This document shows, one piece after another, positions 1 through 64,000 of a stretch of 64,000 nucleotides of DNA; within the stretch, counting starts at the first letter, position 1; each line of letters opens with the position of its first letter. The notes under the pieces are model-generated. The model did no database searches. It worked only from the letters and a program-made list of their open reading frames with translations, and was not told the origin of the DNA. The stretch spans positions 34,598,001 to 34,662,000 of the forward strand of contig OZ076409.1 of NCBI GenBank assembly GCA_964187785.1. Reading direction: 5' to 3'. Position numbers and translations under genes: made by a program. Source of the DNA: Amphiscolops sp. MND2022. Lineage: Eukaryota.

Positions 1-2259
1 TATTGTGAAGTTAGAAGACTAATAGTTCGCATTTAATACGTACGAAGAGTTATATCATTTTGGCTGTTCTACGCCATACGTATATGCAATTCTTTACAGG
101 TTGGCGATACTGCGCCAATCAAGACATTGACCTAATGGCATGGCCGATAACTTTTTCAATCAGGTTTTCAATTTTTCACTATTATTCGCAGTTTTAAATG
201 TTCAACATTGGCGACGGGATAAGAAACATACTTTTTTCAAGATAACTTCGTTTTTTGATTTGAACAAATTCATATATATTCCAATTTTCACGGTATAGCT
301 ACTAGAGCTTTCAAACAAAGACCTTTTCAGCTACATGAGTGCTTCCAAATTTAAAGTTGTCCCTTTTGTTTCAGCTTTGTGTGGGGACGTCCTGACTCAG
401 GAATCGACCGGGGCCTTTAGGACAAACAGAGCACGACAGAGGTGGGCATCAGCCATCAGCACCCGACAACAGTCCTTTAAACTGCTCAGTTTTGGCTCCC
501 GGCTGCTTTTTTAACTTTTTGCATAGAAACCCCACCCTCGAGACTTTTCACTGTTGGCACCTTAATGACGAGGCCACCAAGTTGCTGATCACACTGGCTT
601 AACTGCTAACTCTCGGCAATTCACTGTTCACACTTGACCCGACTGACTCGATGTACTCGGCAACCAATAGAAACTAAGCAACTGTAGACTGTAGTATAGA
701 GGTTGTGGCTGACAAAAATATTTGCTGCTACTCGTGGGCGAAAGCAAAGAAACAGCCAATTGAAATGAAGCAACATATCACGTGCTCTCATTGTGACTGG
801 CACAAACGGAACCCTCGCACCCAATTAAATTTGAGACGCGAGCAAACTCGGTGAAAAAAGACTCATCGAAAAACATTGCAATTTCATACACTTCATCTGT
901 AAATACTCCTTTCAATTTTTTATTTTACGATTTTGGTGCTTAATGAAAACTTTAAAAACCGACTTTTAAAATGAATTTCAATTTATTTCAATTTTTAAAA
1001 TCTAGATCAAAGCTCTGAATCAATCAAAAGTTCATGATTTCAATCACAATCATAAAAATCTACAAAAAATTACAAAAGTTTCGGAGCTTTGAGCTTTATA
1101 ATTTTACTGACAGACTTGATACTTCAAGAATTTTTGAATTTCCAAAATATTCATTATTGTTTTGATTCTATGATTGTAATGTACTTGTAGATTAGCCTAC
1201 TTTATTTTGATTGGATGATTAATTTCACCCTTTTATTTCACCTCGAATGAAACGAGACCCCATTTTGAGCGACTAAATTTTCCTAACTTTTTAAACAACA
1301 CTCCTTTGGTGCCATTGACTCTCCTTTTAAACGATTGCCTACCTTTGGCCTCAAGCGTATGTGTAATTAACTTCTTCACTTTCCTTTTTTTCAATACTCC
1401 TCTTTCAAATTGCTGAAAACGAGAAAATTTTAGCATATAACGCATTTAGCATAGATGGAGAGTCGAAGTATCCAAACCTAAGTGAAGCTATAGGTACAGA
1501 AGCAGCAGCTAAAGTCCCAGGAGCAAACGCTTCTAAGGCTTGATCTGAATTAGAACATAATTTTCTGTTTGAAATCCAATAAAATTTTGAAAAAGTTATA
1601 TATAAAAGCACTTTCAATAATTTTGGAAACTTTTGAACTTTAGTGTGCAATATCAAAAACTACTGGTCACAATCGCATTTTGTGACCATTTTGGGATGTA
1701 AATTTTCAACGAGAGCGTTTTCAGAAAAAAATGTTGAATTCAAAAATTAGTGATGTGAATTGGAAGAACAAAGTTTTTCTCGCGCATTTTTGGTTACAAA
1801 CAACGGTTTTCGAGATATTGCACGATAATTTTTGGCATAGCCAAAAGTCTAAACCAAACTTAGTGTTATATCTTTTGTAAACAAGCTGGAAAGGTCCCAA
1901 GTCGGCGCCCCGCTCATGGGTAAAGTGTGTTAAATATGCGAAGGGACATTAATGTGAGAACATTTATCAACTTTAGTGCCAAAAGTACCCAAAGGGATAC
2001 CCATAAGACTCGAAACCCTTTTTTGCTTTACTCGAAACACCAGAAAACCCATTTAAAAAATGTCTAGTTTTTCTCGAAAATTGTTTCATGAAGCCGAAAA
2101 CCCCAAAAGGAGACCCACAGTACCTGAAAATAACCAAAGATGTCATCCTTAAGACTCGGAAAATGGTTTTCTTCAACAGAAACTCTCAAAAGATCAATAA
2201 TAAGGTGAAAAAAAGTCTTAGAAAAGTCACATAAAGCCAAAAAAAACTAAGCAGCTTTG

Positions 2260-2570
2260 TCTCTGCTGAAAACTGACGGGGCTTCGTAAAAAAATTCAGA
2301 GACTTTTTTTTAATTCGGAAAAGGTCTCATAGTGTCGAAGTATTCAAAAGAAGACCCTTTAGGTTTGCATAAAACATTTTTCCAAGCCGAACTTTTTTTT
2401 CAAAAAGTGAAGGGGTACCCTTTGACCAAACGTTTTTTTTAAAAAAAAGTCTCATCAGTCCCACATTACCAAAAAAGAACGTAATAAAGCACATTTAGTC
2501 TCGGAAAGTTTTTCATTAACAGAACAAGCAAAAAGATATGTTTTAAAAACATTTCTAATTGTTTTCTTCA
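2260..2570 (+). repeat. Interspersed repeat, copy 1 (direct copy at about 10431-10748)
   Basis: Shared blocks such as TCTCTGCT.AAAA.TGACGGGGCTTCGTAA, AAGGTCTCATAGTGTCGAAGTATTCA, AAAGTGAAGGGGTACCCTTTGACCAAAC and GTCTCGGAAAGTTTTTCATTAACAG occur in the same order in both places. Confidence 0.8.
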
Positions 2571-2980
2571 AAAATCATTTAGTAACTCGAGAGACTAGAG
2601 AGACTCTGTTTGATTCCATAGAAGGGCATTGCTGTTTTTAGTCGGCGCAATTTAACAAAATGAGCCCGACTATTACAAAGGCAAGTTTTTTTCTTTTTTT
2701 TGCGACAGATGAAAGAATGTATGTGTAGTGGAAACTTTTTACAGAACTACTAAACTAGTAGCCGGCCCACCAGAAACGCATCTAAGTTAGTGCAAAGGGT
2801 CTCTTTCATTTACTCTCTTTTTAACGTAAGATACAAAATCGGACGAGAATATAGGGTCTCCCTTTGACTTTTTCTGCACTGGGCAACGTTTTTTGAATTT
2901 TTTTGTCGCCAAAAGGCCCCGCTCAAGTTTTTTGATATTTTGCAGCAGACAGAAGTTTCAAAGAACCCAAAAGGTGTCCA

Positions 2981-4533
2981 TGTCGCAGGCGGCCGCCTGC
3001 GATGGCAACTGGTAATCAGTAGCCGTTGGTTACGACAGAGTATTGCCGGGAACGATCCCCCTCAACTAAAGAAGATCAAAGATTGGGCGCGACAATCAGG
3101 CTCAGAAATTAAAGTAAAACGAGACCGAAACTTTTACAACAAAACTATTTTGTACTGTTATTTTCAAACATGTAGCTATATATATTTAGTTGTTGTGTTA
3201 TATTAGTTACTTTTCAACATGTGAAATTGATCAAATACATTAATAATTGGACACCAAGGCGTACAGGTAGATGAAACGAGTTCAAATGTTTCCTCTCCTG
3301 TCGCTGAGGACAGCCAGTCCGATTATTAAATTGACCAATCACAGCGCAGTAGCTGGTTATATCATTCATTCTAGTATGACGCAGCTTTGTATAATTGCCG
3401 TACTCGGCCTTTGTTTGTCTGTTTATTTAATAGAGATTAAAGGACTGCTAGTCCAACTTGCCAAGCACCGCCTTTAATGCATCAATATATTGGTCCCTTC
3501 ATGTCGAATTGGACAGTGAGGACGTAATCTATTGCGCTAAGAAAGGTGCAATTATAATCATGAAGTGTTGCTATTTTATACTCCCCGGACTTACAGGGCT
3601 AAATACCATGCAATTTGGTAGTTGACATGAAAGTTTAAACATACATGTAAAATATGTAGCGTTGCATTGATGTTATGTTGAGAACGTTTTGTTCACATGA
3701 ACAATTCAAGCCGACAGGCTTTGATGTCTATTTTTAGACAATGATGTTATAACTTGATACTATTTATAGGTCACTGGTCCTAAAAATAGTCCCATGATGC
3801 TCCAAATTTGAGCTGTCACCCTAGCAAGGATATATAAACAAGGTACTCGTAGTCCTGTGGACACAATTTTGAGTACCTTCACCGAAAGCACTATTTTATC
3901 ATTTATACACTGTGAACAAGTACTATAAACTATTTGTTGGTAAAGTTTATTGGGATAATTCAAATATTTGCCCAATAGAAACATTTATGCCTTCCACAAG
4001 AAGACAGAAAGCTAAAGCTAGGAAATTGAGAGAGTTAGACATGATGTCTGATACAGACAACCTAGACATAATGCTGGGGAATTCAGGAGGAAATCCCATA
4101 GAGAGAGAGTTAGCAGACGCGATTGAATAGTCCTCTGTCCAAGGCGACTATGAGGCAAATGAGTACCGAAGGAACAATTATAGTTTCGCACAAGAAAATG
4201 AACCCCTTAGGCAAAATGAAGTTAGACAATCTTTTGAGACTTTCACGAACGAGACCAATCTTAGATTGTCTCAAGAAATGGATTCCATGATGTCCGTGGT
4301 CCATAACCAGATAAACAGAGCGATTAGCACTGCCATATCAGAAAGAGTCATTCCAGAGATTCAAAACATTATTAGCTCAATGTCGTCTTAAGGAAATAGG
4401 GACACTGAGGCCAGTAAATCCCCAAGTAGTCACAAGAATAGGGAAAACTCATCCGGCTTGAAAACAAAAATATTGAAAAAGGACTCACGGTCCGTTGGTG
4501 ATTTGAGAGACGCCACGGGAAGTGGTCACTACA
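2981..4533 (+). repeat. Element A 5' LTR (1553 bp)
   Basis: Starts TGTCGCAGGC and ends GGTCACTACA; colinear with 8479-10026. Confidence 0.93.
3760..3838 (+). promoter_or_regulatory. Putative LTR promoter of element A: two MEF2-consensus sites (CTATTTATAG 3760-3769, CTAAAAATAG 3780-3789) and TATATAAA (3831-3838)
   Basis: Exact CTA(A/T)4TAG matches; the TATA lies about 150 bp upstream of the gag ATG at 3987. The motifs are retained in the 3' LTR (CTAAAAATAG at 9269-9278). Confidence 0.55.
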
Positions 4534-4550
4534 TGGTGACAGGAGTGGGA
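3987..4550 (+). pseudogene. gag: LTR-encoded Gag N-terminus of element A (interrupted by stops, truncated at the deletion junction)
   Basis: MPSTRRQKAKARKLRELDMMSDTDNLDIMLG is homologous to element B Gag MPSTRKQKAKERRSRQLDMLSDVENVDIMLG. The frame continues across the LTR/PBS junction as HY-MVTGVG. Confidence 0.85.
4534..4550 (+). other. Primer-binding site TGGTGACAGGAGTGGGA (tRNA-Leu-like)
   Basis: Immediately follows the LTR-terminal CA and starts with TGG (complement of CCA). One mismatch to the complement of the common metazoan tRNA-Leu 3' end (TGGTGTCAGGAGTGGGA), from recall. Confidence 0.85.
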
Positions 4551-6658
4551 GACCGATAATAGGCGCGAAGCTCCGGCGAAATAACTTCCGGGTACACCCT
4601 GGACGAGAGGACAACGGTACAGTTGAACCCGGACTAAAGCGTCTCCTTTCCAGAAGCGAACTGACATTACTCGCGTCCGTCCAACAGTCTCGAATTCTAG
4701 AGAATTTAGATCGCTCGACACAATTTGCTGGGAAAGGTTTCCAATTCCACAAATGAAAATATGGTGGAAGATCGCCTAAACGAAAGAAAAGGTTGATTCC
4801 CAGGAAAGACTTAATGTCATATCATGATGGCTGAAAGCAACTTACGGTTAGCTTTGCTGAACTCCAGTCCAAAGGAAGGAAAGCCTCCTGATGGTCCATA
4901 TGGATCCCAACTTGAGTCCACAAAGCCTGCAGCAATGCTATGTCTCCTGCAATTGGGACCATAGTCCCAATCAAGATGATCTGGGTGGCATCGCGGGAGT
5001 CACTGGTGGTCCGCCGGCATTCCTGACGGGCTAAATACTCCTCGTAGAAGGGGAACACTCCGCCAAGATCCACGAGTAGGGCCCCTTCGAAAAGTGGTTT
5101 TTCCTTCTCCAGTTCCAAGGGGGTCAGGATAACTCCGTCCTTTCCACGAACCTGATGAGTTTCTAATCCAGTTATGGGGTCAACGTTTTTGAGGTACGTG
5201 TACCTCCATAGCTGGTCCTTCCTTAAATGGGATTGATAATGTCGAACTATCTCCCTGGCTCCTTTGGAATAGATCGACATATTACTCTTACAAATTCTGA
5301 AATAGAATTTAAACTGGTTGTGTGCGGGGTCGAGGGGGCCAGTGACAAATGTCTTCGTCCAGCTTATTCCTTTGGAAAAGGCCTCTTTCATGACTTTCCC
5401 AGGCTTTCCTAAGTACTTTCTTCGTTTCCTTGGGGGACTTTTCAGCTGCTTCGATTAGGCAGACTTTGGAAGAAGGCTGGACAGGGGGGCATAGTCGCCC
5501 AGACTGTAACCACTACCTGGGCTCATAGGCGTGCTTCGCCCAGCAGAAAGGTGTTCCGCAGTCCCAGGTTGCCCAGTGCTCGGTGATGTAAGGGTTCGCT
5601 GACTCTCATCTCTCTCAAGACAGAATGACAGACTCCCGGGCTCATCGTCGGTGTTAAATGCGCCACTCGTGTAGCCCTCATTCGGAGAATCCAAATCTGT
5701 GGTTTCATCCCCGGAGCTGCTATGACAGCGTCTGCCTACGGGAGTGCACGCACCCACGTTTCTGCATTTTTCCTTGCTCAAAATTTTTCCTGATGTGGCC
5801 TGCAAAAGCAAGGATTTCATCAAGTGGAAGGAAGACAGGATGGTCTCATCCGAGATGGTCTTCATAACAGTATGGATCTGTTCTTCAGTGAGAGCTATGA
5901 GTGCAATCGGGTCCTTTTCAACGAAATACTTCCGCAACAATGTTCGTCCACTAGCAGAGATTTGTCGGGGTGTCACGTGCTGTGCATTGCTAGTACCGAC
6001 TTGGTCATGAGAAGACTCATCTTCGCTAGTTGACTCTGCCCCTTGGGTGGGAACTTTGACAAAGGTGGACGTGACTTTGGCTTTGGGAGTGACAGGTCCT
6101 CCAACCCCCGAGCTGTGCATCAATTCCTCAGTTTCGCTGGTGTCAGTGTAATACTTGCTGAGGTCAAGGGAGCGATTAACAGCAGAGATGCTAACAACGC
6201 TCACATCATCTTGCTCAGTTTGCTCGTGGGTAGTCTTTTCAATAACCAGGACTTGCGGGGTCACAGAGATTTGCGGGGTTATAGGTCCTGCTTCGCTGCA
6301 CTCACCACTTGATCCAAGCTCAGGGACGACAGCCTCCGTGGTTTCAGCAGTCTGTTCAGTCAATGGAGGGAGCAAGGAAGAGATTTTGGGAGTTCCTGCA
6401 TCTTCCCGGGCAAAGATGGATTTCATGGTCCTTTCGGCGCAAGTGGAAAGGCTCTCTTCAGTAGCCTCACTGGACGAGGAGAAATTGGAGGAGGGTCGCA
6501 GTTCGCCTGTTGAGTTGACGCCAACTGATCCTGCGGGAGAAGTCTCTTCGTGAAGGTTCACTTTCTGGTACAAGAGTTGTGGTTTCTTATGCCTCTGTTG
6601 TCATTTCTGAATAAAAGGAGATAAAGTCTAGCGGGAACCTTCCTGAATATGAATCCAT
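4551..6658 (-). pseudogene. Antisense accessory gene of element A (5' part only; stops/frameshifts; zinc-finger region; one intron)
   Basis: ATG at 6658 (MDSYSG..FISFY.E, same start as element B). ORFs 5455-6573, 4822-5391 and 4485-4721 align with element B ORFs (IALTEEQI..ISDET; MKEAF.KG..WTKTFV.G..DP; SLEF...VRFW). Confidence 0.85.
4776..4845 (-). other. Predicted phase-0 GT-AG intron (70 nt) in the element A antisense gene
   Basis: Minus strand reads AAGCTAACC|GTAAGT...CCTTTTCTTTCGTTTAG|GCGATCTTCCACCAT, joining SAKLT|AIFHHIF. Same position as the element B intron at 16626-16759. Confidence 0.8.
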
Positions 6659-6765
6659 TTACCGCGTTTGAAATCTTCCGGAAGTAGACAAAATTGAACA
6701 CTTGTGAAAACTTGTGTTATTGGACGAAAGTACGTGAATCTGATTAAGAGCCCTGATCAAGCCTA
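6659..6765 (-). promoter_or_regulatory. Conserved upstream region / putative promoter of the antisense gene (element A)
   Basis: Minus-strand motifs CTTGATCAGGG, AGATTCAC, GTTTTCAC and ACTTCCGGAAGATT occur in the same order as upstream of the element B antisense ATG. Confidence 0.55.
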
Positions 6766-7836
6766 GTTCAGTTCATTTTGAAAAGAAGGCAACTTACTTG
6801 AACCGCGATGAGATGATACTGTTAGTGGTTGAGACGGCCTAAATCCAATGGACTGATGACTAGGATGCGTGGTTGAAGGCGGAAGAACAAGTTTGATTAG
6901 GATACGTCGGCAGTGGGGATTCGATGTCGATTATCCAGAAAACCCCAGATAACAACTGGAAGTAAGGATATGCGGACCAGGTGTCCCAGGAGGATTATGC
7001 GAAAGAATGTTCCAAATAAAATACGACTGAAGGACTAGATACAAATGGTAACTAACAACTAAACAATACTAGTGAGGAAGTACTTGATGGAAATTGAATG
7101 TAAAAGCAATAGAATGGTGAATCAACAATTTTACAAAGTGCCGAGATTGGAGTTCGTGGCTATACAGTTTGGTGTCAAATTTACAATTACTTACAAGTTA
7201 CGCTCTTATGTGGATAAAGTCTGCCAGCTATATCTACATTACTTTGCATTATTCTCGAAACTTCAATATTTCATGCAATTATTCCATTATCTTATAATAA
7301 TTCCATTATTTTACCATCTTATTTCAATTTATGTTATTTTCAAGGTCATTATATTTTATTCCTTATAAGGACTTACGGCCTTGGATCGCCATTTTACGAA
7401 TGGAATCATGTTTACGTAATCTGATTGGCTACCACCGAGAGGACGAGACAGCGTGGCTTTCGGACGTATCTTCACCCACTTAAAACCTTCAAGTGGGTCA
7501 TGAGTCATAAACACTCATCATGATGCTTAAGAAGTGAGAGTGGTGTTGAGGATCATGGGTGTCAACAATGCCGCTGTCGGCGATTTCAAAGTGATCAGAG
7601 TAACTAGTTGAAAGGATGTTACCCGGAAAATTCTGTTTTTGAAAAATAACTCAGAAACGAAAAGGAAAACCCGGGAAAACGAAAACCGAGAAACAACGAG
7701 ACACAGCAGTCCGATAAAGGAGAGGATCGCCATTATTGCAAATTCAATTGATCAAATCAGTTGCTCTAGAAACGTTGACTTAATTTGAAAATCCCACTTC
7801 TCCAAGAGTGCCAAAAAACTGTTAAAAGACAGATAT

Positions 7837-8567
7837 ATGTCTGATATTTCTGAAGTATTTCCAATGGATTTCCAAGGTGCTGTTCGATCAGAAGGGGCCC
7901 CGGCAATTATTTGCATTTCTAGTGATGAGGAGGAAATGATGGACTCAAAATGTGGGTGTGACGATTTATATTTATCGTCAGAAGAAGAATCGACAAATGT
8001 AGATATCATGGCTAGCTGCATCGAGAGACAGCTAGCTGAACCAATTGCCATTCCCAACTCCGCGACATCAAGTGCGCAAGTTAGGTGTGGGACACCTAAA
8101 CCAAGCTTCCCACCTTTTCCTACATTCTCTCAGCAGTTCTTTAATCTGGGTTCAGGAAATGGACCGGTGAGACGAGATGCCCGAATCAAGGCCAACCACC
8201 CCATCAACATTTGTAGGGATTCACGCCCTATGATCGATACACCGATGTCGCCTCCCCAGAAGACAGAGGGGCGTCCTGTATGCAAGAGACGCCAATTTGT
8301 TCATCTTCAACGGACACCGCCTCACGGAAATTGGTCCAACAAATTCAAGCGGAAACAGTCAATGATTACATCGATAAAACTGTCGTGCCGGGTGAAAACC
8401 TCGCGGAGACCGAGAGGATGAAAAGGGCCTTTCTGGACGGGATGGCAGCAGGCACATTTTTACTCATGCCAGGGGGAGTGTCGCAGGCAGCCGCCTGCGA
8501 TGGCAACTGGTACTCAGTAGCCTTTGGTTACGACAGAGTATTGCCGGGAACGATCCCCCTAAACTAA
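7837..8567 (+). pseudogene. ORF3 of element A (sense accessory ORF, frameshifted; C-terminus overlaps the PPT and 3' LTR)
   Basis: ORFs 7837-8421 and 8280-8567. The C-terminal RAFLDGMAAGTFLLMPGGVSQAAACDGNWY matches element B RNAFQAGMKAGSVILVPGGLSQAAACDSNYY. Homology probably extends upstream past a TGA at 7786. Confidence 0.75.
8469..8478 (+). other. Polypurine tract CCAGGGGGAG (element A)
   Basis: Purine run directly before the 3' LTR TG at 8479. Confidence 0.8.
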
Positions 8568-10026
8568 AGAAAATCAAAGATTGGGCGCGACAAACAGGCA
8601 AAGTAAAACGAGACCGAAACTTTTACAACAAAACTATTTTGTACTGTTATTTTCAAACATGTAGCTATGTCTATTTAGTTGTTGTGTTAAATTAGTTACT
8701 TTTCAACATGTGAAATTATTCAAATACATTAATAATTGGACACCAAGGCGTACAGGTAGAGGAAACGAGTTCAAATGTTTCCTCTCCTGTCGCTGAGAAC
8801 AGCCAGTCCGATTATTAAATAGACCAATCACAGCGCAGTAGCTGGTTAATTCATTCATTCTAGTATGGCGCAGCTTTGTATAATTGCCGTACTCGGCCTT
8901 TGTTTGTCTGTTTATTCAATAGAGATTAGAGGACTGCTAGTCCAACTTGCCAAGCACCGCCTTTAATGCATCAATAAAATGGTCCCTTCATGTCGAATTG
9001 GACAGTGAGGACGTAATCTATGGCGCTAATAAAGGTGCAATTATAATCATGAAGTGTTGCTTTTTTATACTCCCCGGACTTACAGGGCTAAATACCATGC
9101 AATTTGTTAGTTGACATGAAAGTTTAAACATACATGTAAAATATGTAGCGTTGCGTTGATGTTATGTTGAGGACGTTGCGTTCACATGAACAATTCAAGC
9201 CGACAGGCTTTGAAGTCTATTTTTAGACCATGATGTTATAAGTTGATACTATTTATAGCTCACTGGTTCTAAAAATAGTCCCATGATGCTCCAAATTTGA
9301 GCTGTCACCCTAGCAAGGGTATATAAACAAGGTACTCGTGGTCCTGTGGACACAATTTTGAGAACATTCACCGAAAGCAATATTTTATCATTTATACACT
9401 GTGAACAAGTACTATCAACAATTTGTTGGTAAAGTATATTGGGATAATTCAAATATTTGCTCAATAGAAACATTTATGCCTTCCACAAGAAGACAGAAAG
9501 CCATAGCTAGGAAATCGAGAGAGTTAAACATGATGTCTGATATAGACATCCTAGACATAATGCTGGGGAATTCAGGAGGAAATCCCATAGAGAGAGAGAG
9601 AGTTAGCAGATGCGATTGAACAGTCCTCTGTCCAAGGAGACGTTGAGGCAAATGAGTACCGAAGGAACAATTATAGTTTCGCACAAGAAAATGAACCCCT
9701 TAGGCAAAATGAAGTTAGACAATCTTTTGAGACTTTTACGAACGAGTTCAATCTTAGATTGTCTCAAGAAATGGATTCCATGATGGCCATGGTCCATAAC
9801 CAGATAAACAGAGCGATTAGCACTGCCATAGCAGAAAGAGTCATCCCAGAGATTCAAAACATTGTTAGCTCAACGTCGTCTTCGGGAAATAGGGACACTG
9901 AGGCCAGTATGTCCCCAAGTAGTCAGGAGAATAGGGAAAACTCATCCGGCTTGAAAACAAAAATATTGAAAAAGGACTCACGGTCCGTTGGTGATTTAAG
10001 AGACGCCACGGGAAGTGGTCACTACA
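8479..10026 (+). repeat. Element A 3' LTR (1548 bp), including a second, frameshifted copy of the Gag N-terminus from 9476
   Basis: Direct repeat of 2981-4533 with scattered substitutions and small indels. Confidence 0.93.
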
Positions 10027-10430
10027 CTCCCCTTTCAAGTTTTTCAGCACTATGAGACTGTTTCAAAGTTCTCATTTTTCGAATTTATTTAAGTGTCTCC
10101 AAAGGGCCACCTTCATTTTTTTGATATTTTGCAACAATCTGGATTATCAAAAAGCCGAAAGGGTCCCCTCTTTTACAATTTTAAAAACTTTGCGCTTTTT
10201 GAGCTTTAGATATAGCGCGACATTAGACGTTCACGTCTTGTTTTATCTGAATCAGCTGTTTTGGCATACAATCGTGTGCTATTATTCTGAATCGTGTGCA
10301 ATTCTATTATCGTGCGCAAATTACTCTGAAGCAATGTCTTAGATAAGGTGAGAAAAAAGTCTTCGATAAGTCGCATAAGGCCGAAAAAATCTAAGGGCAT
10401 CCTCTATGTCCCCATGTCGCAAACGGCTTC

Positions 10431-10748
10431 GTCTCTGCTAAAAATTGACGGGGCTTCGTAAGAAAATTCAGCAATTTTTTCAATTCGGATAAGGTCTCAT
10501 AGTGTCGAAGTATTCAGAGAAGACCCTTTAGGTTTGCATAAAACCTTTTTACAAGCCGAATTTTTCTGAAAAAGTGAAGGGGTACCCTTTGACCAAACAT
10601 TTTTTTTGAAAAAAGTCTCATCAGTCTCACAGTCCCAAAAATTAACGTAATAAGGCACATTTAAGTCTCGGAAAGTTTTTCATTAACAGAAAACTACAAA
10701 CAAACAAAAAGATATGTTTTAAAAAACATTTCCGATAATTTTCTTCAG
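10431..10748 (+). repeat. Interspersed repeat, copy 2 (see 2260-2570)
   Basis: Colinear similarity with 2260-2570. Confidence 0.8.
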
Positions 10749-10765
10749 AACTTCTTTAGGATGTT

Positions 10766-11431
10766 TCAATCGGAATGTGATCTTGTGATGTCGCGATTTT
10801 GTTCGCTATTTGTAGAGTTTGTTGAACTCTCTCTAGACCTCAGTCTACTATTTTCCTGTGTAAAACATGTTCTAGAACGATTTTCCCACGTTTTCTGCGA
10901 ATTTCCTCTTTCGGCGTTCCACTCTAGCCCACTGGACCTTCGGTCCTTTAATGTGAAATCGGTCGACCTTGGGCTAGGATGTGGTCCGTTGGACTCCCGG
11001 TCCACCATGGTGAAATTAGGTCTCCCCTGCATTTCTAGTGTATTTTGGATGGAAGGAAGCACTGTACTTGTTATTGCAGCTGTAATTGCAGCCTTAATTT
11101 GGGGATTCAAACCAGTTTTAATTTCATTGAGTTTTCTAGACATTTGATTGGAAATTTCCTCGCTTATCAACCTAGAAGTCTCAATTGTAATTTCACTGTT
11201 TTCCCTGCTGTTGGTATTAAGTAAGGACCTAAAATCTTCTCCTATAGCTTTTGAGCTTTGTTGTGGTCTGCTAGACCCTGAGTCCAAATTCACTTCATTT
11301 TCGCTAACATTTTTCTCTTCATCTTCCCTAGAGTAACTTCCAAGCACTATGTCAACATTTTCTACATCGGACAGCATGTCTAACTGTCTAGAACGACGTT
11401 CTTTAGCCTTTTGCTTTCTCGTGGAAGGCAT
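10766..11431 (-). CDS. gag: Open Gag N-terminal ORF encoded by the element B 3' LTR (221 aa, last few codons in flanking DNA)
   Basis: Nearly identical to the first ~214 aa of the 24049-25800 Gag, with no internal stop. Expression is unknown. Confidence 0.6.
   Translation of the reverse strand: MPSTRKQKAKERRSRQLDMLSDVENVDIVLGSYSREDEEKNVSENEVNLDSGSSRPQQSSKAIGEDFRSLLNTNSRENSEITIETSRLISEEISNQMSRKLNEIKTGLNPQIKAAITAAITSTVLPSIQNTLEMQGRPNFTMVDRESNGPHPSPRSTDFTLKDRRSSGLEWNAERGNSQKTWENRSRTCFTQENSRLRSRESSTNSTNSEQNRDITRSHSD
10784..10788 (+). repeat. Target-site duplication TGTGA (left; right copy at 26795-26799)
   Basis: Identical 5-mer directly outside both termini of element B. Confidence 0.9.
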
Positions 11432-12424
11432 GAGAAGGGGATTTGAGTTTCAAAGTTAATTGCAAATATCAACTAACAAGATAATCCAAATCAACAAAGT
11501 ATGTATTAGCAGAGTTTTAAACTCAAGGTTCAGTATCGTGACAATATTATATTGACTTGTTTGTATCAAGATTGTGAAAGTTTTTCCCTCTCTCTCCAGT
11601 GTTCCCGCTCTTTATAGTTTGGGTGGCGTTACACACAGAATTATGCGAGTCATGGTTCTAAAAATAGCAATAGGTGGGGTTTTAGAACAGCTCTAGGGAC
11701 ATTACGTCACTATTTCATCATGTCTATAAGGACAAAAATAGCATCAAAGAGAAGCGGCTAAAGGTTGTAGTTGGAGATTATGACGTAATATAAATATGCA
11801 TGGAGGAATATTATTATGCCTGAATATACTATTTACATGTTTATATTTCCAATAATAACAGTACATGTCATTAGAATAATCACAAACAGTGTGAGTGGCA
11901 ATTACGCCAAATCGGACGTAACGTCCATGCGGCGTCACCAATTGTATAGCTAGTTCGATTTGATTGGTTAATATAGCACTCGACGTTGCGTACAATCAGC
12001 CACAATAACAGTACATTTGAACACGTTTCCTTACTGTGCTTCAATTGCATTCTAATACAGCATTCAAATTGATCATTTTACATTGCTAATTCCAATTCAT
12101 TTGGTACATTACTATTTCAACAATAATCAACAGGTAAATCAAGCACAAACTAACTATAATATTAAGCAACGGTAAATTACATAAAGTAGAGTGTTTTGTG
12201 ATTAATTTTAACACAATTGTTTGATGAGGCCGTATCGACCTAAGGTCCTTTATGTTTTGGACGCAGTTTCTCTATATTTGCCTCAATTTGAGTGAGGCCA
12301 TCCGTACCATCGGTCCATTGTTGTCAAACCTTCTAAATAGGGAGTACTCCTGGCGGGGGGTTAGATAGATCGTTTACTGAAGGGATCTGGTAGTAATTGC
12401 TGTCACAGGCGGCAGCCTGCGACA
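10789..12424 (-). repeat. Element B 3' LTR (1636 bp)
   Basis: Direct repeat of 25158-26794; about 17 substitutions counted by eye in the first 643 bp. Confidence 0.96.
11611..11667 (-). promoter_or_regulatory. Putative LTR promoter of element B (3' LTR copy): MEF2-consensus site 11658-11667 and TATAAA 11616-11611
   Basis: CTAAAAATAG lies 41 nt upstream of TATAAA on the minus strand; the 5' LTR copy is at 25981-26037. Confidence 0.55.
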
Positions 12425-13319
12425 GTCCCCCTGGGACTAGAATCACACTGCCGGCTTTCATTCCGGCTTGAAAAGCATTTCTCCTGCGAATCCTTTGAAT
12501 GTAATTTTCCTCAGGGATGTGTGTTTCCTCTAAATATCCCAAAGTATTCTCTTCTTGAATAGCCGCGTAAGACTTACCACACACTGTACATCCTCCATAT
12601 TGGATATAGTTGGGTGTTCCACAAATTCCGCTCGCACTAATTGTCATCCCGGAAATGTGGGGTTTTTTAATCCATTCACTTTCCTGACCTTGTTCTTCAG
12701 GGTATTCGCCATAATACTGTGCGACTGAAGGCCCTTGTTCCTCTAACGGTGGTGACAATGGGGAATAAGGTATTGGTTCCAATCCACTACACTGGGCAAT
12801 CTGGTGCCGCGAGTCTCCCTCTTTATATGTCCGTTGGGGTGGGTTCCCAACGAACCATTCAATCAGGCTATCGGATGGATCCATGGTTGACGCCACTGAT
12901 CCGGGTTGTCCATAATGCGATTGAGTTAGGTCGTACTCGTTAGCATCAAATTCGGTCGTCATTGCGCGTCCTCCCGCTAGTTGTGGTGGGAACATCGGGA
13001 CTTCTCTATAGCACGCTATAATTTCAATATCACTGTCGCACCCATCGTCTTGTTGAGAGTCTATTGGTATAGAAAGCACATCCACTTCCATATCCTCGTC
13101 AGAAGAATTATCAACTTCGCTCACTAGCGGTCCGATGAATTCTTCTACATTAAATTGTAGTGACATCTCAGCTAGATATCTTTCCAAAATAAGTTTTTGG
13201 CTATTTTGAATTGTGCTGCTTGATCGTAGTAAAGATTTGAGTTGAATGATTTGCTCTAGCCCGGCAGACCTCAGGTCCACTTTCGATAAGTTGGCGGGAA
13301 ATTTCAAGCGGGGTAACAT
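12333..13319 (-). CDS. ORF3 of element B: 328-aa acidic, proline-rich accessory protein of unknown function with a CxxC; overlaps the PPT and 3' LTR
   Basis: Uninterrupted ORF homologous to element A 7837-8567 (ERYLAEMS/DRYMSDIS, SSDED/SSDEE, PLSPP/PMSPP, PGGxSQAAACD). No evident signal peptide or transmembrane segment. Confidence 0.8.
   Translation of the reverse strand: MLPRLKFPANLSKVDLRSAGLEQIIQLKSLLRSSSTIQNSQKLILERYLAEMSLQFNVEEFIGPLVSEVDNSSDEDMEVDVLSIPIDSQQDDGCDSDIEIIACYREVPMFPPQLAGGRAMTTEFDANEYDLTQSHYGQPGSVASTMDPSDSLIEWFVGNPPQRTYKEGDSRHQIAQCSGLEPIPYSPLSPPLEEQGPSVAQYYGEYPEEQGQESEWIKKPHISGMTISASGICGTPNYIQYGGCTVCGKSYAAIQEENTLGYLEETHIPEENYIQRIRRRNAFQAGMKAGSVILVPGGLSQAAACDSNYYQIPSVNDLSNPPPGVLPI
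12425..12434 (-). other. Polypurine tract CCAGGGGGAC (element B)
   Basis: Directly upstream of the 3' LTR start on the minus strand. Confidence 0.8.
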
Positions 13320-14170
13320 AACTTGGAGTTTCCTCAGATTTTCCTCGGATTCCTTTTAAGTAAAGTTATATGTTTTCATAAATAGTAGCAGAAATCAGCT
13401 GAAAAGCTTCTCAATTGGTCCCTGAAGGCCTATCATCGTATTTGTCTAACAACTAGTGAGTTGTAAATTGCCAGTAACAGTGTTTACCAATGTTAAAGAC
13501 TGGTAAACAATAACTCGATCAAAGACCGACGGTCCGGCAGGCCTCATTCAAGATAAGACTAATGGCGTTTCATTAACCAATAATTCGCATGATTGAATAA
13601 CTAAATATGGTAAGGGAGATCAAAACTGTGAAGAACACAATTGAGTCGTACCTTTTAATTGCGAAATAAATTGAAATTTCATGGCTTTCACTGGCAGGTT
13701 CAAGACATGAGAAATGTGATAATGAAATGAAATGGTAGTGAATGGTAACTAATTGTTAAAGTACTAGCCACGACATCCATTTGTAGTTTAGCGTCTCATA
13801 AAAGTCTCAATAGTATTAGTCAGACTGTTAGTCTAGTTGGGTAAAAGTGCGTAGACAGGTGAGTATTGTATTGTGAATAATATATGAATAAAAGTATAAG
13901 TGCTTGAGGTACAGTAAACCCAACTGTCGTCATTTCTCTAACTACAAGTTACTTTCACTGGTTACTTCATCGATTCGTTCAAAGTGCTTCCCTCACTATC
14001 GGAGTGAACAGAACACGAGGACCTATAGTCTCCCTGGCCTCAACCAATTGTTTATCCAGATTCTCTAACCTGAGCAGGTTACAAACGCATCCCCTTCGAC
14101 AGCTATTCCAAGCAAGAATTCTGCTTCCCCACTATGGAGATAGCATCAGGTTGGTTCTTTAAATGTGTCT

Positions 14171-14293
14171 AAGTTGAACTTGATCAAGGTTCAACTTTTG
14201 ACTAGATTCACTTCCTCCATTTTAAAATGTTTTCACGTTGAAACATTAATTTGAACATAACTTACTTCCGGAAGATTGTCAAAATGCGGCAAA
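14171..14293 (+). promoter_or_regulatory. Putative promoter of the element B antisense gene
   Basis: Near-palindrome AAGTTGAACTTGATCAAGGTTCAACTT, then AGATTCAC, GTTTTCAC and ACTTCCGGAAG (14264-14274) before the ATG at 14294. Motif order is shared with element A. Confidence 0.55.
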
Positions 14294-14564
14294 ATGGATT
14301 CATATTCAGGAAGTACACCGCGTAAATTTATCTCTTTCTATTTAGAACAAGAGACTAACGGCCAACCAACTCAGAAATTAGCTGAGGTTGAAGAGACTGA
14401 CAGGAACGAATTTTCAATCCCTGATACTGCTCACGATTTTCCAACCAGCAATCAACAATCGTCGAGTGAAATCAAAGAGAACGAGGTCAAACAATTACAG
14501 GCTCCCGACCCCTCGCACAGCAACAGTCGAGTAATAGCAGAGGGTAAGGACATTGAGCTCTGCC

Positions 14565-14780
14565 CGCCTCAGACATCTGAACTTGCCAAGGAGGACCAGC
14601 CAATGACTGAAGCCATGGACACAGAGTCCAACCAGCCTCAAACATCAGGACCTCCCAAGAGGGACCAGCCAATGATTGAAGCCATGGACACTGAGTCCAA
14701 CCAGCCTCAAACATCAGAACCTCCCAAGAAGGACCAGCCAATGACTGAACCCATGGACACAGAGTCCAGTCAGCCTCAGA
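14565..14780 (+). repeat. 69-bp coding tandem repeat, about 3 copies (DQPMTEAMDTESNQPQTSGPPKR)
   Basis: GACCAGCCAATGA begins at 14594, 14663 and 14732. Confidence 0.92.
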
Positions 14781-16625
14781 GTCATGAAGCTGCTTCCAGT
14801 AGCCAGCATGTTCAAGCAGAAGTCATGCAAATTGGGGTTAGCCAAGATCAGACTCCAACAGAGGTTTCGCCGTTGTCTAAGCTGCTTTGATCTGACGGAA
14901 GTGAATCAAATGAGAGCTGCCAGGCATTTTTCACGCGCAAAATGCAAGAACTTGGTACTGAGACCAACGAGGAGGGAACCCTAGCGGACCATGAAGCCTC
15001 CCAGAAGGAGAGTGAAAGTGAGTTAATAACTGTCTTTCCTGGCCAAGAGCAAAAGGAACGACCAGACCGACAGTTTCATCAGGTTCCTGCTGTAACATTC
15101 TTAGATACTGTTACAGCGTATTCGGCTTCAAGCAATTCCTCTGCCATTGGGAATTCTAAGAAAAGAGCCAAATTAGTACGACCTGCTACTCCTTTGCGCC
15201 CAGCTTTGCAGGACGATACCTCTAGTGAGCCGTCGTCCATAGCTTCTTCCACAACATCTAATGGTCTCCATCATGGCTTTGGTGAACCAGAGCAACCGAT
15301 CCGAACGGGTAGCAGCTCTGATAATGGGCTTGAGACCGATGCTGAGTCATCTAATGCAGGTGGTTCTACTATGGCCGATGCCCTAACTTCCGGGAGGTAC
15401 AATCCCTTGGTCGAAGTCGACAAAGCCTCCAGTCAATCAGCAAGTTTACCTCCTGCTCCAGCTGGTAAACCTGAACCGCTAAAAGTCAGTAGCTGAGCTC
15501 TATTGAAAGAGTATTTTTCTAAAACTGAACAGGTTGAGTTGCTTCGAGGTCACTCTACCATAGCCTTGACTGAAGATCAGATATCTAGCGTACTGAGGGT
15601 CGTAGCCGATGAGACTGCCAGGGCTTCTTACGAAGTGCTCGAGAATCTGGTATTCCGTGCCTGCATTCTTAGCTTAAACACCTCGGTACCAGGCAGGAGA
15701 GTCTCCAAGAAGTTTAATGTACGTAGCCTTTCACAGGGATCTGATCAAGGCGAATCCGAAACTGAAGCGGGAAGTGACACTAGTCATGGTATCCGTAGTG
15801 ATGACGACTTCGGGAGAATTGGCTACGCATATGAGCACTCCGAAACTGAAATAATTGGCAGACCACCTACTGCACAGCTCATTCCTGGGTGTGGCTCTAA
15901 TGACCAAGCGTCCCCTTGAGTTCAGCGTCAATAGTCCAGGATCTCAGACCCTTGCGGCGCTACAAAGAGAAGCCTTGCAGGATCAGAGTTCAAGTCGGGG
16001 CAATCCCAGCAACCGACGCATTCCCGCATCGAGAGGACGTACTAGGAGGCCGATTACTCGCTCCTGTAAGGTCATGAAGGAGGCGTATTTTAAGGGTATG
16101 GAGTGGACGAAGACTTTCGTGTCAGGGTCAGTCGATCCGCGATGGAACCCTTACAAATTTTATTGTCAAATTTGCAAGGCAAACATATCAATATATGGAA
16201 AAGGAGCCCGAGAAATCTTGCGACACCACTCTACCGAAAAGCACTTGAGGAAAGACCAAAGGTGGAGGTTCGAGCATCTATCTAAGGTAGACCCAGTTAC
16301 CCGCAAAGTTGTGCATCAAGTCAGGGGTAAAGACGGCAAACTCCTCACACCTTACCAGCTTGAGTTAGAATACCCAAAGTTCAAGGGTGTACCGTTGGTG
16401 GATATCGGCAAGAAGCTACCATTTTATGACGAATTCATGGCGGGTACTGATTACATGGCATCTTCTTTGGGCGACCGAGCAAAAATTCAGATTTCCATTT
16501 TGTGCCGATTTCTCACCCATTATGGGGATATTGATGTGCTCAAAGGATTCTGGAGCGACGTGGGAGTGATTGTGAACCACCAGGCACTGTTCACAGACTT
16601 CGATTGGAGCAGGGAAAGACTTTCA

Positions 16626-16759
16626 GTTAGTATTTTCACTTTACTCGGGCGTGTACATTGTTAGAGAATTGTAGTGGACCTAAGGTTCTTTCAGCCTCAT
16701 GCTAGGCGAGGTCGCCTAACTAGCTAAATTCTGACATAAAAGGCAAGATTGTGTTATAG
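16626..16759 (+). other. Predicted intron 1 (134 nt, phase 0) of the antisense gene
   Basis: CTTTCA|GTTAGT...GTGTTATAG|GTCATCTTCCATCAC joins RERLS|VIFHHLFLEMM in frame with ORF 16787. Confidence 0.8.
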
Positions 16760-17235
16760 GTCATCTTCCATCACTTATTCCTTGAGATGATGAATCACAT
16801 TGGAAGCCATATCTCTGAGTATTCTTTGGAATTCGCTCAAGAAGGAGTTTTCCTGCTGGTATTTATCCGATTTTGGCGTGATGACCAAATGTGTAAGGTC
16901 TTCTTGAAAAGGACCGGACGTCTCCTCAGCATCACTCAAGCTGAGGTGAGGCTTGTTTCCAACGTCATGGGCGTATTCTCAACGAAGCCCCACTTAGTCA
17001 GTTGTACTGGAACAACGCACCGAAGTATCGTCTTGCTGGACCAATGCCCCTACGCAGCTTATGGAATCCAGAGTCCCCCCGTTTTGAAGAGCTGTCTCTG
17101 AAGACCATAATGCATAAGAAGGGGTACAGTGTGTTCGGAAAAATATACTTCTTCTCGGTTGTGCAATTTGTCATCGTGTGTCTGGGAGGCTGTCTAGATC
17201 AGGACTGGATGTTGGTGTCTCCTGAATTGTCGAAG

Positions 17236-17305
17236 GTTGGTTTAAGACTTTGTTCTTTGCATCTAGCTCCTAGGATTTTAGACTGAGCCCTTCTTTTGTA
17301 TTCAG
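17236..17305 (+). other. Predicted intron 2 (70 nt, phase 0)
   Basis: TCGAAG|GTTGGT...TTCTTTTGTATTCAG|GCAATT joins the ORF 17002 frame to the ORF 17324 frame (one TAA remains at 17321). Confidence 0.65.
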
Positions 17306-17440
17306 GCAATTAGATCATGCTAATTGGATATCAATGGTCTACCAGTCCTCTGCCAAGAACTGTTGCGTCACTGGAGCAAAGTGGTTACTTTCTTGTCGAA
17401 AAGCACCCCTACCCAAGAAGGCACAGGAGTCCGCAAACAA

Positions 17441-17507
17441 GTAAGAGTTCTCTGGCTCCTTAGACCTACGGTCCAATGCAGTTTCTCAACTGAGTGTTTC
17501 TTTTCAG
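17441..17507 (+). other. Predicted intron 3 (67 nt, phase 0)
   Basis: AAACAA|GTAAGA...GTTTCTTTTCAG|CCCCAG; the following 82-nt exon is open (PQSLEWSLVYDDFFPSRLELFYRLVRD). Confidence 0.7.
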
Positions 17508-17589
17508 CCCCAGAGCTTAGAATGGTCTCTTGTTTACGACGACTTCTTTCCAAGTAGACTCGAGTTGTTCTACCGATTAGTGCGCGATT

Positions 17590-17657
17590 GTTAGTGTTGT
17601 CATTCATAGTTTTGCCATATACCATTGGGTTCAAAGTTTTCACTCATTCTTTTATAG
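17590..17657 (+). other. Predicted intron 4 (68 nt, phase 1)
   Basis: GATT|GTTAGT...TTCTTTTATAG|TCACC restores the frame of ORF 17588-18946 (LVRD-F-TSSFTTNLKRRR). Confidence 0.7.
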
Positions 17658-18972
17658 TCACCAGCAGTTTCACCACCAATCTCAAGCGGCGCCGTGATCG
17701 AGGCTTCCATGTGTATCGAGAGCTAGGTCAATATCTCTTCAAGCTGGGCAGACGTTGCGTCAGTTCCAGCAGCATTCCTGAAGAAAGTGATTTTCCCGGG
17801 GTCTACAGTCTCGTTATGGCTGACACTAAGGCTCTGTCAGTAGCTGACTTCCTGTCCCGGTCCAAATTGAGCGAAAAACTAGCAACTGCATGCAAGCTGA
17901 AAGCGGAAGCCGAGATGAGTGAGAAGAAAAACGAAAAGCTGACTCCAGCTGAAGTTACAGAGAACATTAAAGCTGATTTTGGACGCACTGCTCGTAGTTA
18001 TGTAGTCACCCTATTCGGTACTGCTCAGAAGCTCCAGAGATTCACCAGCGATATAGTGAGAGGACTGGGTTCTTTTGATTTGGACGTGATGTTGGTCGAC
18101 CCAATATCTTTGGCGACCTTTTGTTTCAAGGAGTTGTTTACCAGTTTCCGTTTGCGAGGTGTGTTGCTGGCAGACGAAGAGACGATTTACTTCGAAGAGT
18201 ATTTCTCATTTCTTGACGAACTCCGCAAACTTCACCCCAACATCTCCCAGCCAAAACTGCTTATTCCTGACGTTATTGAGTTTGTGTGTGGACAGGAGTC
18301 CTACAGGTCTCGACCTCATCTCATGAGGATTTTCAGACTCAGTTGTCTTTGTCTAGATGCTCCTCGCGTCTCCTTTCCCCCTGTCAAGTTTGGGACAGTC
18401 CATACTGATGACCCAAAAAGTCCAATGTTCGATGTTGTTACACCGTTGCAATCGTACCTCAGCAATGTTGCCCGCGGGGTAGAAGTTTTCACCTCAGAGT
18501 CTTCGATCTCCTATTTTCCCGCTCTGGAACCGACTTTTGGGTCAACTGGGCTAAGGGGCATTTACAGTCCCTGGAGTGACTTGGATAAGTTTGGATGGGC
18601 TGAGATCAATGACGTCATCAATAGTGTGACGCCCAAAGGCCCGAAGGTCTCCGCCGCAGAGGATGCCCCTAGTACCAGTAAAGCCTCATCGTCTTTTATG
18701 GTGCCAAAGCCAGGGAAGAGGCGTAGTCACTTGATTTCAGATGAAGAGCTAAACAAGTCCGCTGAGCGTTTAAATGCTAGTTTAGATAAGTCCTTATTGT
18801 ACCATATGTACAATTGTCATTTTAGTTTTTTGTACAGTGCTTCTAAAACTTTTCGTATAGACACTTTGGGATTCTATTTAGTGTTACTGTATTCTTTGTC
18901 TTTTATTCAGTCAATTCCGCAAAGATACTATTCTGCAATTGTTTAATCAGGACAGTTAATTTACAATTCTGG

Positions 18973-21900
18973 CTAATATCTGTATTCGTCGTTAAAGTTG
19001 GAGGTGGGGTTAGGTCGTAGGTTATATTTTCCTCCCCTAGGGCAAATCTAATACTTCGGACACGATAGTATCACTCCCTCCTGACGATTGTTGATCGTCA
19101 ATCCCATCATTTATGCGTTCTGAACGTGTTTTTTTCAAGCGGAGCGAATTCATCATTTTCGTGTGGCCCTGTGGACCTAAGGTCCACGTCGGTGAAAGTT
19201 TCGTCTGGCGCTCTGGCGCTCTGGCGTCATTTTCTTGAGGCCTGGTGGACGTAACGTCCACGTCGGTGAAAATTTCGTCCGGCGCTCTGGTATTGTTGGC
19301 GTAATCATTAGAAGTGTCTAGCGCTTCTCGACATGTAGGAATTGCGGTTTCTTCAGTGGAATTGGGAAATTCTCCGAAATTGGTATCCCAAGTGATGACA
19401 TATAGGTCATCTTGCGGAATAATAATTTCATCGTCCGGTTGCAAATTCCCTTCCGGTCTGGTGTCTCGTAGGACTGTGTTCGGTTCATATTTGCGTAGTC
19501 TGATGCGGTGTAAAATTTGCGTTTTGTTAGAATTTAGTTTTCTGACTATATAGTTTTCATTTGGCAAGACATTTTCTACCATATAGGGTCCTGTCCATCT
19601 GTATTCGCGAAATGGAATTTTCGATCCCTGGTGGTCGGCGATAGGTTGCAGTATAAAACAGTAGTCGTTCTGTTTCAAGGGGGCCGCTTTGGCCTTCCGG
19701 TCGTAATATTCTTTGTACTTCAAATAGGATTGCATAATGTTTTTCTTTGTTTAATCAAGTAAAATTTGCGTCCGGCGCTGAAAATCATCTGCAAAGTCTG
19801 TGGTTGGTAGGACTTTCGGGTTGGGATTAAGGCCCAATTTGTGATCCAATATATTATACGGAATTCGTCCGTGAAATATTCTAGATGGTTCACAACCTAG
19901 GGTAGCGTGATAGGTCGTATTATAATTTAATACGGCTAAAGGCAAATGTTTGTGCCACTGTCGCCTGTAGTCCCCTGAGGCCATCTTGAGGTTTGTTTTG
20001 AGACTGGCATGGGTACGTTCTAATTTGCTTATTGTTTGCGGGTAATTGTAGTTGCGCATTTTATTCGAATTCCGAGAATTTGAGCTACTTCGGCGACCAG
20101 TCTGGACGTAAAAGCCGTCCCTTTATCCGTGATCAAGGTAGTAGGCAAATAGGTATGTTTGGTCATTATGTCTATAATAACCTTTGCCGTGTTTGTGGCC
20201 GAAGCGTCAGTAACTGGATATGCAAAAAGATATCTTGAAAACACATCCATTGCAGTTATGATGTTTTCATAACCTCCGCTGGGGGGCAGGTTCGGTAACA
20301 AATCATTTTGCATTGCGTCTTCCGGACCTAAGTCCCATTCAGGCAAGTTGAGCAATTCGGGAGTTATGGATGGGTTTGGGACTCTTTTTTCTTTAATGCA
20401 AATTTCGCATCCTTGAACCCATTTTTTAACAATTTTTGCAATGCCAGGGTAGTAATATTTTTGGCGAATTCCGACGAGCATCTTGGATATTCCAGGGTGT
20501 TTATTGGCTTTGCCGTGTAGGGATTCAAATAGTTCATGTACCAGATGTTTAGGTAAAAGCATCTGATTGTATTTGACAGCTCCTGTTTCATCAAAATACT
20601 GTCTAGTAATAATTTCATCCATAACGGACAGTCGGTCCATTTGGCGACAGTAATGTTGGTAACGAGTATCTTGCAGGAGGATGGTCTCAGAATACCTTTC
20701 TTTCAGTATTTTTAGGCGCAATTGTTGCAAAATGACGTCGTTGTTTTGCTCCACTGCTATAGAGTTCGTGTAGGATAGTTTTTGAAGCGTGGAGAGTTTG
20801 TGATAGTCACTTTTGTGTGTAGTAAATTTTTCGAATAAAATATCAGGTATTTGATTTGATGGATGGTCCCTAGCGTCTTTTTTGCGCTGTAAAATTTGTT
20901 CTTCCGTCTCGTCATCATCCTCTGTATAGAAGATTTGTTCCTCTTCCGAAACTCCGGCCGATTGGACATGTAGTTCGATCGGTGTTGTAGGAATATCTTC
21001 TCTGATTCTGAGGAATAATTTCTCTTTTGGAGAGATCTCCAGACGTGACAGGTAATCAGCCGCTGTGTTGTTTTTGCCAGGGATGTGTGCTATTGTGAAG
21101 TTGAACTGGATTACATAATCACAAGCATTCCATAATGTCGGCGGAATAATTTTAGTTTGAAAAAATCGCGTGACGGACTTGTTGTCCGTGAGTATAATCA
21201 CCGGTTTTGGGGTTCCCCAAAAGATATGTCCAAATTCCTTGAAGGCAAAGAAAATTGCTAAGAATTCCTTGGCATAGATGGACATTTTCAATTGGGTAGG
21301 ACTGAAGGTCTTGGATCCATAAGCTACTGGTGCGAAAGCTTTCCTCGTAGAAGTGTACTTCTCGAGTGGATCGTCCTCGATGAGAACTGCGTACCCTGCG
21401 GCCGAATAGCTGGCATCGGTCATAAGGGCTATCTGCTTGTTCGGTAAGGGTTGTTTGAGTGCCAGTTCGCAACATCGATCAAGAGCCTTGTTTATCTCGG
21501 TAAATTGTGCCAATAGGTCCGGTGTTACCAGGACTTTTTCATCTTTAGTGAGCAGTTTGAAAAACGGCGTTAGTTTTTCTGATAGTCTTGAGATGTAGTT
21601 TCGGTAATAGTTCAAAAATCCCAAGTAACGCTGTAGCGCTTTCTTGGATTTCGGGAATTTCGTATTTTCTAGGAAATTTTGGACCCGTGGTCTCTGTGGC
21701 TTCACTCCAGCAGGAGTGATGGTGCGTCCCCGAAAGTCGATTTCCGTTGCGCCAAAATGGCATTTATGAATCGTATGCTTGAGACCGGCTTTTTGTGTGC
21801 ATTGGAATGTGGCCCTCAGGTTGTTGACGAGTTCTTCAGCATCGTTAGCAGCATTGCCAATATCATCAACATATTGCGCGCATTGGTCTGCTTTGATGAC

Positions 21901-24046
21901 TTTGTCCAAGTATTCGCGCATGAAACTAGAGAAGGCCGATAGGGCTCTGCTGAGGCCCGGTGCCAATCTTCTGTACGCGAAAGATCTGCTGGCAAAATTG
22001 AAAGCAAGCATTTCAATGGACCGTTGGTCCGCCATTTGTAGGCAATGGTAAGCTTGCGAACAGTCCAACTTACAGAATAGCTTCTTCCCAGCCATGTGTT
22101 GGGCCGCGTCTGTAAGCGTACTTACTGGATGGTTATTGTTGATGTAATCATCCGATATCAAGTTGTTTATTTTACGCAAGTCGACCAAAAGTCGCAGTTT
22201 GCCATTGGGTTTCTTTTGTGCAAAAATGGGGCTTGCGTACTTAGAGAATGGGAGTGTTGTAATGATCCCATAGCGATGTAGTAAGGCTAGTTCCACAAGG
22301 ATGTCTTCTTTGAGGTTAAATGGGGTTGGTAAACTTTGACTGTAGGCCGGAGAGTCGTCTTTCGAGGTCAATTTGGGTCAAGTCTTCGTTCATGACGATT
22401 TCAAATCGATGTCTTGCGAATATATCATGGAATTGAACACGTAGGTCTTCGATGCGGGCTATTTCAGCAGGTTGGAGCATAGAGTCTGTCCAATCAAAAT
22501 TGGATAGGAATTGACGTCTCGACTCAGAGTCGTTCTGAGGATTAAGTTTTTCCAATTCCTGGAGGTTGATCAGTTCTGACAAAATCCGTTTTTGAATCGG
22601 TGTATGATGCTGAGGATCCCCAGAGTCCTCTGGTGTTCGAAACCAGTAGTTTTCCTTGAAGTACTCAGGCTTAGTAGATTTGATCAAGCTGCTTGCATAG
22701 AAAGCAGCGTTTTCCGGATTGTCCTGCAAAACGTGCCAGGTGGTCACCGGGTCGATAGGTTTGACATATTTCATCTGTTCCGGCGTAAGGACAGTGAAAT
22801 TAGCAACTTGTGTACCTCTTTTAAGGGTATAGGGACTGTCGAAAAAATTGTTCAGGTGAACCGATACTCGACCATTGGTCAATGTGACTAGAGCAGCACA
22901 GAAAGCAATATCGCCATCATCCGTAAGGGTGTTGCTCGGTTGAAGGATCCCGGTAACTGTAGTATCCTCGTACAGTTGTGAAGCCATGAGGACCGAGTGT
23001 CGGTCATTAGGTGGGATGGTTACATCCTCTCTAATGCAAAGGGATTCCATGACATTTGTATATTTGTGATCTGCAGTTTTGAGCTGCATTGAGAAGAAAG
23101 GAAAATTTAGGACGCCTTGTCGCATGTCCAGAATGGTGTTATTCCTTTGAAGGAAAGAAAGACCAATTAATGGACTGGTGAGTTTCTCCATGACTATAAA
23201 GATTTCATAGAAATCTATGTCGCCGACTTCAAATTTCAATTCGACGGTGCTTTTAGGATCTTCCAGCTGTCCGTTTGCAACCATTATTTGGAAGTTGGGA
23301 GCTGGACCCTCTTTAATAATAGACTGAGGGGCCAATAATCGTATTTTACGTAGATCAGCTTCAGGGATTGCGCTAGATAGAGCTCCCGTGTCTACAAGGC
23401 CATCTAGTGTTAGTTCGCCAAAATCCATTGGAAAATAGAGCATTCGTCGTTTGTATTTGAGGCCAAGATTGGCAGTCAGCGGCACATAGTCCGGTTCCCC
23501 TGTTCTGGTGACCAGGGTGCTCACATAGCGTGCCGCAACGGCTGTGGCCAAGGAGACCTGTGGTCCCTCATGGTGAAATTCATCACCGACATTGGAGTGA
23601 GTGGTTTGATGGGCGAGCTGTGCGCCATGTTGCCATGGGTCAACTCGTGCTTTGGTAAGAACTGTATTTAGGGCTTGGTCAGATTCAAAAGAATCTGGTT
23701 CTATATTCGAGTTCTGTTTGTCAAAATTGTGGTAGAAGTACAGATGATATTGATTGTAGCAATTAGCGTCCCAATAGGGGTCAAAACCATAGCCGGGGTC
23801 AGGATAGTATGGGTTATAGTCATCAATGAGGGGTATAAGTCGTATAGTAGTAGTATCAGTTTGTAGTCTGTTGGACATAGAGTCCAAAGTGGTCTGAAAA
23901 TTAGGTGGAGTTTTCATCTGCTGCTGCCAGTCAGCTGATGAAGTTTCTTTAAGAGCTGTATAATACTCAGTGTAATATATATTTGGAGGGTCGGATATTA
24001 TGTACTGTCGTACACGGAGTTTTTCATGTAATTGGAGTCGTGGCAA
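18973..24046 (-). pseudogene. pol: Pol polyprotein (aspartic protease, dUTPase-like spacer, reverse transcriptase, RNase H, integrase), broken by frameshifts near 22370, 20050, 19745 and in the C-terminal tail
   Basis: PR LVDTGA; RT KLRLLVDLRKIN, KLDCSQAYH, YVDD; RH TDAS, KEFLAI, TDNKS, AADYLSR; IN HHCC (LHG...HPG...CEIC), TDKG, ERTHASL; tail RGGKYNLRP...YRY* ending at 18973. Confidence 0.95.
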
Positions 24047-24048
24047 AT

Positions 24049-25800
24049 CTAGTTTTTTGGATTCTTTAAGATGGACGTGGTTTGTTTATTTTTCACGTCG
24101 TCTTGGCTGGTGGACTTATCGGTGGCCGTGGTGTCATCCAGTTTAAGGTTTTTGGGCTTGAGGTGGGCTCCAGCGCCTTTCCAACATCGTTCCGCCGGGT
24201 GGTTCGTTTTGTCGCAAGTCGGACATTTGGGATATTCTTTCTTTGTATCCTGCCCTTCATTGCGGCGTTGTTCTTCCTTTCTTTTAAGTTTGCGGCAATC
24301 GTCTTTGACATGTCCAGGTTTCTTGCAATAGTTGCAAGTAATGTTTGGATCAATGCCAGAGGAAAGAAGGCCAGTTCCCGGTCGTGTTGCTGTAGGGGCA
24401 GTGGACATTGTTGGTACTGGAATGTCGTCCCCCTCCTCAAGTCCATTGAGCTCAAGCTCTCGTTCTAGATGGGTGACAATTTCCTCATAGGTGGCGTTTT
24501 CAAGTCTAGCCATATTGACGGAGCGTTTCAATTTTGGCGGCAACTTGGCATAGAGGAGACTATCGAACATGGCCTGGGCGTTCTGGCCAAACGCCTTTTC
24601 AGCTCCTTGGTTTAATTCCCCAAGGAAGTCGGGTAGTTTCATGGTGTTTGGATCAACCACCAATCTGTGCCATTTGTGTTTGGCGGTCGCCTGGGATTCA
24701 GGTTTAACGTATTTCCGACGAAATACAGCTAGAATGTCTTCCAATGTTTGCCTGTTTGCCGTATTGATGGTACGGAAAGTTTGTAACAGTGAATGAAAAA
24801 GATTGATTTTCATCGTTTCGGTCATATCAGGTTGCATTTTTATCATTGTGTGAAAGAGATCTTCAAAAAGTTCGAATTTCTCTGATTTGCCGTCGAAAGT
24901 CAGTGTAGTCGTGCTGACTGGGCGTACCATCAGTGTTTGTGCTGATGGACGGCTGTTCATGCCGACTAGTACTTCTGCAAGACGGTTAATGGGATCAGAA
25001 GGAACAGTTGGTGTTGTGGTCTCAGGGACCTGGGGAATTGTATCCTGAGACTCGTCATTGTTGGAATTTTGACGTTGCAGGGGATCTCGAGATAGCATGG
25101 GACGTCCAGTGAGAAACTCGGGAACCATATGTGGGGTAGGTTTGGCTCCTGTCACCATGTCGCGATTTTGTTCGCTATTTGTAGAGTTTGTTGAACTCTG
25201 TCTAGACCTCAGTCTACTATTTTCCTGTGTAAAACATGTTCTAGAACGGTTTTCCCACGTTTTCTGCGAATTTCCTACTTCGGCGTTCCACTGTAGCCTA
25301 CTGGACCTTCGGTCCTTTAATGTGAAATCGGTCGACCTTGTGCTAGGATGTGGCCCGTTGAACTCCCGGTCCACCATGGTGAAATTAGGTCTCCCCTGCA
25401 TTTCTAGTGTATTTTGGATGGAAGGAAGCACTGTACTTGTTATTGCAGCTGTAATTGCATCCTTAATTTGGGAATTCAAACCAGTTTTAATTTCATTGAG
25501 TTTTCTAGACATTTGATTGGAAATTTCCTCGCTTATCAACCTAGAAGTCTCAATTGTATTTTCACTGTTTTCCCTGCTGTTGGTATTAAGTAAGGACCTA
25601 AAATCTTCTCCTATAGCATTTGAGCTTTGTTGTGGTCTGCTAGACCCTGAGTCCAAATTCACTTCATTTTCGCTAACATTATTCTCTTCATCTTCCCTAG
25701 AATAACTTCCAAGCATTATGTCAACATTTTCTACATCGGACAGCATGTCCAACTGTCTAGAACGACGTTCTTTAGCCTTTTGCTTTCTCGTGGAAGGCAT
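24049..25800 (-). CDS. gag: Gag polyprotein (583 aa) with two CCHC zinc knuckles; first ~214 codons lie inside the 5' LTR
   Basis: CNYCKKPGHVKDDC and CPTCDKTNHPAERC; capsid-like FDGKSEKFELFEDLF region; directly upstream of pol. Confidence 0.93.
   Translation of the reverse strand: MPSTRKQKAKERRSRQLDMLSDVENVDIMLGSYSREDEENNVSENEVNLDSGSSRPQQSSNAIGEDFRSLLNTNSRENSENTIETSRLISEEISNQMSRKLNEIKTGLNSQIKDAITAAITSTVLPSIQNTLEMQGRPNFTMVDREFNGPHPSTRSTDFTLKDRRSSRLQWNAEVGNSQKTWENRSRTCFTQENSRLRSRQSSTNSTNSEQNRDMVTGAKPTPHMVPEFLTGRPMLSRDPLQRQNSNNDESQDTIPQVPETTTPTVPSDPINRLAEVLVGMNSRPSAQTLMVRPVSTTTLTFDGKSEKFELFEDLFHTMIKMQPDMTETMKINLFHSLLQTFRTINTANRQTLEDILAVFRRKYVKPESQATAKHKWHRLVVDPNTMKLPDFLGELNQGAEKAFGQNAQAMFDSLLYAKLPPKLKRSVNMARLENATYEEIVTHLERELELNGLEEGDDIPVPTMSTAPTATRPGTGLLSSGIDPNITCNYCKKPGHVKDDCRKLKRKEEQRRNEGQDTKKEYPKCPTCDKTNHPAERCWKGAGAHLKPKNLKLDDTTATDKSTSQDDVKNKQTTSILKNPKN
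24052..24058 (-). other. Putative -1 ribosomal frameshift heptamer A AAA AAC at the gag-pol junction
   Basis: CCA AAA AAC TAG at the end of gag; the pol ORF is in the -1 frame. Confidence 0.75.
25146..25157 (-). other. Primer-binding site TGGTGACAGGAG (tRNA-Leu-like), translated as part of gag (MVTG)
   Basis: Follows the LTR-terminal CA; same 12 nt as the element A PBS. Confidence 0.85.
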
Positions 25801-26794
25801 GAGAAGGTGATTTGAGTTTCAAAGTTAATTGCAAATATCAACTAACAAGATAATCCAAATCAACAAAGTATGTATTAGCAGAGTTTTAAACTCAAGGTTC
25901 AGTATCGTGACAATATTATATCGACTTGTTTGTATCAAGATTGTGAAAGTTTTTGTCCTCTCTCTCCAGTGTTCCCGCTATTTATAGTTTGGGTGGGGTT
26001 GCACACAGAATTATGCGAGTCATGGTTCTAAAAATAGCAATAGGTGGGGTTTTAGAACAGTTCTAGGGACATTACGTCACTATTTCATCATGTGTATAAG
26101 GACAAAAATAGCATCAAAGAGAAGTGGCTAAAGGTTGTAGTTGGAGATTATGACGTAATTTAAATATGCATGGAGGAATATTATTATGCCTGAAAATACT
26201 ATTTACATGTTTATATTTCCAATAATAACACTACATGTTATTAGAATAATCACAAACAGTGTGATCGGCAATTACGCCAAATCGGACGTAACGTCCATGT
26301 GGCGTCACCAATTGTATAGCCAGTTCGATTTGATTGGTTAATATAGCACTCGACGTTGCGTACAATCAGCCACAACAACAGTACATTTGAACACGTTTCC
26401 TTACTGCGCTTCAATTGCATTCTAATACAGCATTCAAATTGATCATTTTACATTGCTAATTCCAATTCATTTGGTACATTACTATTTCAACAATAATCAA
26501 CAGGTAAATCAAGCACAAACCAACTATAATATTAAGCAACGGTAAATTACATAAAGTAGAGTGTTTTGTGATTAATTTTAACACAATTGTTTGATGAGGC
26601 CGTATCGACCTAAAGTCCTTTATGTTTTGGACGCAGTTTCTCTATATTTGCCTCAATTTGAGTGAGGCCATCCGTACCATCGGTCCATTGTTGTCAAACT
26701 TTCTAAATAGGGAGTACTCCTGGCGGGGGGTTAGATAGATCGTTTACTGAAGGGATCTGGTAGTAATTGCCGTCACAGGCGGCAGCCTGCGACA
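25158..26794 (-). repeat. Element B 5' LTR (1637 bp)
   Basis: Direct repeat of 10789-12424, followed by the PBS. Confidence 0.96.
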
Positions 26795-27478
26795 TGTGAA
26801 TTCTGAAAAACTCCTGCTGTACGATTCTTTAAACAATCGAATTTGAAATTTAGCTTTTTGTTTATACAAAAAAGCCGTTACAAAACAAGTTGAACTTTCT
26901 TTAGTTGCAAGATATACAAAAATTGATATTAAAAAGGGCTTCTCCAAAGCGCCTTGGACATAAGGGGCGATTTTATAGTTCTTGGAATTGATGTTGAATT
27001 ATGTTCGAGTTGATTTTTCACGCCTCTATTGAAACCTAATTCAGTGTGTCTTCAATGATTGTATTAACTCACGGGAAAAAGCTTTAAATTTTTCATACTT
27101 TTAAAAGCCCAATTAAAAACCAGTTAAACTGGAAAGTTTGTCAATTATGAATAAATTGTATATATTTTCAAATCTAGCTTTTCAATTTCAAAAATATAGA
27201 ACTGCTAATTATTCAATGAGAAAGAGGAACTTCACGTTGGTTGGTTGTGGGAAAAAGTTATCAAATCGCCAAAATGTTATCAAGAAACAAACACAGAGGC
27301 AATGCTCAAAATTTATGTGGTGATTAGATTACTGTTAAAAAAATTATTATTAGCAAATTTGGGGCTATGAGAATGTCGCTTTAAAAATTCTGAAAACAGT
27401 GTAACGTCATCCTGTGATCAACGAAATTTTGGCAAATTTTGAAAAATTCGTTTAAAACTGACGTGGCACTTGAACATG

Positions 27479-27755
27479 GTTTTGGCAAAGTACCTGTCAG
27501 CAGAAAGCATAAAGAGATAGCAAGAACGGTGCCCGCGCGAAAAGAGAGCGAAAAAGAACGCGTAACCAAGCACGAATTGGTCAAAAAGACAGCAAAAGTG
27601 CCGATATCCACGGTGTTTGCCTGCTGAATCACGGTTTTGCCGGACTGATCCGGAAAGCAGCATGACGGCTTAATTGCAGTACCCGTGCCCGGGGGTTGTG
27701 CCCAGCTCGAGCGCTGGTGCCATGCGACGCTGGTACCCACCCACTTTGCCAAAAC
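27479..27755. mobile_element. Possible MITE / non-autonomous DNA transposon (about 280 bp)
   Basis: Perfect 13-bp inverted repeat GTTTTGGCAAAGT (27479-27491) / ACTTTGCCAAAAC (27743-27755) around a GC-richer island; no clean TSD. Confidence 0.35.
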
Positions 27756-30554
27756 TGGACTTTATTGTAGTAATTGACCTATTTGTTTGATTAATTGTTA
27801 GCTCGAGGGCTACTCTTAAATGTGTGAAATTCAGTTCTAAACTACCTTGTTGTTTTTATGAGCTATTTACGCAATGGTTGTGAGAAGATTGCACAATTCC
27901 TGTGATTTTTAGCAGTTACAGACTGGTACCAGGACAGAGAGCGTCCCTAGAGACGGTTCCCTCTCCTCGGGACCGGCTATCCTTAGGAGGACAAAGTGAG
28001 CTGATGTCATGGTGGTTAGTAGTTACCGTAGCATGCTAACTATTGATTTCGTTAGTGAAGCCAAAAAAATCAGAACATCGCGTAAAGCCTTAATTATCGA
28101 CCAACCAGATCATCGATGCAAAGTCAAGTTTTTGCACAGTTTCTCAGTTTCTCCTTATTGAGCGATTGCTTCAGTGAATCGTCTCCTCGTTTTAAATTGT
28201 TTATGTCTGTTGCCTGAGTTGGAAATTTCATACCCTTTGAAACATTCGAAGTTTGTTTCTGAATTGCATAGATTGGTCGAATTTTGTCGTTTTAGGGCAT
28301 TTTTGACCAAAAACCTTCAGGTTTTTTTTTACCTCAAAACGCGTGCTGTGTAGTTGATTCTTTCGTCTTTATATTCCTAATAGTTCATTGTTTCAGTGTA
28401 CCCACGAAAACAATCAAAAATATGAGATATGGTAACGTATGAAGTATGGGATGGAAAACAAAAATGTGTAACTTAATTTTTATGTGTGTATATTCAAGTA
28501 AACCCTGAGGGATCTCGAAGTTCACCAAACAATAAACCACAATCGAATATATTATTATTATAATGTTTCGTAACTGAAAGTACTTGACTGATTCAAAACA
28601 AATTATCAACTGCTTAAAACCTTTGTCCAGGGGAGTAATACTTTTGAACAAATTGCTTCGGCGGATATTACTAAACTGTCTTGAAACAGCTCAATCCGCA
28701 ACCATTGTCTACAAAACTGCAGTTTCAGCTGGGAGTTTCAGCTGGAAACAGAATGTCGACATTCTAGGAGTTAGTCAGTTGTAACTACTCTCCAACCGAA
28801 TTCGTTAACGTTGACTCTGGAAGCAATACAGGTTGCGGAGTTTGCCTGATAACGGAGTTACAGTTGAACATAGAAACATGCGCTTTTATATTGCAGTTTG
28901 ACGCTACAGTTGCCTTCACACTTCATACATTTCCCATGGTGTACTGAGTTCTTCAATTAAGCCAACTGTCTAGCAATCGGGAAGAACGAGCATTAATTGC
29001 AAAAGTTCCAAAATCAAAAGACAAAATGAAACTTTACGTTTCCGCTGTTTTCTTCTATTCAAAATCAAGCTGAAACTTACCAATTTCCTAACACATATTA
29101 TCCTCTCATCTTGTTATAATGAATTAAATCTACCATATATTACTAATTATTGCACACGTTGAAACAATTATAATAGGAAGATTCTTCAACCGGAAGGTGA
29201 CTTGATATTTTTACGCGTGTTATCCTAAACTGGATTGTCTTGGGAGATGGATGCATTGTTGGGCATTGATGTTGACATGACCTCTACCCCTGACCCCTTC
29301 CTCAAGTGCCATGACGTTCAGGAGTATTTCGTCAAAGAGACAGGTGGGATACTACGTCACTGATTAATTATAAAAGTACACTAATGACACAACCATCACG
29401 CTGACTTACCAAAAAACAACAAGGACATTCCGTTACATTTGCCGAGCAGTTATGAATGAAAATGACTTCATTAATGTGAAATATATTTAACGGTTGAATA
29501 GTTTAAAGGTTATAGCCTGGTGAATGAAAAAATATATAATTATTGTTAAAATTTCATGGGGCACTGTGGCATAATGCTGTTGTATTCTAGACTTGTAAGA
29601 TAAAACAGTTTTCTAAAATAATCTCTTTATATACCAAACTAACTCTAGCGTACAATAACGCTTAACAATCAATATTTTAAACGCAACTAGCAACTACAAC
29701 AATAAAGCGCTTAACAAAAATACCTGAACTAATAAAAAGCTCAACAATCACCCCAGGGCTACAGTGCCGTTTTTATATAAAAAACCTGCAGAAATACAAA
29801 GCATAACAATCACCTTTGTGTCACAGCGCAGTTTATGACTAAAAAACACCTGAATTAATAAAATGCTCAATAATCACACCGAGCTTCAGGGCAGTTTGTA
29901 TTTAAAACACCTGCAAAAACGAAGCAGGATATTGAACTAACCTGGAGAGGGAGAAAGGTGGTGAATAACAATTGATTAAGTAGGGCAGCCGGCAGAAAAA
30001 GGGAAGCCGCAGAATAATAAAGTACGTAGACGAGGGATACAAATACCGCAGGATTGCACAAATTGAAAAATTCTACTTTTTACAGCGGTAATTCAAAATC
30101 TAAAGCTAATCTGTGATTCGCTGAATGCACAACAGGCCACCCAGGCACTTCAGCAGAAGTAGTGAACTGTTCTATACGGCGTGCATAGGCTGCAGCTTTG
30201 CTCTTCCAGTCAACCGGCAAAGCCTCCACTTAAAGAGGCTCTCTCCGTTTCTCGCTTCTCCCTCTCTTCCCTTCACTTGCTCCAACTCTACTTCTCTTAT
30301 CTTCATCAAATTCTTGAATTATTTCCCTCTTGGAGTTTAGAAGTCTATCTCCTTTTCTTCCCCTCTTTTGCTTTGGCTCCCAGCCCAACACAGTTTCTCT
30401 TGTCACAAATTTGCTAAGGCACACTCCTCCTAGCTGAATTTTCTAGCTCAGAAAATCCTCTTCTACTCGACAGAAGGTCCCCGGGTTGGTAGGTGGAAAA
30501 TAACTTAGTCTTTTTGGTGGATATGTCTGATTCTCCCTTTTCTGACTAAATTCT

Positions 30555-33500
30555 AAATTCCCCTGATTCTTATCTGCGGTTATTTAATTTCTATCATCGA
30601 AAAATTCCGCTGATTCTATTCTGCGATTAATTCATTTCGATCTTAGAAAAATTCTCTGATTCAATTCTGCGGTTGTTTCATTTCTATCTTAGAAAAACTC
30701 CGCTGATTCCATTGATTCTATTCTGCGGTTGTTTCGTTTCTTTCTTAGAAAAATTCCGCTGATTCTATTCTGCGGTTATTTCATTTCTATCTTACAAAAT
30801 TTCTCTGATTCAATTCTGCGGTTGTTTCATTTCTATCTTAGAAAAACTTCGCAGACTCTATTCTGCGGTTATTTCATTGCTATCTTGGAAAAATTCCAAT
30901 GATACTATTCTGCGGTTATTTCATTTCTATCTTAAAAAAGATCCGCTTATTCAATTCTGCAGTTATTTCATTTCTATTCTAGAAAAGTTCTGCTGATTCT
31001 TTTCTGTCGTTTTGTTCATTTCTATCTTAGAAAAATGCTGTTGATTCTATTCTGCGGTTATTTCATTTCTATCTCAGAAAAATTTCGCTGACTCAATTCT
31101 GCGGTTTCTTTCGTTTCTATCTAAGAAAAATTCCGCTGATTCTATTCTGCGGTTATTTCATTATAATCATCTCAGAAACATTCCGCTGGTTCTTTTCTGC
31201 GGTTAATTCATTTCTAACTTAGAAAAATTCTGTTGACTCCATTCTGCGATTATTTCATTTCTCTTTTAGAAAAATTCCGCTGATTTTATTCTGCGGTTTC
31301 TTTTGTTTCTTTCTTAGAAAAATTCCGTTGATTCTATTCCGCGGTTATTTATTTTCTATCTAAGAAAAATTCCGCTGATTCTATTCTGCGGTTATTTCAT
31401 TTCTATTTTAGAAAAGTTCCGCTGATTCTATTCTGCGGTGATTTTTTTCCTATCTTAGAAAAATTCTGCTGATTCTATTCTGCGGTTTTTTTTCAATCTT
31501 CGAAAAATTCCGCTGATTCTATTCTGCCATTGTTTCATTTCTATCTTAGAAAAATTTCGCTGATTCTATTCTGGGTTTTCTTTCGTTTCTATCTTAGAAA
31601 GATTCCGCTGATTTTATTCTGCGGTTATTTCATTTCTATCTTAGAAAAAATCCGTTGATTCTATTCGGGGTTTTCTTTCGTTTCTATCTTAGAAAGATTC
31701 CGCTGATTTTATTCTGCGGTTATTTCATTTCTATCTTAAAAAAATGCTGTTGATTCTATTCTGCGGTTATTTCATTTCTATCTCAGAAAAATTCCGTTGA
31801 CTCTATTCTGCGATTATTTCATTTCTCTTTTAGAAAAATTCCGCTGATTTTATTCTGCGGTTTCTTTTGTTTCTTTCTTAGAAAAATTCCGTTGATTCTA
31901 TTCTGCGGTTATTTAATTTCTATCTAAGAAAAATTCCGCTGATTCTATTCTGCGGTTATTTCATTTCTATTTTAGAAAGTTTCCGCTGATTCTATTCTGC
32001 GGTGATTTTTTTCCTATCTTAGAAAAATTCTGCTGATTCTATTCTGCGGTTATTTTTTTCAATCTTCGAAAAATTCCGCTGATTCTATTCTGCGATTGTT
32101 TCATTTCTATCTTAGAAACATTTCGCTGATCCTATTCTGGGTTTTCTTTCGTTTCTATCTTAGAAAGATTCCGCTGATTTTATTCTGCGGTTATTTCATT
32201 TCTATCTTAGAAAAAATCCGTTGATTCTATTCTGCGGTTATTTCATTTTTATCATCTCAGAAACATTCCGCTGGTTCTATTCTGCAGTTATTTCATTTCT
32301 ATCTTAGAAAAATTCCTCTGATTCTTTTCTGCGGTTTTTTCAATTCTATCTTAAGAAAAATTCGGCTGATTTTATTCTGCGGTTGATTTATTCCTATCTT
32401 AGAAAACTTCCGCTGATTCTTTTCTGCGATTATTTCATTTCTATCTTAGAAAAATTCCGCTTATACTATTCTGTAGTTATTTCATTTCTATCTTAGAAAA
32501 TCTCAGCTGATTCTATACTGCGGTTATTTCATTTCTATCTTAGAAAAATTCCGCTGATTCTATTCTGCGGTTATTTCATTTCTATCTTAGAAAAATTCCT
32601 CTGATTCTTTTCTGCGGTTTTTTCAATTCTATCTTAAGAAAAATTCGGCTGATTTTATTCTGCGGTTGATTTATTCCTATCTTAGAAAACTTCCGCTGAT
32701 TCTTTTCTGCGATTATTTCATTTCTATCTTAGAAAAATTCCGCTTATACTATTCTGTAGTTATTTCATTTCTATCTTAGAAAATCTCAGCTGATTCTATA
32801 CTGCGGTTATTTCATTTCTATCTTAGAAAAATTCCGCTGATTCTATTCTGCGGTAGTTTTATTCCTATCTTAGAAAATTCCGCTGACTCTATTCTGCGGT
32901 TATTTCTTTTCAATCTTAGAAAAATTCCGCTAATTCTTTTCTGCGGTTTTTTCGTTTCTATCTTAGAAAAATTCCGCTTATACTAGTCTGCAGTTATTTC
33001 ATTTCTATCTTGGAAAAATTCTGTTAATTCTATTCTGTGGGTTTTTCATTTCTGTCTGAGCAAAATTCCGTTGATTTTATTTTCTGATTGTTTCTTTTCT
33101 ATCTTAGAAAAACTCCGCTCATTCTAATCTGCAGTTATTTCATTTCTATCTATGAAAAATTCCGCTGACGCTATCCTGCAGTTATTTCCTTTCTGTCTTA
33201 GAAATATTCCGCTGTATCTATTCTGCGGTTATTTCATTTCTGTCGTAGTAAAATTCCGCTGATTCTATTCTGCGGTTTTTTCATTTCTATCTTAGAAAAA
33301 TTCCGCCGATTCTATTCTGCGTATTTCAATCATCTCAGAAAAGTTCCGCTGATTCTATTCTGCGGTTAATTCATTTCTATTTAAGAAAATTCCGCTGATT
33401 CTATCCTGCGATTATTTCATTTCTGTCTTAGAAATATTCCGCTGATACTATTCTGCGGTTAATTCATTTCTAACTTAGAAAATTTCCGTTGATTGTATTC

Positions 33501-36500
33501 TGCGGTTATTTAATTTCTATTCTTCGGAAACATTCCGCTGATTCTATCTGCGGTTATTTCGTTTCTACCTTAGAAAAATTCTGGTGGATCTATTCTGCGG
33601 TTATTTCGTTTCTTTGTTAGAAAAATTCCGTTTATTCTATTCTGCGGTTTTTTTTCCTATCTTAGAAATTTTCCGCCGATTCTATTCTGCGGTTTTTTCA
33701 ATTCTATCTTGAAAAATTCCAATGATATTATTCTACCGGTTAATTCATTTCTATCGTACAAGAAACTCCGCTGATTCTATCCTGCGGTTATTTCATTTCT
33801 TTCATAGAAAATTTCCGCTGATTATATTCTGCGGTTATTTCTTTCCTATCTTAGGAGAAAAATTCCCTTGATACTATTCTGCGATTACAATACTCCTATC
33901 TTAGAAAAATTCCGAGTTTATTCTGCGGTTGTTACATTTCTATCTATCTTAGAAGAAAAATTCCAATGATACTATTCTGCGGTGATTTCTTTTCTATCTT
34001 AGAAAAACTCCGCTGATACTATACTGCGGTTATTTCATTTCTATCCTAGAAAAGTTCCGCTGATTTTATTCTGCGGTTTTTTCAATTCTATCTTAGAAAA
34101 ATTCGGCTGATTTTATACTGCGGTTGATTTATTCCTATCTTAGAAAACTTCCGCTGATTCTTTTCTGCGATTATTTCATTTCTATCTTAGAAAAATTCCG
34201 CCTATACTATTCTGCAGTTATTTCATTTCTATCTTAGAAAATCTCAGCTGATTCTATACTGCGGTTATTTCATTTCTATCTGAGAAAATTTCCGCTGATT
34301 CTATTCTGCGGTAGTTTTATTCCTATCTTAGAAAATTCCGCTGACTCTATTCTGCGGTTATTTCTTTTCAATCTTAGAAAAATTCCGCTGATTCTTTTCT
34401 GCGGTTTTTTCATTTCTATCTTAGAAAAATTCCGCTGATTCTATTCTGCGGTTGATTTATTCCCATCTTAGAAAAATTTCGCTGATTCTATTCTGCGATT
34501 ATTTCGTTTCTATCTTAGAAAAATTCCGCTTATACTAGTCTGCAGTTATTTCATTTCTATCTTAGAAAAATTCTGTTAATTCTATTCTGTGGTTTTTTCA
34601 TTTCTGTCTCAGAAAATATTCGTTGATTCTATTCTGCAATCGTTTCATTTCTCTCTTAGAAAATCTCCGCTGATTCTATTATGCAGCTATTTCATTTCTT
34701 TCTATGAAAAATTCCGCTGATTCTATCCTTCGGTTATTTCATTTCTGTCTGAGCAAAATTCCGTTGATTTTATTTTCTGATTGTTTCTTTTCTATCTTAG
34801 AAAAACTCCGCTGATTCTAGTCTGCAGTTATTTCATTTCTATCTATGAAAAATTCCGCTGACGCTATCCTGCAGTTATTTCCTTTCTGTCTTAGAAATAT
34901 TCCGCTGTATCTATTCTGCGGTTATTTCATTTCTGTCGTAGAAAAATTCCGCTAATTCTATTCTGCGGTTTTTTCATTTCTATCTTAGAAAAATTCTGCT
35001 TATTCTGATCTGCGTATTTCAATCATCTCAGAAAAGTTCCGCTGATTCTATTCTGCGGTTAATTCATTTCTAACTTAGAAACTTTCCACCGATTCTATTC
35101 TGCGGTTTTTTCAATTCTTTCTTGAAAAATTCCAATGATATTATTCTACCGGTTATTTCTTTTCTATCGTACAAGAAACTCCGCTGATTCTATCCAGCGG
35201 TTATTTCATTTCTTTCATAGAAAATTTCCGCTGATTTTATTCTGCGGTTATTTCTTTCCTATCTTAGAAGAAAAATTCCCTTGATACTATTCTGCGATTA
35301 CAATACTCCTATCTTAGAAAAATTCCGATGAGTTTATTCTGCGGTTGTTACATTTCTATCTATCTTAGAAGAAAAATTCCAATGATACTATTCTGCGGTG
35401 ATTTCATTTCTATCTTAGAAAAACTCCGCTGATACTATACTGCGGTTATTTCATTTCTATCCTAGAAAAGTTCCGCTGATTTTATTCTGCGGTTAATTCA
35501 ATTCTAACTTAAAAACTTTCCGCTGATTCTATTCAGCGGTTATTTAATTTCTATTCTTCGAAAAAATTCCGCTGATTCTATCTGCGGTTATTTCGTTTCT
35601 ACCTTAGAAAAATTCCGGTGGATCTATTCTGCGGTTATTTCGTTTCTTTGTTAGAAAAATTCCGTTGATTCTATTCTGCGGTTATTTTTTTCCTATCTTA
35701 GAAAATTTCCGCCGATTCTCTTCTGCGGTTTTTTCAATTCTATCTTGAAAAGTTCCAATGATACTATTCTACCGGTAATTTCATTTCTATCGTACAAGTA
35801 ACTCCGCTGCTTCTATCCTGCGGCTATTTCATTTCTTTCATAGAAAATTTCCGCTGATTTTATTCTGCGGTTATTTTTTTCCTATCTTAGAAGAAAAATT
35901 CCAATGATACTATTCTGCGATTACAATACTCCTATCTTAGAAAAATTCCGATGAGTTTATTCTGCGGTTGTTACATTTCTATCTTAGAAGAAAAATTTCA
36001 ATGATACTATTCTGCGGTGATTTCATTTCTATCTTAGAAAAACTCCGCTGATTCTATACTGCGGTTATTTCATTTCTATCTTAAAAAAATTCCGCTGCTT
36101 TTATTCTGCGATTATTTCATTTCTATCTTAGAAAAATTCCGCTTATACTATTCTGCAGTTATTTCATTTCTATATTAGAAAATCTCCGCTGATTCTATAC
36201 TGCGGTTATTTCATTTCTATCTTAGAGAAAAAATTCCAATGATACTATTCTGCGGTGATTTCATTTCTATCTTAGAAAAACTCCGCTGATTCTATACTGC
36301 GGTTATTTTTTTTCAATCTCAGAAATATTCCGCTGATTCTTTTCTGCGGTTTTTTCATTTCTATCTTAGAAAAATTCCGCTGAATCTATTCTGCGGTTGA
36401 TTTATCCCCATCTTAGAAAAATTCCGCTGATTCTATTCTGCGATTATTTCATTTCTATCTTAGAAGAAAAATTTCAATGATACCATTCTGCGGTTACAAT

Positions 36501-39500
36501 ACTCCTATCTTAGAAAATATCCGAGGAGTTTATTCTGCGGGTATTACATTTCTATCTTAGAAGAAAAATTCCAATGATACTATTCTGCGGTGATTTCATT
36601 TCTATCTTAGAAAAACTCCGCTGATTCTATACTGCGGTTATTTTTTTCCAATCTTAGAAATATTCCGCTGATTATTTTATGCGGTTTTTTCATTTCTATC
36701 TTAGAAAATATCCGCTGATTCTACCCTGCGGTTGATTTATTCCCATCTTAGAAAAATTCCGCTGATTCTATTCTGCGATTATTTCATTTCTATCGTAGAA
36801 AAATTCCGCTTATACTATTCTGCAGTTATTTCATTTCTATCTTAGAAAAATTCCGCTGATTCTATTCTGTGGTTTTTTCTTTTCTGTCTCCGAAAAATAT
36901 CCATTGATTCTATTCTGCAATTGTTTCATTTCTATCTTAGAAAAACTCCGCCGATTCTATTATGCAGCTATTTCATTTCTAGCTATGAAAAATTCCGCTG
37001 ATTCTATCCTTCGGTTATTTCATTTCTGTCTGAGCAAAATTCCGTTGATTTTGTTCTCTGATTGTTTCTTTTCTCTCTTAGAAAAACTCTGCTGATTCTA
37101 ATCTGCAGTTATTTCGTTTCTATCTATGAAAAATTCCGCTGACGCTATCCTGCAGTTATTTTATTTCTGTCTTAAAAATATTCTGCTGATTCTAATCTGC
37201 GGTTATTTCATTTCTATCTTAGAAATATTCCGCTGATTCTATTCTGCGTATTTCAATCATCTCAGAAAAGTTCCGCTGATTCTATTCTGCGGTTAATTCA
37301 TTTCTATCTTAGAAAAATTCCGTTGATTCTATTCTGTAGGTTTTTTCATTTCTGTCTCAGAAAAATTTCGCTGATTCTATTCTGGGTTTTCTTTCGTTTC
37401 TATCTTAGAAAGATTCCGCTGATTCTATTCTGCGGTTGATTTATTCCCATCTTGGAAAAATTCCGCTGATTCTATTCTGCGATTATTTCATTTCTATCGT
37501 AGAAAAATTCCGCTTATACTATTCTGCAGTTATTTCATTTCTATCTTAGAAAAATTCCGCTGATTCTAATTCTGTGGTTTTTTCATTTCTGTCTCCGAAA
37601 AATATCCGTTGATTCTATTCTGCAATTGTTTCATTTCTATCTTAGAAAAACTCCGCCGATTCTATTATGCAGCTATTTCATTTCTAGCTATGAAAAATTC
37701 CGTTGATTCTATTCTGTAGGTTTTTTCATTTCTGTCTCAAAAAAATTTCGTTGATTCTATTCTGCATTTGTTTCATTTCTTTCTTAGAAAAACTCCGCTG
37801 ATTCTATTCTGCGTATTTCAATCATCTCAGAAAAGTTCCGCTGATTCTATTATGCGGTTAAATCATTTCTAACTTAGAAATATTCCGCTGATTCTGTTCT
37901 GCGGTTATTTAATTTCTATTCTTTGAAAAAAATCCGCTGATTCTATTCTGCGGTTATTTCATTTCTATCTTAGAAAAATTCCGCTGATTCTATTCTGCGT
38001 ATTTCAATCATCTCAGAAAAGTTCCGCTGATTCTATTATGCGGTTAAATCATTTCTAACTTAGAAATATTCCGCTGATTCTAATCTGCGGTCATTTCATT
38101 TCTTTCTTGGAAAAATTCCGCTGATTCTATCTGCTGTTTTTTCTCTTCTGTCTTAGAAAAATTCAGCTGATTCTATTCTGCGGTTGATTTATTCCCATCT
38201 TAGAAATATTCCGCTGATTCTATTCTGCAATTATTTCATTTCTATCTTAGAAAAACTCCGCTTATACTATTCTGCAGTTATTTAATTTCTATCTTAGAAA
38301 GATTCCGTTGATTCTATTCTGTGGTTTTTTCATTTCTGTCTCAGAAAAATTCCGTTGATTCTATTCTGCAATTGTTTCATTTCTATCTTAGAAAAACTCC
38401 GCTGATTCTATTATGCAGCTATTTCATTTCCGTTGATTTTATTCTCTGATTGTTTCTTTTCTATCTTAGAAAAACTCCGCTGATTCTAATCTGCAGTTAT
38501 TTCATTTCTATCTATGAAAACTTTCGCTGACGCTATCCTGCAGTTATTTTATTTCTGTCTTAGAAATATTCCGCTGAGTCTAATATGCGGTTATTTCATT
38601 TCTATCTTAGAAACTTTTCGCTGATTCTCTTCTGCGTATTCCAATCATCTCAAAAAAGTTCCGCTGATTCTATTCTGCGGTTATTTCATTTCTTTTTTGG
38701 AAAAATTCAGTTAATTCTAATCTGCGGTTATTTCATTCCTTTCTTTGGAAAATTCCGCTGAGTCTATTCTGCGGTTTTTTCATTTCTATCCCAGAAAATT
38801 TCCGCTGATTCTATTCTGCGTATTTCAATCATCTCAGAAAAGTTCCGCTGATTCTATTCTGCGGTTAATTCATTTCTATTTAAGAAAATTCCGCTGATTC
38901 TATCCTGCGATTATTTCATTTCTGTCTTAGAAATATTCCGCTGATACTATTCTGCGGTTATTTCATTTCTGTCTTAGAAAAATTCCGCTGATTCTAATCT
39001 GCGGTTATTTCATTTCTTTCTTAGAAAAATTCCGCAGATTCTATTCTTGCGGCTTTTTCATTTCTTTCTTAGAAATATTCCGCTGATTCTATTCTGCGTA
39101 TTTCAATCATCTCGGAAAAGTTCCGCTGATTCTATTCTGCGTTTAATTCATTTCTGACTTAGAAAATTTCCGCTGATTCTATTTTGCAGTTATTTAATTT
39201 CTATTCTTCGAAAAAATTCCGCTGATTCTATCTGCGGTTATTTCATTTCTACCTTAGAAAAATTCCGCTGGGTCTATTCTGCGGTTATTTCGTTTCTTTG
39301 TTAGAAAATTTCCGTTGATTCTATTCTGCGGTTTTTTCAATTCTATCTTAGAAAAATTCCAATGATACTATTCTACCGGTTATTTCATTTCTATCGTACA
39401 AGAAATTCCGCTGATTCTATCTGCGGTTATTTCATTTCTACCTTAGAAAAATTCCGCTGGGTCTATTCTGCGGTTATTTCGTTTCTTTGTTAGAAAATTT

Positions 39501-42500
39501 CCGCTGATTTTATTCTGCGGTTATTTTATTCCTCTCTTAGAAAAATTCCGTTGATTTTATTCTGCGGTTTTTTTTTTCATTTCTATCTTAAAAGAAAAAT
39601 TCCAATGATACTATTCTGCGTCGATTTCATTTCTATCTTAGAAAAACTCCGCTGATTCTATACTGCGGTTATTTCTTTTCTATCTTAGAAACTTTCCGCT
39701 GATTCTCTTCTGCGTATTTCAATCATCTCAAAAAAGTTCCGCTGATTCTATTCTGCGGTTATTTCATTTCTTTCTTGGAAAAATTCAGTTGAATCTAATC
39801 TGCGGTTATTTCATTCCTTTCTTTGGAAAATTCCGCTGAGTCTATTCTGCGGTTTTTTCATTTCTATCCCAGAAAATTTCCGCTGATTCTATTCTGCGGT
39901 TATTTCATTTCTAACTGAGAAAAAGTCCGCTGATTCTATTCTGCAGTTATTTTTTTCCTATCTTAGAAAAAATCCGCCGATTCTATTCTGCAGTTATTTT
40001 TTTCCTATCTTAGAAAAAACTCCGCCGATTCTATTCTGCGGTTTTTTCAATATTATCTTAGAAAAATTCCAATGATACTATTCTGCGGTTATTTTATTTC
40101 TTTCTCAGAAAAGTTCCGCTGATTCTATCCTGCGGTTCTTTTATTTCATTTCTTTCATAGAAAAATTCCGCTGATTTTATTCTACGGTTGTTTTTTTCCT
40201 ATCTTGGAAAAATTTCGTTTGTTTTATTCTGCGTTTGTTACATTTCTAACTTAGAAGAAAAATTCCAATGATCCTATTCTGCGTTTATTTCATTTCTATC
40301 TTAGAAAAATTCCACTTATTCAATTCTGCGGTTATTTCATTTCTATCTTAGACAAATTTCGCTGTTTCTATTCTCCAGTTATTTCATTTCTATACAAAAA
40401 AAATTCCGCAGAGTCTTTTCTGCGGTTGTTTCATTTCTATCGTAGAAAAACTCCGCTGATTCTAATCTGCGGTTATTCCATTCCTTTCTTAGAAAAATTT
40501 CGCTGAGTTTATTCTGCGGGTTTTTCATTTCTATCCTAGAAAATTTCCGCTGATTCTATTCTGCGTATTTCACTCATCTCAGAAAAAATCCGTTGATTGT
40601 ATTCTGCGGTTAATTCACTTCTAACTTAGAAAAATTCCGCTGATTCTATTCTGCAGTTATTTAATTTCTATTCTTTGAAAAAATTCCGCTGATTCTATTC
40701 TGCGGTTATTTCATTTCTATCTTAGAAAAATTCCGCTGATTCTATTCTGCGGTTTTTTCAATTCTGTATTAGAAAAATTCCAATGATACTATTCTGCGGT
40801 TGCTTCATTTCTGCCATAGAAAAATACCAATCATACTATTCTGCGGTTATTTCATTTCCATCTTAGAATAATTCCACTGATTCAATTCTGCGGTTATTTC
40901 CTTTCTATTTCAGAAAAATTCCACTGATTCTATTCTGCGGTTAATTCACTTCTATTTTAGAAAAATTCCGCTGATTCTATTCTGCGGTTATTTAATTTCT
41001 ATCTTAGAAAAATATCGCTGATTCTATTCTGCGGTTATTTCATTTATGTCTTCGAAAAATTCCGCTGGTGCTATTCTGCAGTTGTTTCTTTTCTACCTAA
41101 GAAAAATTCTATCTTAGAAATATTCCGCTGATTCTAGTCTGCGGTTATTTCATTTCTATCTTAGAAAAATTCCGTTTGTTTTATTCTGCGGTTGTTAAAT
41201 TTCTAACTTAGAAGAAAAACTCCAATGATACTATTCTGCGTTTATTTCATTTCTATCTTAGAAAAATTCCACTGATTCAGTTCTGCGGTTATTTCATTTC
41301 TATCTTAGACAAATTTCGCTGCTTCTATTCTCCAGTTATTTCATTTCTATCTAAGAAAAATTCCGCTGAGTCTTTTCTGCGGTTGTTTCATTTCTATTGT
41401 AGAAAAACTCCGCTGATTCTAATCTGCGGTTATTCCGTTCCTTTCTTAGAAAAATTCCGCTGAGTCTATTCTGCGGTTTTCACTCATCTCAGAAAAAATC
41501 CGTTGATTGTATTCTGCGGTTAATTCACTTCTAACTTAGAAAAATTCCGCTGATTATATTCTGCAGTTATTTAATTTCTATTCTTTGAAAAAATTCCGCT
41601 GATTCTATTCTGCGGTTTTTTCATTTCTATCTTAGAAAAATTCCGCTGATTCTATTCTGCGGTTTTTTTCAATTCTATATTAGAAAAATTCCAATGATAC
41701 TATTCTGCGGTTATTTCATTTCTGCCATAGAAAAATTCCAATCATACTATTCTGCGGTTATTTCATTTCCATCTTAGAATAATTCCACTGATTCAATTCT
41801 GCGGTTATTTCCTTTCTATTTTAGAAAAATTCCGCTGATTCTATTCTGCGGTTATTTAATTTCTATCTTAGAAAAATATCGCTGATTCTATTCTGCGGTT
41901 ATTTCATTTATGTCTTCGAAAAATTCCGCTGGTGCTATTCTGCAGTTGTTTCTTTTCTACCTAAGAAAAATTCTATCTTAGAAATATTCCGCTGATTCTA
42001 GTCTGCGGTTATTTCATTTCTATCTTAGAAAAATTCCGTTTGTTTTATTCTGCGGTTGTTAAATTTCTAACTTAGAAGAAAAACTCCAATGATACTATTC
42101 TGCGTTTATTTCATTTCTATCTTAGAAAAATTCCACTGATTCAGTTCTGCGGTTATTTCATTTCTATCTTAGACAAATTTCGCTGCTTCTATTCTCCAGT
42201 TATTTCATTTCTATCTAAGAAAAACTCCGCTGAGTCTTTTCTGCGGTTGTTTCATTTCTATTGTAGAAAAACTCCGCTGATTCTAATCTGCGGTTATTCC
42301 GTTCCTTTCTTAGAAAAATTCCGCTGAGTCTATTCTGCGGTTTTCACTCATCTCAGAAAAAATCCGTTGATTGTATTCTGCGGTTAATTCACTTCTAACT
42401 TAGAAAAATTCCGCTGATTATATTCTGCAGTTATTTAATTTCTATTCTTTGAAAAAATTCCGCTGATTCTATTCTGCGGTTTTTTCATTTCTATCTTAGA

Positions 42501-45500
42501 AAAATTCCGCTGATTCTATTCTGCGGTTTTTTTCAATTCTATATTAGAAAAATTCCAATGATACTATTCTGCGGTTATTTCATTTCTGCCATAGAAAAAT
42601 TCCAATCATACTATTCTGCGGTTATTTCATTTCTATCTTAGAATAATTCCACTGATTCAATTCTACGGTTATTTCCTTTCTATTTCAAAAAAATTCCGCC
42701 GATTCTATTCTGCGGTTAATTCACTTCTATTTTAGAAAAATTCCGCTGATTCTATTCTGCGGTTATTCAATTTCTATCTTAGAAAAATATCGCTGATTCT
42801 ATTCTGCGGTTATTTCATTTATGTCTTCGAAAAATTCCGCTGGTGCTATTCTGCAGTTATTTCATTTCTATCTAAGAAAAATTCCGCTGATTCTATACTG
42901 CGGTTATTTCATTTCTATCTCAGAAAAGTTCCGCTGATTTTATTCTGCGGTTATTTTTTTCCTATCTTGGAAAAACTCTGTTTGTTTTATTCTGCGGTTA
43001 TTACATTTCTAACTTAGAAGAAAACGTCCAATGATACTATTCTGCGTTTATTTCTTTTCTATCTTAGAAAAATTCCACTGATTCAATTCTGCGGTTATTT
43101 CATTATCTTAGAAAAATTTCGCGGTTTCTATTCTCCAGTTATTTCATTTGTATCTAAGAAAAATTCCGCTGAGTCTTTTTTGCGGTTGTTTCATTTCTAT
43201 TGTAGAAAAACTCCGCTGATTTTATTCTGCGGTTATTCCATTCCTTTCTTAGAAAAATTCCGCTGAGTCTACTCTGCGATTTTTTTTATGTCTATGCTAG
43301 AAAAATTCCACTGATTCTATTCTGCGGTTATTTAATTTCTATTCTTTGGAAAAATTCCGCTGATTCTATTCTGCGGTTATTTCATTTCTATCTTAGAAAA
43401 ATTCCACTGATTCAGTTCTGCGGTTATTTCTTTTCTATTTCAGAAAAATTCCGCTGATTCTATTTTGCGGTTAATTCACTTCTATTTTAGAAAAATTCCG
43501 CTGATTCTATTCTGCGGTTCTTTAATTTCTATCTTAGAAAAATATCGCTGATTCTATTCTGCGGTTATTTCATTTATTTCTTCGAAAAATTCCGCTGGTG
43601 CTATTCTGCAGTTATTTCATTTCTATCTAAGAAAAAATCCGCTGATTCTATACTGCGGTTATTTCATTTCTATTTTAGAAAAAATTCCCTGTTTCTATTC
43701 ACCAGTTATTTCATTTCTATCTAAGAAAAACTCCGCTGAGTCTTTTCTGCGGTTGTTTCATTTCTATCGTAGAAAAACTCCGCTGATTCTAATCTGCGGA
43801 TATTCCATTCCTTTCTTAGAAAAATTCCGCTGAGTCTACTCTGCGGTTTTTTCATTTCTATCCAAGAAAATTTCCGCTGATACTATTCTGCGTATTTCAC
43901 TCATCTCAGAAAAAATCCGTTGATTGTATTCGGCGGTTAATTCACTTCTAACTTAGAAAAATTCCGCTGATTCTATTCTGCAGTTATTTAAATTCTATTC
44001 TTTGAAAAAATTCCGCTGATTCTATTCTGCGGTTTTTTCATTTCTATCTTAGAAAAATTCCGATGATTCTATTCTGCGGTTTTTTTCAATTCTATATTAG
44101 AAAAATTCCAATGATACTATTCTGCGGTTATTTCATTTCTGCCATAGAAAAATTCCAATCATACTATTCTGCGGTTATTTCATTTCTATCTTAGAATAAT
44201 TCCACTGATTCAATTCTACGGTTATTTCCTTTCTATTTCAAAAAAATTCCGCCGATTCTATTCTGCGGTTAATTCACTTCTTTTTTAGAAAAATTCCGCT
44301 GATTCTATTCTGCGGTTATTTAATTTCTATCTTAGAAAAATATCGCTGATTCTATTCTGCGGTTATTTCATTCATATCTTCGAAAAATTCCGCTGGTGCT
44401 ATTCTGCAGTTATTTCATTTCTATCTAAGAAAAATTCCGCTGATTCTATTCTGCGGTTTTTTCAATACTATGTTCGAAAAATTCCAATGATACTATTCTG
44501 CGGTTATTTCATTTCTTTCTCAGAAAAGTTCCGCTGATTTTATTCTGCGATTATTTTTTTTCTATCTTGGAAAAACTCTGTTGGTTTTATTCTGCGGTTA
44601 TTACATTTCTAACTTAGAAGAAAACGTCCAATGATACTATTCTGCGTTTATTTCATTTCTATCTTAGAAAAATTCCACTGATTCAATTCTGCGGTTATTT
44701 CATTATCTTAGAAAAATTTCGCGGTTTCTATTCTCCAGTTATTTCATTTGTATCTAAGAAAAATTCCGCTGAGTCTTTTCTGCGGTTGTTTCATTTCTAT
44801 CGTAGAAAAACTCCGCTGATTTTATTCTGCGGTTATTCCATTTCTTTCTTAGAAAAATTCCGCTGAGTCTACTCTGCGATTTTTTTATTTCTATGCTAGA
44901 AATTTTCCGCTGATTCTATTCTGCGTATTTCACTCATCTCAGAAAAAATCCGTTGATTGTATTCTGCGGTTAATTCACTTCTAACTTAGAAAAATTCCGC
45001 TGATTCTATTCTGCGGTTATTTAATTTCTATTCTTTGAAAAAATTCCGCTGATTCTATTCTGCGGTTATTTCAAATCTATCTTAGAAAATTTCCAATGAT
45101 ACTATTCTGCAGTTATTTCATTTCTGCCATAGAAAAAACCCACTGATTCAATTCTGTGGTTATTTCCTTTCTCTTTCAAAAAAATTCCGCTGATTCTTAT
45201 TTAATTTCTATCTTAGAAAACTTCCGCTGGTGCTATTCTGCAGTTATTTCATTTTTATCTAAGAAAAATTCCGCTGATTCTATACTGCGGTTATTTCATT
45301 TCTATCTTAGAAACATTTCGCTGTTTCTATTCTCCAGTTATTTCATTTCTATCTAAGAAAAATTCCGCTGAGTCTTTCCTGCGGTTGTTTTATTTCTATC
45401 GTAGAAAAACTCCGCTGACTCTAATCTGCGGTTATTCCATTCCTTTCTTAGAAAAATTCCGCTGAGTCTATTCTGCGGTTTTTTCATTTCTATCCTGGAA

Positions 45501-48500
45501 AAGTTCTGCTGATTCTATTCTGCGTATTTCATTCATCTCAGAAAAATCCGCTGATTCTATTCTGCGGTTAATTCACTTCTAACTTAGAAAAATTCCACTG
45601 ATTCTATTCTGCGGTTATTTAATTTCTATTCTTTGGAAAAATTCCGCTGATTCAGTTCTGCGGTTATTTCCTTTCTATTTCAGAAAAATTCCGCTGATTC
45701 TATTTTGCGGTTAATTCACTTCTATTTTAGAAAAATTCCGCTGATTCTATTCTGCGGTTATTTAATTTCTATTCTTTGGAAAAATTGCGCTGATTCAGTT
45801 CTGCGGTTATTTCCTTTCTATTTCAGAAAAATATCGCTGATTCTATTCTGCGGTTATTTCATTTATTTCTTCGAAAAATTCCGCTGGTGCTATTCTGCAG
45901 TTATTTCATTTCTATCTAAGAAAAAATCCGCTGATTCTATACTGCGGTTATTTCATTTCTCTTTTAGAAAAATTTCCCTGTTTCTATTCTCCAGTTATTT
46001 CATTTCTATCTAAGAAAAACTCCGCTGAGTCTTTTCTGCGGTTGTTTCATTTCTATCGTAGAAAAATTCCGCTGATTCTATTCTGCGGTTATTTCAAATC
46101 TATCTTAGAAAATTTCCAATGATACTATTCTGCAGTTATTTCACTTCTGCCATAGAAAAAACCCACTGATTCAATTCTGTGGTTATTTCCTTTCTCTTTC
46201 AAAAAAATTCCGCTGATTCTTATTTAATTTCTATCTTAGAAAACTTCCGCTGGTGCTATTCTGCAGTTATTTCATTTTTATCTAAGAAGAATTCCGCTGA
46301 TTCTATACTGCGGTTATTTCATTTCTATCTTAGAAACATTTCGCTGTTTCTATTCTCCAGTTATTTCATTTCTATCTAAGAAAAATTCCGCTGAGTCTTT
46401 CCTGCGGTTGTTTTATTTCTATCGTAGAAAAACTCCGCTGACTCTAATCTGCGGTTATTCCATTCCTTTCTTAGAAAAATTCCGCTGAGTCTATTCTGCG
46501 GTTTTTTCATTTCTATCCTGGAAAAGTTCTGCTGATTCTATTCTGCGTATTTCATTCATCTCAGAAAAATCCGCTGATTCTATTCTGCGGTTAATTCACT
46601 TCTAACTTAGAAAAATTCCACTGATTCTATTCTGCGGTTATTTAATTTCTATTCTTTGGAAAAATTCCGCTGATTCAGTTCTGCGGTTATTTCCTTTCTA
46701 TTTCAGAAAAATTCCGCTGATTCTATTTTGCGGTTAATTCACTTCTATTTTAGAAAAATTCCGCTGATTCTATTCTGCGGTTATTTAATTTCTATTCTTT
46801 GGAAAAATTGCGCTGATTCAGTTCTGCGGTTATTTCCTTTCTATTTCAGAAAAATATCGCTGATTCTATTCTGCGGTTATTTCATTTATTTCTTCGAAAA
46901 ATTCCGCTGGTGCTATTCTGCAGTTATTTCATTTCTATCTAAGAAAAAATCCGCTGATTCTATACTGCGGTTATTTCATTTCTCTTTTAGAAAAATTTCC
47001 CTGTTTCTATTCTCCAGTTATTTCATTTCTATCTAAGAAAAACTCCGCTGAGTCTTTTCTGCGGTTGTTTCATTTCTATCGTAGAAAAACTCCGCTGATT
47101 CTAATCTGCGGATATTCCATTCCTTTCTTAGAAAAATTCCGCTGAGTCTATTCTGCGGTTTTTTCATTTCTATCCTGGAAAAGTTCTGCTGATTCTATTC
47201 TGCGTATTTCATTCATCTCAGAAAAATCCGCTGATTCTATTCTGCGGTTAATTCACTTCTAACTTAGAAAAATTCCACTGATTCTATTCTGCGGTTATTT
47301 AATTTCTATTCTTTGGAAAAATTCCGCTGATTCTATTCTGCGGTTATTTCATTTCTATCTTAGAAAAATTCCACTGATTCAGTTCTGCGGTTATTTCCTT
47401 TCTATTTCAGAAAAATTCCGCTGATTCTATTTTGCGGTTAATTCAATTCTATTTTAGAAAAATTCCGCTGATTCTATTCTGCAGTTATCTCATTTCTATC
47501 TAAGAAAAAATCCACTGATTCTATACTGCGGTTATTTCATTTCTATTTTAGAAAAATTTCCCTGTTTCTATTCTCCAGTTATTTCATTTCTATCTAAGAA
47601 AAACTCCGCTGAGTCTTTTCTGCGGTTGTTTCATTTCTATCGTAGAAAAACTCCGCTGATTCTAATCTGCGGATATTCCATTCCTTTCTTAGAAAAATTC
47701 CGCTGAGTCTATTCTGCGGTTTTTTCACTTCTATCCTAGAAAATTTCTGCTGATTCTATTCTGCGTATTTCACTCATCTCAGAAAAATCCGCTGATTCTA
47801 TTCTGCGGTTAATTCACTTCTAACTTAGAAAAATTCCACTGATTCTATTCTGCGGTTATTTCATTTCTATCTTAGAAAAATTCCACTGATTCAGTTCTGC
47901 AGTTATTTCCTTTCTATTTCAGAAAAATTTCGCTGATTCTATTTTGCAGTTAATTCACTTCTATTTTAGAAAAATTCCGCTGATTCTATTCTGCGGTTAT
48001 TTAATTTCTATCTCAGAAAAATATCGCTGATTCTATTCTGCGGTTGTTTCATTTAAGTGTTCGAAAAATTCCGCAGGTGCTATTTTGCGGTTATTTCATT
48101 TCTATCTTAGAAAAATTCCACTGATTCAGTTCTGCGGTTATTTCCTTCCTATTTCAGAAAAATTCCGCTGATTCTATTTTGCGGTTAATTCACTTCTATT
48201 TTAGAAAAATTCCGCTGATTCTATTCTGCGGTTATTTAATTTCTATTTTAGAAAAATATCGCTGATTCTATTCTGCGGTTATTTCATTTATGTCTTCGAA
48301 AAATTCCGCTGGTGCTATTCTGCAGTTATTTCATTTCTATCTAAGAAAAAATCCGCTGATTCTAAACTGCGGTTCTTTCATTTCTATTTTAGAAAAATTT
48401 CCCTGTTTCTATTCTCCAGTTATTTCATTTCTATCTAAGAAAAACTCCGCTGAGTCTTTTCTGCGGTTGTTGCATTTCTATCGTAGAAAAACTCCGCTGA

Positions 48501-51500
48501 TTCTAATCTGCGGATATTCCATTCCTTTCTTAGAAAAATTCCGCTGAGTCTATTCTGCGGTTTTTTCATTTCTATCCTAGAAAATTTCTGCTGATTCTAT
48601 TCTGCGTATTTCACTCATCTCAGAAAAATCCGCTGATTCTTTTCTGCGGTTAATTCACTTCTAACTTAGAAAAATTCCACTGATTCTATTCTGCGGTTAT
48701 TTCATTTCTATCTTAGAAAAATTCCACTGATTCAGTTTTGCAGTTATTTCCTTTCTATTTCAGAAAAATTTCGCTGATTCTATTTTGCGGTTAATTCACT
48801 TCTATTTTAGAAAAATTCCGCTGATTCTATTCTGCGGTTATTTAATTTCTATCTTAGAAAAATATCGCTGATTCTATTCTGCGGTTGTTTCATTTAAGTT
48901 TTCGAAAAATTCCGCTGGTGCTATTCTGCAGTTGTTTCATTTCTATCTAAGAAAAAATCCGCTGATTCTATACTGCGGTTATTTCATTTCAATCTTAGAA
49001 AAATTTCCCTGTTTCTATTCTCCAGTTATTTCATTTCTATTTAAGAAAAATTCCGCTGAGTCTTTTCTGCGGTTGTTTCATTTCTATCGTAGAAAAACTC
49101 CGCTGATTCTAGTCTGCGGTTATTCCATTCCTTTCTTAGAAAAATTCCGCTGAGTCTATTCTGCGGTTTTTTCATTTCTATCCTAAAAAATTTCTGCTGA
49201 TTCTATTCTGCGTATTTCACTCATCTCAGAAAAATCCGCTGATTCTATTCTGCGGTTAATTCACTTCTAACTTAGAAAAATTCCGCTGATTCTGTTCTGC
49301 GGTTATTTAATTTCTATTCTTTGAAAAACTTCCGCTGATTCTATTCTGCGGTTATTTCATTTCTATCTTAGAAAAATTCCGCTGATTCTATTCTGCGGTT
49401 TTTTCAATTCTATCTTTGAAAAATTCCAATGATACTATTCTGCGGTTATTTCATTTCTATCTTAGAAAAATTCCGCTGATTATATTCTGCGGTTATTTCA
49501 TTTCTGCCATAGAAAAATTCCAATCATACTATTCTGCGGTTTTTTCATTTCTATCTTAGAAAAATTCCACTGATTCAATTCTGCGGTTATTTCCTTTCTA
49601 TTTCAGAAAAATTCCGCTGATTCTATTCTGCGGTTTTTTCAATTCTATCTTCGGAAAATTCCAATGATACTATTCTGCGGTTATTTAATTTCTATTCTTT
49701 GGAAAAAATCCGCTGATTCTATTCTGCGGTTTTTTCAATTCTGTTTAGAAAAATTCCAATGATTCAGTTCTGCGGTTATTTCCTTTCTATTTCAGAAAAA
49801 TTCCGCTGATTCTATTTTGCGGTTATTTCATTTCTATCTGAGAAAAATTTCCCTGTTTCTATTCTTCAGTTATTTCATTTCTATCTAAGAAAAATTCCGT
49901 TGAGTCTTTTCTGCGGTTGTTTCATTTCTATCGTAGAAAAATTCCACTGATTCAGTTCTGCGGTTATTTCCTTTCTATTTCAGAAAAATTCCGCTGATTC
50001 TATTTTGCGGTTAATTCACTTCTATTTTAGAAAAATTCCGCTGATTCTATTCTGCAGTTATTTCATTTCTATCTAAGAAAAAATCCACTGATTCTATACT
50101 GCGGTTATTTCATTTCTATTTTAGAAAAATTTCCCTGTTTCTATTCTCCAGTTATTTCATTTCTATCTAAGAAAAACTCCGCTGAGTCTTTTCTGCGGTT
50201 GTTTCATTTCTATCGTAGAAAAACTCCGCTGATTCTAATCTGCGGATATTCCATTCCTTTCTTAGAAAAATTCCGCTGAGTCTATTCTGCGGTTTTTTCA
50301 CTTCTATCCTAGAAAATTTCTGCTGATTCTATTCTGCGTATTTCACTCATCTCAGAAAAATCCGCTGATTCTATTCTGCGGTTAATTCACTTCTAACTTA
50401 GAAAAATTCCACTGATTCTATTCTGCGGTTATTTCATTTCTATCTTAGAAAAATTCCACTGATTCAGTTCTGCAGTTATTTCCTTTCTATTTCAGAAAAA
50501 TTTCGCTGATTCTATTTTGCGGTTAATTCACTTCTATTTTAGAAAAATTCCGCTGATTCTATTCTGCGGTTATTTAATTTCTATCTCAGAAAAATATCGC
50601 TGATTCTATTCTGCGGTTGTTTCATTTAAGTGTTCGAAAAATTCCGCTGGTGCTATTTTGCGGTTATTTCATTTCTATCTTAGAAAAATTCCACTGATTC
50701 AGTTCTGCGGTTATTTCCTTCCTATTTCAGAAAAATTCCGCTGATTCTATTTTGCGGTTAATTCACTTCTATTTTAGAAAAATTCCGCTGATTCTATTCT
50801 GCGGTTATTTAATTTCTATTTTAGAAAAATATCGCTGATTCTATTCTGCGGTTATTTCATTTATGTCTTCGAAAAATTCCGCTGGTGCTATTCTGCAGTT
50901 ATTTCATTTCTATCTAAGAAAAAATCCGCTGATTCTAAACTGCGGTTATTTCATTTCTATTTTAGAAAAATTTCCCTGTTTCTATTCTCCAGTTATTTCA
51001 TTTCTATCTAAGAAAAACTCCGCTGAGTCTTTTCTGCGGTTGTTGCATTTCTATCGTAGAAAAACTCCGCTGATTCTAATCTGCGGATATTCCATTCCTT
51101 TCTTAGAAAAATTCCGCTGAGTCTATTCTGCGGTTTTTTCATTTCTATCCTAGAAAATTTCTGCTGATTCTATTCTGCGTATTTCACTCATCTCAGAAAA
51201 ATCCGCTGATTCTTTTCTGCGGTTAATTCACTTCTACCTTAGAAAAATTCCACTGATTCTATTCTGCGGTTATTTCATTTCTATCTCAGAAAAATTCCAC
51301 TGATTCTATTCTGCGGTTATTTAATTTCTATCTTAGAAAAATATCGCTGATTCTATTCTGCGGTTGTTTCATTTAAGTTTTCGAAAAATTCCGCTGGTGC
51401 TATTCTGCAGTTGTTTCATTTCTATCTAAGAAAAAATCCGCTGATTCTATACTGCGGTTATTTCATTTCAATCTTAGAAAAATTTCCCTGTTTCTATTCT

Positions 51501-54500
51501 CCAGTTATTTCATTTCTATTTAAGAAAAATTCCGCTGAGTCTTTTCTGCGGTTGTTTCATTTCTATCGTAGAAAAACTCCGCTGATTCTAGTCTGCGGTT
51601 ATTCCATTCCTTTCTTAGAAAAATTCCGCTGAGTCTATTCTGCGGTTTTTTCATTTCTATCCTTAAAAATTTCTGCTGATTCTATTCTGCGTATTTCACT
51701 CATCTCAGAAAAATCCGCTGATTCTATTCTGCGGTTAATTCACTTCTAACTTAGAAAAATTCCGCTGATTCTGTTCTGCGGTTATTTAATTTCTATTCTT
51801 TGAAAAACTTCCGCTGATTCTATTCTGCGGTTATTTCATTTCTATCTTAGAAAAATTCCGCTGATTCTATTCTGCGGTTTTTTCAATTCTATCTTTGAAA
51901 AATTCCAATGATACTATTCTGCGGTTATTTCATTTCTATCTTAGAAAAATTCCGCTGATTATATTCTGCGGTTATTTCATTTCTGCCATAGAAAAATTCC
52001 AATCATACTATTCTGCGGTTTTTTCATTTCTATCTTAGAAAAATTCCACTGATTCAATTCTGCGGTTATTTCCTTTCTATTTCAGAAAAATTCCGCTGAT
52101 TCTATTCTGCGGTTTTTTCAATTCTATCTTCGGAAAATTCCAATGATACTATTCTGCGGTTATTTAATTTCTATTCTTTGGAAAAAATCCGCTGATTCTA
52201 TTCTGCGGTTTTTTCAATTCTGTTTAGAAAAATTCCAATGATTCAGTTCTGCGGTTATTTCCTTTCTATTTCAGAAAAATTCCGCTGATTCTATTTTGCG
52301 GTTATTTCATTTCTATCTGAGAAAAATTTCCCTGTTTCTATTCTTCAGTTATTTCATTTCTATCTAAGAAAAATTCCGTTGAGTCTTTTCTGCGGTTGTT
52401 TCATTTCTATCGTAGAAAAACTCCGCTGATTCTAGTCTGCGGTTATTCCATTCCTTTCTTAGAAAAATTCCGCTGAGTCTATTCTGCGGTTTTTTCATTT
52501 CTATCCTAGAAAATTTATGCTGATTCTATTCTGCGTATTTCACTCATCTCAGAAGAATCCGCTGATTCTATTCTGCGGTTAATTCACTTCTAACTTAGAA
52601 AAGTTCCGCTGATTCTATTCTGCGGTTATTTGATTTCTATTCTTTGAAAAAATTCCGCTGATTCTATTCTGCGGGTATTTCATTTCTATCTTAGAAAAAT
52701 TCCGCTGTTTCTATTCTGCGGTTTTTTCAATTCTATCTTTGAAAAATTCCAATGATACTATTCTGCGGTTATTTTATTTCTATCTTAGAAAAATTCCGCT
52801 GATTCTATTCTGCGGTTATTTAATTTCTATCTTGGAAAAATATCGCTGATTCTATTCTGCGGTTATTTCATTTATGTCTTCGAAAAATTCCGCTGGTGCT
52901 ATTCTGCAGATATTTCATTTCTATCTAAGAAAAAATCCGCTGATTCTATACTGCGGTTATTTCATTTCTATCTTAGAAAAATTTCCTTGTTTCTTTTCTT
53001 CAGTTATTTCATTTCTATCTAAGAAAAATTCCGCTGAGTCTTTTCTGCGGTTGTTTCATTTCTATCGTAGAAAAACTCCGCTGATTCTAGTCTGCGGTTA
53101 TTCCATTCCTTTCTTAGAAAAATTCCGCTGAGTCTATTCTGCGGTTTTTTCATTTCTATCCTAGAAAATTTCTGCTGATTCTATTCTGCGTGTTTCACTC
53201 ATCTCAAAAAAATCCGCTGATTCTATTCTGCGGTTAATTCACTTCTAACTTAGAAAAATTCCGCTGATTCTATTCTGCGGTTATTTAGTTTCTATTCTTT
53301 GAAAAAATTCCGCTGATTCTGTTCTGCGGTTATTTCATTTCTATCTTAGAAAAATTACGCTGATTCTATTCTGCGGTTTTTTCAATTCTATCTTTGAAAA
53401 ATTCCAATGATACTATTCTGCGGTTATTTTATTTCTATCTTAGAAAAATTCCGCTGATTCTATTCTGCGGTTATTTAATTTCTATCTTGGAAAAATATCG
53501 CTGATTCTATTCTGCGGTTATTTCATTTATGTCTTCGAAAAATTCCGCTGGTGCTATTCTGCAGATATTTCATTTCTATCTAAGAAAAAATCCGCTGATT
53601 CTATACTGCGGTTATTTCATTTCTATCTTAGAAAAATTTCCTTGTTTCTTTTCTTCAGTTATTTCATTTCTATCTAAGAAAAATTCCGCTGAGTCTTTTC
53701 TGCGGTTGTTTCATTTCTATCGTAGAAAAACTCCGCTGATTCTAGTCTGCGGTTATTCCATTCCTTTCTTAGAAAAATTCCGCTGAGTCTATTCTGCGGT
53801 TTTTTCATTTCTATCCTAGAAAATTTCTGCTGATTCTATTCTGCGTGTTTCACTCATCTCAAAAAAATCCGCTGATTCTATTCTGCGGTTAATTCACTTC
53901 TAACTTAGAAAAATTCCGCTGATTCTATTCTGCGGTTATTTAGTTTCTATTCTTTGAAAAAATTCCGCTGATTCTGTTCTGCGGTTATTTCATTTCTATC
54001 TTAGAAAAATTACGCTGATTCTATTCTGCGGTTTTTTCAATTCTATTTTTAAAAAATTCCAATGATACTATTCTGCGATTTTTTCATTTCTATCTTAGAA
54101 AAATTCCGCTGATTATATTCTGCGGTTATTTCATTTCTGCCATAGAAACATTCCAATCATAGTATTCTGCGGTTTTTTCATTTCTATCTTAGAAAAATTC
54201 CACTGATTCAATTCTGCGGTTATTTCTTTTCTATTTCAGAAAAACTCCGCTGATTCTAGTCTGCTGTTATTCCTTTCCTTTCTTAGAGAAATTCCGCTGA
54301 GTCTATTCTGCGGTTTTTTCATTTCTATCCTAGAAAATTTATGCTGATTCTATTCTGCGTATTTCACTCATCTCAGAAGAATCCGCTGATTCTATTCTGC
54401 GGTTAAATCACTTCTAACTTAGAAAAGTTCCGCTGATTCTATTCTGCGGTTATTTGATTTCTATTCTTTGAAAAAATTCCGCTGATTCTATTCTGCGGGT

Positions 54501-57500
54501 ATTTCATTTCTATCTTAGAAAAATTCCGCTGATTCTATTCTGCGGTTTTTTCAATTCTATCTTTGAAAAATTCCAATGATACTATTCTGCGGTTATTTTA
54601 TTTCTATCTTAGAAAAATTCCGCTGATTCTATTCTGCGGTTATTTAATTTCTATCTTAGAAAAATATCGCTGATTCTATTCTGCGGTTATTTCATTTATG
54701 TCTTCGAAAAATTCCGCTGGTGCTATTCTGCAGATATTTCATTTCTATCTAAGAAAAAATCCGCTGATTCTTTACTGCGGTTATTTCATTTCTATCTTAG
54801 AAAAATTTCCTTGTTTCTTTTCTTCAGTTATTTCATTTCTATCTAAGAAAAATTCCGCTGAGTCTTTTCTGCGGTTGTTTCATTTCTATCGTAGAAAAAC
54901 TCCGCTGATTCTAGTCTGCGGTTATTCCATTCCTTTCTTAGAAAAATTCCGCTGAGTATATTCTGCGGTTTTTTCATTTCTATCCTAGAAAATTTCTGCT
55001 GATTCTATTCTGCGTGTTTCACTCATCTCAAAAAAATCCGCTGATTCTATTCTGCGGTTAATTCACTTCTAACTTAGAAAAATTCCGCTGATTCTATTCT
55101 GCGGTTATTTAGTTTCTATTCTTTGAAAAAATTCCGCTGATTCTGTTCTGCGGTTATTTCATTTCTATCTTAGAAAAGTTCCGCTGATTCTATTCTGCGG
55201 TTTTTTCAATTCTATTTTTGAAAAATTCCACTGATTCAATTCTGCGGTTATTTCTTTTCTGTTTCAGAAAAACTCCGCTGATTCTAGTCTGCTGTTATTC
55301 CTTTCCTTTCTTAGAAAAATTCCGCTGAGTCTATTCTGCGGTTTTTTCATTTCTATCTTAGAAAATTTCTGCTGATTCTATTCTGCGTATTTCACTCATC
55401 TCAGAAAAATCCGCTGATTCTATTCTGCGGTTAATTCACTTCTAACTTAGAAAAATTCCGCTGATTCTATTCTGCGGTTATTCAATTTCTATTCTTTGAA
55501 AATATTCCGCTGATTCTGTTCTGCGGTTATTTCATTTCTATCTTAGAAAAATTCCGCTGATTCTATTCTGCGGTTTTTTCAATTCTATTTTTGAAAAATT
55601 CCACTGATTCAATTCTGCGGTTATTTCTTTTCTATTTCAGAAAAACTCCGCTGATTCTAGTCTGCTGTTATTCCTTTCCTTTCTTAGAAAAATTCCGCTG
55701 AGTCTATTCTGCGGTTTTTTCATTTCTATCTTAGAAAATTTCTGCTGATTCTATTCTGCGTATTTCACTCATCTCAGAAAAATCCGCTGATTCTATTCTG
55801 CGGTTATTTCATTTCTATCTTAGGAAAATTCCGCTGATTATATTCTGCGGTTATTTCATTTCTGCCATAGAAAAATTCCAATCATAGTATTCTGCGGTTT
55901 TTTCATTTCTATCTTAGAAAAATTCCACTGATTCAATTCTGCGGTTATTTCTTTTCTATTTCAGAAAAACTCCGCTGATTCTAGTCTGCTGTTATTCCTT
56001 TCCTTTCTTAGAAAAATTCCGCTGAGTCTATTCTGCGGTTTTTTCATTTCTATCTTAGAAAATTTCTGCTGATTCTATTCTGCGTATTTCACTCATCTCA
56101 GAAAAATCCGCTGATTCTATTCTGCGGTTAATTCACTTCTAACTTAGAAAAACTCCGCTGATTCTATTCTGCGGTTATTTAATTTCTATTCTTTGAAAAT
56201 ATTCCGCTGATTCTATTCTGCAGATATTTCATTTCTATCTTAAAAAAATTCCGCTGATTCTATTCTGCGGTTTTTTTGATTCTATCTTTGAAAAATTCCA
56301 ATGATACTATTCTGCGGTTATTTCATTTCTATCTTAGAAAAATTCCGCTGATTATATTCTGCGGTTATTTCATTTCTGCCATAGAAAAATTCCAATCATA
56401 GTATTCTGCGGTTTTTTCATTTCTATCTTAGAAAAATTCCACTGATTCAATTCTGCGGTTATTTCCTTTCTATTTCAGAAGAAATCCACTGATTCTATTC
56501 TGCAGTTTTTTCAATTCTGTCTTAAAAAATTTCCAATGATACTATTCTGCGGGTATTTCATTTCTATCTTAGAAAAATTCCACTGATTCTATTCTGCGTA
56601 TTTCACTCATCTCAGAAAAAATCCGCTGATTCTATTCTGCGGTTATATCACTTCTAACTTAGAAAATTTCCACTGATTCTATTCTGCGGTTATTTGTTCT
56701 CTATTCTTTGAAAAAATTCCGCTGATTCTATTCTGCGGTTATTTCATTTCTATCTTAGAAAAATTCCGCTGATTCTATTCTGCGGTTATTACATTTCTAT
56801 CTTAGAAATATTCCACTGATTCAATTCTGCGGTTCTTACATTTCTATCTTAGAAAAATTCCACTGATTCATTTCTGCTGTTATTTCCTTTCTATTTCAGA
56901 AAATTCCGCTGATTCTATTCTGCGACTATTTCATTTCTATCTTAGAAAAATTTCCGCTTATTCTAATCTGCGGTTATTCATTTCTATCTTCGAAATTCTT
57001 TCGCTGTTTCTATTCTGCGGTTATTTCATTTCTATTCTTTGAAAAAATTCCGCTGATTCTATTCTGCGGATATTTCATTTCTATCTTAGAAAAATTCCAC
57101 TGTTTCTCTTCTGCGGTTTTTTCAATTCTATCTTAGAAAAATTCCAATGATACTATTCTGCGGTTATTTCATTTCTGCTCTAGAAAGATTCCGCTGATTA
57201 TATTCTGCGCTTGTTTTATTCCTATCTTAGAAAACTTCGTTGATTCTATTCTGCGGTTATTACATTTCTATCTTAAAAATATTCCACTGATTCAATTCTG
57301 CGGTTCTTACATTTCTATCTTAGAAAAATTCCAGTCATACTATTCTGCGGTTATTTCATTCCTATCTTAAAAAAATTCCGCTGAGTCTTTTCTGCGGTTG
57401 TTTCATTTCTATCGTAGAAAAACTCCGCTGATTCTAGTCTGCGGTTATTCCATTCCTTTCTTAGAAAAATTCCGCTGAGTCTATTCTGCGGTTTTTTCAT

Positions 57501-60500
57501 TTCTATCCTAAAAAATTTCTGCTGATTCTATTCTGCGTATTTCACTCATCTCAGAAAAATCCGCTGATTCTATTCTGCGGTTAATTCACTTCTAACTTAG
57601 AAAAATTCCGCTGATTCTGTTCTGCGGTTATTTAATTTCTATTCTTTGAAAAAAATCCGCTGATTCTATTCTGCGGTTATTTCATTTCTATTTCAGAATA
57701 ATTCCGCTGATTCTATTCTGCGGTTTTTTCAATTCTATCTTCGGAAAATTCCAATGATACTATTCTGCGGTTATTTAATTTCTATTCTTTGGAAAAAATC
57801 CGCTGATTCTATTCTGCGGTTTTTTCAATTCTGTCTTAGAAAAATTCCAATGATTCAGTTCTGCGGTTATTTCCTTTCTATTTCAGAAAATTTCCGCTGA
57901 TTCTATTTTGCGGTTAATTCACTTCTATTTTAGAAAAATTCCGCTGATTCTATTCTGCGGTTACTTAATTTCTATCTTAGAAAAATCTCGCTGATTCTAT
58001 TCTGCGGTTTTTTCATATCTATTTGTGAAAAATTCCAATGATACTATTCTGCGGTTATTTCATTTCTATCTTAGAAAAATTCCGCTGATTATATTCTGCG
58101 GTTATTTCATTTCTGCCATAGAAAAATTCCAATCATAGTATTCTGCGGTTTTTTCATTTCTATCTTAGAAAAATTCCACTGATTCAATTCTGCGGTTATT
58201 TCCTTTCTATTTCAGAAAAACTCCGCTGATTCTAGTCTGCTGTTATTCCTTTCCTTTCTTAGAAAAATTCCGCTGAGTCTATTCTGCGGTTTTTTCATTT
58301 CTATCCTAGAAAATTTCTGCTGATTCTATTCTGCGTATTTCACTCATCTCAGAAAAAATCCGCTGATTCTCTTCTGCGGTTATATCACTTCTAACTTAGA
58401 AAATTTCCACTGATTCTATTCTGCGGTTATTTGTTTTCTATTCTTTGAAAATATTCCGCTGATTCTATTCTGCAGATATTTCATTTCTATCTTAAAAAAA
58501 TTCCGCTGATTCTATTCTGCGGTTTTTTCCATTCTATCTTTGAAAAATTCCAATGATACTATTCTGCGGTTATTTCATTTCTATCTTAGAAAAATTCCGC
58601 TGATTATATTCTGCGGTTATTTCATTTCTGCCATAGAAAAATTCCAATCATAGTATTCTGCGGTTTTTTCATTTCTATCTTAGAAAAATTCCACTGATTC
58701 AATTCTGCGGTTCTTTCCTTTCTATTTCAGAAGAAATCCACTGATTCTATTCTGCAGTTTTTTCAATTCTGTCTCAAAAAATTTCCAATGATACTATTCT
58801 GCGGGTATTTCATTTCTATCTTAGAAAAATTCCACTGATTCTATTCTGCGTATTTCACTCATCTCTGAAAAAATCCGCTGATTCTATTCTGTGGTTATAT
58901 CACTTCTAACTTAGAAAATTTCCACTGATTCTATTCTGCGGTTATTTGTTTTCTATTCTTTGAAAAAATTCCGCTGATTCTATTCTGCGGTTATTTCATT
59001 TCTATCTTAGAAAAATTCCGCTGATTCTATTCTGCGGTTATTACATTTCTATCTTAGAAATATTCCACTGATTCAATTCTGCGGTTCTTACATTTCTATC
59101 TTAGAAAAATTCCACTGATTCATTTCTGCGGTTATTTCCTTTCTATTTCAGAAAATTCCGCTGATTCTATTCTGCGACTATTTCATTTCTATCTTAGAAA
59201 AATTTCCGCTTATTCTAACCTGCGGTTATTTCATTTCTATCTTCGAAAATCTTTCGCTGGTTCTATTCTGCGGTTATTTCATTTCTATTCTTTGAAAAAA
59301 TTCCGCTGATTCTATTCTGCGGATATTTCATTTCTATCTTAGAAAAATTCCACTGTTTCTCTTCTGCGGTTTTTTCAATTCTATCTTAGAAAAATTCCAA
59401 TGATACTATTCTGCGGTTATTTCATTTCTGCTCTAGAAAGATTCCGCTGATTATATTCTGCGCTTGTTTTATTCCTATCTTAGAAAACTCCGTTGATTCT
59501 ATTCTGCGGTTTTTTCAATTCTATCTTTGAAAAATTCCAATGATACTATTCTGCGGTTATTTCATTTCTATCTTAGAAAAATTCCGCTGATTATATTCTG
59601 CGGTTATTTCATTTCTGCCATAGAAAAATTCCAATCATAGTATTCTGCGGTTTTTTCATTTCTATCTTAGAAAAATTCCACTGATTCAATTCTGCGGTTA
59701 TTTCCTTTCTATTTCAGAAGAAATCCACTGATTCTATTCTGCAGTTTTTTCAATTCTGTCTCAAAAAATTTCCAATGATACTATTCTGCGGGTATTTCAT
59801 TTCTATCTTAGAAAAATTCCACTGATTCTATTCTGCGTATTTCACTCATCTCAGAAAAAATCCGCTGATTCTATTCTGCGGTTATATCACTTCTAACTTA
59901 GAAAATTTCCACTGATTCTATTCTGCGGTTATTTGTTTTCTATTCTTTGAAAAAATTCCGCTGATTCTATTCTGCGGTTATTTCATTTCTATCTTAGAAA
60001 AATTCCGCTGATTCTATTCTGCGGTTTTTACATTTCTATCTTAGAAATATTCCACTGATTCAATTCTGCGGTTCTTACATTTCTATCTTAGAAAAATTCC
60101 ACTGATTCATTTCTGCGGTTATTTCCTTTCTATTTCAGAAAATTCCGCTGATTCTATTCTGCGACTATTTCATTTCTATCTTAGAAAAATTTCCGCTTAT
60201 TCTAACCTGCGGTTATTTCATTTCTATCTTCGAAAATCTTTCGCTGGTTCTATTCTGCGGTTATTTCATTACTATTCTTTGAAAAAATTCCGCTGATTCT
60301 ATTCTGCGGATATTTCATTTCTATCTTAGAAAAATTCCACTGTTTCTCTTCTGCGGTTTTTTCAATTCTATCTTAGAAAAATTCCAATGATACTATTCTG
60401 CGGTTATTTCATTTCTATCTTAGAAAAATTCCGCTGATTATATTCTGCGGTTATTTCATTTCTGCCATAGAAAAATTCCAATCATAGTATTCTGCGGTTT

Positions 60501-63500
60501 TTTCATTTCTATCTTAGAAAAATTCCACTGATTCAATTCTGCGGTTATTTCCTTTCTATTTCAGAAAAACTCCGCTGATTCTAGTCTGCTGTTATTCCTT
60601 TCCTTTCTTAGAAAAATTCCGCTGAGTCTATTCTGCGGTTTTTTCATTTCTATCCTAGAAAATTTCTGCTGATTCTATTCTGCGTATTTCACTCATCTCA
60701 GAAAAAATCCGCTGATTCTCTTCTGCGGTTATATCTTTTCTAACTTAGAAAATTTCCACTGATTCTATTCTGCGGTTATTTGTTTTCTATTCTTTGAAAA
60801 TATTCCGCTGATTCTATTCTGCAGATATTTCATTTCTATCTTAAAAAAATTCCGCTGATTCTATTCTGCGGTTTTTTCAATTCTATCTTTGAAAAATTCC
60901 AATGATACTATTCTGCGGTTATTTCATTTCTATCTTAGAAAAATTCCGCTGATTATATTCTGCGGTTATTTCATTTCTGCCATAGAAAAATTCCAATCAT
61001 AGTATTCTGCGGTTTTTTCATTTCTATCTTAGAAAAATTCCACTGATTCAATTCTGCGGTTATTTCCTTTCTATTTCAGAAGAAATCCACTGATTCTATT
61101 CTGCAGTTTTTTCAATTCTGTCTCAAAAAATTTCCAATGATACTATTCTGCGGGTATTTCATTTCTATCTTAGAAAAATTCCACTGATTCTATTCTGCGT
61201 ATTTCACTCATCTCAGAAAAAATCCGCTGATTCTATTCTGCGGTTATATCACTTCTAACTTAGAAAATTTCCACTGATTCTATTCTGCGGTTATTTGTTT
61301 TCTATTCTTTGAAAAAATTCCGCTGATTCTATTCTGCGGTTATTTCATTTCTATCTTAGAAAAATTCCGCTGATTCTATTCTGCGGTTATTACATTTCTA
61401 TCTTAGAAATATTCCACTGATTCAATTCTGCGGTTCTTACATTTCTATCTTAGAAAAATTCCACTGATTCATTTCTGCGGTTATTTCCTTTCTATTTCAG
61501 AAAATTCCGCTGATTCTATTCTGCGACTATTTCATTTCTATCTTAGAAAAATTTCCGCTTATTCTAACCTGCGGTTATTTCATTTCTATCTTCGAAAATC
61601 TTTCGCTGGTTCTATTCTGCGGTTATTTCATTTCTATTCTTTGAAAAAATTCCGCTGATTCTATTCTGCGGATATTTCATTTCTATCTTAGAAAAATTCC
61701 ACTGTTTCTCTTCTGCGGTTTTTTCAATTCTATCTTAGAAAAATTCCAATGATACTATTCTGCGGTTATTTCATTTCTGCTCTAGAAAGATTCCGCTGAT
61801 TATATTCTGCGCTTGTTTTATTCCTATCTTAGAAAACTCCGTTGATTCTATTCTGCGGTTATTACATTTCTATCTTGAAAATATTCCACTGATTCAATTC
61901 TGCGGTTCTTACATTTCTATCTTAGAAAAATTCCAGTCATACTATTCTGCGGTTATTTCATTCCTATCTTAGAAAAATTCCGCTGAGTCTTTTCTGCGGT
62001 TGTTTCATTTCTATCGTAGAAAAACTCCGCTGATTCTAGTCTGCGGTTATTCCATTCCTTTCATAGAAAAATTCCGCTGAGACTATTCTGCGGTTTTTTC
62101 ATTTCTATCCTAAAAAATTTCTGCTGATTCTATTCTGCGTATTTCACTCATCTCAGAAAAATCCGCTGATTCTATTCTGCGGTTAACTCACTTCTAACTT
62201 AGAAAAATTCCGCTGATTCTGTTCTGCGGTTATTTAATTTCTATTCTTTGAAAAAAATCCGCTGATTCTATTCTGCGGTTATTTCATTTCTATCTTAGAA
62301 AAATTCCGCTGATTCTATTCTGCGGTTTTTTCAATTCTATCTTTGAAAAATTCCAATGATACTATTCTGCGGTTATTTCATTTCTATCTTAGAAAAATTC
62401 CGCTGATTATATTCTGCGGTTATTTCATTTCTGCCATAGAAAAATTCCAATCATACTATTCTGCGGTTTTTTCATTTCTATCTTAGAAAAATTCCACTGA
62501 TTCAATTCTGCGGTTATTTCTTTTCTATTTCAGAATAATTCCGTTGATTCTATTCTGCGGTTTTTTCAATTCTATCTTCGGAAAATTCCAATGATACTAT
62601 TCTGCGGTTATTTAATTTCTATTCTTTGGAAAAAATCCGCTGATTCTATTCTGCGGTTTTTTCAATTCTGTCTTAGAAAAATTCCAATGATTCAGTTCTG
62701 CGGTTATTTCTTTTCTATTTCAGAAAAATTCCGCTGATTCTATTTTGCGGTTAATTCACTTCTATTTTAGAAAAATTCCGCTGATTCTATTCTGCGGTTA
62801 CTTAATTTCTATCTTAGAAAAATCTCGCTGATTCTATTCTGCGGTTATTTCATTTATGTCTTCGAAAAAATCCGCTGGTGCTATTCTGCAGTTATTTCAT
62901 TTCTATCTGAGAAAAAATCAGCTGATTCTATACTGCGGTTATTTCATTTCTATCTTAGAAAAATTTCCCTGTTTCTATTCTCCAGTTATTTCATTTCTAT
63001 CTAAGAAAAATTCCGTTGAGTCTTTTCTGCGGTTGTTTCATTTCTATCGTAGAAAAACTCCGCTGATTCTAGTCTGCGGTTATTCCATTCCTTTCTTAGA
63101 AAAATTCCGCTGAGTCTATTCTGCGGTTTTTTCATTTCTATCCTAGAAAATTTATGCTGATTCTATTCTGCGTATTTCACTCATCTCAGAAGAATCCACT
63201 GATTCTATTCTGCGGTTAATTCACTTCTAACTTAGAAAAATTCCGCTGATTCTATTCTGCGGTTATTTGATTTCTATTCTTTGAAAAAATTCCGCTGATT
63301 CTATTCTGCGGGTATTTCATTTCTATCTTAGAAAAATTCCGCTGATTCTATTCTGCGGTTTTTTCAATTCTATCTTAGAAAAATTCCACTGATTCAATTC
63401 TTCAGTTATTTCCTTTCTATTTCAGAAAAATTCCGCTGATTCTATTCTGCGGTTTTTTCAATTCTATTTTCGGAAAATTCCAATGATACTATTCTGCGGT

Positions 63501-64000
63501 TATTTAATTTCTATTCTTTGGAAAAAATCCGCTGATTCTATTCTGCGGTTTTTTCAATTCTGTCTTAGAAAAATTCCAATGATTCAGTTCTGCGGTTATT
63601 TCCTTTCTATTTCAGAAAAATTCCGCTGATTCTATTTTGCGGTTAATTCACTTCTATTTTAGAAAAATTCCGCTGATTCTATTCTGCGGTTATTTAATTT
63701 CTATCTTAGAAAAATCTCGCTGTTTCTATTCTGCGGTTATTTCATTTATGTCTTCGAAAAAATCCGCTGGTGCTATTCTGCAGTTATTTCATTTCTATCT
63801 AAGAAAAAATCCGCTGATTCTATACTGCGGTTATTTCATTTCTATCTTAGAAAAATTTCCCTGTTTCTATTCTCCAGTTATTTCATTTCTATCTAAGAAA
63901 AATTCCGTTGAGTCTTTTCTGCGGTTGTTTCATTTCTATCGTAGAAAAACTCCGCTGATTCTAGTCTGCGGTTATTCCATTCCTTTCTTAGAAAAATTCC
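30555..64000 (+). repeat. 47-bp tandem satellite array (over 33 kb, about 700 monomers, runs off the window end) with higher-order repeats
   Basis: Consensus TTAGAAAAATTCCGCTGATTCTATTCTGCGGTTATTTCATTTCTATC, head-to-tail in one orientation with no visible insertions. Confidence 0.98.

What the first reader, a model, noticed from the sequence alone, without database searches (positions are those of the whole stretch)
10789..26794. Gypsy lineage with a four-gene architecture: LTR-initiated gag, pol, spliced antisense gene and PPT-overlapping ORF3
Seen: between pol and the 3' LTR lie about 6.5 kb carrying a divergent gene pair (antisense gene from 14294 on +, ORF3 from 13319 on -). The same layout recurs in the clearly diverged element A, with protein-level conservation. 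Known: canonical Gypsy elements have gag-pol plus at most an env-like ORF; antisense ORFs are described mainly in some plant elements and in deltaretroviruses (HBZ). Inference: this is a vertically maintained accessory module of a 'complex' retrotransposon clade rather than a one-off capture, and I do not recognise it as a described system.
Basis: partly seen in the sequence, partly recalled or inferred. Interest (0 to 1): 0.92.

Follow-up and report, generated by a model that had tools for sequence, protein, structure and literature searches.

The report
Animal Gypsy retrotransposon with two extra genes
A very abundant, recently active jumping gene of the Gypsy type in an animal genome carries, besides its normal genes, a large intron-containing gene on the opposite strand and a small third gene that runs into its end repeat, a layout so far described mainly in plants.

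Summary
Window 10789-26794 (minus strand) is a 16-kb Ty3/Gypsy element. Its LTRs are 1637 bp long and 97.5% identical, with a TCACA target duplication.

- **Core genes:** gag starts inside the LTR. Pol follows in the -1 frame (PR-RT-RH-IN).
- **Antisense gene:** in intact genomic copies it has five exons and 1322-1361 codons. Its four GT-AG introns are conserved across subfamilies about 40% diverged in DNA. Exon lengths are fixed and intron lengths vary. Codon-position divergence is 0.30/0.16/0.58.
- **ORF3:** about 275 aa, sense strand. It reads through the polypurine tract and 89 nt into U3.

The window's copy has a broken pol and a broken antisense gene; its ORF3 is intact. Element A is a one-off internal deletion of a sister subfamily. 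All 10 sampled genomic copies of the antisense gene lie in the same element context. First-look counts are about 8,000.

Both accessory proteins are orphans, with no Pfam, PDB or named homologue. The host is an animal. Antisense accessory genes are known in plant and fungal Gypsy elements; I found no animal case in print. Splicing and expression are not shown, because no RNA data were available. I rate it a new variant of a known kind, and the function is only inferred.

The parts
25158..26794 (-). 5' LTR (1637 nt; TG...CA). U3 carries a CCAAT box and the TATA box. The R/U5 part encodes the first 214 codons of gag.
   Evidence: Self-BLAST, 97.5% identity to the 3' LTR. Termini. Conserved blocks in the LTR alignment of 10 copies.
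25979..25986 (-). TATA box (TATAAATA), 186 nt upstream of the gag ATG.
   Evidence: TATAWATA lies 155-193 nt upstream of the gag ATG in 9 of 9 copies. The motif alone is not above chance in the window: 8 found, 8.05 expected. Its conserved position is the evidence.
24049..25800 (-). gag (583 codons plus stop). The ATG lies inside the LTR, the PBS lies inside the reading frame, and there is a CCHC knuckle near the C-terminus.
   Evidence: ORF list. 88% aa identity to the intact copy c6. dN/dS is 0.08-0.13 for the whole gene and 0.11-0.16 for the LTR-encoded part. The zf-CCHC hit is weak: E 0.004, below the Pfam cut-off.
25146..25157 (-). Primer binding site core TGGTGACAGGAG, directly after the 5' LTR.
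   Evidence: It follows the LTR in 9 of the 11 rows (8 of 9 independent full elements, the duplicate c830, and A). In c2a and c4b the 5' LTR end was not recovered. The tRNA identity was not tested.
24052..24058 (-). Slippery heptamer A AAA AAC just before the gag stop. Pol is in the -1 frame.
   Evidence: Sequence read. Frame relation from the ORF coordinates.
19037..24085 (-). pol: protease, RT, RNase H, integrase. Broken in this copy into four frames. A single ORF of 1684-1715 codons in copies c6 and c7.
   Evidence: Pfam hits: gag-asp_proteas 2e-6, RVT_1 2.9e-17, RT_RNaseH 1.2e-15, Integrase_H2C2 5.7e-14, rve 2.3e-11. Frame breaks. Intact ORFs elsewhere.
14294..16625 (+). Antisense gene, exon 1. 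A long Ser-rich, low-complexity N-terminal part is followed by a CxxC...H...H zinc finger. In this copy it is broken by stops at 14888 and 15494 and by a frameshift near 15900.
   Evidence: ORFs. Homology to the intact 721-codon exon 1 of c6. Weak zf-C2H2_ZN292 hit, below cut-off. Donor GTTAGT at 16626.
16760..17235 (+). Antisense gene, exon 2 (476 nt here, 486 nt in 7 of 10 aligned copies; a 10-nt deletion in this copy).
   Evidence: Alignment of 10 copies, with boundaries AG|G and AAG|GT.
17306..17440 (+). Antisense gene, exon 3 (135 nt in 10 of 10 copies).
17508..17589 (+). Antisense gene, exon 4 (82 nt in 10 of 10 copies).
17658..18946 (+). Antisense gene, exon 5 (all-helical domain plus a Ser/Lys-rich tail). 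The stop lies 90 nt from the pol stop on the other strand.
   Evidence: ORF 17558-18946. 52% aa identity to c6 exon 5. Structure model.
14265..14274 (.). Palindrome CTTCCGGAAG, 20 nt upstream of the antisense ATG. Candidate core-promoter element.
   Evidence: Invariant in 11 of 11 aligned copies. 2 matches in the window against 0.06 expected. Reading it as an ETS-type site is from memory.
12333..13319 (-). ORF3, intact here. The conserved start M-S-L-Q-F is at 13166, and an in-frame upstream extension reaches 13319. It reads through the PPT and 89 nt of U3.
   Evidence: ORF. Alignment with 31 relatives gives 11 invariant columns. Codon-position divergence is 0.46/0.40/0.67.
13294..13313 (-). 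Conserved block CCCCGC-N8-TCCCGC, about 130 nt upstream of the conserved ORF3 ATG. Candidate internal sense promoter element.
   Evidence: Conserved in 10 of 10 full intergenic regions; absent from the shortened region of A. Reading it as E2F-like is from memory.
12425..12435 (-). Polypurine tract (AGGGGGA), directly before the 3' LTR and inside ORF3.
10789..12424 (-). 3' LTR. It contains the last 29 codons of ORF3 and a second copy of the gag start.
2981..10026 (+). Element A, an internally deleted copy of a sister subfamily. LTRs 2981-4533 and 8479-10026 are 94.7% identical. It keeps antisense exon 1 and part of exon 2 (6659->4596, minus strand) and ORF3 remnants (7804-8561). There is no matching target duplication.
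   Evidence: The junction is unique to this locus and its duplicate contig, while the same LTR type occurs elsewhere in pairs about 13.9 kb apart.

Best explanation
This is one slightly decayed copy of a very abundant, recently active, autonomous Ty3/Gypsy family of an animal genome. The family has a 'complex' genome of four genes.

**Shown by sequence and comparison**
- Genomic RNA should start at a TATA promoter in U3. Gag begins about 150 nt downstream, still inside the LTR. It reads through R/U5 and the primer binding site.
- Gag-Pol is made by a -1 shift at A AAA AAC.
- Downstream of pol lies a 6.6-kb module with two protein-coding genes under purifying selection.
- The first is a five-exon antisense gene of about 1330 codons. 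Its four introns can persist through retrotransposition because they are antisense to the genomic RNA, so they cannot be spliced out of it.
- The second is a fast-evolving sense ORF3 of about 275 codons. Its 3' end is built from the polypurine tract and the first 89 nt of U3.

**Inferred**
- The antisense gene is transcribed from its own promoter in the 1.1-kb intergenic region, next to the invariant CTTCCGGAAG palindrome.
- Its product is a nuclear zinc-finger protein that regulates the element's own expression or counters host silencing.
- ORF3 comes either from an internal promoter (the conserved CCCGC blocks) or from a spliced subgenomic RNA. A pyrimidine-tract-AG lies 15-20 nt before the ATG in 9 of 10 copies.
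- ORF3 acts as a small accessory factor in the manner of retroviral or Cer1 accessory proteins.
- The module plus U3 is the fast-evolving, host-facing half of the element. R/U5-gag-pol is the conserved half and recombines between subfamilies.
For: **Architecture:**

**Family size and youth**
- 8069 and 8187 first-look candidates for two parts of the antisense gene. All 143 and all 103 scored matches were strong.
- At least 27 loci appear in both lists, on one strand and 1.7-2.2 kb apart (my reading of those tables).
- LTR pairs are 97.1-100% identical in 9 of 10 fetched copies.
- Copy c6 has identical LTRs and all four genes open.

**Antisense gene model**
- GT at 39 of 40 donors and AG at 39 of 40 acceptors.
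- Exon lengths are identical in 10 of 10 copies for exons 3 and 4, and 486 nt in 7 of 10 for exon 2.
- Intron lengths vary: 90-135, 70-132, 67-72 and 65-70 nt.
- Exon identity is 0.68-0.75 against 0.48-0.58 for introns.
- Codon positions differ by 0.30/0.16/0.58, against 0.61 for intron interiors, over 32 inter-subfamily pairs.
- The spliced frame is open over 1322-1361 codons in 3 of 9 independent copies from three subfamilies.

**ORF3**
- 94 relatives down to 29% identity, typically 272 aa.
- 11 invariant and 30 near-invariant columns.
- Intact in 4 of 10 copies.

**LTR-encoded gag:**

**Conserved non-coding blocks in otherwise about 65% identical DNA:**

**Modular divergence:**

**Not env-like:** no hydrophobic segment; the maximum KD(19) is 1.23.
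Against: - No RNA evidence exists. No RNA run was listed, so transcription, start sites, splicing and polyadenylation of either accessory gene are unproven.
- No AATAAA or ATTAAA lies within 550 nt after the antisense stop in B or c6.
- No conserved poly(A) signal was found in the LTR. AATAAA at +309 is present in only 4 of 9 copies.
- Function is pure inference. There is no Pfam family, no PDB relative by sequence, no convincing fold match and no named homologue.
- The zinc-finger call rests on a hit below cut-off and on the residue pattern.
- Most sampled copies have at least one broken accessory gene: antisense broken in 6 of 9, ORF3 in 6 of 10.
- My sample of copies came from the best-scoring matches, so it favours young, intact members.
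- dS in the accessory genes is saturated, so dN/dS could not be computed between subfamilies. It is 0.41-0.54 in the one close pair.
Confidence: 0.75

Rival explanations
1. The antisense gene is a passenger. A host gene was captured once in reverse orientation by an ancestor of the family and has been carried along without any role in the element's life cycle.
For: - It has ordinary cellular-type introns and a promoter-like upstream region.
- It has no similarity to any retroelement protein.
- It is broken in 6 of 9 sampled copies, including copies with intact gag and pol such as c7.
Against: - It has stayed open and constrained while its DNA diverged by 31-43% between subfamilies. Second codon positions differ by 0.16 against 0.61 for introns.
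- That pattern requires selection acting on the replicating lineages themselves.
- All 10 sampled copies are inside elements.
- None of the 82 homologues, nor the 10 representative clusters sampled, carries a name or a Pfam domain.
Confidence: 0.12
2. The antisense protein is a degenerate DNA-transposase-derived protein (BED-finger/hAT-like), so the family is a chimera of a Gypsy element and a DNA-transposon gene.
For: - The CxxC-x16-H-x5-H spacing with aromatic residues before it resembles BED fingers (read; the BED pattern is from memory).
- Atlas neighbours at score 0.88 include clusters with the Spin-doc/GT2D2 finger and zf-BED, the latter on 12% of members.
- Hermes transposase appears at Z 4.5 over 151 residues, rank 43.
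Against: - No Pfam zf-BED, DUF4371 or hAT-dimerisation hit, even at E 10.
- No PDB sequence match.
- The model of the finger plus exon 2 was unusable, with pLDDT 37.
Confidence: 0.1
3. The 6.6-kb region is a nested insertion of another mobile element, or the ORFs are chance frames in non-coding DNA.
For: The region is about three times more diverged than gag-pol. It has a different composition profile.
Against: - It has the same position and orientation in 10 of 10 copies.
- There are no terminal inverted repeats and no direct repeats other than the LTRs.
- ORF3 shares its 3' end with the PPT and U3.
- The codon-position pattern is that of coding sequence, and there are 1300-codon open frames.
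Confidence: 0.02

Closest known systems
Plant Retand/Tat-type Ty3/Gypsy elements with antisense additional ORFs (Retand, maize Grande, rice RIRE2). Source: PMC11963269 (abstract, Background and Discussion read) and PMC7264820 (passages read).
   Same: - Non-chromoviral Gypsy elements with an unusually long pol-3' LTR region (2.9-6.6 kb in Retand; 6.6 kb here).
- The region carries conserved antisense ORFs of unknown function, present in nearly all active copies.
- Tandem repeats occur in that region (69-bp repeat here).
- Non-autonomous deletion derivatives occur.
- A regulatory, DNA-binding role has been proposed by analogy with retroviral accessory genes.
   Different: - The host is an animal.
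- The antisense protein has no Transposase_28/TRP28 hit or any other Pfam hit.
- It is a five-exon gene of about 1330 codons rather than a short single ORF.
- A second, sense accessory ORF overlaps the PPT and U3.
- gag starts in the LTR.
- Relationship of the RT to plant lineages was not tested.
Deltaretrovirus antisense genes (HTLV-1 HBZ, HTLV-2 APH-2), as summarised in PMC11963269.
   Same: An antisense-strand protein gene lies between pol/env and the 3' LTR of a retroelement. It is spliced, and it is thought or known to be a nuclear regulator.
   Different: - HBZ is transcribed from the 3' LTR and is a small bZIP protein (from memory).
- Here the gene starts 1.9 kb inside the element with its own conserved upstream blocks.
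- It has no bZIP hit and is about six times larger.
CERV of the C. elegans Gypsy element Cer1 (PMC10309623; abstract and passages read).
   Same: [quoted passage not shown]
- That ORF encodes a nuclear accessory protein needed for export of genomic RNA.
- This is a plausible model for ORF3.
   Different: - CERV is made from a five-exon sense mRNA that shares exons with gag-pol.
- Splicing of ORF3 is untested and there is no sequence similarity.
- Cer1 has no antisense gene.
Lentiviral nef (from memory, no call).
   Same: An accessory ORF whose 3' part overlaps the polypurine tract and U3 of the 3' LTR, so protein and cis-acting signals share the same bases.
   Different: No homology. Here only the last 33 codons or so overlap.
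Yeast Ty1 (from memory, no call).
   Same: The gag ORF starts inside the 5' LTR, and the primer binding site lies within gag coding sequence.
   Different: Ty1 is a Copia-type element and only a few codons are LTR-encoded. Here 214 codons (643 nt) are.
Other reverse-oriented genes in Gypsy-type elements: Boty brtn in Botrytis (title seen in the reference list of PMC7264820 only) and REM1 of Chlamydomonas (passage in PMC2774666).
   Same: A gene on the opposite strand inside an LTR element.
   Different: - REM1's reverse frame is a truncated integrase module with a chromodomain.
- brtn was not read.
- Neither is from an animal.
Bdelloid rotifer Vesta/Juno/TelKA elements with diverse ORF3s (PMC5408684; abstract and passages read).
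   Same: Animal LTR elements with modular, lineage-specific third ORFs that are exchanged between element lineages.
   Different: Those ORF3s are sense-oriented and have recognisable enzymatic or env-like homology. No antisense gene is reported in the passages I read.

Membership tests
Ty3/Gypsy (Metaviridae) LTR retrotransposon | Two LTRs with TG...CA ends and a short target-site duplication. | tested here: met
   LTRs are 97.5% identical. Ends are TGTCGC...GCGACA, and 5-bp duplications are present in B and in 7 other independent copies; c830 repeats B's. A has none.
Ty3/Gypsy (Metaviridae) LTR retrotransposon | Pol domain order protease - RT - RNase H - integrase. | tested here: met
   Pfam hits in that order along the minus strand.
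Ty3/Gypsy (Metaviridae) LTR retrotransposon | Gag with a zinc knuckle; PBS after the 5' LTR; PPT before the 3' LTR. | tested here: met
   zf-CCHC at E 0.004, below the curated cut-off. A TGG-starting PBS and a purine run sit at the expected places. The tRNA match was not tested.
Ty3/Gypsy (Metaviridae) LTR retrotransposon | Placement of the RT in a named Gypsy clade (GyDB/REXdb tree). | not testable with these tools
   No reference RT set was available. The best 120 pol homologues are all unnamed.
Plant Retand lineage with TRP28 antisense ORF | Long pol-3' LTR region with an antisense ORF. | tested here: met
   6.6 kb, with the antisense gene at 14294-18946.
Plant Retand lineage with TRP28 antisense ORF | TRP28 (Pfam Transposase_28; that equivalence is from memory) domain in the antisense protein. 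| tested here: not met
   No such Pfam hit at E up to 1 or 10 on window and intact copies.
Plant Retand lineage with TRP28 antisense ORF | Host is a flowering plant. | tested here: not met
   Four Wnt loci are present in the genome. The search for the plant NAC family found nothing, but its control rang nowhere, so that result is uninformative.
HBZ-like retroviral antisense gene | bZIP protein transcribed from the 3' LTR. | tested here: not met
   No bZIP hit. The gene start lies 1.9 kb inside the 3' LTR edge. The transcription start itself is not testable here.
Cer1 CERV-like accessory protein | [quoted passage not shown] | not testable with these tools
   The position is met for ORF3. Splicing and function need RNA and experiments, and no RNA run was listed. 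There is no sequence similarity to any named protein.
BED-finger / hAT-transposase-derived proteins | zf-BED finger, RNase-H-like DDE core, hAT C-terminal dimerisation domain. | tested here: inconclusive
   No Pfam hit. The Atlas gives leads only. Hermes scores Z 4.5, within noise. The model of the finger plus exon 2 had pLDDT 37.
Errantivirus-type env gene | Membrane-spanning fusion glycoprotein downstream of pol. | tested here: not met
   No hydrophobic 19-residue window above KD 1.23 in either accessory protein. No env Pfam hit.

The most novel reading that the evidence does not exclude
A metazoan LTR retrotransposon lineage has evolved a retrovirus-like 'complex' genome on its own, with three transcription units:
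- an LTR-driven gag-pol;
- an internally driven or subgenomic small accessory protein fused to PPT/U3;
- an internally driven, four-intron antisense gene for a 1330-residue zinc-finger regulator.

The fast-diverging U3-plus-accessory half would be the interface of an arms race with host silencing. The antisense gene would be the first natural animal counterpart of HBZ outside the retroviruses. It would also be a natural example of introns preserved through retrotransposition by antisense orientation.
Probability: 0.35. Interest if true: 0.8.

Novelty: new variant of a known kind. Interest (0 to 1): 0.62.

Why it matters
Extra genes in LTR retrotransposons show how simple elements become complex retroviruses. 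Almost all that is known about antisense accessory genes comes from a few plant families and from HTLV.

This animal family is very large. First-look counts are about 8,000 for each of two parts of the antisense gene, and some copies have identical LTRs. It offers many natural, diverged alleles of two orphan accessory genes. It also offers clear candidate promoters and an intron-containing antisense gene.

The family could therefore make three questions testable in an animal:
- What do such genes do for an element: transcriptional control, RNA export, or defence against host silencing?
- How is transcription from both strands of an element reconciled with small-RNA silencing?
- Why does the U3-plus-accessory half evolve so much faster than gag-pol?

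There is also a practical annotation point. Gene predictors will call thousands of copies of these two proteins as host genes.

Tried and rejected
**RNA evidence.** No RNA holder was listed for the accessory module of an intact copy.

I did not ask again and used coordinate cross-matching instead.

**Function of the accessory proteins.**
- Pfam at E up to 10 gave only a C2H2 hit below cut-off.
- PDB by profile gave nothing.
- Foldseek on the exon-5 model (pLDDT 59, residues 30-245 confident, all helices) gave a best E of 0.37.
- VIA wide search gave a best Z of 6.0 on unrelated helical proteins.
- The model of the finger plus exon 2 used a natural read-through frame of intron 1 as query. It had pLDDT 37 and was discarded.
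- Atlas search on exon 5 gave a best score of 0.76.

**Naming relatives or the host.**
- All homologues of exon 5 (82), ORF3 (94) and pol (best 120 of 1826) are unnamed ENA predictions.
- The 10 representative clusters checked carry no names.
- 685 representative clusters match exon 5, but only the best 150 were visible.

**Ideas rejected.**
- Intron 1 lost in the subfamily with the 916-codon frame: rejected, because the intron is present and merely open.
- Sharply different ages for the accessory module and gag-pol: softened. The trees are mostly congruent and close pairs diverge equally in both parts.

**Not settled.**
It was replaced by windowed BLAST.
- Poly(A) signals were not found consistently.

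**Literature.** Seven searches found no animal Gypsy element with an antisense protein gene. That covers only the open-access library searched.

Full report
**What is at the coordinates**

A self-comparison of the first 30.5 kb finds two pairs of long direct repeats.
- 10788-12424 and 25157-26794 are 97.5% identical over 1638 nt.
- 2981-4533 and 8479-10026 are 94.7% identical.

The first pair bounds element B, the subject of the finding. Read on the minus strand, it begins TGTCGC and ends GCGACA. It is flanked by TCACA on both sides, at 26795-26799 and 10784-10788. A TGG-starting primer binding site follows the 5' LTR directly, and a purine run precedes the 3' LTR.

Pfam places the following on the minus strand:
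- an aspartic protease at 24085-22316;
- RT, RNase H, the integrase zinc finger and the integrase core at 22377-20029;
- a weak integrase C-terminal hit at 19750-19037.

This is the Gypsy domain order.

**The host and the family**

The genome is 1.07 Gb, with 13 large contigs plus small ones. It has four Wnt loci, so the host is an animal. A plant-family control search was uninformative.

A 269-residue piece of the antisense frame finds 8069 first-look candidates in this genome. All 143 scored matches have E below 1e-110, and many lie in open frames of 700-916 codons. By my count of that table, 30 of the 143 have a stop inside the match. The last exon gives 8187 candidates, with all 103 scored matches strong. 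At least 27 loci occur in both lists on the same strand, 1.7-2.2 kb apart.

I fetched 20 kb around ten of these matches.
- Nine are full elements of 15,552-15,991 bp, with LTR pairs 97.1-100% identical.
- The tenth (c4b) has pol from residue 644, the antisense gene, ORF3 and the 3' LTR. It is truncated or interrupted at its 5' side within the fetched stretch.
- One of the nine (contig C830) has the same flanks as B. It is a duplicate assembly of this locus.

That leaves nine independent copies besides B's duplicate.

Copy c6 has identical LTRs and open frames for all genes:
- gag, 592 codons;
- pol, 1715 codons, in the -1 frame;
- the complete antisense gene;
- ORF3.

**gag starts in the LTR**

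- In 9 of 9 copies a TATAWATA box lies 155-193 nt upstream of the gag ATG, preceded by conserved CCAAT and other blocks.
- In 8 of 9 copies the LTR ends 642-645 nt after the ATG.
- The 214 LTR-encoded codons have dN/dS of 0.11-0.16 between subfamilies, like the rest of gag at 0.06-0.13.
- The primer binding site is read as M-V-T-G within gag.
- The gag stop is preceded by A AAA AAC, and pol is in the -1 frame.

**The antisense gene**

In c6 the plus-strand frames join into one 3996-nt coding sequence of 1331 codons. The joins use four introns of 98, 107, 70 and 66 nt, each with GTAAGT-type donors and pyrimidine-tract-AG acceptors.

An alignment of ten copies over this part of the gene gives the following.

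| Feature | Result |
|---|---|
| Donors with GT | 39 of 40 |
| Acceptors with AG | 39 of 40 |
| Exons 3 and 4 | 135 and 82 nt in all ten copies |
| Exon 2 | 486 nt in seven, 483 in one, 476 in B and its duplicate |
| Intron lengths | 90-135, 70-132, 67-72 and 65-70 nt |
| Mean pairwise identity | 0.68-0.75 in exons, 0.48-0.58 in introns |

Over 32 inter-subfamily pairs the three codon positions differ by 0.300, 0.162 and 0.579. Intron interiors differ by 0.610. The spliced frame is open for 1331, 1322 and 1361 codons in three of nine independent copies, from three different subfamilies.

This is strong comparative evidence for a real, spliced, protein-coding gene. It is not RNA evidence, because no RNA run was listed.

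The introns are antisense to the element's genomic RNA, so they cannot be removed from it. This explains how they survive retrotransposition. That step is inference from established knowledge of antisense-intron reporters.

In the window the exons are 14294-16625, 16760-17235, 17306-17440, 17508-17589 and 17658-18946. This copy is a pseudogene. It has stops at 14888 and 15494, a frameshift near 15900 and a 10-nt deletion in exon 2.

**The antisense protein**

- It begins with about 500 Ser-rich residues (17% Ser). In B's lineage this part carries a 69-bp tandem repeat.
- A CxxC-x16-H-x5-H finger with aromatic residues before it follows.
- About 800 further residues complete the protein.

Exon 5 folds with moderate confidence (pLDDT 59) into an all-helical domain, confident over residues 30-245. 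It has no convincing match in the PDB. Foldseek's best E is 0.37 and VIA's best Z is 6.0. Hermes transposase scores Z 4.5 at rank 43, which is within noise.

No Pfam family reaches its cut-off, and there are no PDB relatives by profile. Atlas neighbours of the finger region are only leads: 0.91 for an unnamed cluster, and 0.88 for clusters with the Spin-doc/GT2D2 or BED finger. There is no transmembrane-like segment.

**ORF3**

The conserved form starts M-(S/E)-L-Q-F and is typically 272 aa. 94 relatives reach down to 29% identity, and all are unnamed.

An alignment of 32 sequences has 11 invariant and 30 near-invariant columns. They include an acidic Ser-rich stretch, D-S-D-I-E-V-I-A-C, a CxxC, and an invariant G-V-S-Q-A-A-A-C-D-G.

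That last motif is encoded by the polypurine tract and the first bases of the LTR. Its invariance may therefore reflect those cis-acting signals as much as the protein. The frame then runs 89 nt into U3.

Codon positions differ by 0.46/0.40/0.67 in the body and 0.17/0.15/0.43 in the overlap. ORF3 is intact in 4 of 10 independent copies, including B.

**The intergenic region**

The 1.1 kb between the two start codons is about 65% identical between subfamilies, yet it contains invariant blocks.
- One is the palindrome CTTCCGGAAG, 20 nt before the antisense ATG. It is present in 11 of 11 copies, with 2 in the window against 0.06 expected.
- Another is a pair of CCCGC-containing blocks about 130 nt before the ORF3 ATG.
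- A pyrimidine tract followed by AG lies 15-20 nt before the ORF3 ATG in 9 of 10 copies.

I read the first two as promoter elements (ETS-like and E2F-like, from memory). I read the last as a possible acceptor for a subgenomic RNA. None of these readings is tested.

**How the parts evolve**

Between subfamilies, 500-nt windows of R/U5-gag-pol are 82-98% identical in a mosaic pattern. U3, ORF3, the intergenic region and the antisense gene are 65-76% identical or do not align.

Pairwise distances are equal in both halves for close pairs: 0.02-0.06. Between subfamilies they are 0.10-0.18 in gag-pol against 0.31-0.43 in the accessory part. The two trees agree except for one copy.

The module is therefore inherited with the element lineages, evolves faster, and gag-pol shows recombination.

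**Element A**

A (2981-10026, plus orientation) keeps the following:
- the LTR-encoded gag start;
- antisense exon 1 and part of exon 2;
- ORF3 remnants.

It lacks the rest of gag, pol and antisense exons 3-5, and it has no matching target duplication.

Its LTR-to-antisense junction is found only here and on C830, which is 2 of 40 scored matches. Its LTR type occurs elsewhere in pairs about 13.9 kb apart. A is therefore a one-off deletion of a full-length sister subfamily, not a second instance of a compact layout.

**Comparison with what is known**

| Known system | Relation to this element | Source |
|---|---|---|
| Plant Retand-type Gypsy elements (Retand, Grande, RIRE2) | Closest analogue: a 2.9-6.6 kb pol-3' LTR region always carries antisense ORFs, usually with the TRP28 domain, together with tandem repeats and non-autonomous derivatives | PMC11963269, PMC7264820 |
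| Botrytis Boty | A fungal case of an antisense gene | cited in PMC7264820 |
| Chlamydomonas REM1 | Has a reverse-frame integrase remnant | PMC2774666 |
| C. elegans Cer1 | An animal Gypsy element with the sense, spliced accessory protein CERV | PMC10309623 |
| Bdelloid rotifer LTR elements | Animal elements with diverse sense ORF3s | PMC5408684 |

Seven literature searches found no animal Gypsy element with an antisense protein gene. I could not consult Repbase, Dfam or GyDB.

The element fails two Retand membership features: it has no TRP28 domain and its host is not a plant. It works like a Retand-type element but is not a member of that lineage.

**Verdict**

The architecture is a new variant of a known kind. 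It is an animal counterpart of the plant 'long pol-to-LTR' elements, unusual for three things:
- the size and intron content of its antisense gene;
- the PPT/U3-fused ORF3;
- the 214-codon LTR-encoded gag extension.

Function remains inferred.

Noticed in passing
window 30555-64000: One continuous 47-bp satellite array of more than 33 kb, with a higher-order period of about 334 bp, AT-rich and strongly strand-skewed. The Gypsy copies sit at its edge.
   Followed up: no
window 2200-2582 and 10343-10759: About 400 nt just left of element A and just left of element B are 80% alike. Both elements lie next to copies of another, unidentified repeat.
   Followed up: no
G000 contig C830 (loci L002, L037, L038): A 103-kb unplaced contig carries both B (98%) and A (99%) with the same flanks and the same private deletions. 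It is a second haplotype or a duplicate assembly of this locus, so it must not be counted as an independent insertion.
   Followed up: partly
window 14566-14778 and 19153-19290: There are two tandem repeats. A 69-bp repeat (3.1 copies) inside antisense exon 1 adds 23-residue repeats to the disordered part of the protein. A 74-bp repeat (1.9 copies) lies in the integrase C-terminal region.
   Followed up: no
window 25146-25157 and 4534-4551: The primer binding site shares 12 nt between subfamilies. Beyond that it differs: in B it is constrained by the gag frame. The longer version in A looks, from memory, like the 3' end of a leucine tRNA. This was not tested.
   Followed up: no
loci L033/L034 (copy c2b) and other '916-codon' matches: In one subfamily intron 1 of the antisense gene happens to be open in frame. 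Exons 1 and 2 therefore read as one 916-codon ORF. Gene callers will report this as a longer protein.
   Followed up: partly
window 18946-19037: The stop codons of the antisense gene and of pol face each other only 90 nt apart, so their 3' untranslated regions must overlap the other gene. If both strands are transcribed, double-stranded RNA would form here.
   Followed up: no

Follow-up and report, generated by a model that had tools for sequence, protein, structure and literature searches.

The Ty3/Gypsy element and its antisense gene

The window, which is the whole stretch of 64,000 nucleotides from Amphiscolops sp. MND2022 that was analysed, contains on its minus strand an LTR element of 16 kb whose paired LTRs are 97.5% identical and have TG...CA ends. 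In the space that separates pol from the 3′ LTR there is a gene of five exons and ~1,400 codons on the strand opposite to pol, running on the plus strand from 14294 to ~18800. The features are as follows.

10784..10788, no strand: left target-site duplication, TGTGA, the same 5 bases as on the right side
10789..12424, minus: 3′ LTR of the Gypsy element, ends TGTCGC...GCGACA, 97.5% identity with the 5′ LTR
12333..13355, minus: orfX, a second accessory ORF of ~300–340 aa, sense to pol, overlapping the 3′ LTR, with a CxxC near the C-terminus
12425..12435, minus: PPT-like purine-rich tract, from the sequence
14294..16625, plus: exon 1 of the antisense gene, ATG at 14294; the long N-terminus is mostly disordered but for a small helical domain, and is followed by a C2H2 finger and a helical domain
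16164..16244, plus: C2H2 zinc finger, CxxC-x16-H-x5-H, from ligand conservation in 99 copies
16760..17235, plus: exon 2, RNase H-like core in the predicted fold
17306..17440, plus: exon 3, by eye at the position of the TRW helix of hAT
17508..17589, plus: exon 4, where an all-helical region begins in the predicted fold
17658..18796 (end approximate), plus: exon 5, insertion-like and C-terminal all-helical region, then a low-complexity tail
19037..24085, minus: pol with protease, RT, RNase H and integrase, Pfam matches in Ty3/Gypsy order; the window copy is interrupted
24049..25800, minus: gag and zinc knuckle from Pfam and sequence, start inside the LTR
25146..25157, minus: primer-binding site, complementary to the 3′ end of tRNA-Leu(CAG)
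25158..26794, minus: 5′ LTR, paired with 10789..12424
26795..26799, no strand: right target-site duplication, TGTGA, matching the left copy

The LTR pair, the target duplication in the 4–6 bp range, gag followed by PR-RT-RH-INT, the PBS and the PPT are those of a Ty3/Gypsy element, and the proposal of the first-pass annotation that the gene is carried by a retrotransposon is borne out by its position within this element. A tRNA-Leu(CAG) matching the primer-binding site is present in the genome, with a tRNA call at one of the four loci scanned. Within pol there is also a weak dUTPase-like Pfam match (E 0.06). The second accessory frame, orfX, has no match in Pfam and a dN/dS of 0.10–0.18. Troyka was considered and rejected, because its termini and target duplication differ.

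The copy of the antisense gene in the window is broken. Exon 1 has two stops (14888, 15494) as well as a frameshift near 15910; exon 2 has an in-frame 9-nt deletion near 16810 and a frameshift near 17075; and exon 3 has a stop at 17321, while in exon 5 the frame is open as far as 18946. All the protein motifs picked out in the first-pass annotation could be located on the plus strand: WSRERLS is the end of exon 1 at 16625 and VIFHHLF the start of exon 2 at 16760, YSLEF and VFIRFW lie at ~16820–16875, RGLGSFD at ~18059 and RPHLMRIFRLSCLCL at 18311–18355. The range it had given the gene, 16075..18400, proved too short, with the ATG at 14294 and the end near 18800. The finger had been described with a spacing of x17 before the first histidine, and here the conserved spacing is x16 (His at x16 in 97 of 99 copies and at the next residue in 69). 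Its four ligands are kept in 96 (Cys), 97 (Cys), 97 (His) and 99 (His) of the 99 copies. The N-terminus is acidic and mostly disordered and has, by eye, basic patches.

Conservation, splicing and selection

The antisense gene is a fixed part of a large Gypsy lineage. With the finger exon as query, 7,861 first-look candidates came up in the genome, and the 150 that were scored were all at least 73% identical. We fetched 123 loci chosen solely by similarity of the antisense gene and spread over the subfamilies. At 122 of these the integrase lies downstream of exon 5 on the opposite strand; the sole locus without it has a tandem repeat of the antisense gene in the fetched stretch. Identity to the reference copy goes down to 31% for exon 5 and stays at or above 67% for the integrase.

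A database search returned 399 relatives of 330–2,000 residues, at least 120 of them, all those listed, coming from ENA. One of these relatives, P0114, finds its best match in this genome at 38%, and with no closer match the family probably reaches beyond this genome. A profile search of 1.84 billion representatives gave 460 matches, the best 150 of which are mostly exon-sized ORFs, with no bearing on hAT kinship. No longer homologues of exon 5 were found by searching.

The four introns have canonical ends in almost every locus. Among the scored introns 1 to 4, GT donors are present in 110/116, 104/109, 106/107 and 98/100, and AG acceptors in 114/116, 104/109, 106/107 and 98/100, respectively. 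Introns 2, 3 and 4 are absent, exactly to the base, in 5, 10 and 9 loci, and intron 1 is missing in P0114. A quick tree built on 69 exon-5 pieces places the groups without introns in nested positions among the intron-bearing clades, so these are likely to be losses of introns. The best explanation for antisense introns being lost so exactly is recombination with cDNA made from the spliced antisense mRNA, and this would be indirect evidence that the antisense gene is expressed. An exon-junction pattern had 5 matches in the genome and none in the controls, and the pattern for the exon 1/exon 2 junction had no match in G000.

The antisense gene is under purifying selection. In the unsaturated bins dN/dS is 0.05–0.17 for the finger exon, 0.09–0.26 for exon 2, 0.07–0.22 for exon 5 and 0.03–0.14 for the integrase, values that come from stop-free pieces (99, 91, 69 and 69 of the 123 loci) in pairs that are not independent. 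Between-subfamily synonymous distances above 0.75 are saturation artefacts and were left out. The spliced structure conserved in the 123 loci, the purifying selection and the junction pattern together place the gene beyond chance.

Similarity of the predicted fold to hAT transposases

The protein had been proposed in the first-pass annotation to be a relative of the hAT transposases, and we modelled it in two halves. For the N-terminal half we used P0114, in which the finger exon runs straight on into exon 2 (827 aa, pLDDT ~90 over 660–740). The model has the finger, a helical domain and a core of three strands, helix, strand and helix. With Foldseek, Hermes chains took ranks 1–7 among 350,542 chains with E values of 0.028–0.087, and the Mutator-like ISCth4 was at rank 12. 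The C-terminal half was modelled from exons 4 and 5 of a subfamily without intron 4 (365 aa, pLDDT 72.6).

All VIA scores for both halves are below Z 8, a range that according to the tool can reflect a common arrangement: for the N-terminal half the VIA-wide search put retroviral integrase cores at the top (Z 6.6, ~80 residues) with Hermes absent from the best 50 rows, and a second look aligned the predicted RNase H-like core, which follows a helical domain of DNA-binding type, with Hermes over 137 residues (Hermes 112–264, Z 5.5, rmsd 4.5) or 184 residues (Hermes 112–455, Z 5.7, rmsd 7.5), while for the C-terminal half Hermes was first of 48,161 in the VIA-wide search (Z 6.5, rmsd 5.7, 189 residues on Hermes 279–609), the next row having 5.5. 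The N-terminal alignment to Hermes is longer than any to an integrase since the helical domain before the core matches too. Foldseek and the second VIA look were both blank for the C-terminal half. Taken together the matches of the two halves cover Hermes 112–609 and are colinear. The main evidence for a hAT origin is that two separate halves both lead to Hermes, a protein named beforehand, and together match most of its length in the right order; the individual scores are weak.

Of the checks that the first-pass annotation had suggested, the structural comparison supports its reading, with similarity to Hermes at modest scores for both halves; the sequence profiles were negative in Pfam, hhalign and hmmsearch. 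Pfam gave no hAT family for the pieces of the window or for members of the alignments, PF05699 being unmatched, and no zf-BED match for the finger. Searches with sequence profiles against the PDB gave nothing meaningful. Three alignments of the antisense gene compared by hhalign with Tip/THAP12-like (68 rows) and Ac-like (12 rows) hAT proteins were negative in all five comparisons (probability below 1%), with shallow profiles (Neff 2–3) and two hAT groups covered. An hmmsearch against the hAT ORFs of this genome found no match, and no donor-like hAT was detected in the genome by a DUF4371 profile, a short motif pattern, PF18658 or the local hmmsearch. In the Atlas, a language-model resource, the neighbours of the finger region are unnamed arthropod clusters first, then FAM200/ZBED5, DUF4371 and zf-BED at 0.88–0.91; this apparent proximity to hAT-family clusters is a lead only. 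Exon 5 had no usable match there. On balance, the predicted folds make it quite probable that the antisense protein derives from a hAT transposase.

Catalytic residues and transposon ends

We compared the antisense protein with 68 true hAT proteins, in which the first Asp is present in 65, the second Asp in 68, CxxH in 68, the three residues of TRW in 68, 68 and 59, and the catalytic Glu-Arg in 68. Positions were assigned through motif and secondary structure rather than by residue-level superposition. At the inferred site 1, which follows Y-S-L-E-F, the 91 copies have Ala (45), Glu (22), Val (8), Ile (6), Gln (6) or Thr (4) and in no case Asp. At the inferred site 2 strand 4 ends in T/S/L-G, with Asp or any other acidic residue in 0/91. 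It had been remarked from the sequence that a catalytic DE(S/T) is not evident, and the lack of Asp at both inferred sites agrees with this. The Glu of Y-S-L-E-F is invariant (90/91) and stands two residues before the inferred site 1; under a two-residue shift it could be the site-1 equivalent, which makes the register of site 1 ambiguous. CxxH and TRW are not recognisable in the copies of the antisense gene. After the conserved LFRLSCLC helix ERxFS is absent in 69 copies, and the segment that follows this helix is coil in the model, from which the core that it would pack on is absent. Whichever register is taken for site 1, a canonical catalytic triad is unlikely.

No pair of TIRs bracketing the antisense gene was common to the window and a second locus, L067, among the 25 longest repeats of each. 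The first-pass annotation had named an intact DDE with flanking TIRs as the finding that would overturn its proposal, and neither was found. The gene thus differs from an active hAT transposon, with its TIRs, 8-bp duplication, DDE, CxxH and TRW, and sits in a Gypsy context at 122 of 123 loci.

Exchange of the antisense gene between subfamilies

Co-segregation of the antisense gene with other parts of the element was followed in 36 of 40 fetched loci, giving 630 pairs. Wherever the antisense genes are near-identical (29 pairs), the LTR segments are also alike, at 80% or more in every case. In 12 of the 630 pairs an LTR segment is common (>85%) and the antisense genes are different, and in 49 the integrase is near-identical (>93%) and the antisense genes are different. 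By these discordant pairs the antisense gene is a swappable module, which argues against tight contact with the integrase and against a strict lock to one LTR type. A strict pairing of the protein with its own LTR is not supported, given the 12 pairs.

Discussion

We favour, at a probability of roughly 0.55, the reading of a spliced accessory gene in antisense that likely descends from a whole hAT transposase, has likely lost the catalytic triad and now likely encodes a nuclear DNA-binding regulator that sustains transcription of the element. An ancestral hAT would have inserted opposite to pol, then lost its TIRs and catalytic residues, and been kept. The antisense position may have given it a spliced transcript of its own while leaving the genomic RNA at full length; since that RNA carries the introns in reverse, they survive retrotransposition, and recombination from time to time with cDNA made from the spliced antisense message would produce the exact intron losses. 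The finger and the scaffold are conserved and point to DNA binding, and the protein would bind the DNA of the element by way of its finger and helical domain. An acidic disordered N-terminus with patches that look basic by eye suggests a nuclear activator, and might recruit activating or anti-silencing factors. From these features we infer the regulatory function. More tentative, at somewhat less than an even chance, is the fuller version in which an entire hAT has been domesticated by a retrotransposon, the dead protein being its own sequence-specific transactivator or anti-silencer, and variants being exchanged between subfamilies as part of an arms race against host silencing.

With the same hAT origin the protein could instead act at integration, where it would either tether the pre-integration complex to selected DNA or chromatin, or shield the cDNA ends. 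Such a role would make use of the conserved finger and of the whole scaffold, which normally holds DNA ends and has been kept. However, its free swapping against the integrase (49/630 pairs) speaks against a tight co-evolved contact and a separate antisense transcript fits action in trans, and we regard this role as unlikely, if the best of the alternatives. Catalytically dead transposases can serve as repressors, and the same protein might limit the copy number of its own element or block rival subfamilies or host hAT elements, in keeping with the many divergent types that are kept and shuffled across subfamilies. The great abundance of the lineage, with its 7,861 first-look candidates, weighs against a repressor or competitor of this kind and we consider it improbable.

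Slightly less probable again is an origin outside hAT, either as a captured host gene or as the remnant of a different family in which the RNase H fold has a helical insertion (Mutator, P, Kolobok or Transib), the Hermes matches then reflecting a sparse library. Every sequence-profile test was negative, the Z scores are modest, ISCth4 stands at rank 12 and few such transposases have been solved; against this, two separate halves have the same top match and are colinear, and Atlas features point to hAT families. We also give little credence to an enzyme that is still active, as a nuclease or in the manner of a transposase, through an acidic site of non-canonical type. The invariant strand-1 Glu and further conserved acidic residues could supply such a site, and the register in which the integrase alignment starts could put this Glu at the first catalytic site. 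Strand 4 is nevertheless without an acidic residue, CxxH, TRW and ERxFS are gone and no TIRs were found. An ordinary nested DNA transposon or decayed passenger, as the broken copy in the window might suggest, is largely refuted by the fixed-position linkage at 122/123 loci, the purifying selection across subfamilies to ~31% identity and the missing TIRs.

The nuclear regulator that we favour has parallels in several known systems. In Hermes and the Tip/THAP12-like and FAM200/ZBED5-like hAT transposases a finger, a helical domain, an RNase H-like core with its helical insertion and the C-terminal helices follow one another as they are predicted to do here, with a predicted fold that is alike; unlike them, the antisense protein has no recognisable DDE, CxxH or TRW and no TIRs or 8-bp duplication, carries ~600 extra, mostly disordered N-terminal residues and is moved by reverse transcription. 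ZBED and FAM200 are dead transposases domesticated by the host. MUSTANG and FAR1 are also described as host-domesticated transposases (10.64898/2026.08.24.746577, in part). In all four, as is likely here, catalytic residues have been lost and DNA-binding parts retained, whereas the domesticator here would be a multicopy retrotransposon and theirs is the host. The available text of the same source describes transposases as being by themselves sequence-specific activators of cognate copies, with the DDE lost on co-option, and has no mention of LTR elements (10.64898/2026.08.24.746577). VANC, TnpA and the AtMu1 transposase are reported in the parts consulted as TE-encoded anti-silencers or activators (10.64898/2026.08.24.746577; PMC13547354). 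They resemble the present gene as element-encoded factors that diverge fast between subfamilies, TnpA being transposase-derived, but they serve their own DNA transposons, whereas the beneficiary of a class II protein would in this case be a class I element.

Antisense ORFs between pol and the 3′ LTR are found in nearly all copies of plant Ty3/Gypsy elements such as Grande (gene23), RIRE2 and Retand (TRP28), and have been proposed to encode nuclear regulators (PMC7264820; PMC11963269, both in part). In the sections available, ORFs in this position are described from plants and fungi with an origin stated as unknown (PMC7264820; PMC11963269), and the review, which describes their function as unknown too, states for those of plants that similarity to other TEs is lacking (PMC7264820). 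Their antisense orientation and location in the element are shared with the present gene, which differs in being spliced and in having a predicted full-length transposase fold; the TRP28 domain, PF04195, has no Pfam match in it. The captured ORF3s of bdelloid LTR elements (PMC5408684) and the domains of Burro (PMC6431247) likewise show animal Gypsy-like elements with captured extra genes, those named in the available text being env, esterase, exonuclease and apoptosis/ubiquitin, with no transposase among them. A search of the openly accessible literature, for the most part at the level of listings, gave no report of this gene or of an LTR element with a captured or dead transposase. Antisense Gypsy ORFs are already known, as are transposase-derived regulators of hosts and of DNA transposons.

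Accessory ORFs in antisense have been familiar from Gypsy elements for decades; one of them here gains a likely origin, in a DNA transposase, and a function that can be tested. If the reading is correct, it would be a domestication of one transposon by another across classes and the first traced origin of an antisense Gypsy accessory ORF, extending transposase domestication from hosts to other mobile elements. An antisense regulator might also help to explain the abundance of the lineage in a 1-Gb genome. Binding specificity is open to direct testing, given the many diverged natural variants and the shuffling of their LTR and pol partners.

Coding modules of the element

The accessory features lie within or beside the 16-kb Ty3/Gypsy element as follows (window positions).

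12333-13355, minus strand: orfX, a conserved accessory ORF extending into the 3' LTR
25158-25800 and 10789-11431: start of the gag frame within the LTR, about 210 gag codons per LTR
15497-15700: small conserved helical domain inside the long N-terminal region of the antisense protein (residues 262-327 of its database relative P0114)
2981-10026, orientation opposite to the main element: related element without pol

orfX, the second accessory ORF alongside the antisense gene, contains a CxxC motif and is conserved at its C-terminus. It gave an open match of at least 220 aa in 27 of 40 loci, with a dN/dS of 0.10-0.18. It had no match in Pfam. Since the gag frame begins inside the LTR, its first codons are present in both LTRs, an arrangement common to most subfamilies. 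In the folded model of P0114 the small helical domain is predicted with a pLDDT of 50-67, while the rest of the N-terminus around it appears disordered.

Relatives and exchange between loci

The pol-less element, whose LTRs are 94.7% identical, retains part of orfX and, at about 4800-6600 on the minus strand, the first exon of a divergent antisense gene. It is likely to be non-autonomous.

At L042, L066, L087, L093, L094, L099, L106, L111 and other loci, the integrase, the antisense gene and the LTR do not agree in their closest relatives; these modules are often swapped among loci. Within locus L108 the antisense gene is duplicated in tandem.

Ordinary hAT elements that have DDE motifs are represented in the genome by several families (L071-L085, L206, L214, L215), and the antisense gene showed sequence similarity to none of them.

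Other repeats

From about 30600 to 64000 the window is taken up by a long array of satellite repeats, whose unit is 47 bp. Elsewhere there is a family of repeated ORFs, about 1,000 aa in length (L208-L212, at least five near-identical copies), with C2H2 fingers and, by eye, an apparent SET domain; it is possibly another mobile element. The pattern of tRNA-Leu-like 3' ends has 810 matches genome-wide, and hundreds of these ends form a tandem array with a spacing of about 296 bp (G000:C8, about 35.59-35.65 Mb).

Follow-up and report, generated by a model that had tools for sequence, protein, structure and literature searches.

LTRs are treated by working rule as regulatory, with gag in the internal part. 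HIV nef and MMTV sag are LTR-coded, being separate proteins encoded in the U3 of the 3' LTR. For a gag start ahead of the LTR end, the principle is known from Ty1, for which the available text of one account places the beginning of GAG before the PBS and the PBS inside the GAG frame (PMC4974528), and that of another gives a 5' UTR of only 53 nt (PMC3592414). From a PBS at nt 94-104 and this 53-nt UTR, as given in those portions, we calculated an overlap of about 40 nt, or 13 codons, in agreement with the view of the preliminary description of the present locus that Ty1 has only a short overlap. As far as the same available text goes, Ty3 has a Gag3 protein of 290 aa and a PBS segment adjacent to its 5' UTR (PMC4974528), and a fish V-clade element is described as having a pol/LTR overlap only (available text of PMC11117352). 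The accessible parts of PMC8278194, PMC554778 and PMC4202319 hold no precedent for a gag/LTR overlap, and a long one was not found in the literature searched; subscription papers and Repbase notes, most of which lie outside that literature, may record an instance. Also relevant are the Troyka elements, described in the available text of PMC12440569 as having CG..CG ends, 3-bp TSDs, CX2CX8-10HX4C knuckles, no GPY/F motif and LTRs of 100-400 bp; the same source names the GPY/F motif in the integrase C-terminus as a Ty3/gypsy hallmark.

The window, the whole 64,000-nt stretch of Amphiscolops sp. DNA analysed here, carries two LTR elements, A and B (Table 1), whose LTR pairs were both recovered by self-BLAST of positions 1-30700. 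The gag frame of element B starts within the 5' LTR, 214 codons from its end, and passes on through the LTR terminus and the PBS, and the first third of Gag is likely encoded by R/U5, a reading to which we assign a probability of about 0.82. Measured from the LTR 3' end, the ATG at 25800 (LTR position 995 of 1637) lies 643 nt inside the 5' LTR, which confirms the distance given in the preliminary description. Since 643 nt equals 214 codons plus 1 nt, the ATG contained in the junction GAC-A/TGG-TGA-CAG-GAG (slash, LTR end) begins with the terminal A of the LTR, and the earlier reading of this junction as D-M-V-T-G is borne out by the LTR ends and the PBS position. The proposed overprinting of the integrase end CA, the PBS and these codons likewise holds, as they share bases in GAC-A/TGG. 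No stop interrupts the LTR-coded stretch, against 2-26 stops in the other five frames, and none of 20000 base shuffles was stop-free (mean 14.3 stops); GC content differs little between the three codon positions (0.40, 0.44, 0.39). The 3' LTR copy is also open over the 214 codons (11431..10766, minus strand) and continues into the flank. With 214 of 583 codons inside the LTR, the claim that over a third of Gag lies in R/U5 is supported, the R/U5 assignment being drawn from one TATA match and an ATG-free leader. As this stretch is conserved like protein, the LTR, usually a regulatory sequence, likely codes for the initial third of Gag. Like Ty1, element B has a gag start upstream of the LTR end and a PBS within the gag frame; unlike Ty1, it is a gypsy rather than a copia element, its overlap amounts to 643 nt or 214 codons (195-303 in the listed relatives), and this overlap contains two conserved modules. 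In the literature searched, no overlap of this size, sixteen times that of Ty1, was found, nor its occurrence in a long-LTR gypsy element.

Table 1. Positions of the features of elements A and B in the window (position 1 is its first base).
Feature	Position	Strand	Remark
Element B	26794-10789	minus	Ty3/gypsy retrotransposon
Element B 5' LTR, 1637 nt	26794..25158	minus	TGTCGC..GCGACA; self-BLAST and end inspection
TATA box candidate	25980..25986	minus	sole TATA[AT]A[AT] match in the B 5' LTR
ATG-free leader	25801..25986	minus	TATA candidate to gag ATG
Whole gag frame, 583 aa	25800..24049	minus	open; LTR-coded third, spacer, capsid-like helical domain, knuckles
LTR-encoded Gag part, 214 codons + 1 nt	25158..25800	minus	from frame and LTR ends
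Module 1, Gag residues 1-35	25696..25800	minus	basic, most conserved, protein-level selection
Module 2, Gag residues 75-135	25396..25578	minus	predicted long amphipathic helix
Element B PBS, TGGTGACAGGAG	25157..25146	minus	directly after LTR CA; read as M-V-T-G
A AAA AAC heptamer	24052..24058	minus	just before gag stop, pol in -1 frame; predicted frameshift site
pol	19037..24085	minus	protease, RT, RNase H, integrase with WTGPY; Pfam
Antisense frame chain	14261..18946	plus	C2H2-like finger; between pol and 3' LTR; common to A
3' sense frame, 340 aa	12333..13355	minus	no Pfam match; crosses polypurine tract, about 30 codons into U3
Element B 3' LTR	12424..10789	minus	self-BLAST; carries open copy of 214 codons
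TSD TCACA, 5 bp	26795..26799; second copy 10784-10788	minus	flanks element B
Element A	2981..10026	plus	diverged sister family; LTRs 2981-4533, 8479-10026
Element A PBS, 17 nt	4534-4550	plus	

By its domains and motifs element B is a Ty3/gypsy (Metaviridae) element, this group being the nearest by solved structures rather than by a tree of named clades. Pfam searches on the pol pieces gave the order PR-RT-RH-IN, pol itself being fragmented in this copy by frameshifts and one stop, and the GPY/F motif is present as WTGPY in frame 19750..19037 (Integrase_p58_C, E 0.004). Among solved structures, a Pol relative with 96% identity to the RT region of the window (P0271) matched Ty3 Gag-Pol with E 9e-44 and foamy virus with E 2e-27, and Pol relatives overall numbered 1838 matches among 7999 candidates, the 120 listed all being ENA entries. 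TG..CA LTRs, a TSD within 4-6 bp, a PBS and a PPT are all present, and the LTRs are 97.5% identical (self-BLAST segments 25157-26794 and 10788-12424; true ends in Table 1). CX2CX4HX4C knuckles occur twice in Gag of element B and at least once in 76 of the 120 listed relatives, among which the Gag C-terminus ILKNPKN/ILKNSKN is common. The element thus shares with Ty3 the PR-RT-RH-IN order, GPY, CCHC knuckles, TG..CA ends and a 5-bp TSD; unlike Ty3, it has a Gag of 583 aa that starts in the LTR, together with antisense and 3' sense accessory frames. Membership in Ty1/copia (Pseudoviridae) was ruled out by the position of integrase after RNase H, not before RT. Troyka elements, as described in the available text of PMC12440569, are LTR elements that also come from marine animals, share the gypsy-like order of domains and include derivatives with internal deletions; membership was ruled out against that description by the TG..CA ends, 5-bp TSD, CX2CX4HX4C knuckles, WTGPY and 1637-nt LTRs of element B. 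A weak dUTPase match (E 0.062) was observed between protease and RT, at about 22790-23040 on the minus strand, and PF00692 occurs in one listed relative. Pol of element B had no phage match, no related DNA was found in metagenome or viral contigs, and Rfam gave 0 matches in window positions 1-30700.

The assignment of the gag ATG to R/U5 draws on one TATA match followed by an ATG-free leader in both elements, the distance from match to ATG being 186 nt in B and 156 nt in A. These leaders are the longest ATG-free gaps in all four LTRs, and 123 and 235 of 5000 shuffles were equally ATG-free. Within the leader, a poly(A)-signal-like hexamer is followed by a T/GT-rich run, a candidate end of R; if this were used, R would be about 100 nt long and the whole coding block would be U5. 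The poly(A) candidate stays a guess, since the alignment of the A and B leaders was only weakly above shuffles (16/500). The base at -3 of the first ATG is weak (C in B, T in A), and the junction Met stands in a strong GAC-ATG-G context. For the primer, no tRNA was found in the window, and none of 38 prokaryotic matches to the 17-nt PBS of element A lay in a tRNA gene; the PBS may resemble the 3' end of a leucine tRNA.

A homologue search with residues 1-215 yielded 144 proteins among 715 candidates, of which 120 were listed; openness is partly selected in this set, because the search returns open proteins of 320-1021 aa only. An MPSTR-like start is present in 106/120 listed relatives and MVTG in 112/120, and both occur in 102, at a distance of 195-303 residues. 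These 102 proteins form 7 clusters at 60% identity (lowest pair 35%), and 66 of them reach a zinc knuckle. All changes in length of the LTR part among the listed relatives preserve the frame. In one subfamily (P0073, P0075, P0080, P0086, P0088 and P0094), in-frame insertions in the second linker give an LTR-coded part of 302-303 residues. A distant Gag, P0391 (35% over the part that aligns), likewise shows a helix and, with it, a DMVTG motif ahead of the capsid region. The capsid region of the B copy carries a five-residue in-frame deletion at Gag residue 338-339 relative to all 29 aligned relatives.

A second search, performed without a length limit, gave 726 cluster representatives, and among the 150 listed the LTR-end peptide was found in 38, six of which go on into the PBS peptide and 32 into unrelated sequence, as would be seen for 3' or solo LTRs. 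The next residue in these run-out copies is compatible with an A start in 31/32 (24 obligate), compared with 44.5% among the residues that come after it (p 2e-10, with a weakly anchored copy and another that may be internal both counted), which puts the LTR terminus of other subfamilies at the base found here, as judged from their proteins rather than their DNA. The run-out tails of these stand-alone LTR products range from 1 to about 90 residues.

Conservation along the LTR-coded part is uneven. Identity to distant clusters is 66-80% over residues 1-35, 23-44% over 36-70, 47-59% over 71-140 and 19-28% over 141-214, with 88-93% for the capsid, and blastn finds strong matches between the A and B LTRs in two places only, the initial 28 nt and codons 1-31 (72.8%). 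Codon tests, which rest on two families (A and B), gave 6/6/15 differences by codon position in codons 1-32 (pS 0.64, pN 0.19, Fisher p 2.6e-4) and, from a protein-guided alignment with saturated synonymous sites, pS 0.83 and pN 0.46 in codons 71-140 (p 9e-5). In all eight testable representatives of the ten given, conservative replacement in residues 1-35 exceeded at least 191 of 200 neutral runs; residues 71-135 went beyond neutral runs in 3/10 representatives, 36-70 in 1/10 and 136-214 in 0/10. The test is weak, since the capsid control did so in only 1/10, and the representatives share ancestry and do not count as independent. When sequences were allowed to drift neutrally to 80, 70 or 45% identity, 26, 8 and 0 of 300 runs, respectively, remained free of stops. 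The expectation that the upstream codons would prove non-neutral therefore stood for codons 1-35 and partly for 71-135, where third-position bias and pN<pS were found, and was not borne out for 36-70 and 136-214, which look neutral at the amino-acid level but are stop-free throughout. Our reading is that the LTR part may comprise two constrained modules and linkers that need only stay open and in frame. Comparison of 5' with 3' LTRs gave pN/pS of 0.86 in B and 0.70 in A, indicating that the copies in the window have diverged neutrally since insertion, as expected.

AlphaFold placed one helix at residues 75-135, with pLDDT 79-87 over 91-130 in a full-length Gag model that was otherwise poor (pLDDT 42.6), and a fold search with that model returned only generic long helices (Z 5.5-5.9). 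Hydrophobicity in residues 84-135 has a 95-degree period (2/2000 permutations), and conservation has no helical period (1156/2000 permutations). A three-copy complex prediction of residues 66-138, in which the alignment was not used, scored 0.02. Past the junction, a capsid-like helical domain extends over about residues 265-455; the model of this region (pLDDT 51.6) matched best a SCAN domain (Z 5.7, rmsd 2.2, 46 aligned), and the C-terminal part of this low-pLDDT model matched HTLV-1 CA (Z 4.3) and the Arc C-lobe (Z 3.9), with no Foldseek match at E<=0.001. Language-model (Atlas) features of Gag point to Retrotrans_gag/Ty3_capsid clusters (0.92-0.94), and those of residues 1-140 gave a best score of 0.78 and no family. 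The LTR-coded head would most likely be a matrix-like module for localisation or targeting and oligomerisation.

We propose that transcription would begin about 25 nt after the TATA candidate at 25986, near 25960. The next ATG in the sequence, behind a leader that lacks ATG in both A and B, is the one at 25800, where scanning ribosomes would start. A start at this position is favoured because 14 further ATGs precede the PBS Met. The frame would then be read across GAC-A/TGG, where the sequence shows the D-M-V-T-G codons sharing bases with both the PBS and the CA of the integrase end, and a -1 shift at the end of gag would yield Gag-Pol. Reverse transcription would first copy about 800 nt of R-U5, rebuilding the coding block in both LTRs in each cycle; by this replication of the LTR, every 3' LTR and solo LTR would carry the promoter and an open-ended Gag head. 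The arrangement would likely have originated from an older start at the junction ATG that was extended 5', a simple origin since CA/TGG itself contains an ATG.

Among other explanations, the one we rank highest, and still consider unlikely, is that Gag mainly starts at the junction Met, whether by splicing, from an internal start site or through internal ribosome entry, with the upstream part made as a minor longer isoform. That Met is invariant and in strong context, but its invariance is not evidence for a start, being forced by CA plus TGG once the frame is fixed. Residues 215-583 alone hold the capsid-like and knuckle domains, and conservation rises just past the junction; selection on codons 1-35 would still require upstream translation, and the 14 intervening ATGs separate 25800 from the junction. 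AG dinucleotides are present after the last upstream ATG, although the splice acceptor candidates have poor pyrimidine tracts, at best 10 of 18.

It is less probable again, at about one chance in twenty, that the frame represents an accessory gene of the U3 type, driven from the 3' LTR in the manner of HIV nef or MMTV sag, its fusion to gag being incidental. It is true that the 3' LTR holds an open copy and that databases contain many predicted stand-alone LTR products, but no stop ends the 3' copy before it leaves the LTR for the flank, the phase to the PBS is constant over lengths of 195-303 and in element A, and in both families the ATG is preceded by a TATA candidate. Lowest of all stands the explanation that the frame is untranslated and is open by chance or by constraint on U5 as DNA or RNA. 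About half of the stretch is neutral in amino-acid terms and its GC is flat by codon position, as this would predict, but it is largely refuted by the absence of stop-free sequences both among the 20000 shuffles and among the 300 neutral runs to 45% identity, by the third-position bias and pN<pS in codons 1-32, and by length changes that all keep the frame. Translation from the ATG inside the LTR, supported by sequence evolution, is the reading preferred here.

Element A had been said to share the arrangement of B. Its ATG at 3987 indeed lies 547 nt (182 codons plus 1 nt) before the LTR end and in the same phase; the frame itself is broken, by two stops in its 5' LTR copy and by an insertion of 4 nt in its 3' LTR copy, reads Y-M-V-T-G at the junction and stops soon after. 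By tblastx, element A is without Gag core and pol, its PBS running directly into sequence that matches the antisense region of B, and its frame ends 8 codons past the junction because these parts are missing. Its LTR pair is 94.7% identical, and a clean target duplication was not found for it. A repeat of about 400 nt, 80% identical, was observed on both sides of the element (2200-2582 and 10343-10759). One relative, P0086, reads MVTGVGF and then unrelated sequence, and element A jumps into the antisense region after the 17-nt PBS; both presumably fit a tRNA-templated copy of 18 nt followed by a wrong plus-strand jump that deleted gag-pol.

The 3' end of element B appears to be overprinted as well, such that protein frames would cover both LTR ends. 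The 3' sense frame has a counterpart in element A at 8217-8567 (plus strand), and the U3 peptide P-G-G-L/V-S-Q-A-A-A-C-D occurs in both. Between A and B, the 54 codons before the LTR gave pS 0.73 and pN 0.42 (p 0.0013), and the first 12 U3 codons gave pS 0.52 and pN 0.14 (p 0.054). Like nef and sag, the Gag head of element B is coded in an LTR, and the 3' sense frame crosses the PPT into U3 likewise; unlike these separate U3 proteins, the head occupies the opposite half of the LTR and is joined to the rest of Gag. The antisense frame chain has its counterpart in element A at 6600..4822 (minus strand), with 41-49% identity in blocks. More tentatively, and in our estimation doubtful, this gypsy lineage may have come to use its LTR as a coding cassette at either end, with a matrix-like Gag head of 195-303 residues in U5 and a second gene running through the PPT into U3, so that protein frames would overprint the two integrase ends and the two primer sites; the hundreds of truncated heads and fusion starters that the genome would then contain could provide dominant-negative copy-number control or seed chimeric host genes.

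If the proposed translation is true, R/U5 can carry about 650-900 nt of selected coding sequence, a strong-stop DNA that reaches or exceeds about 800 nt is tolerated in reverse transcription, and for this lineage a model that takes coding into account is needed both in LTR-LTR dating and for solo-LTR expression. According to the available text of PMC12440569, Repbase stores LTR and internal portion separately, and libraries split in this way would remove a third of Gag and treat solo LTRs as non-coding. The lineage further offers a natural test, in at least 7 subfamilies, of how an att site and a PBS evolve under a reading frame. Beyond the elements, window positions 30600-64000 contain an array of a 47-bp satellite, several hundred copies long and with strong strand skew, which begins about 4 kb from element B.
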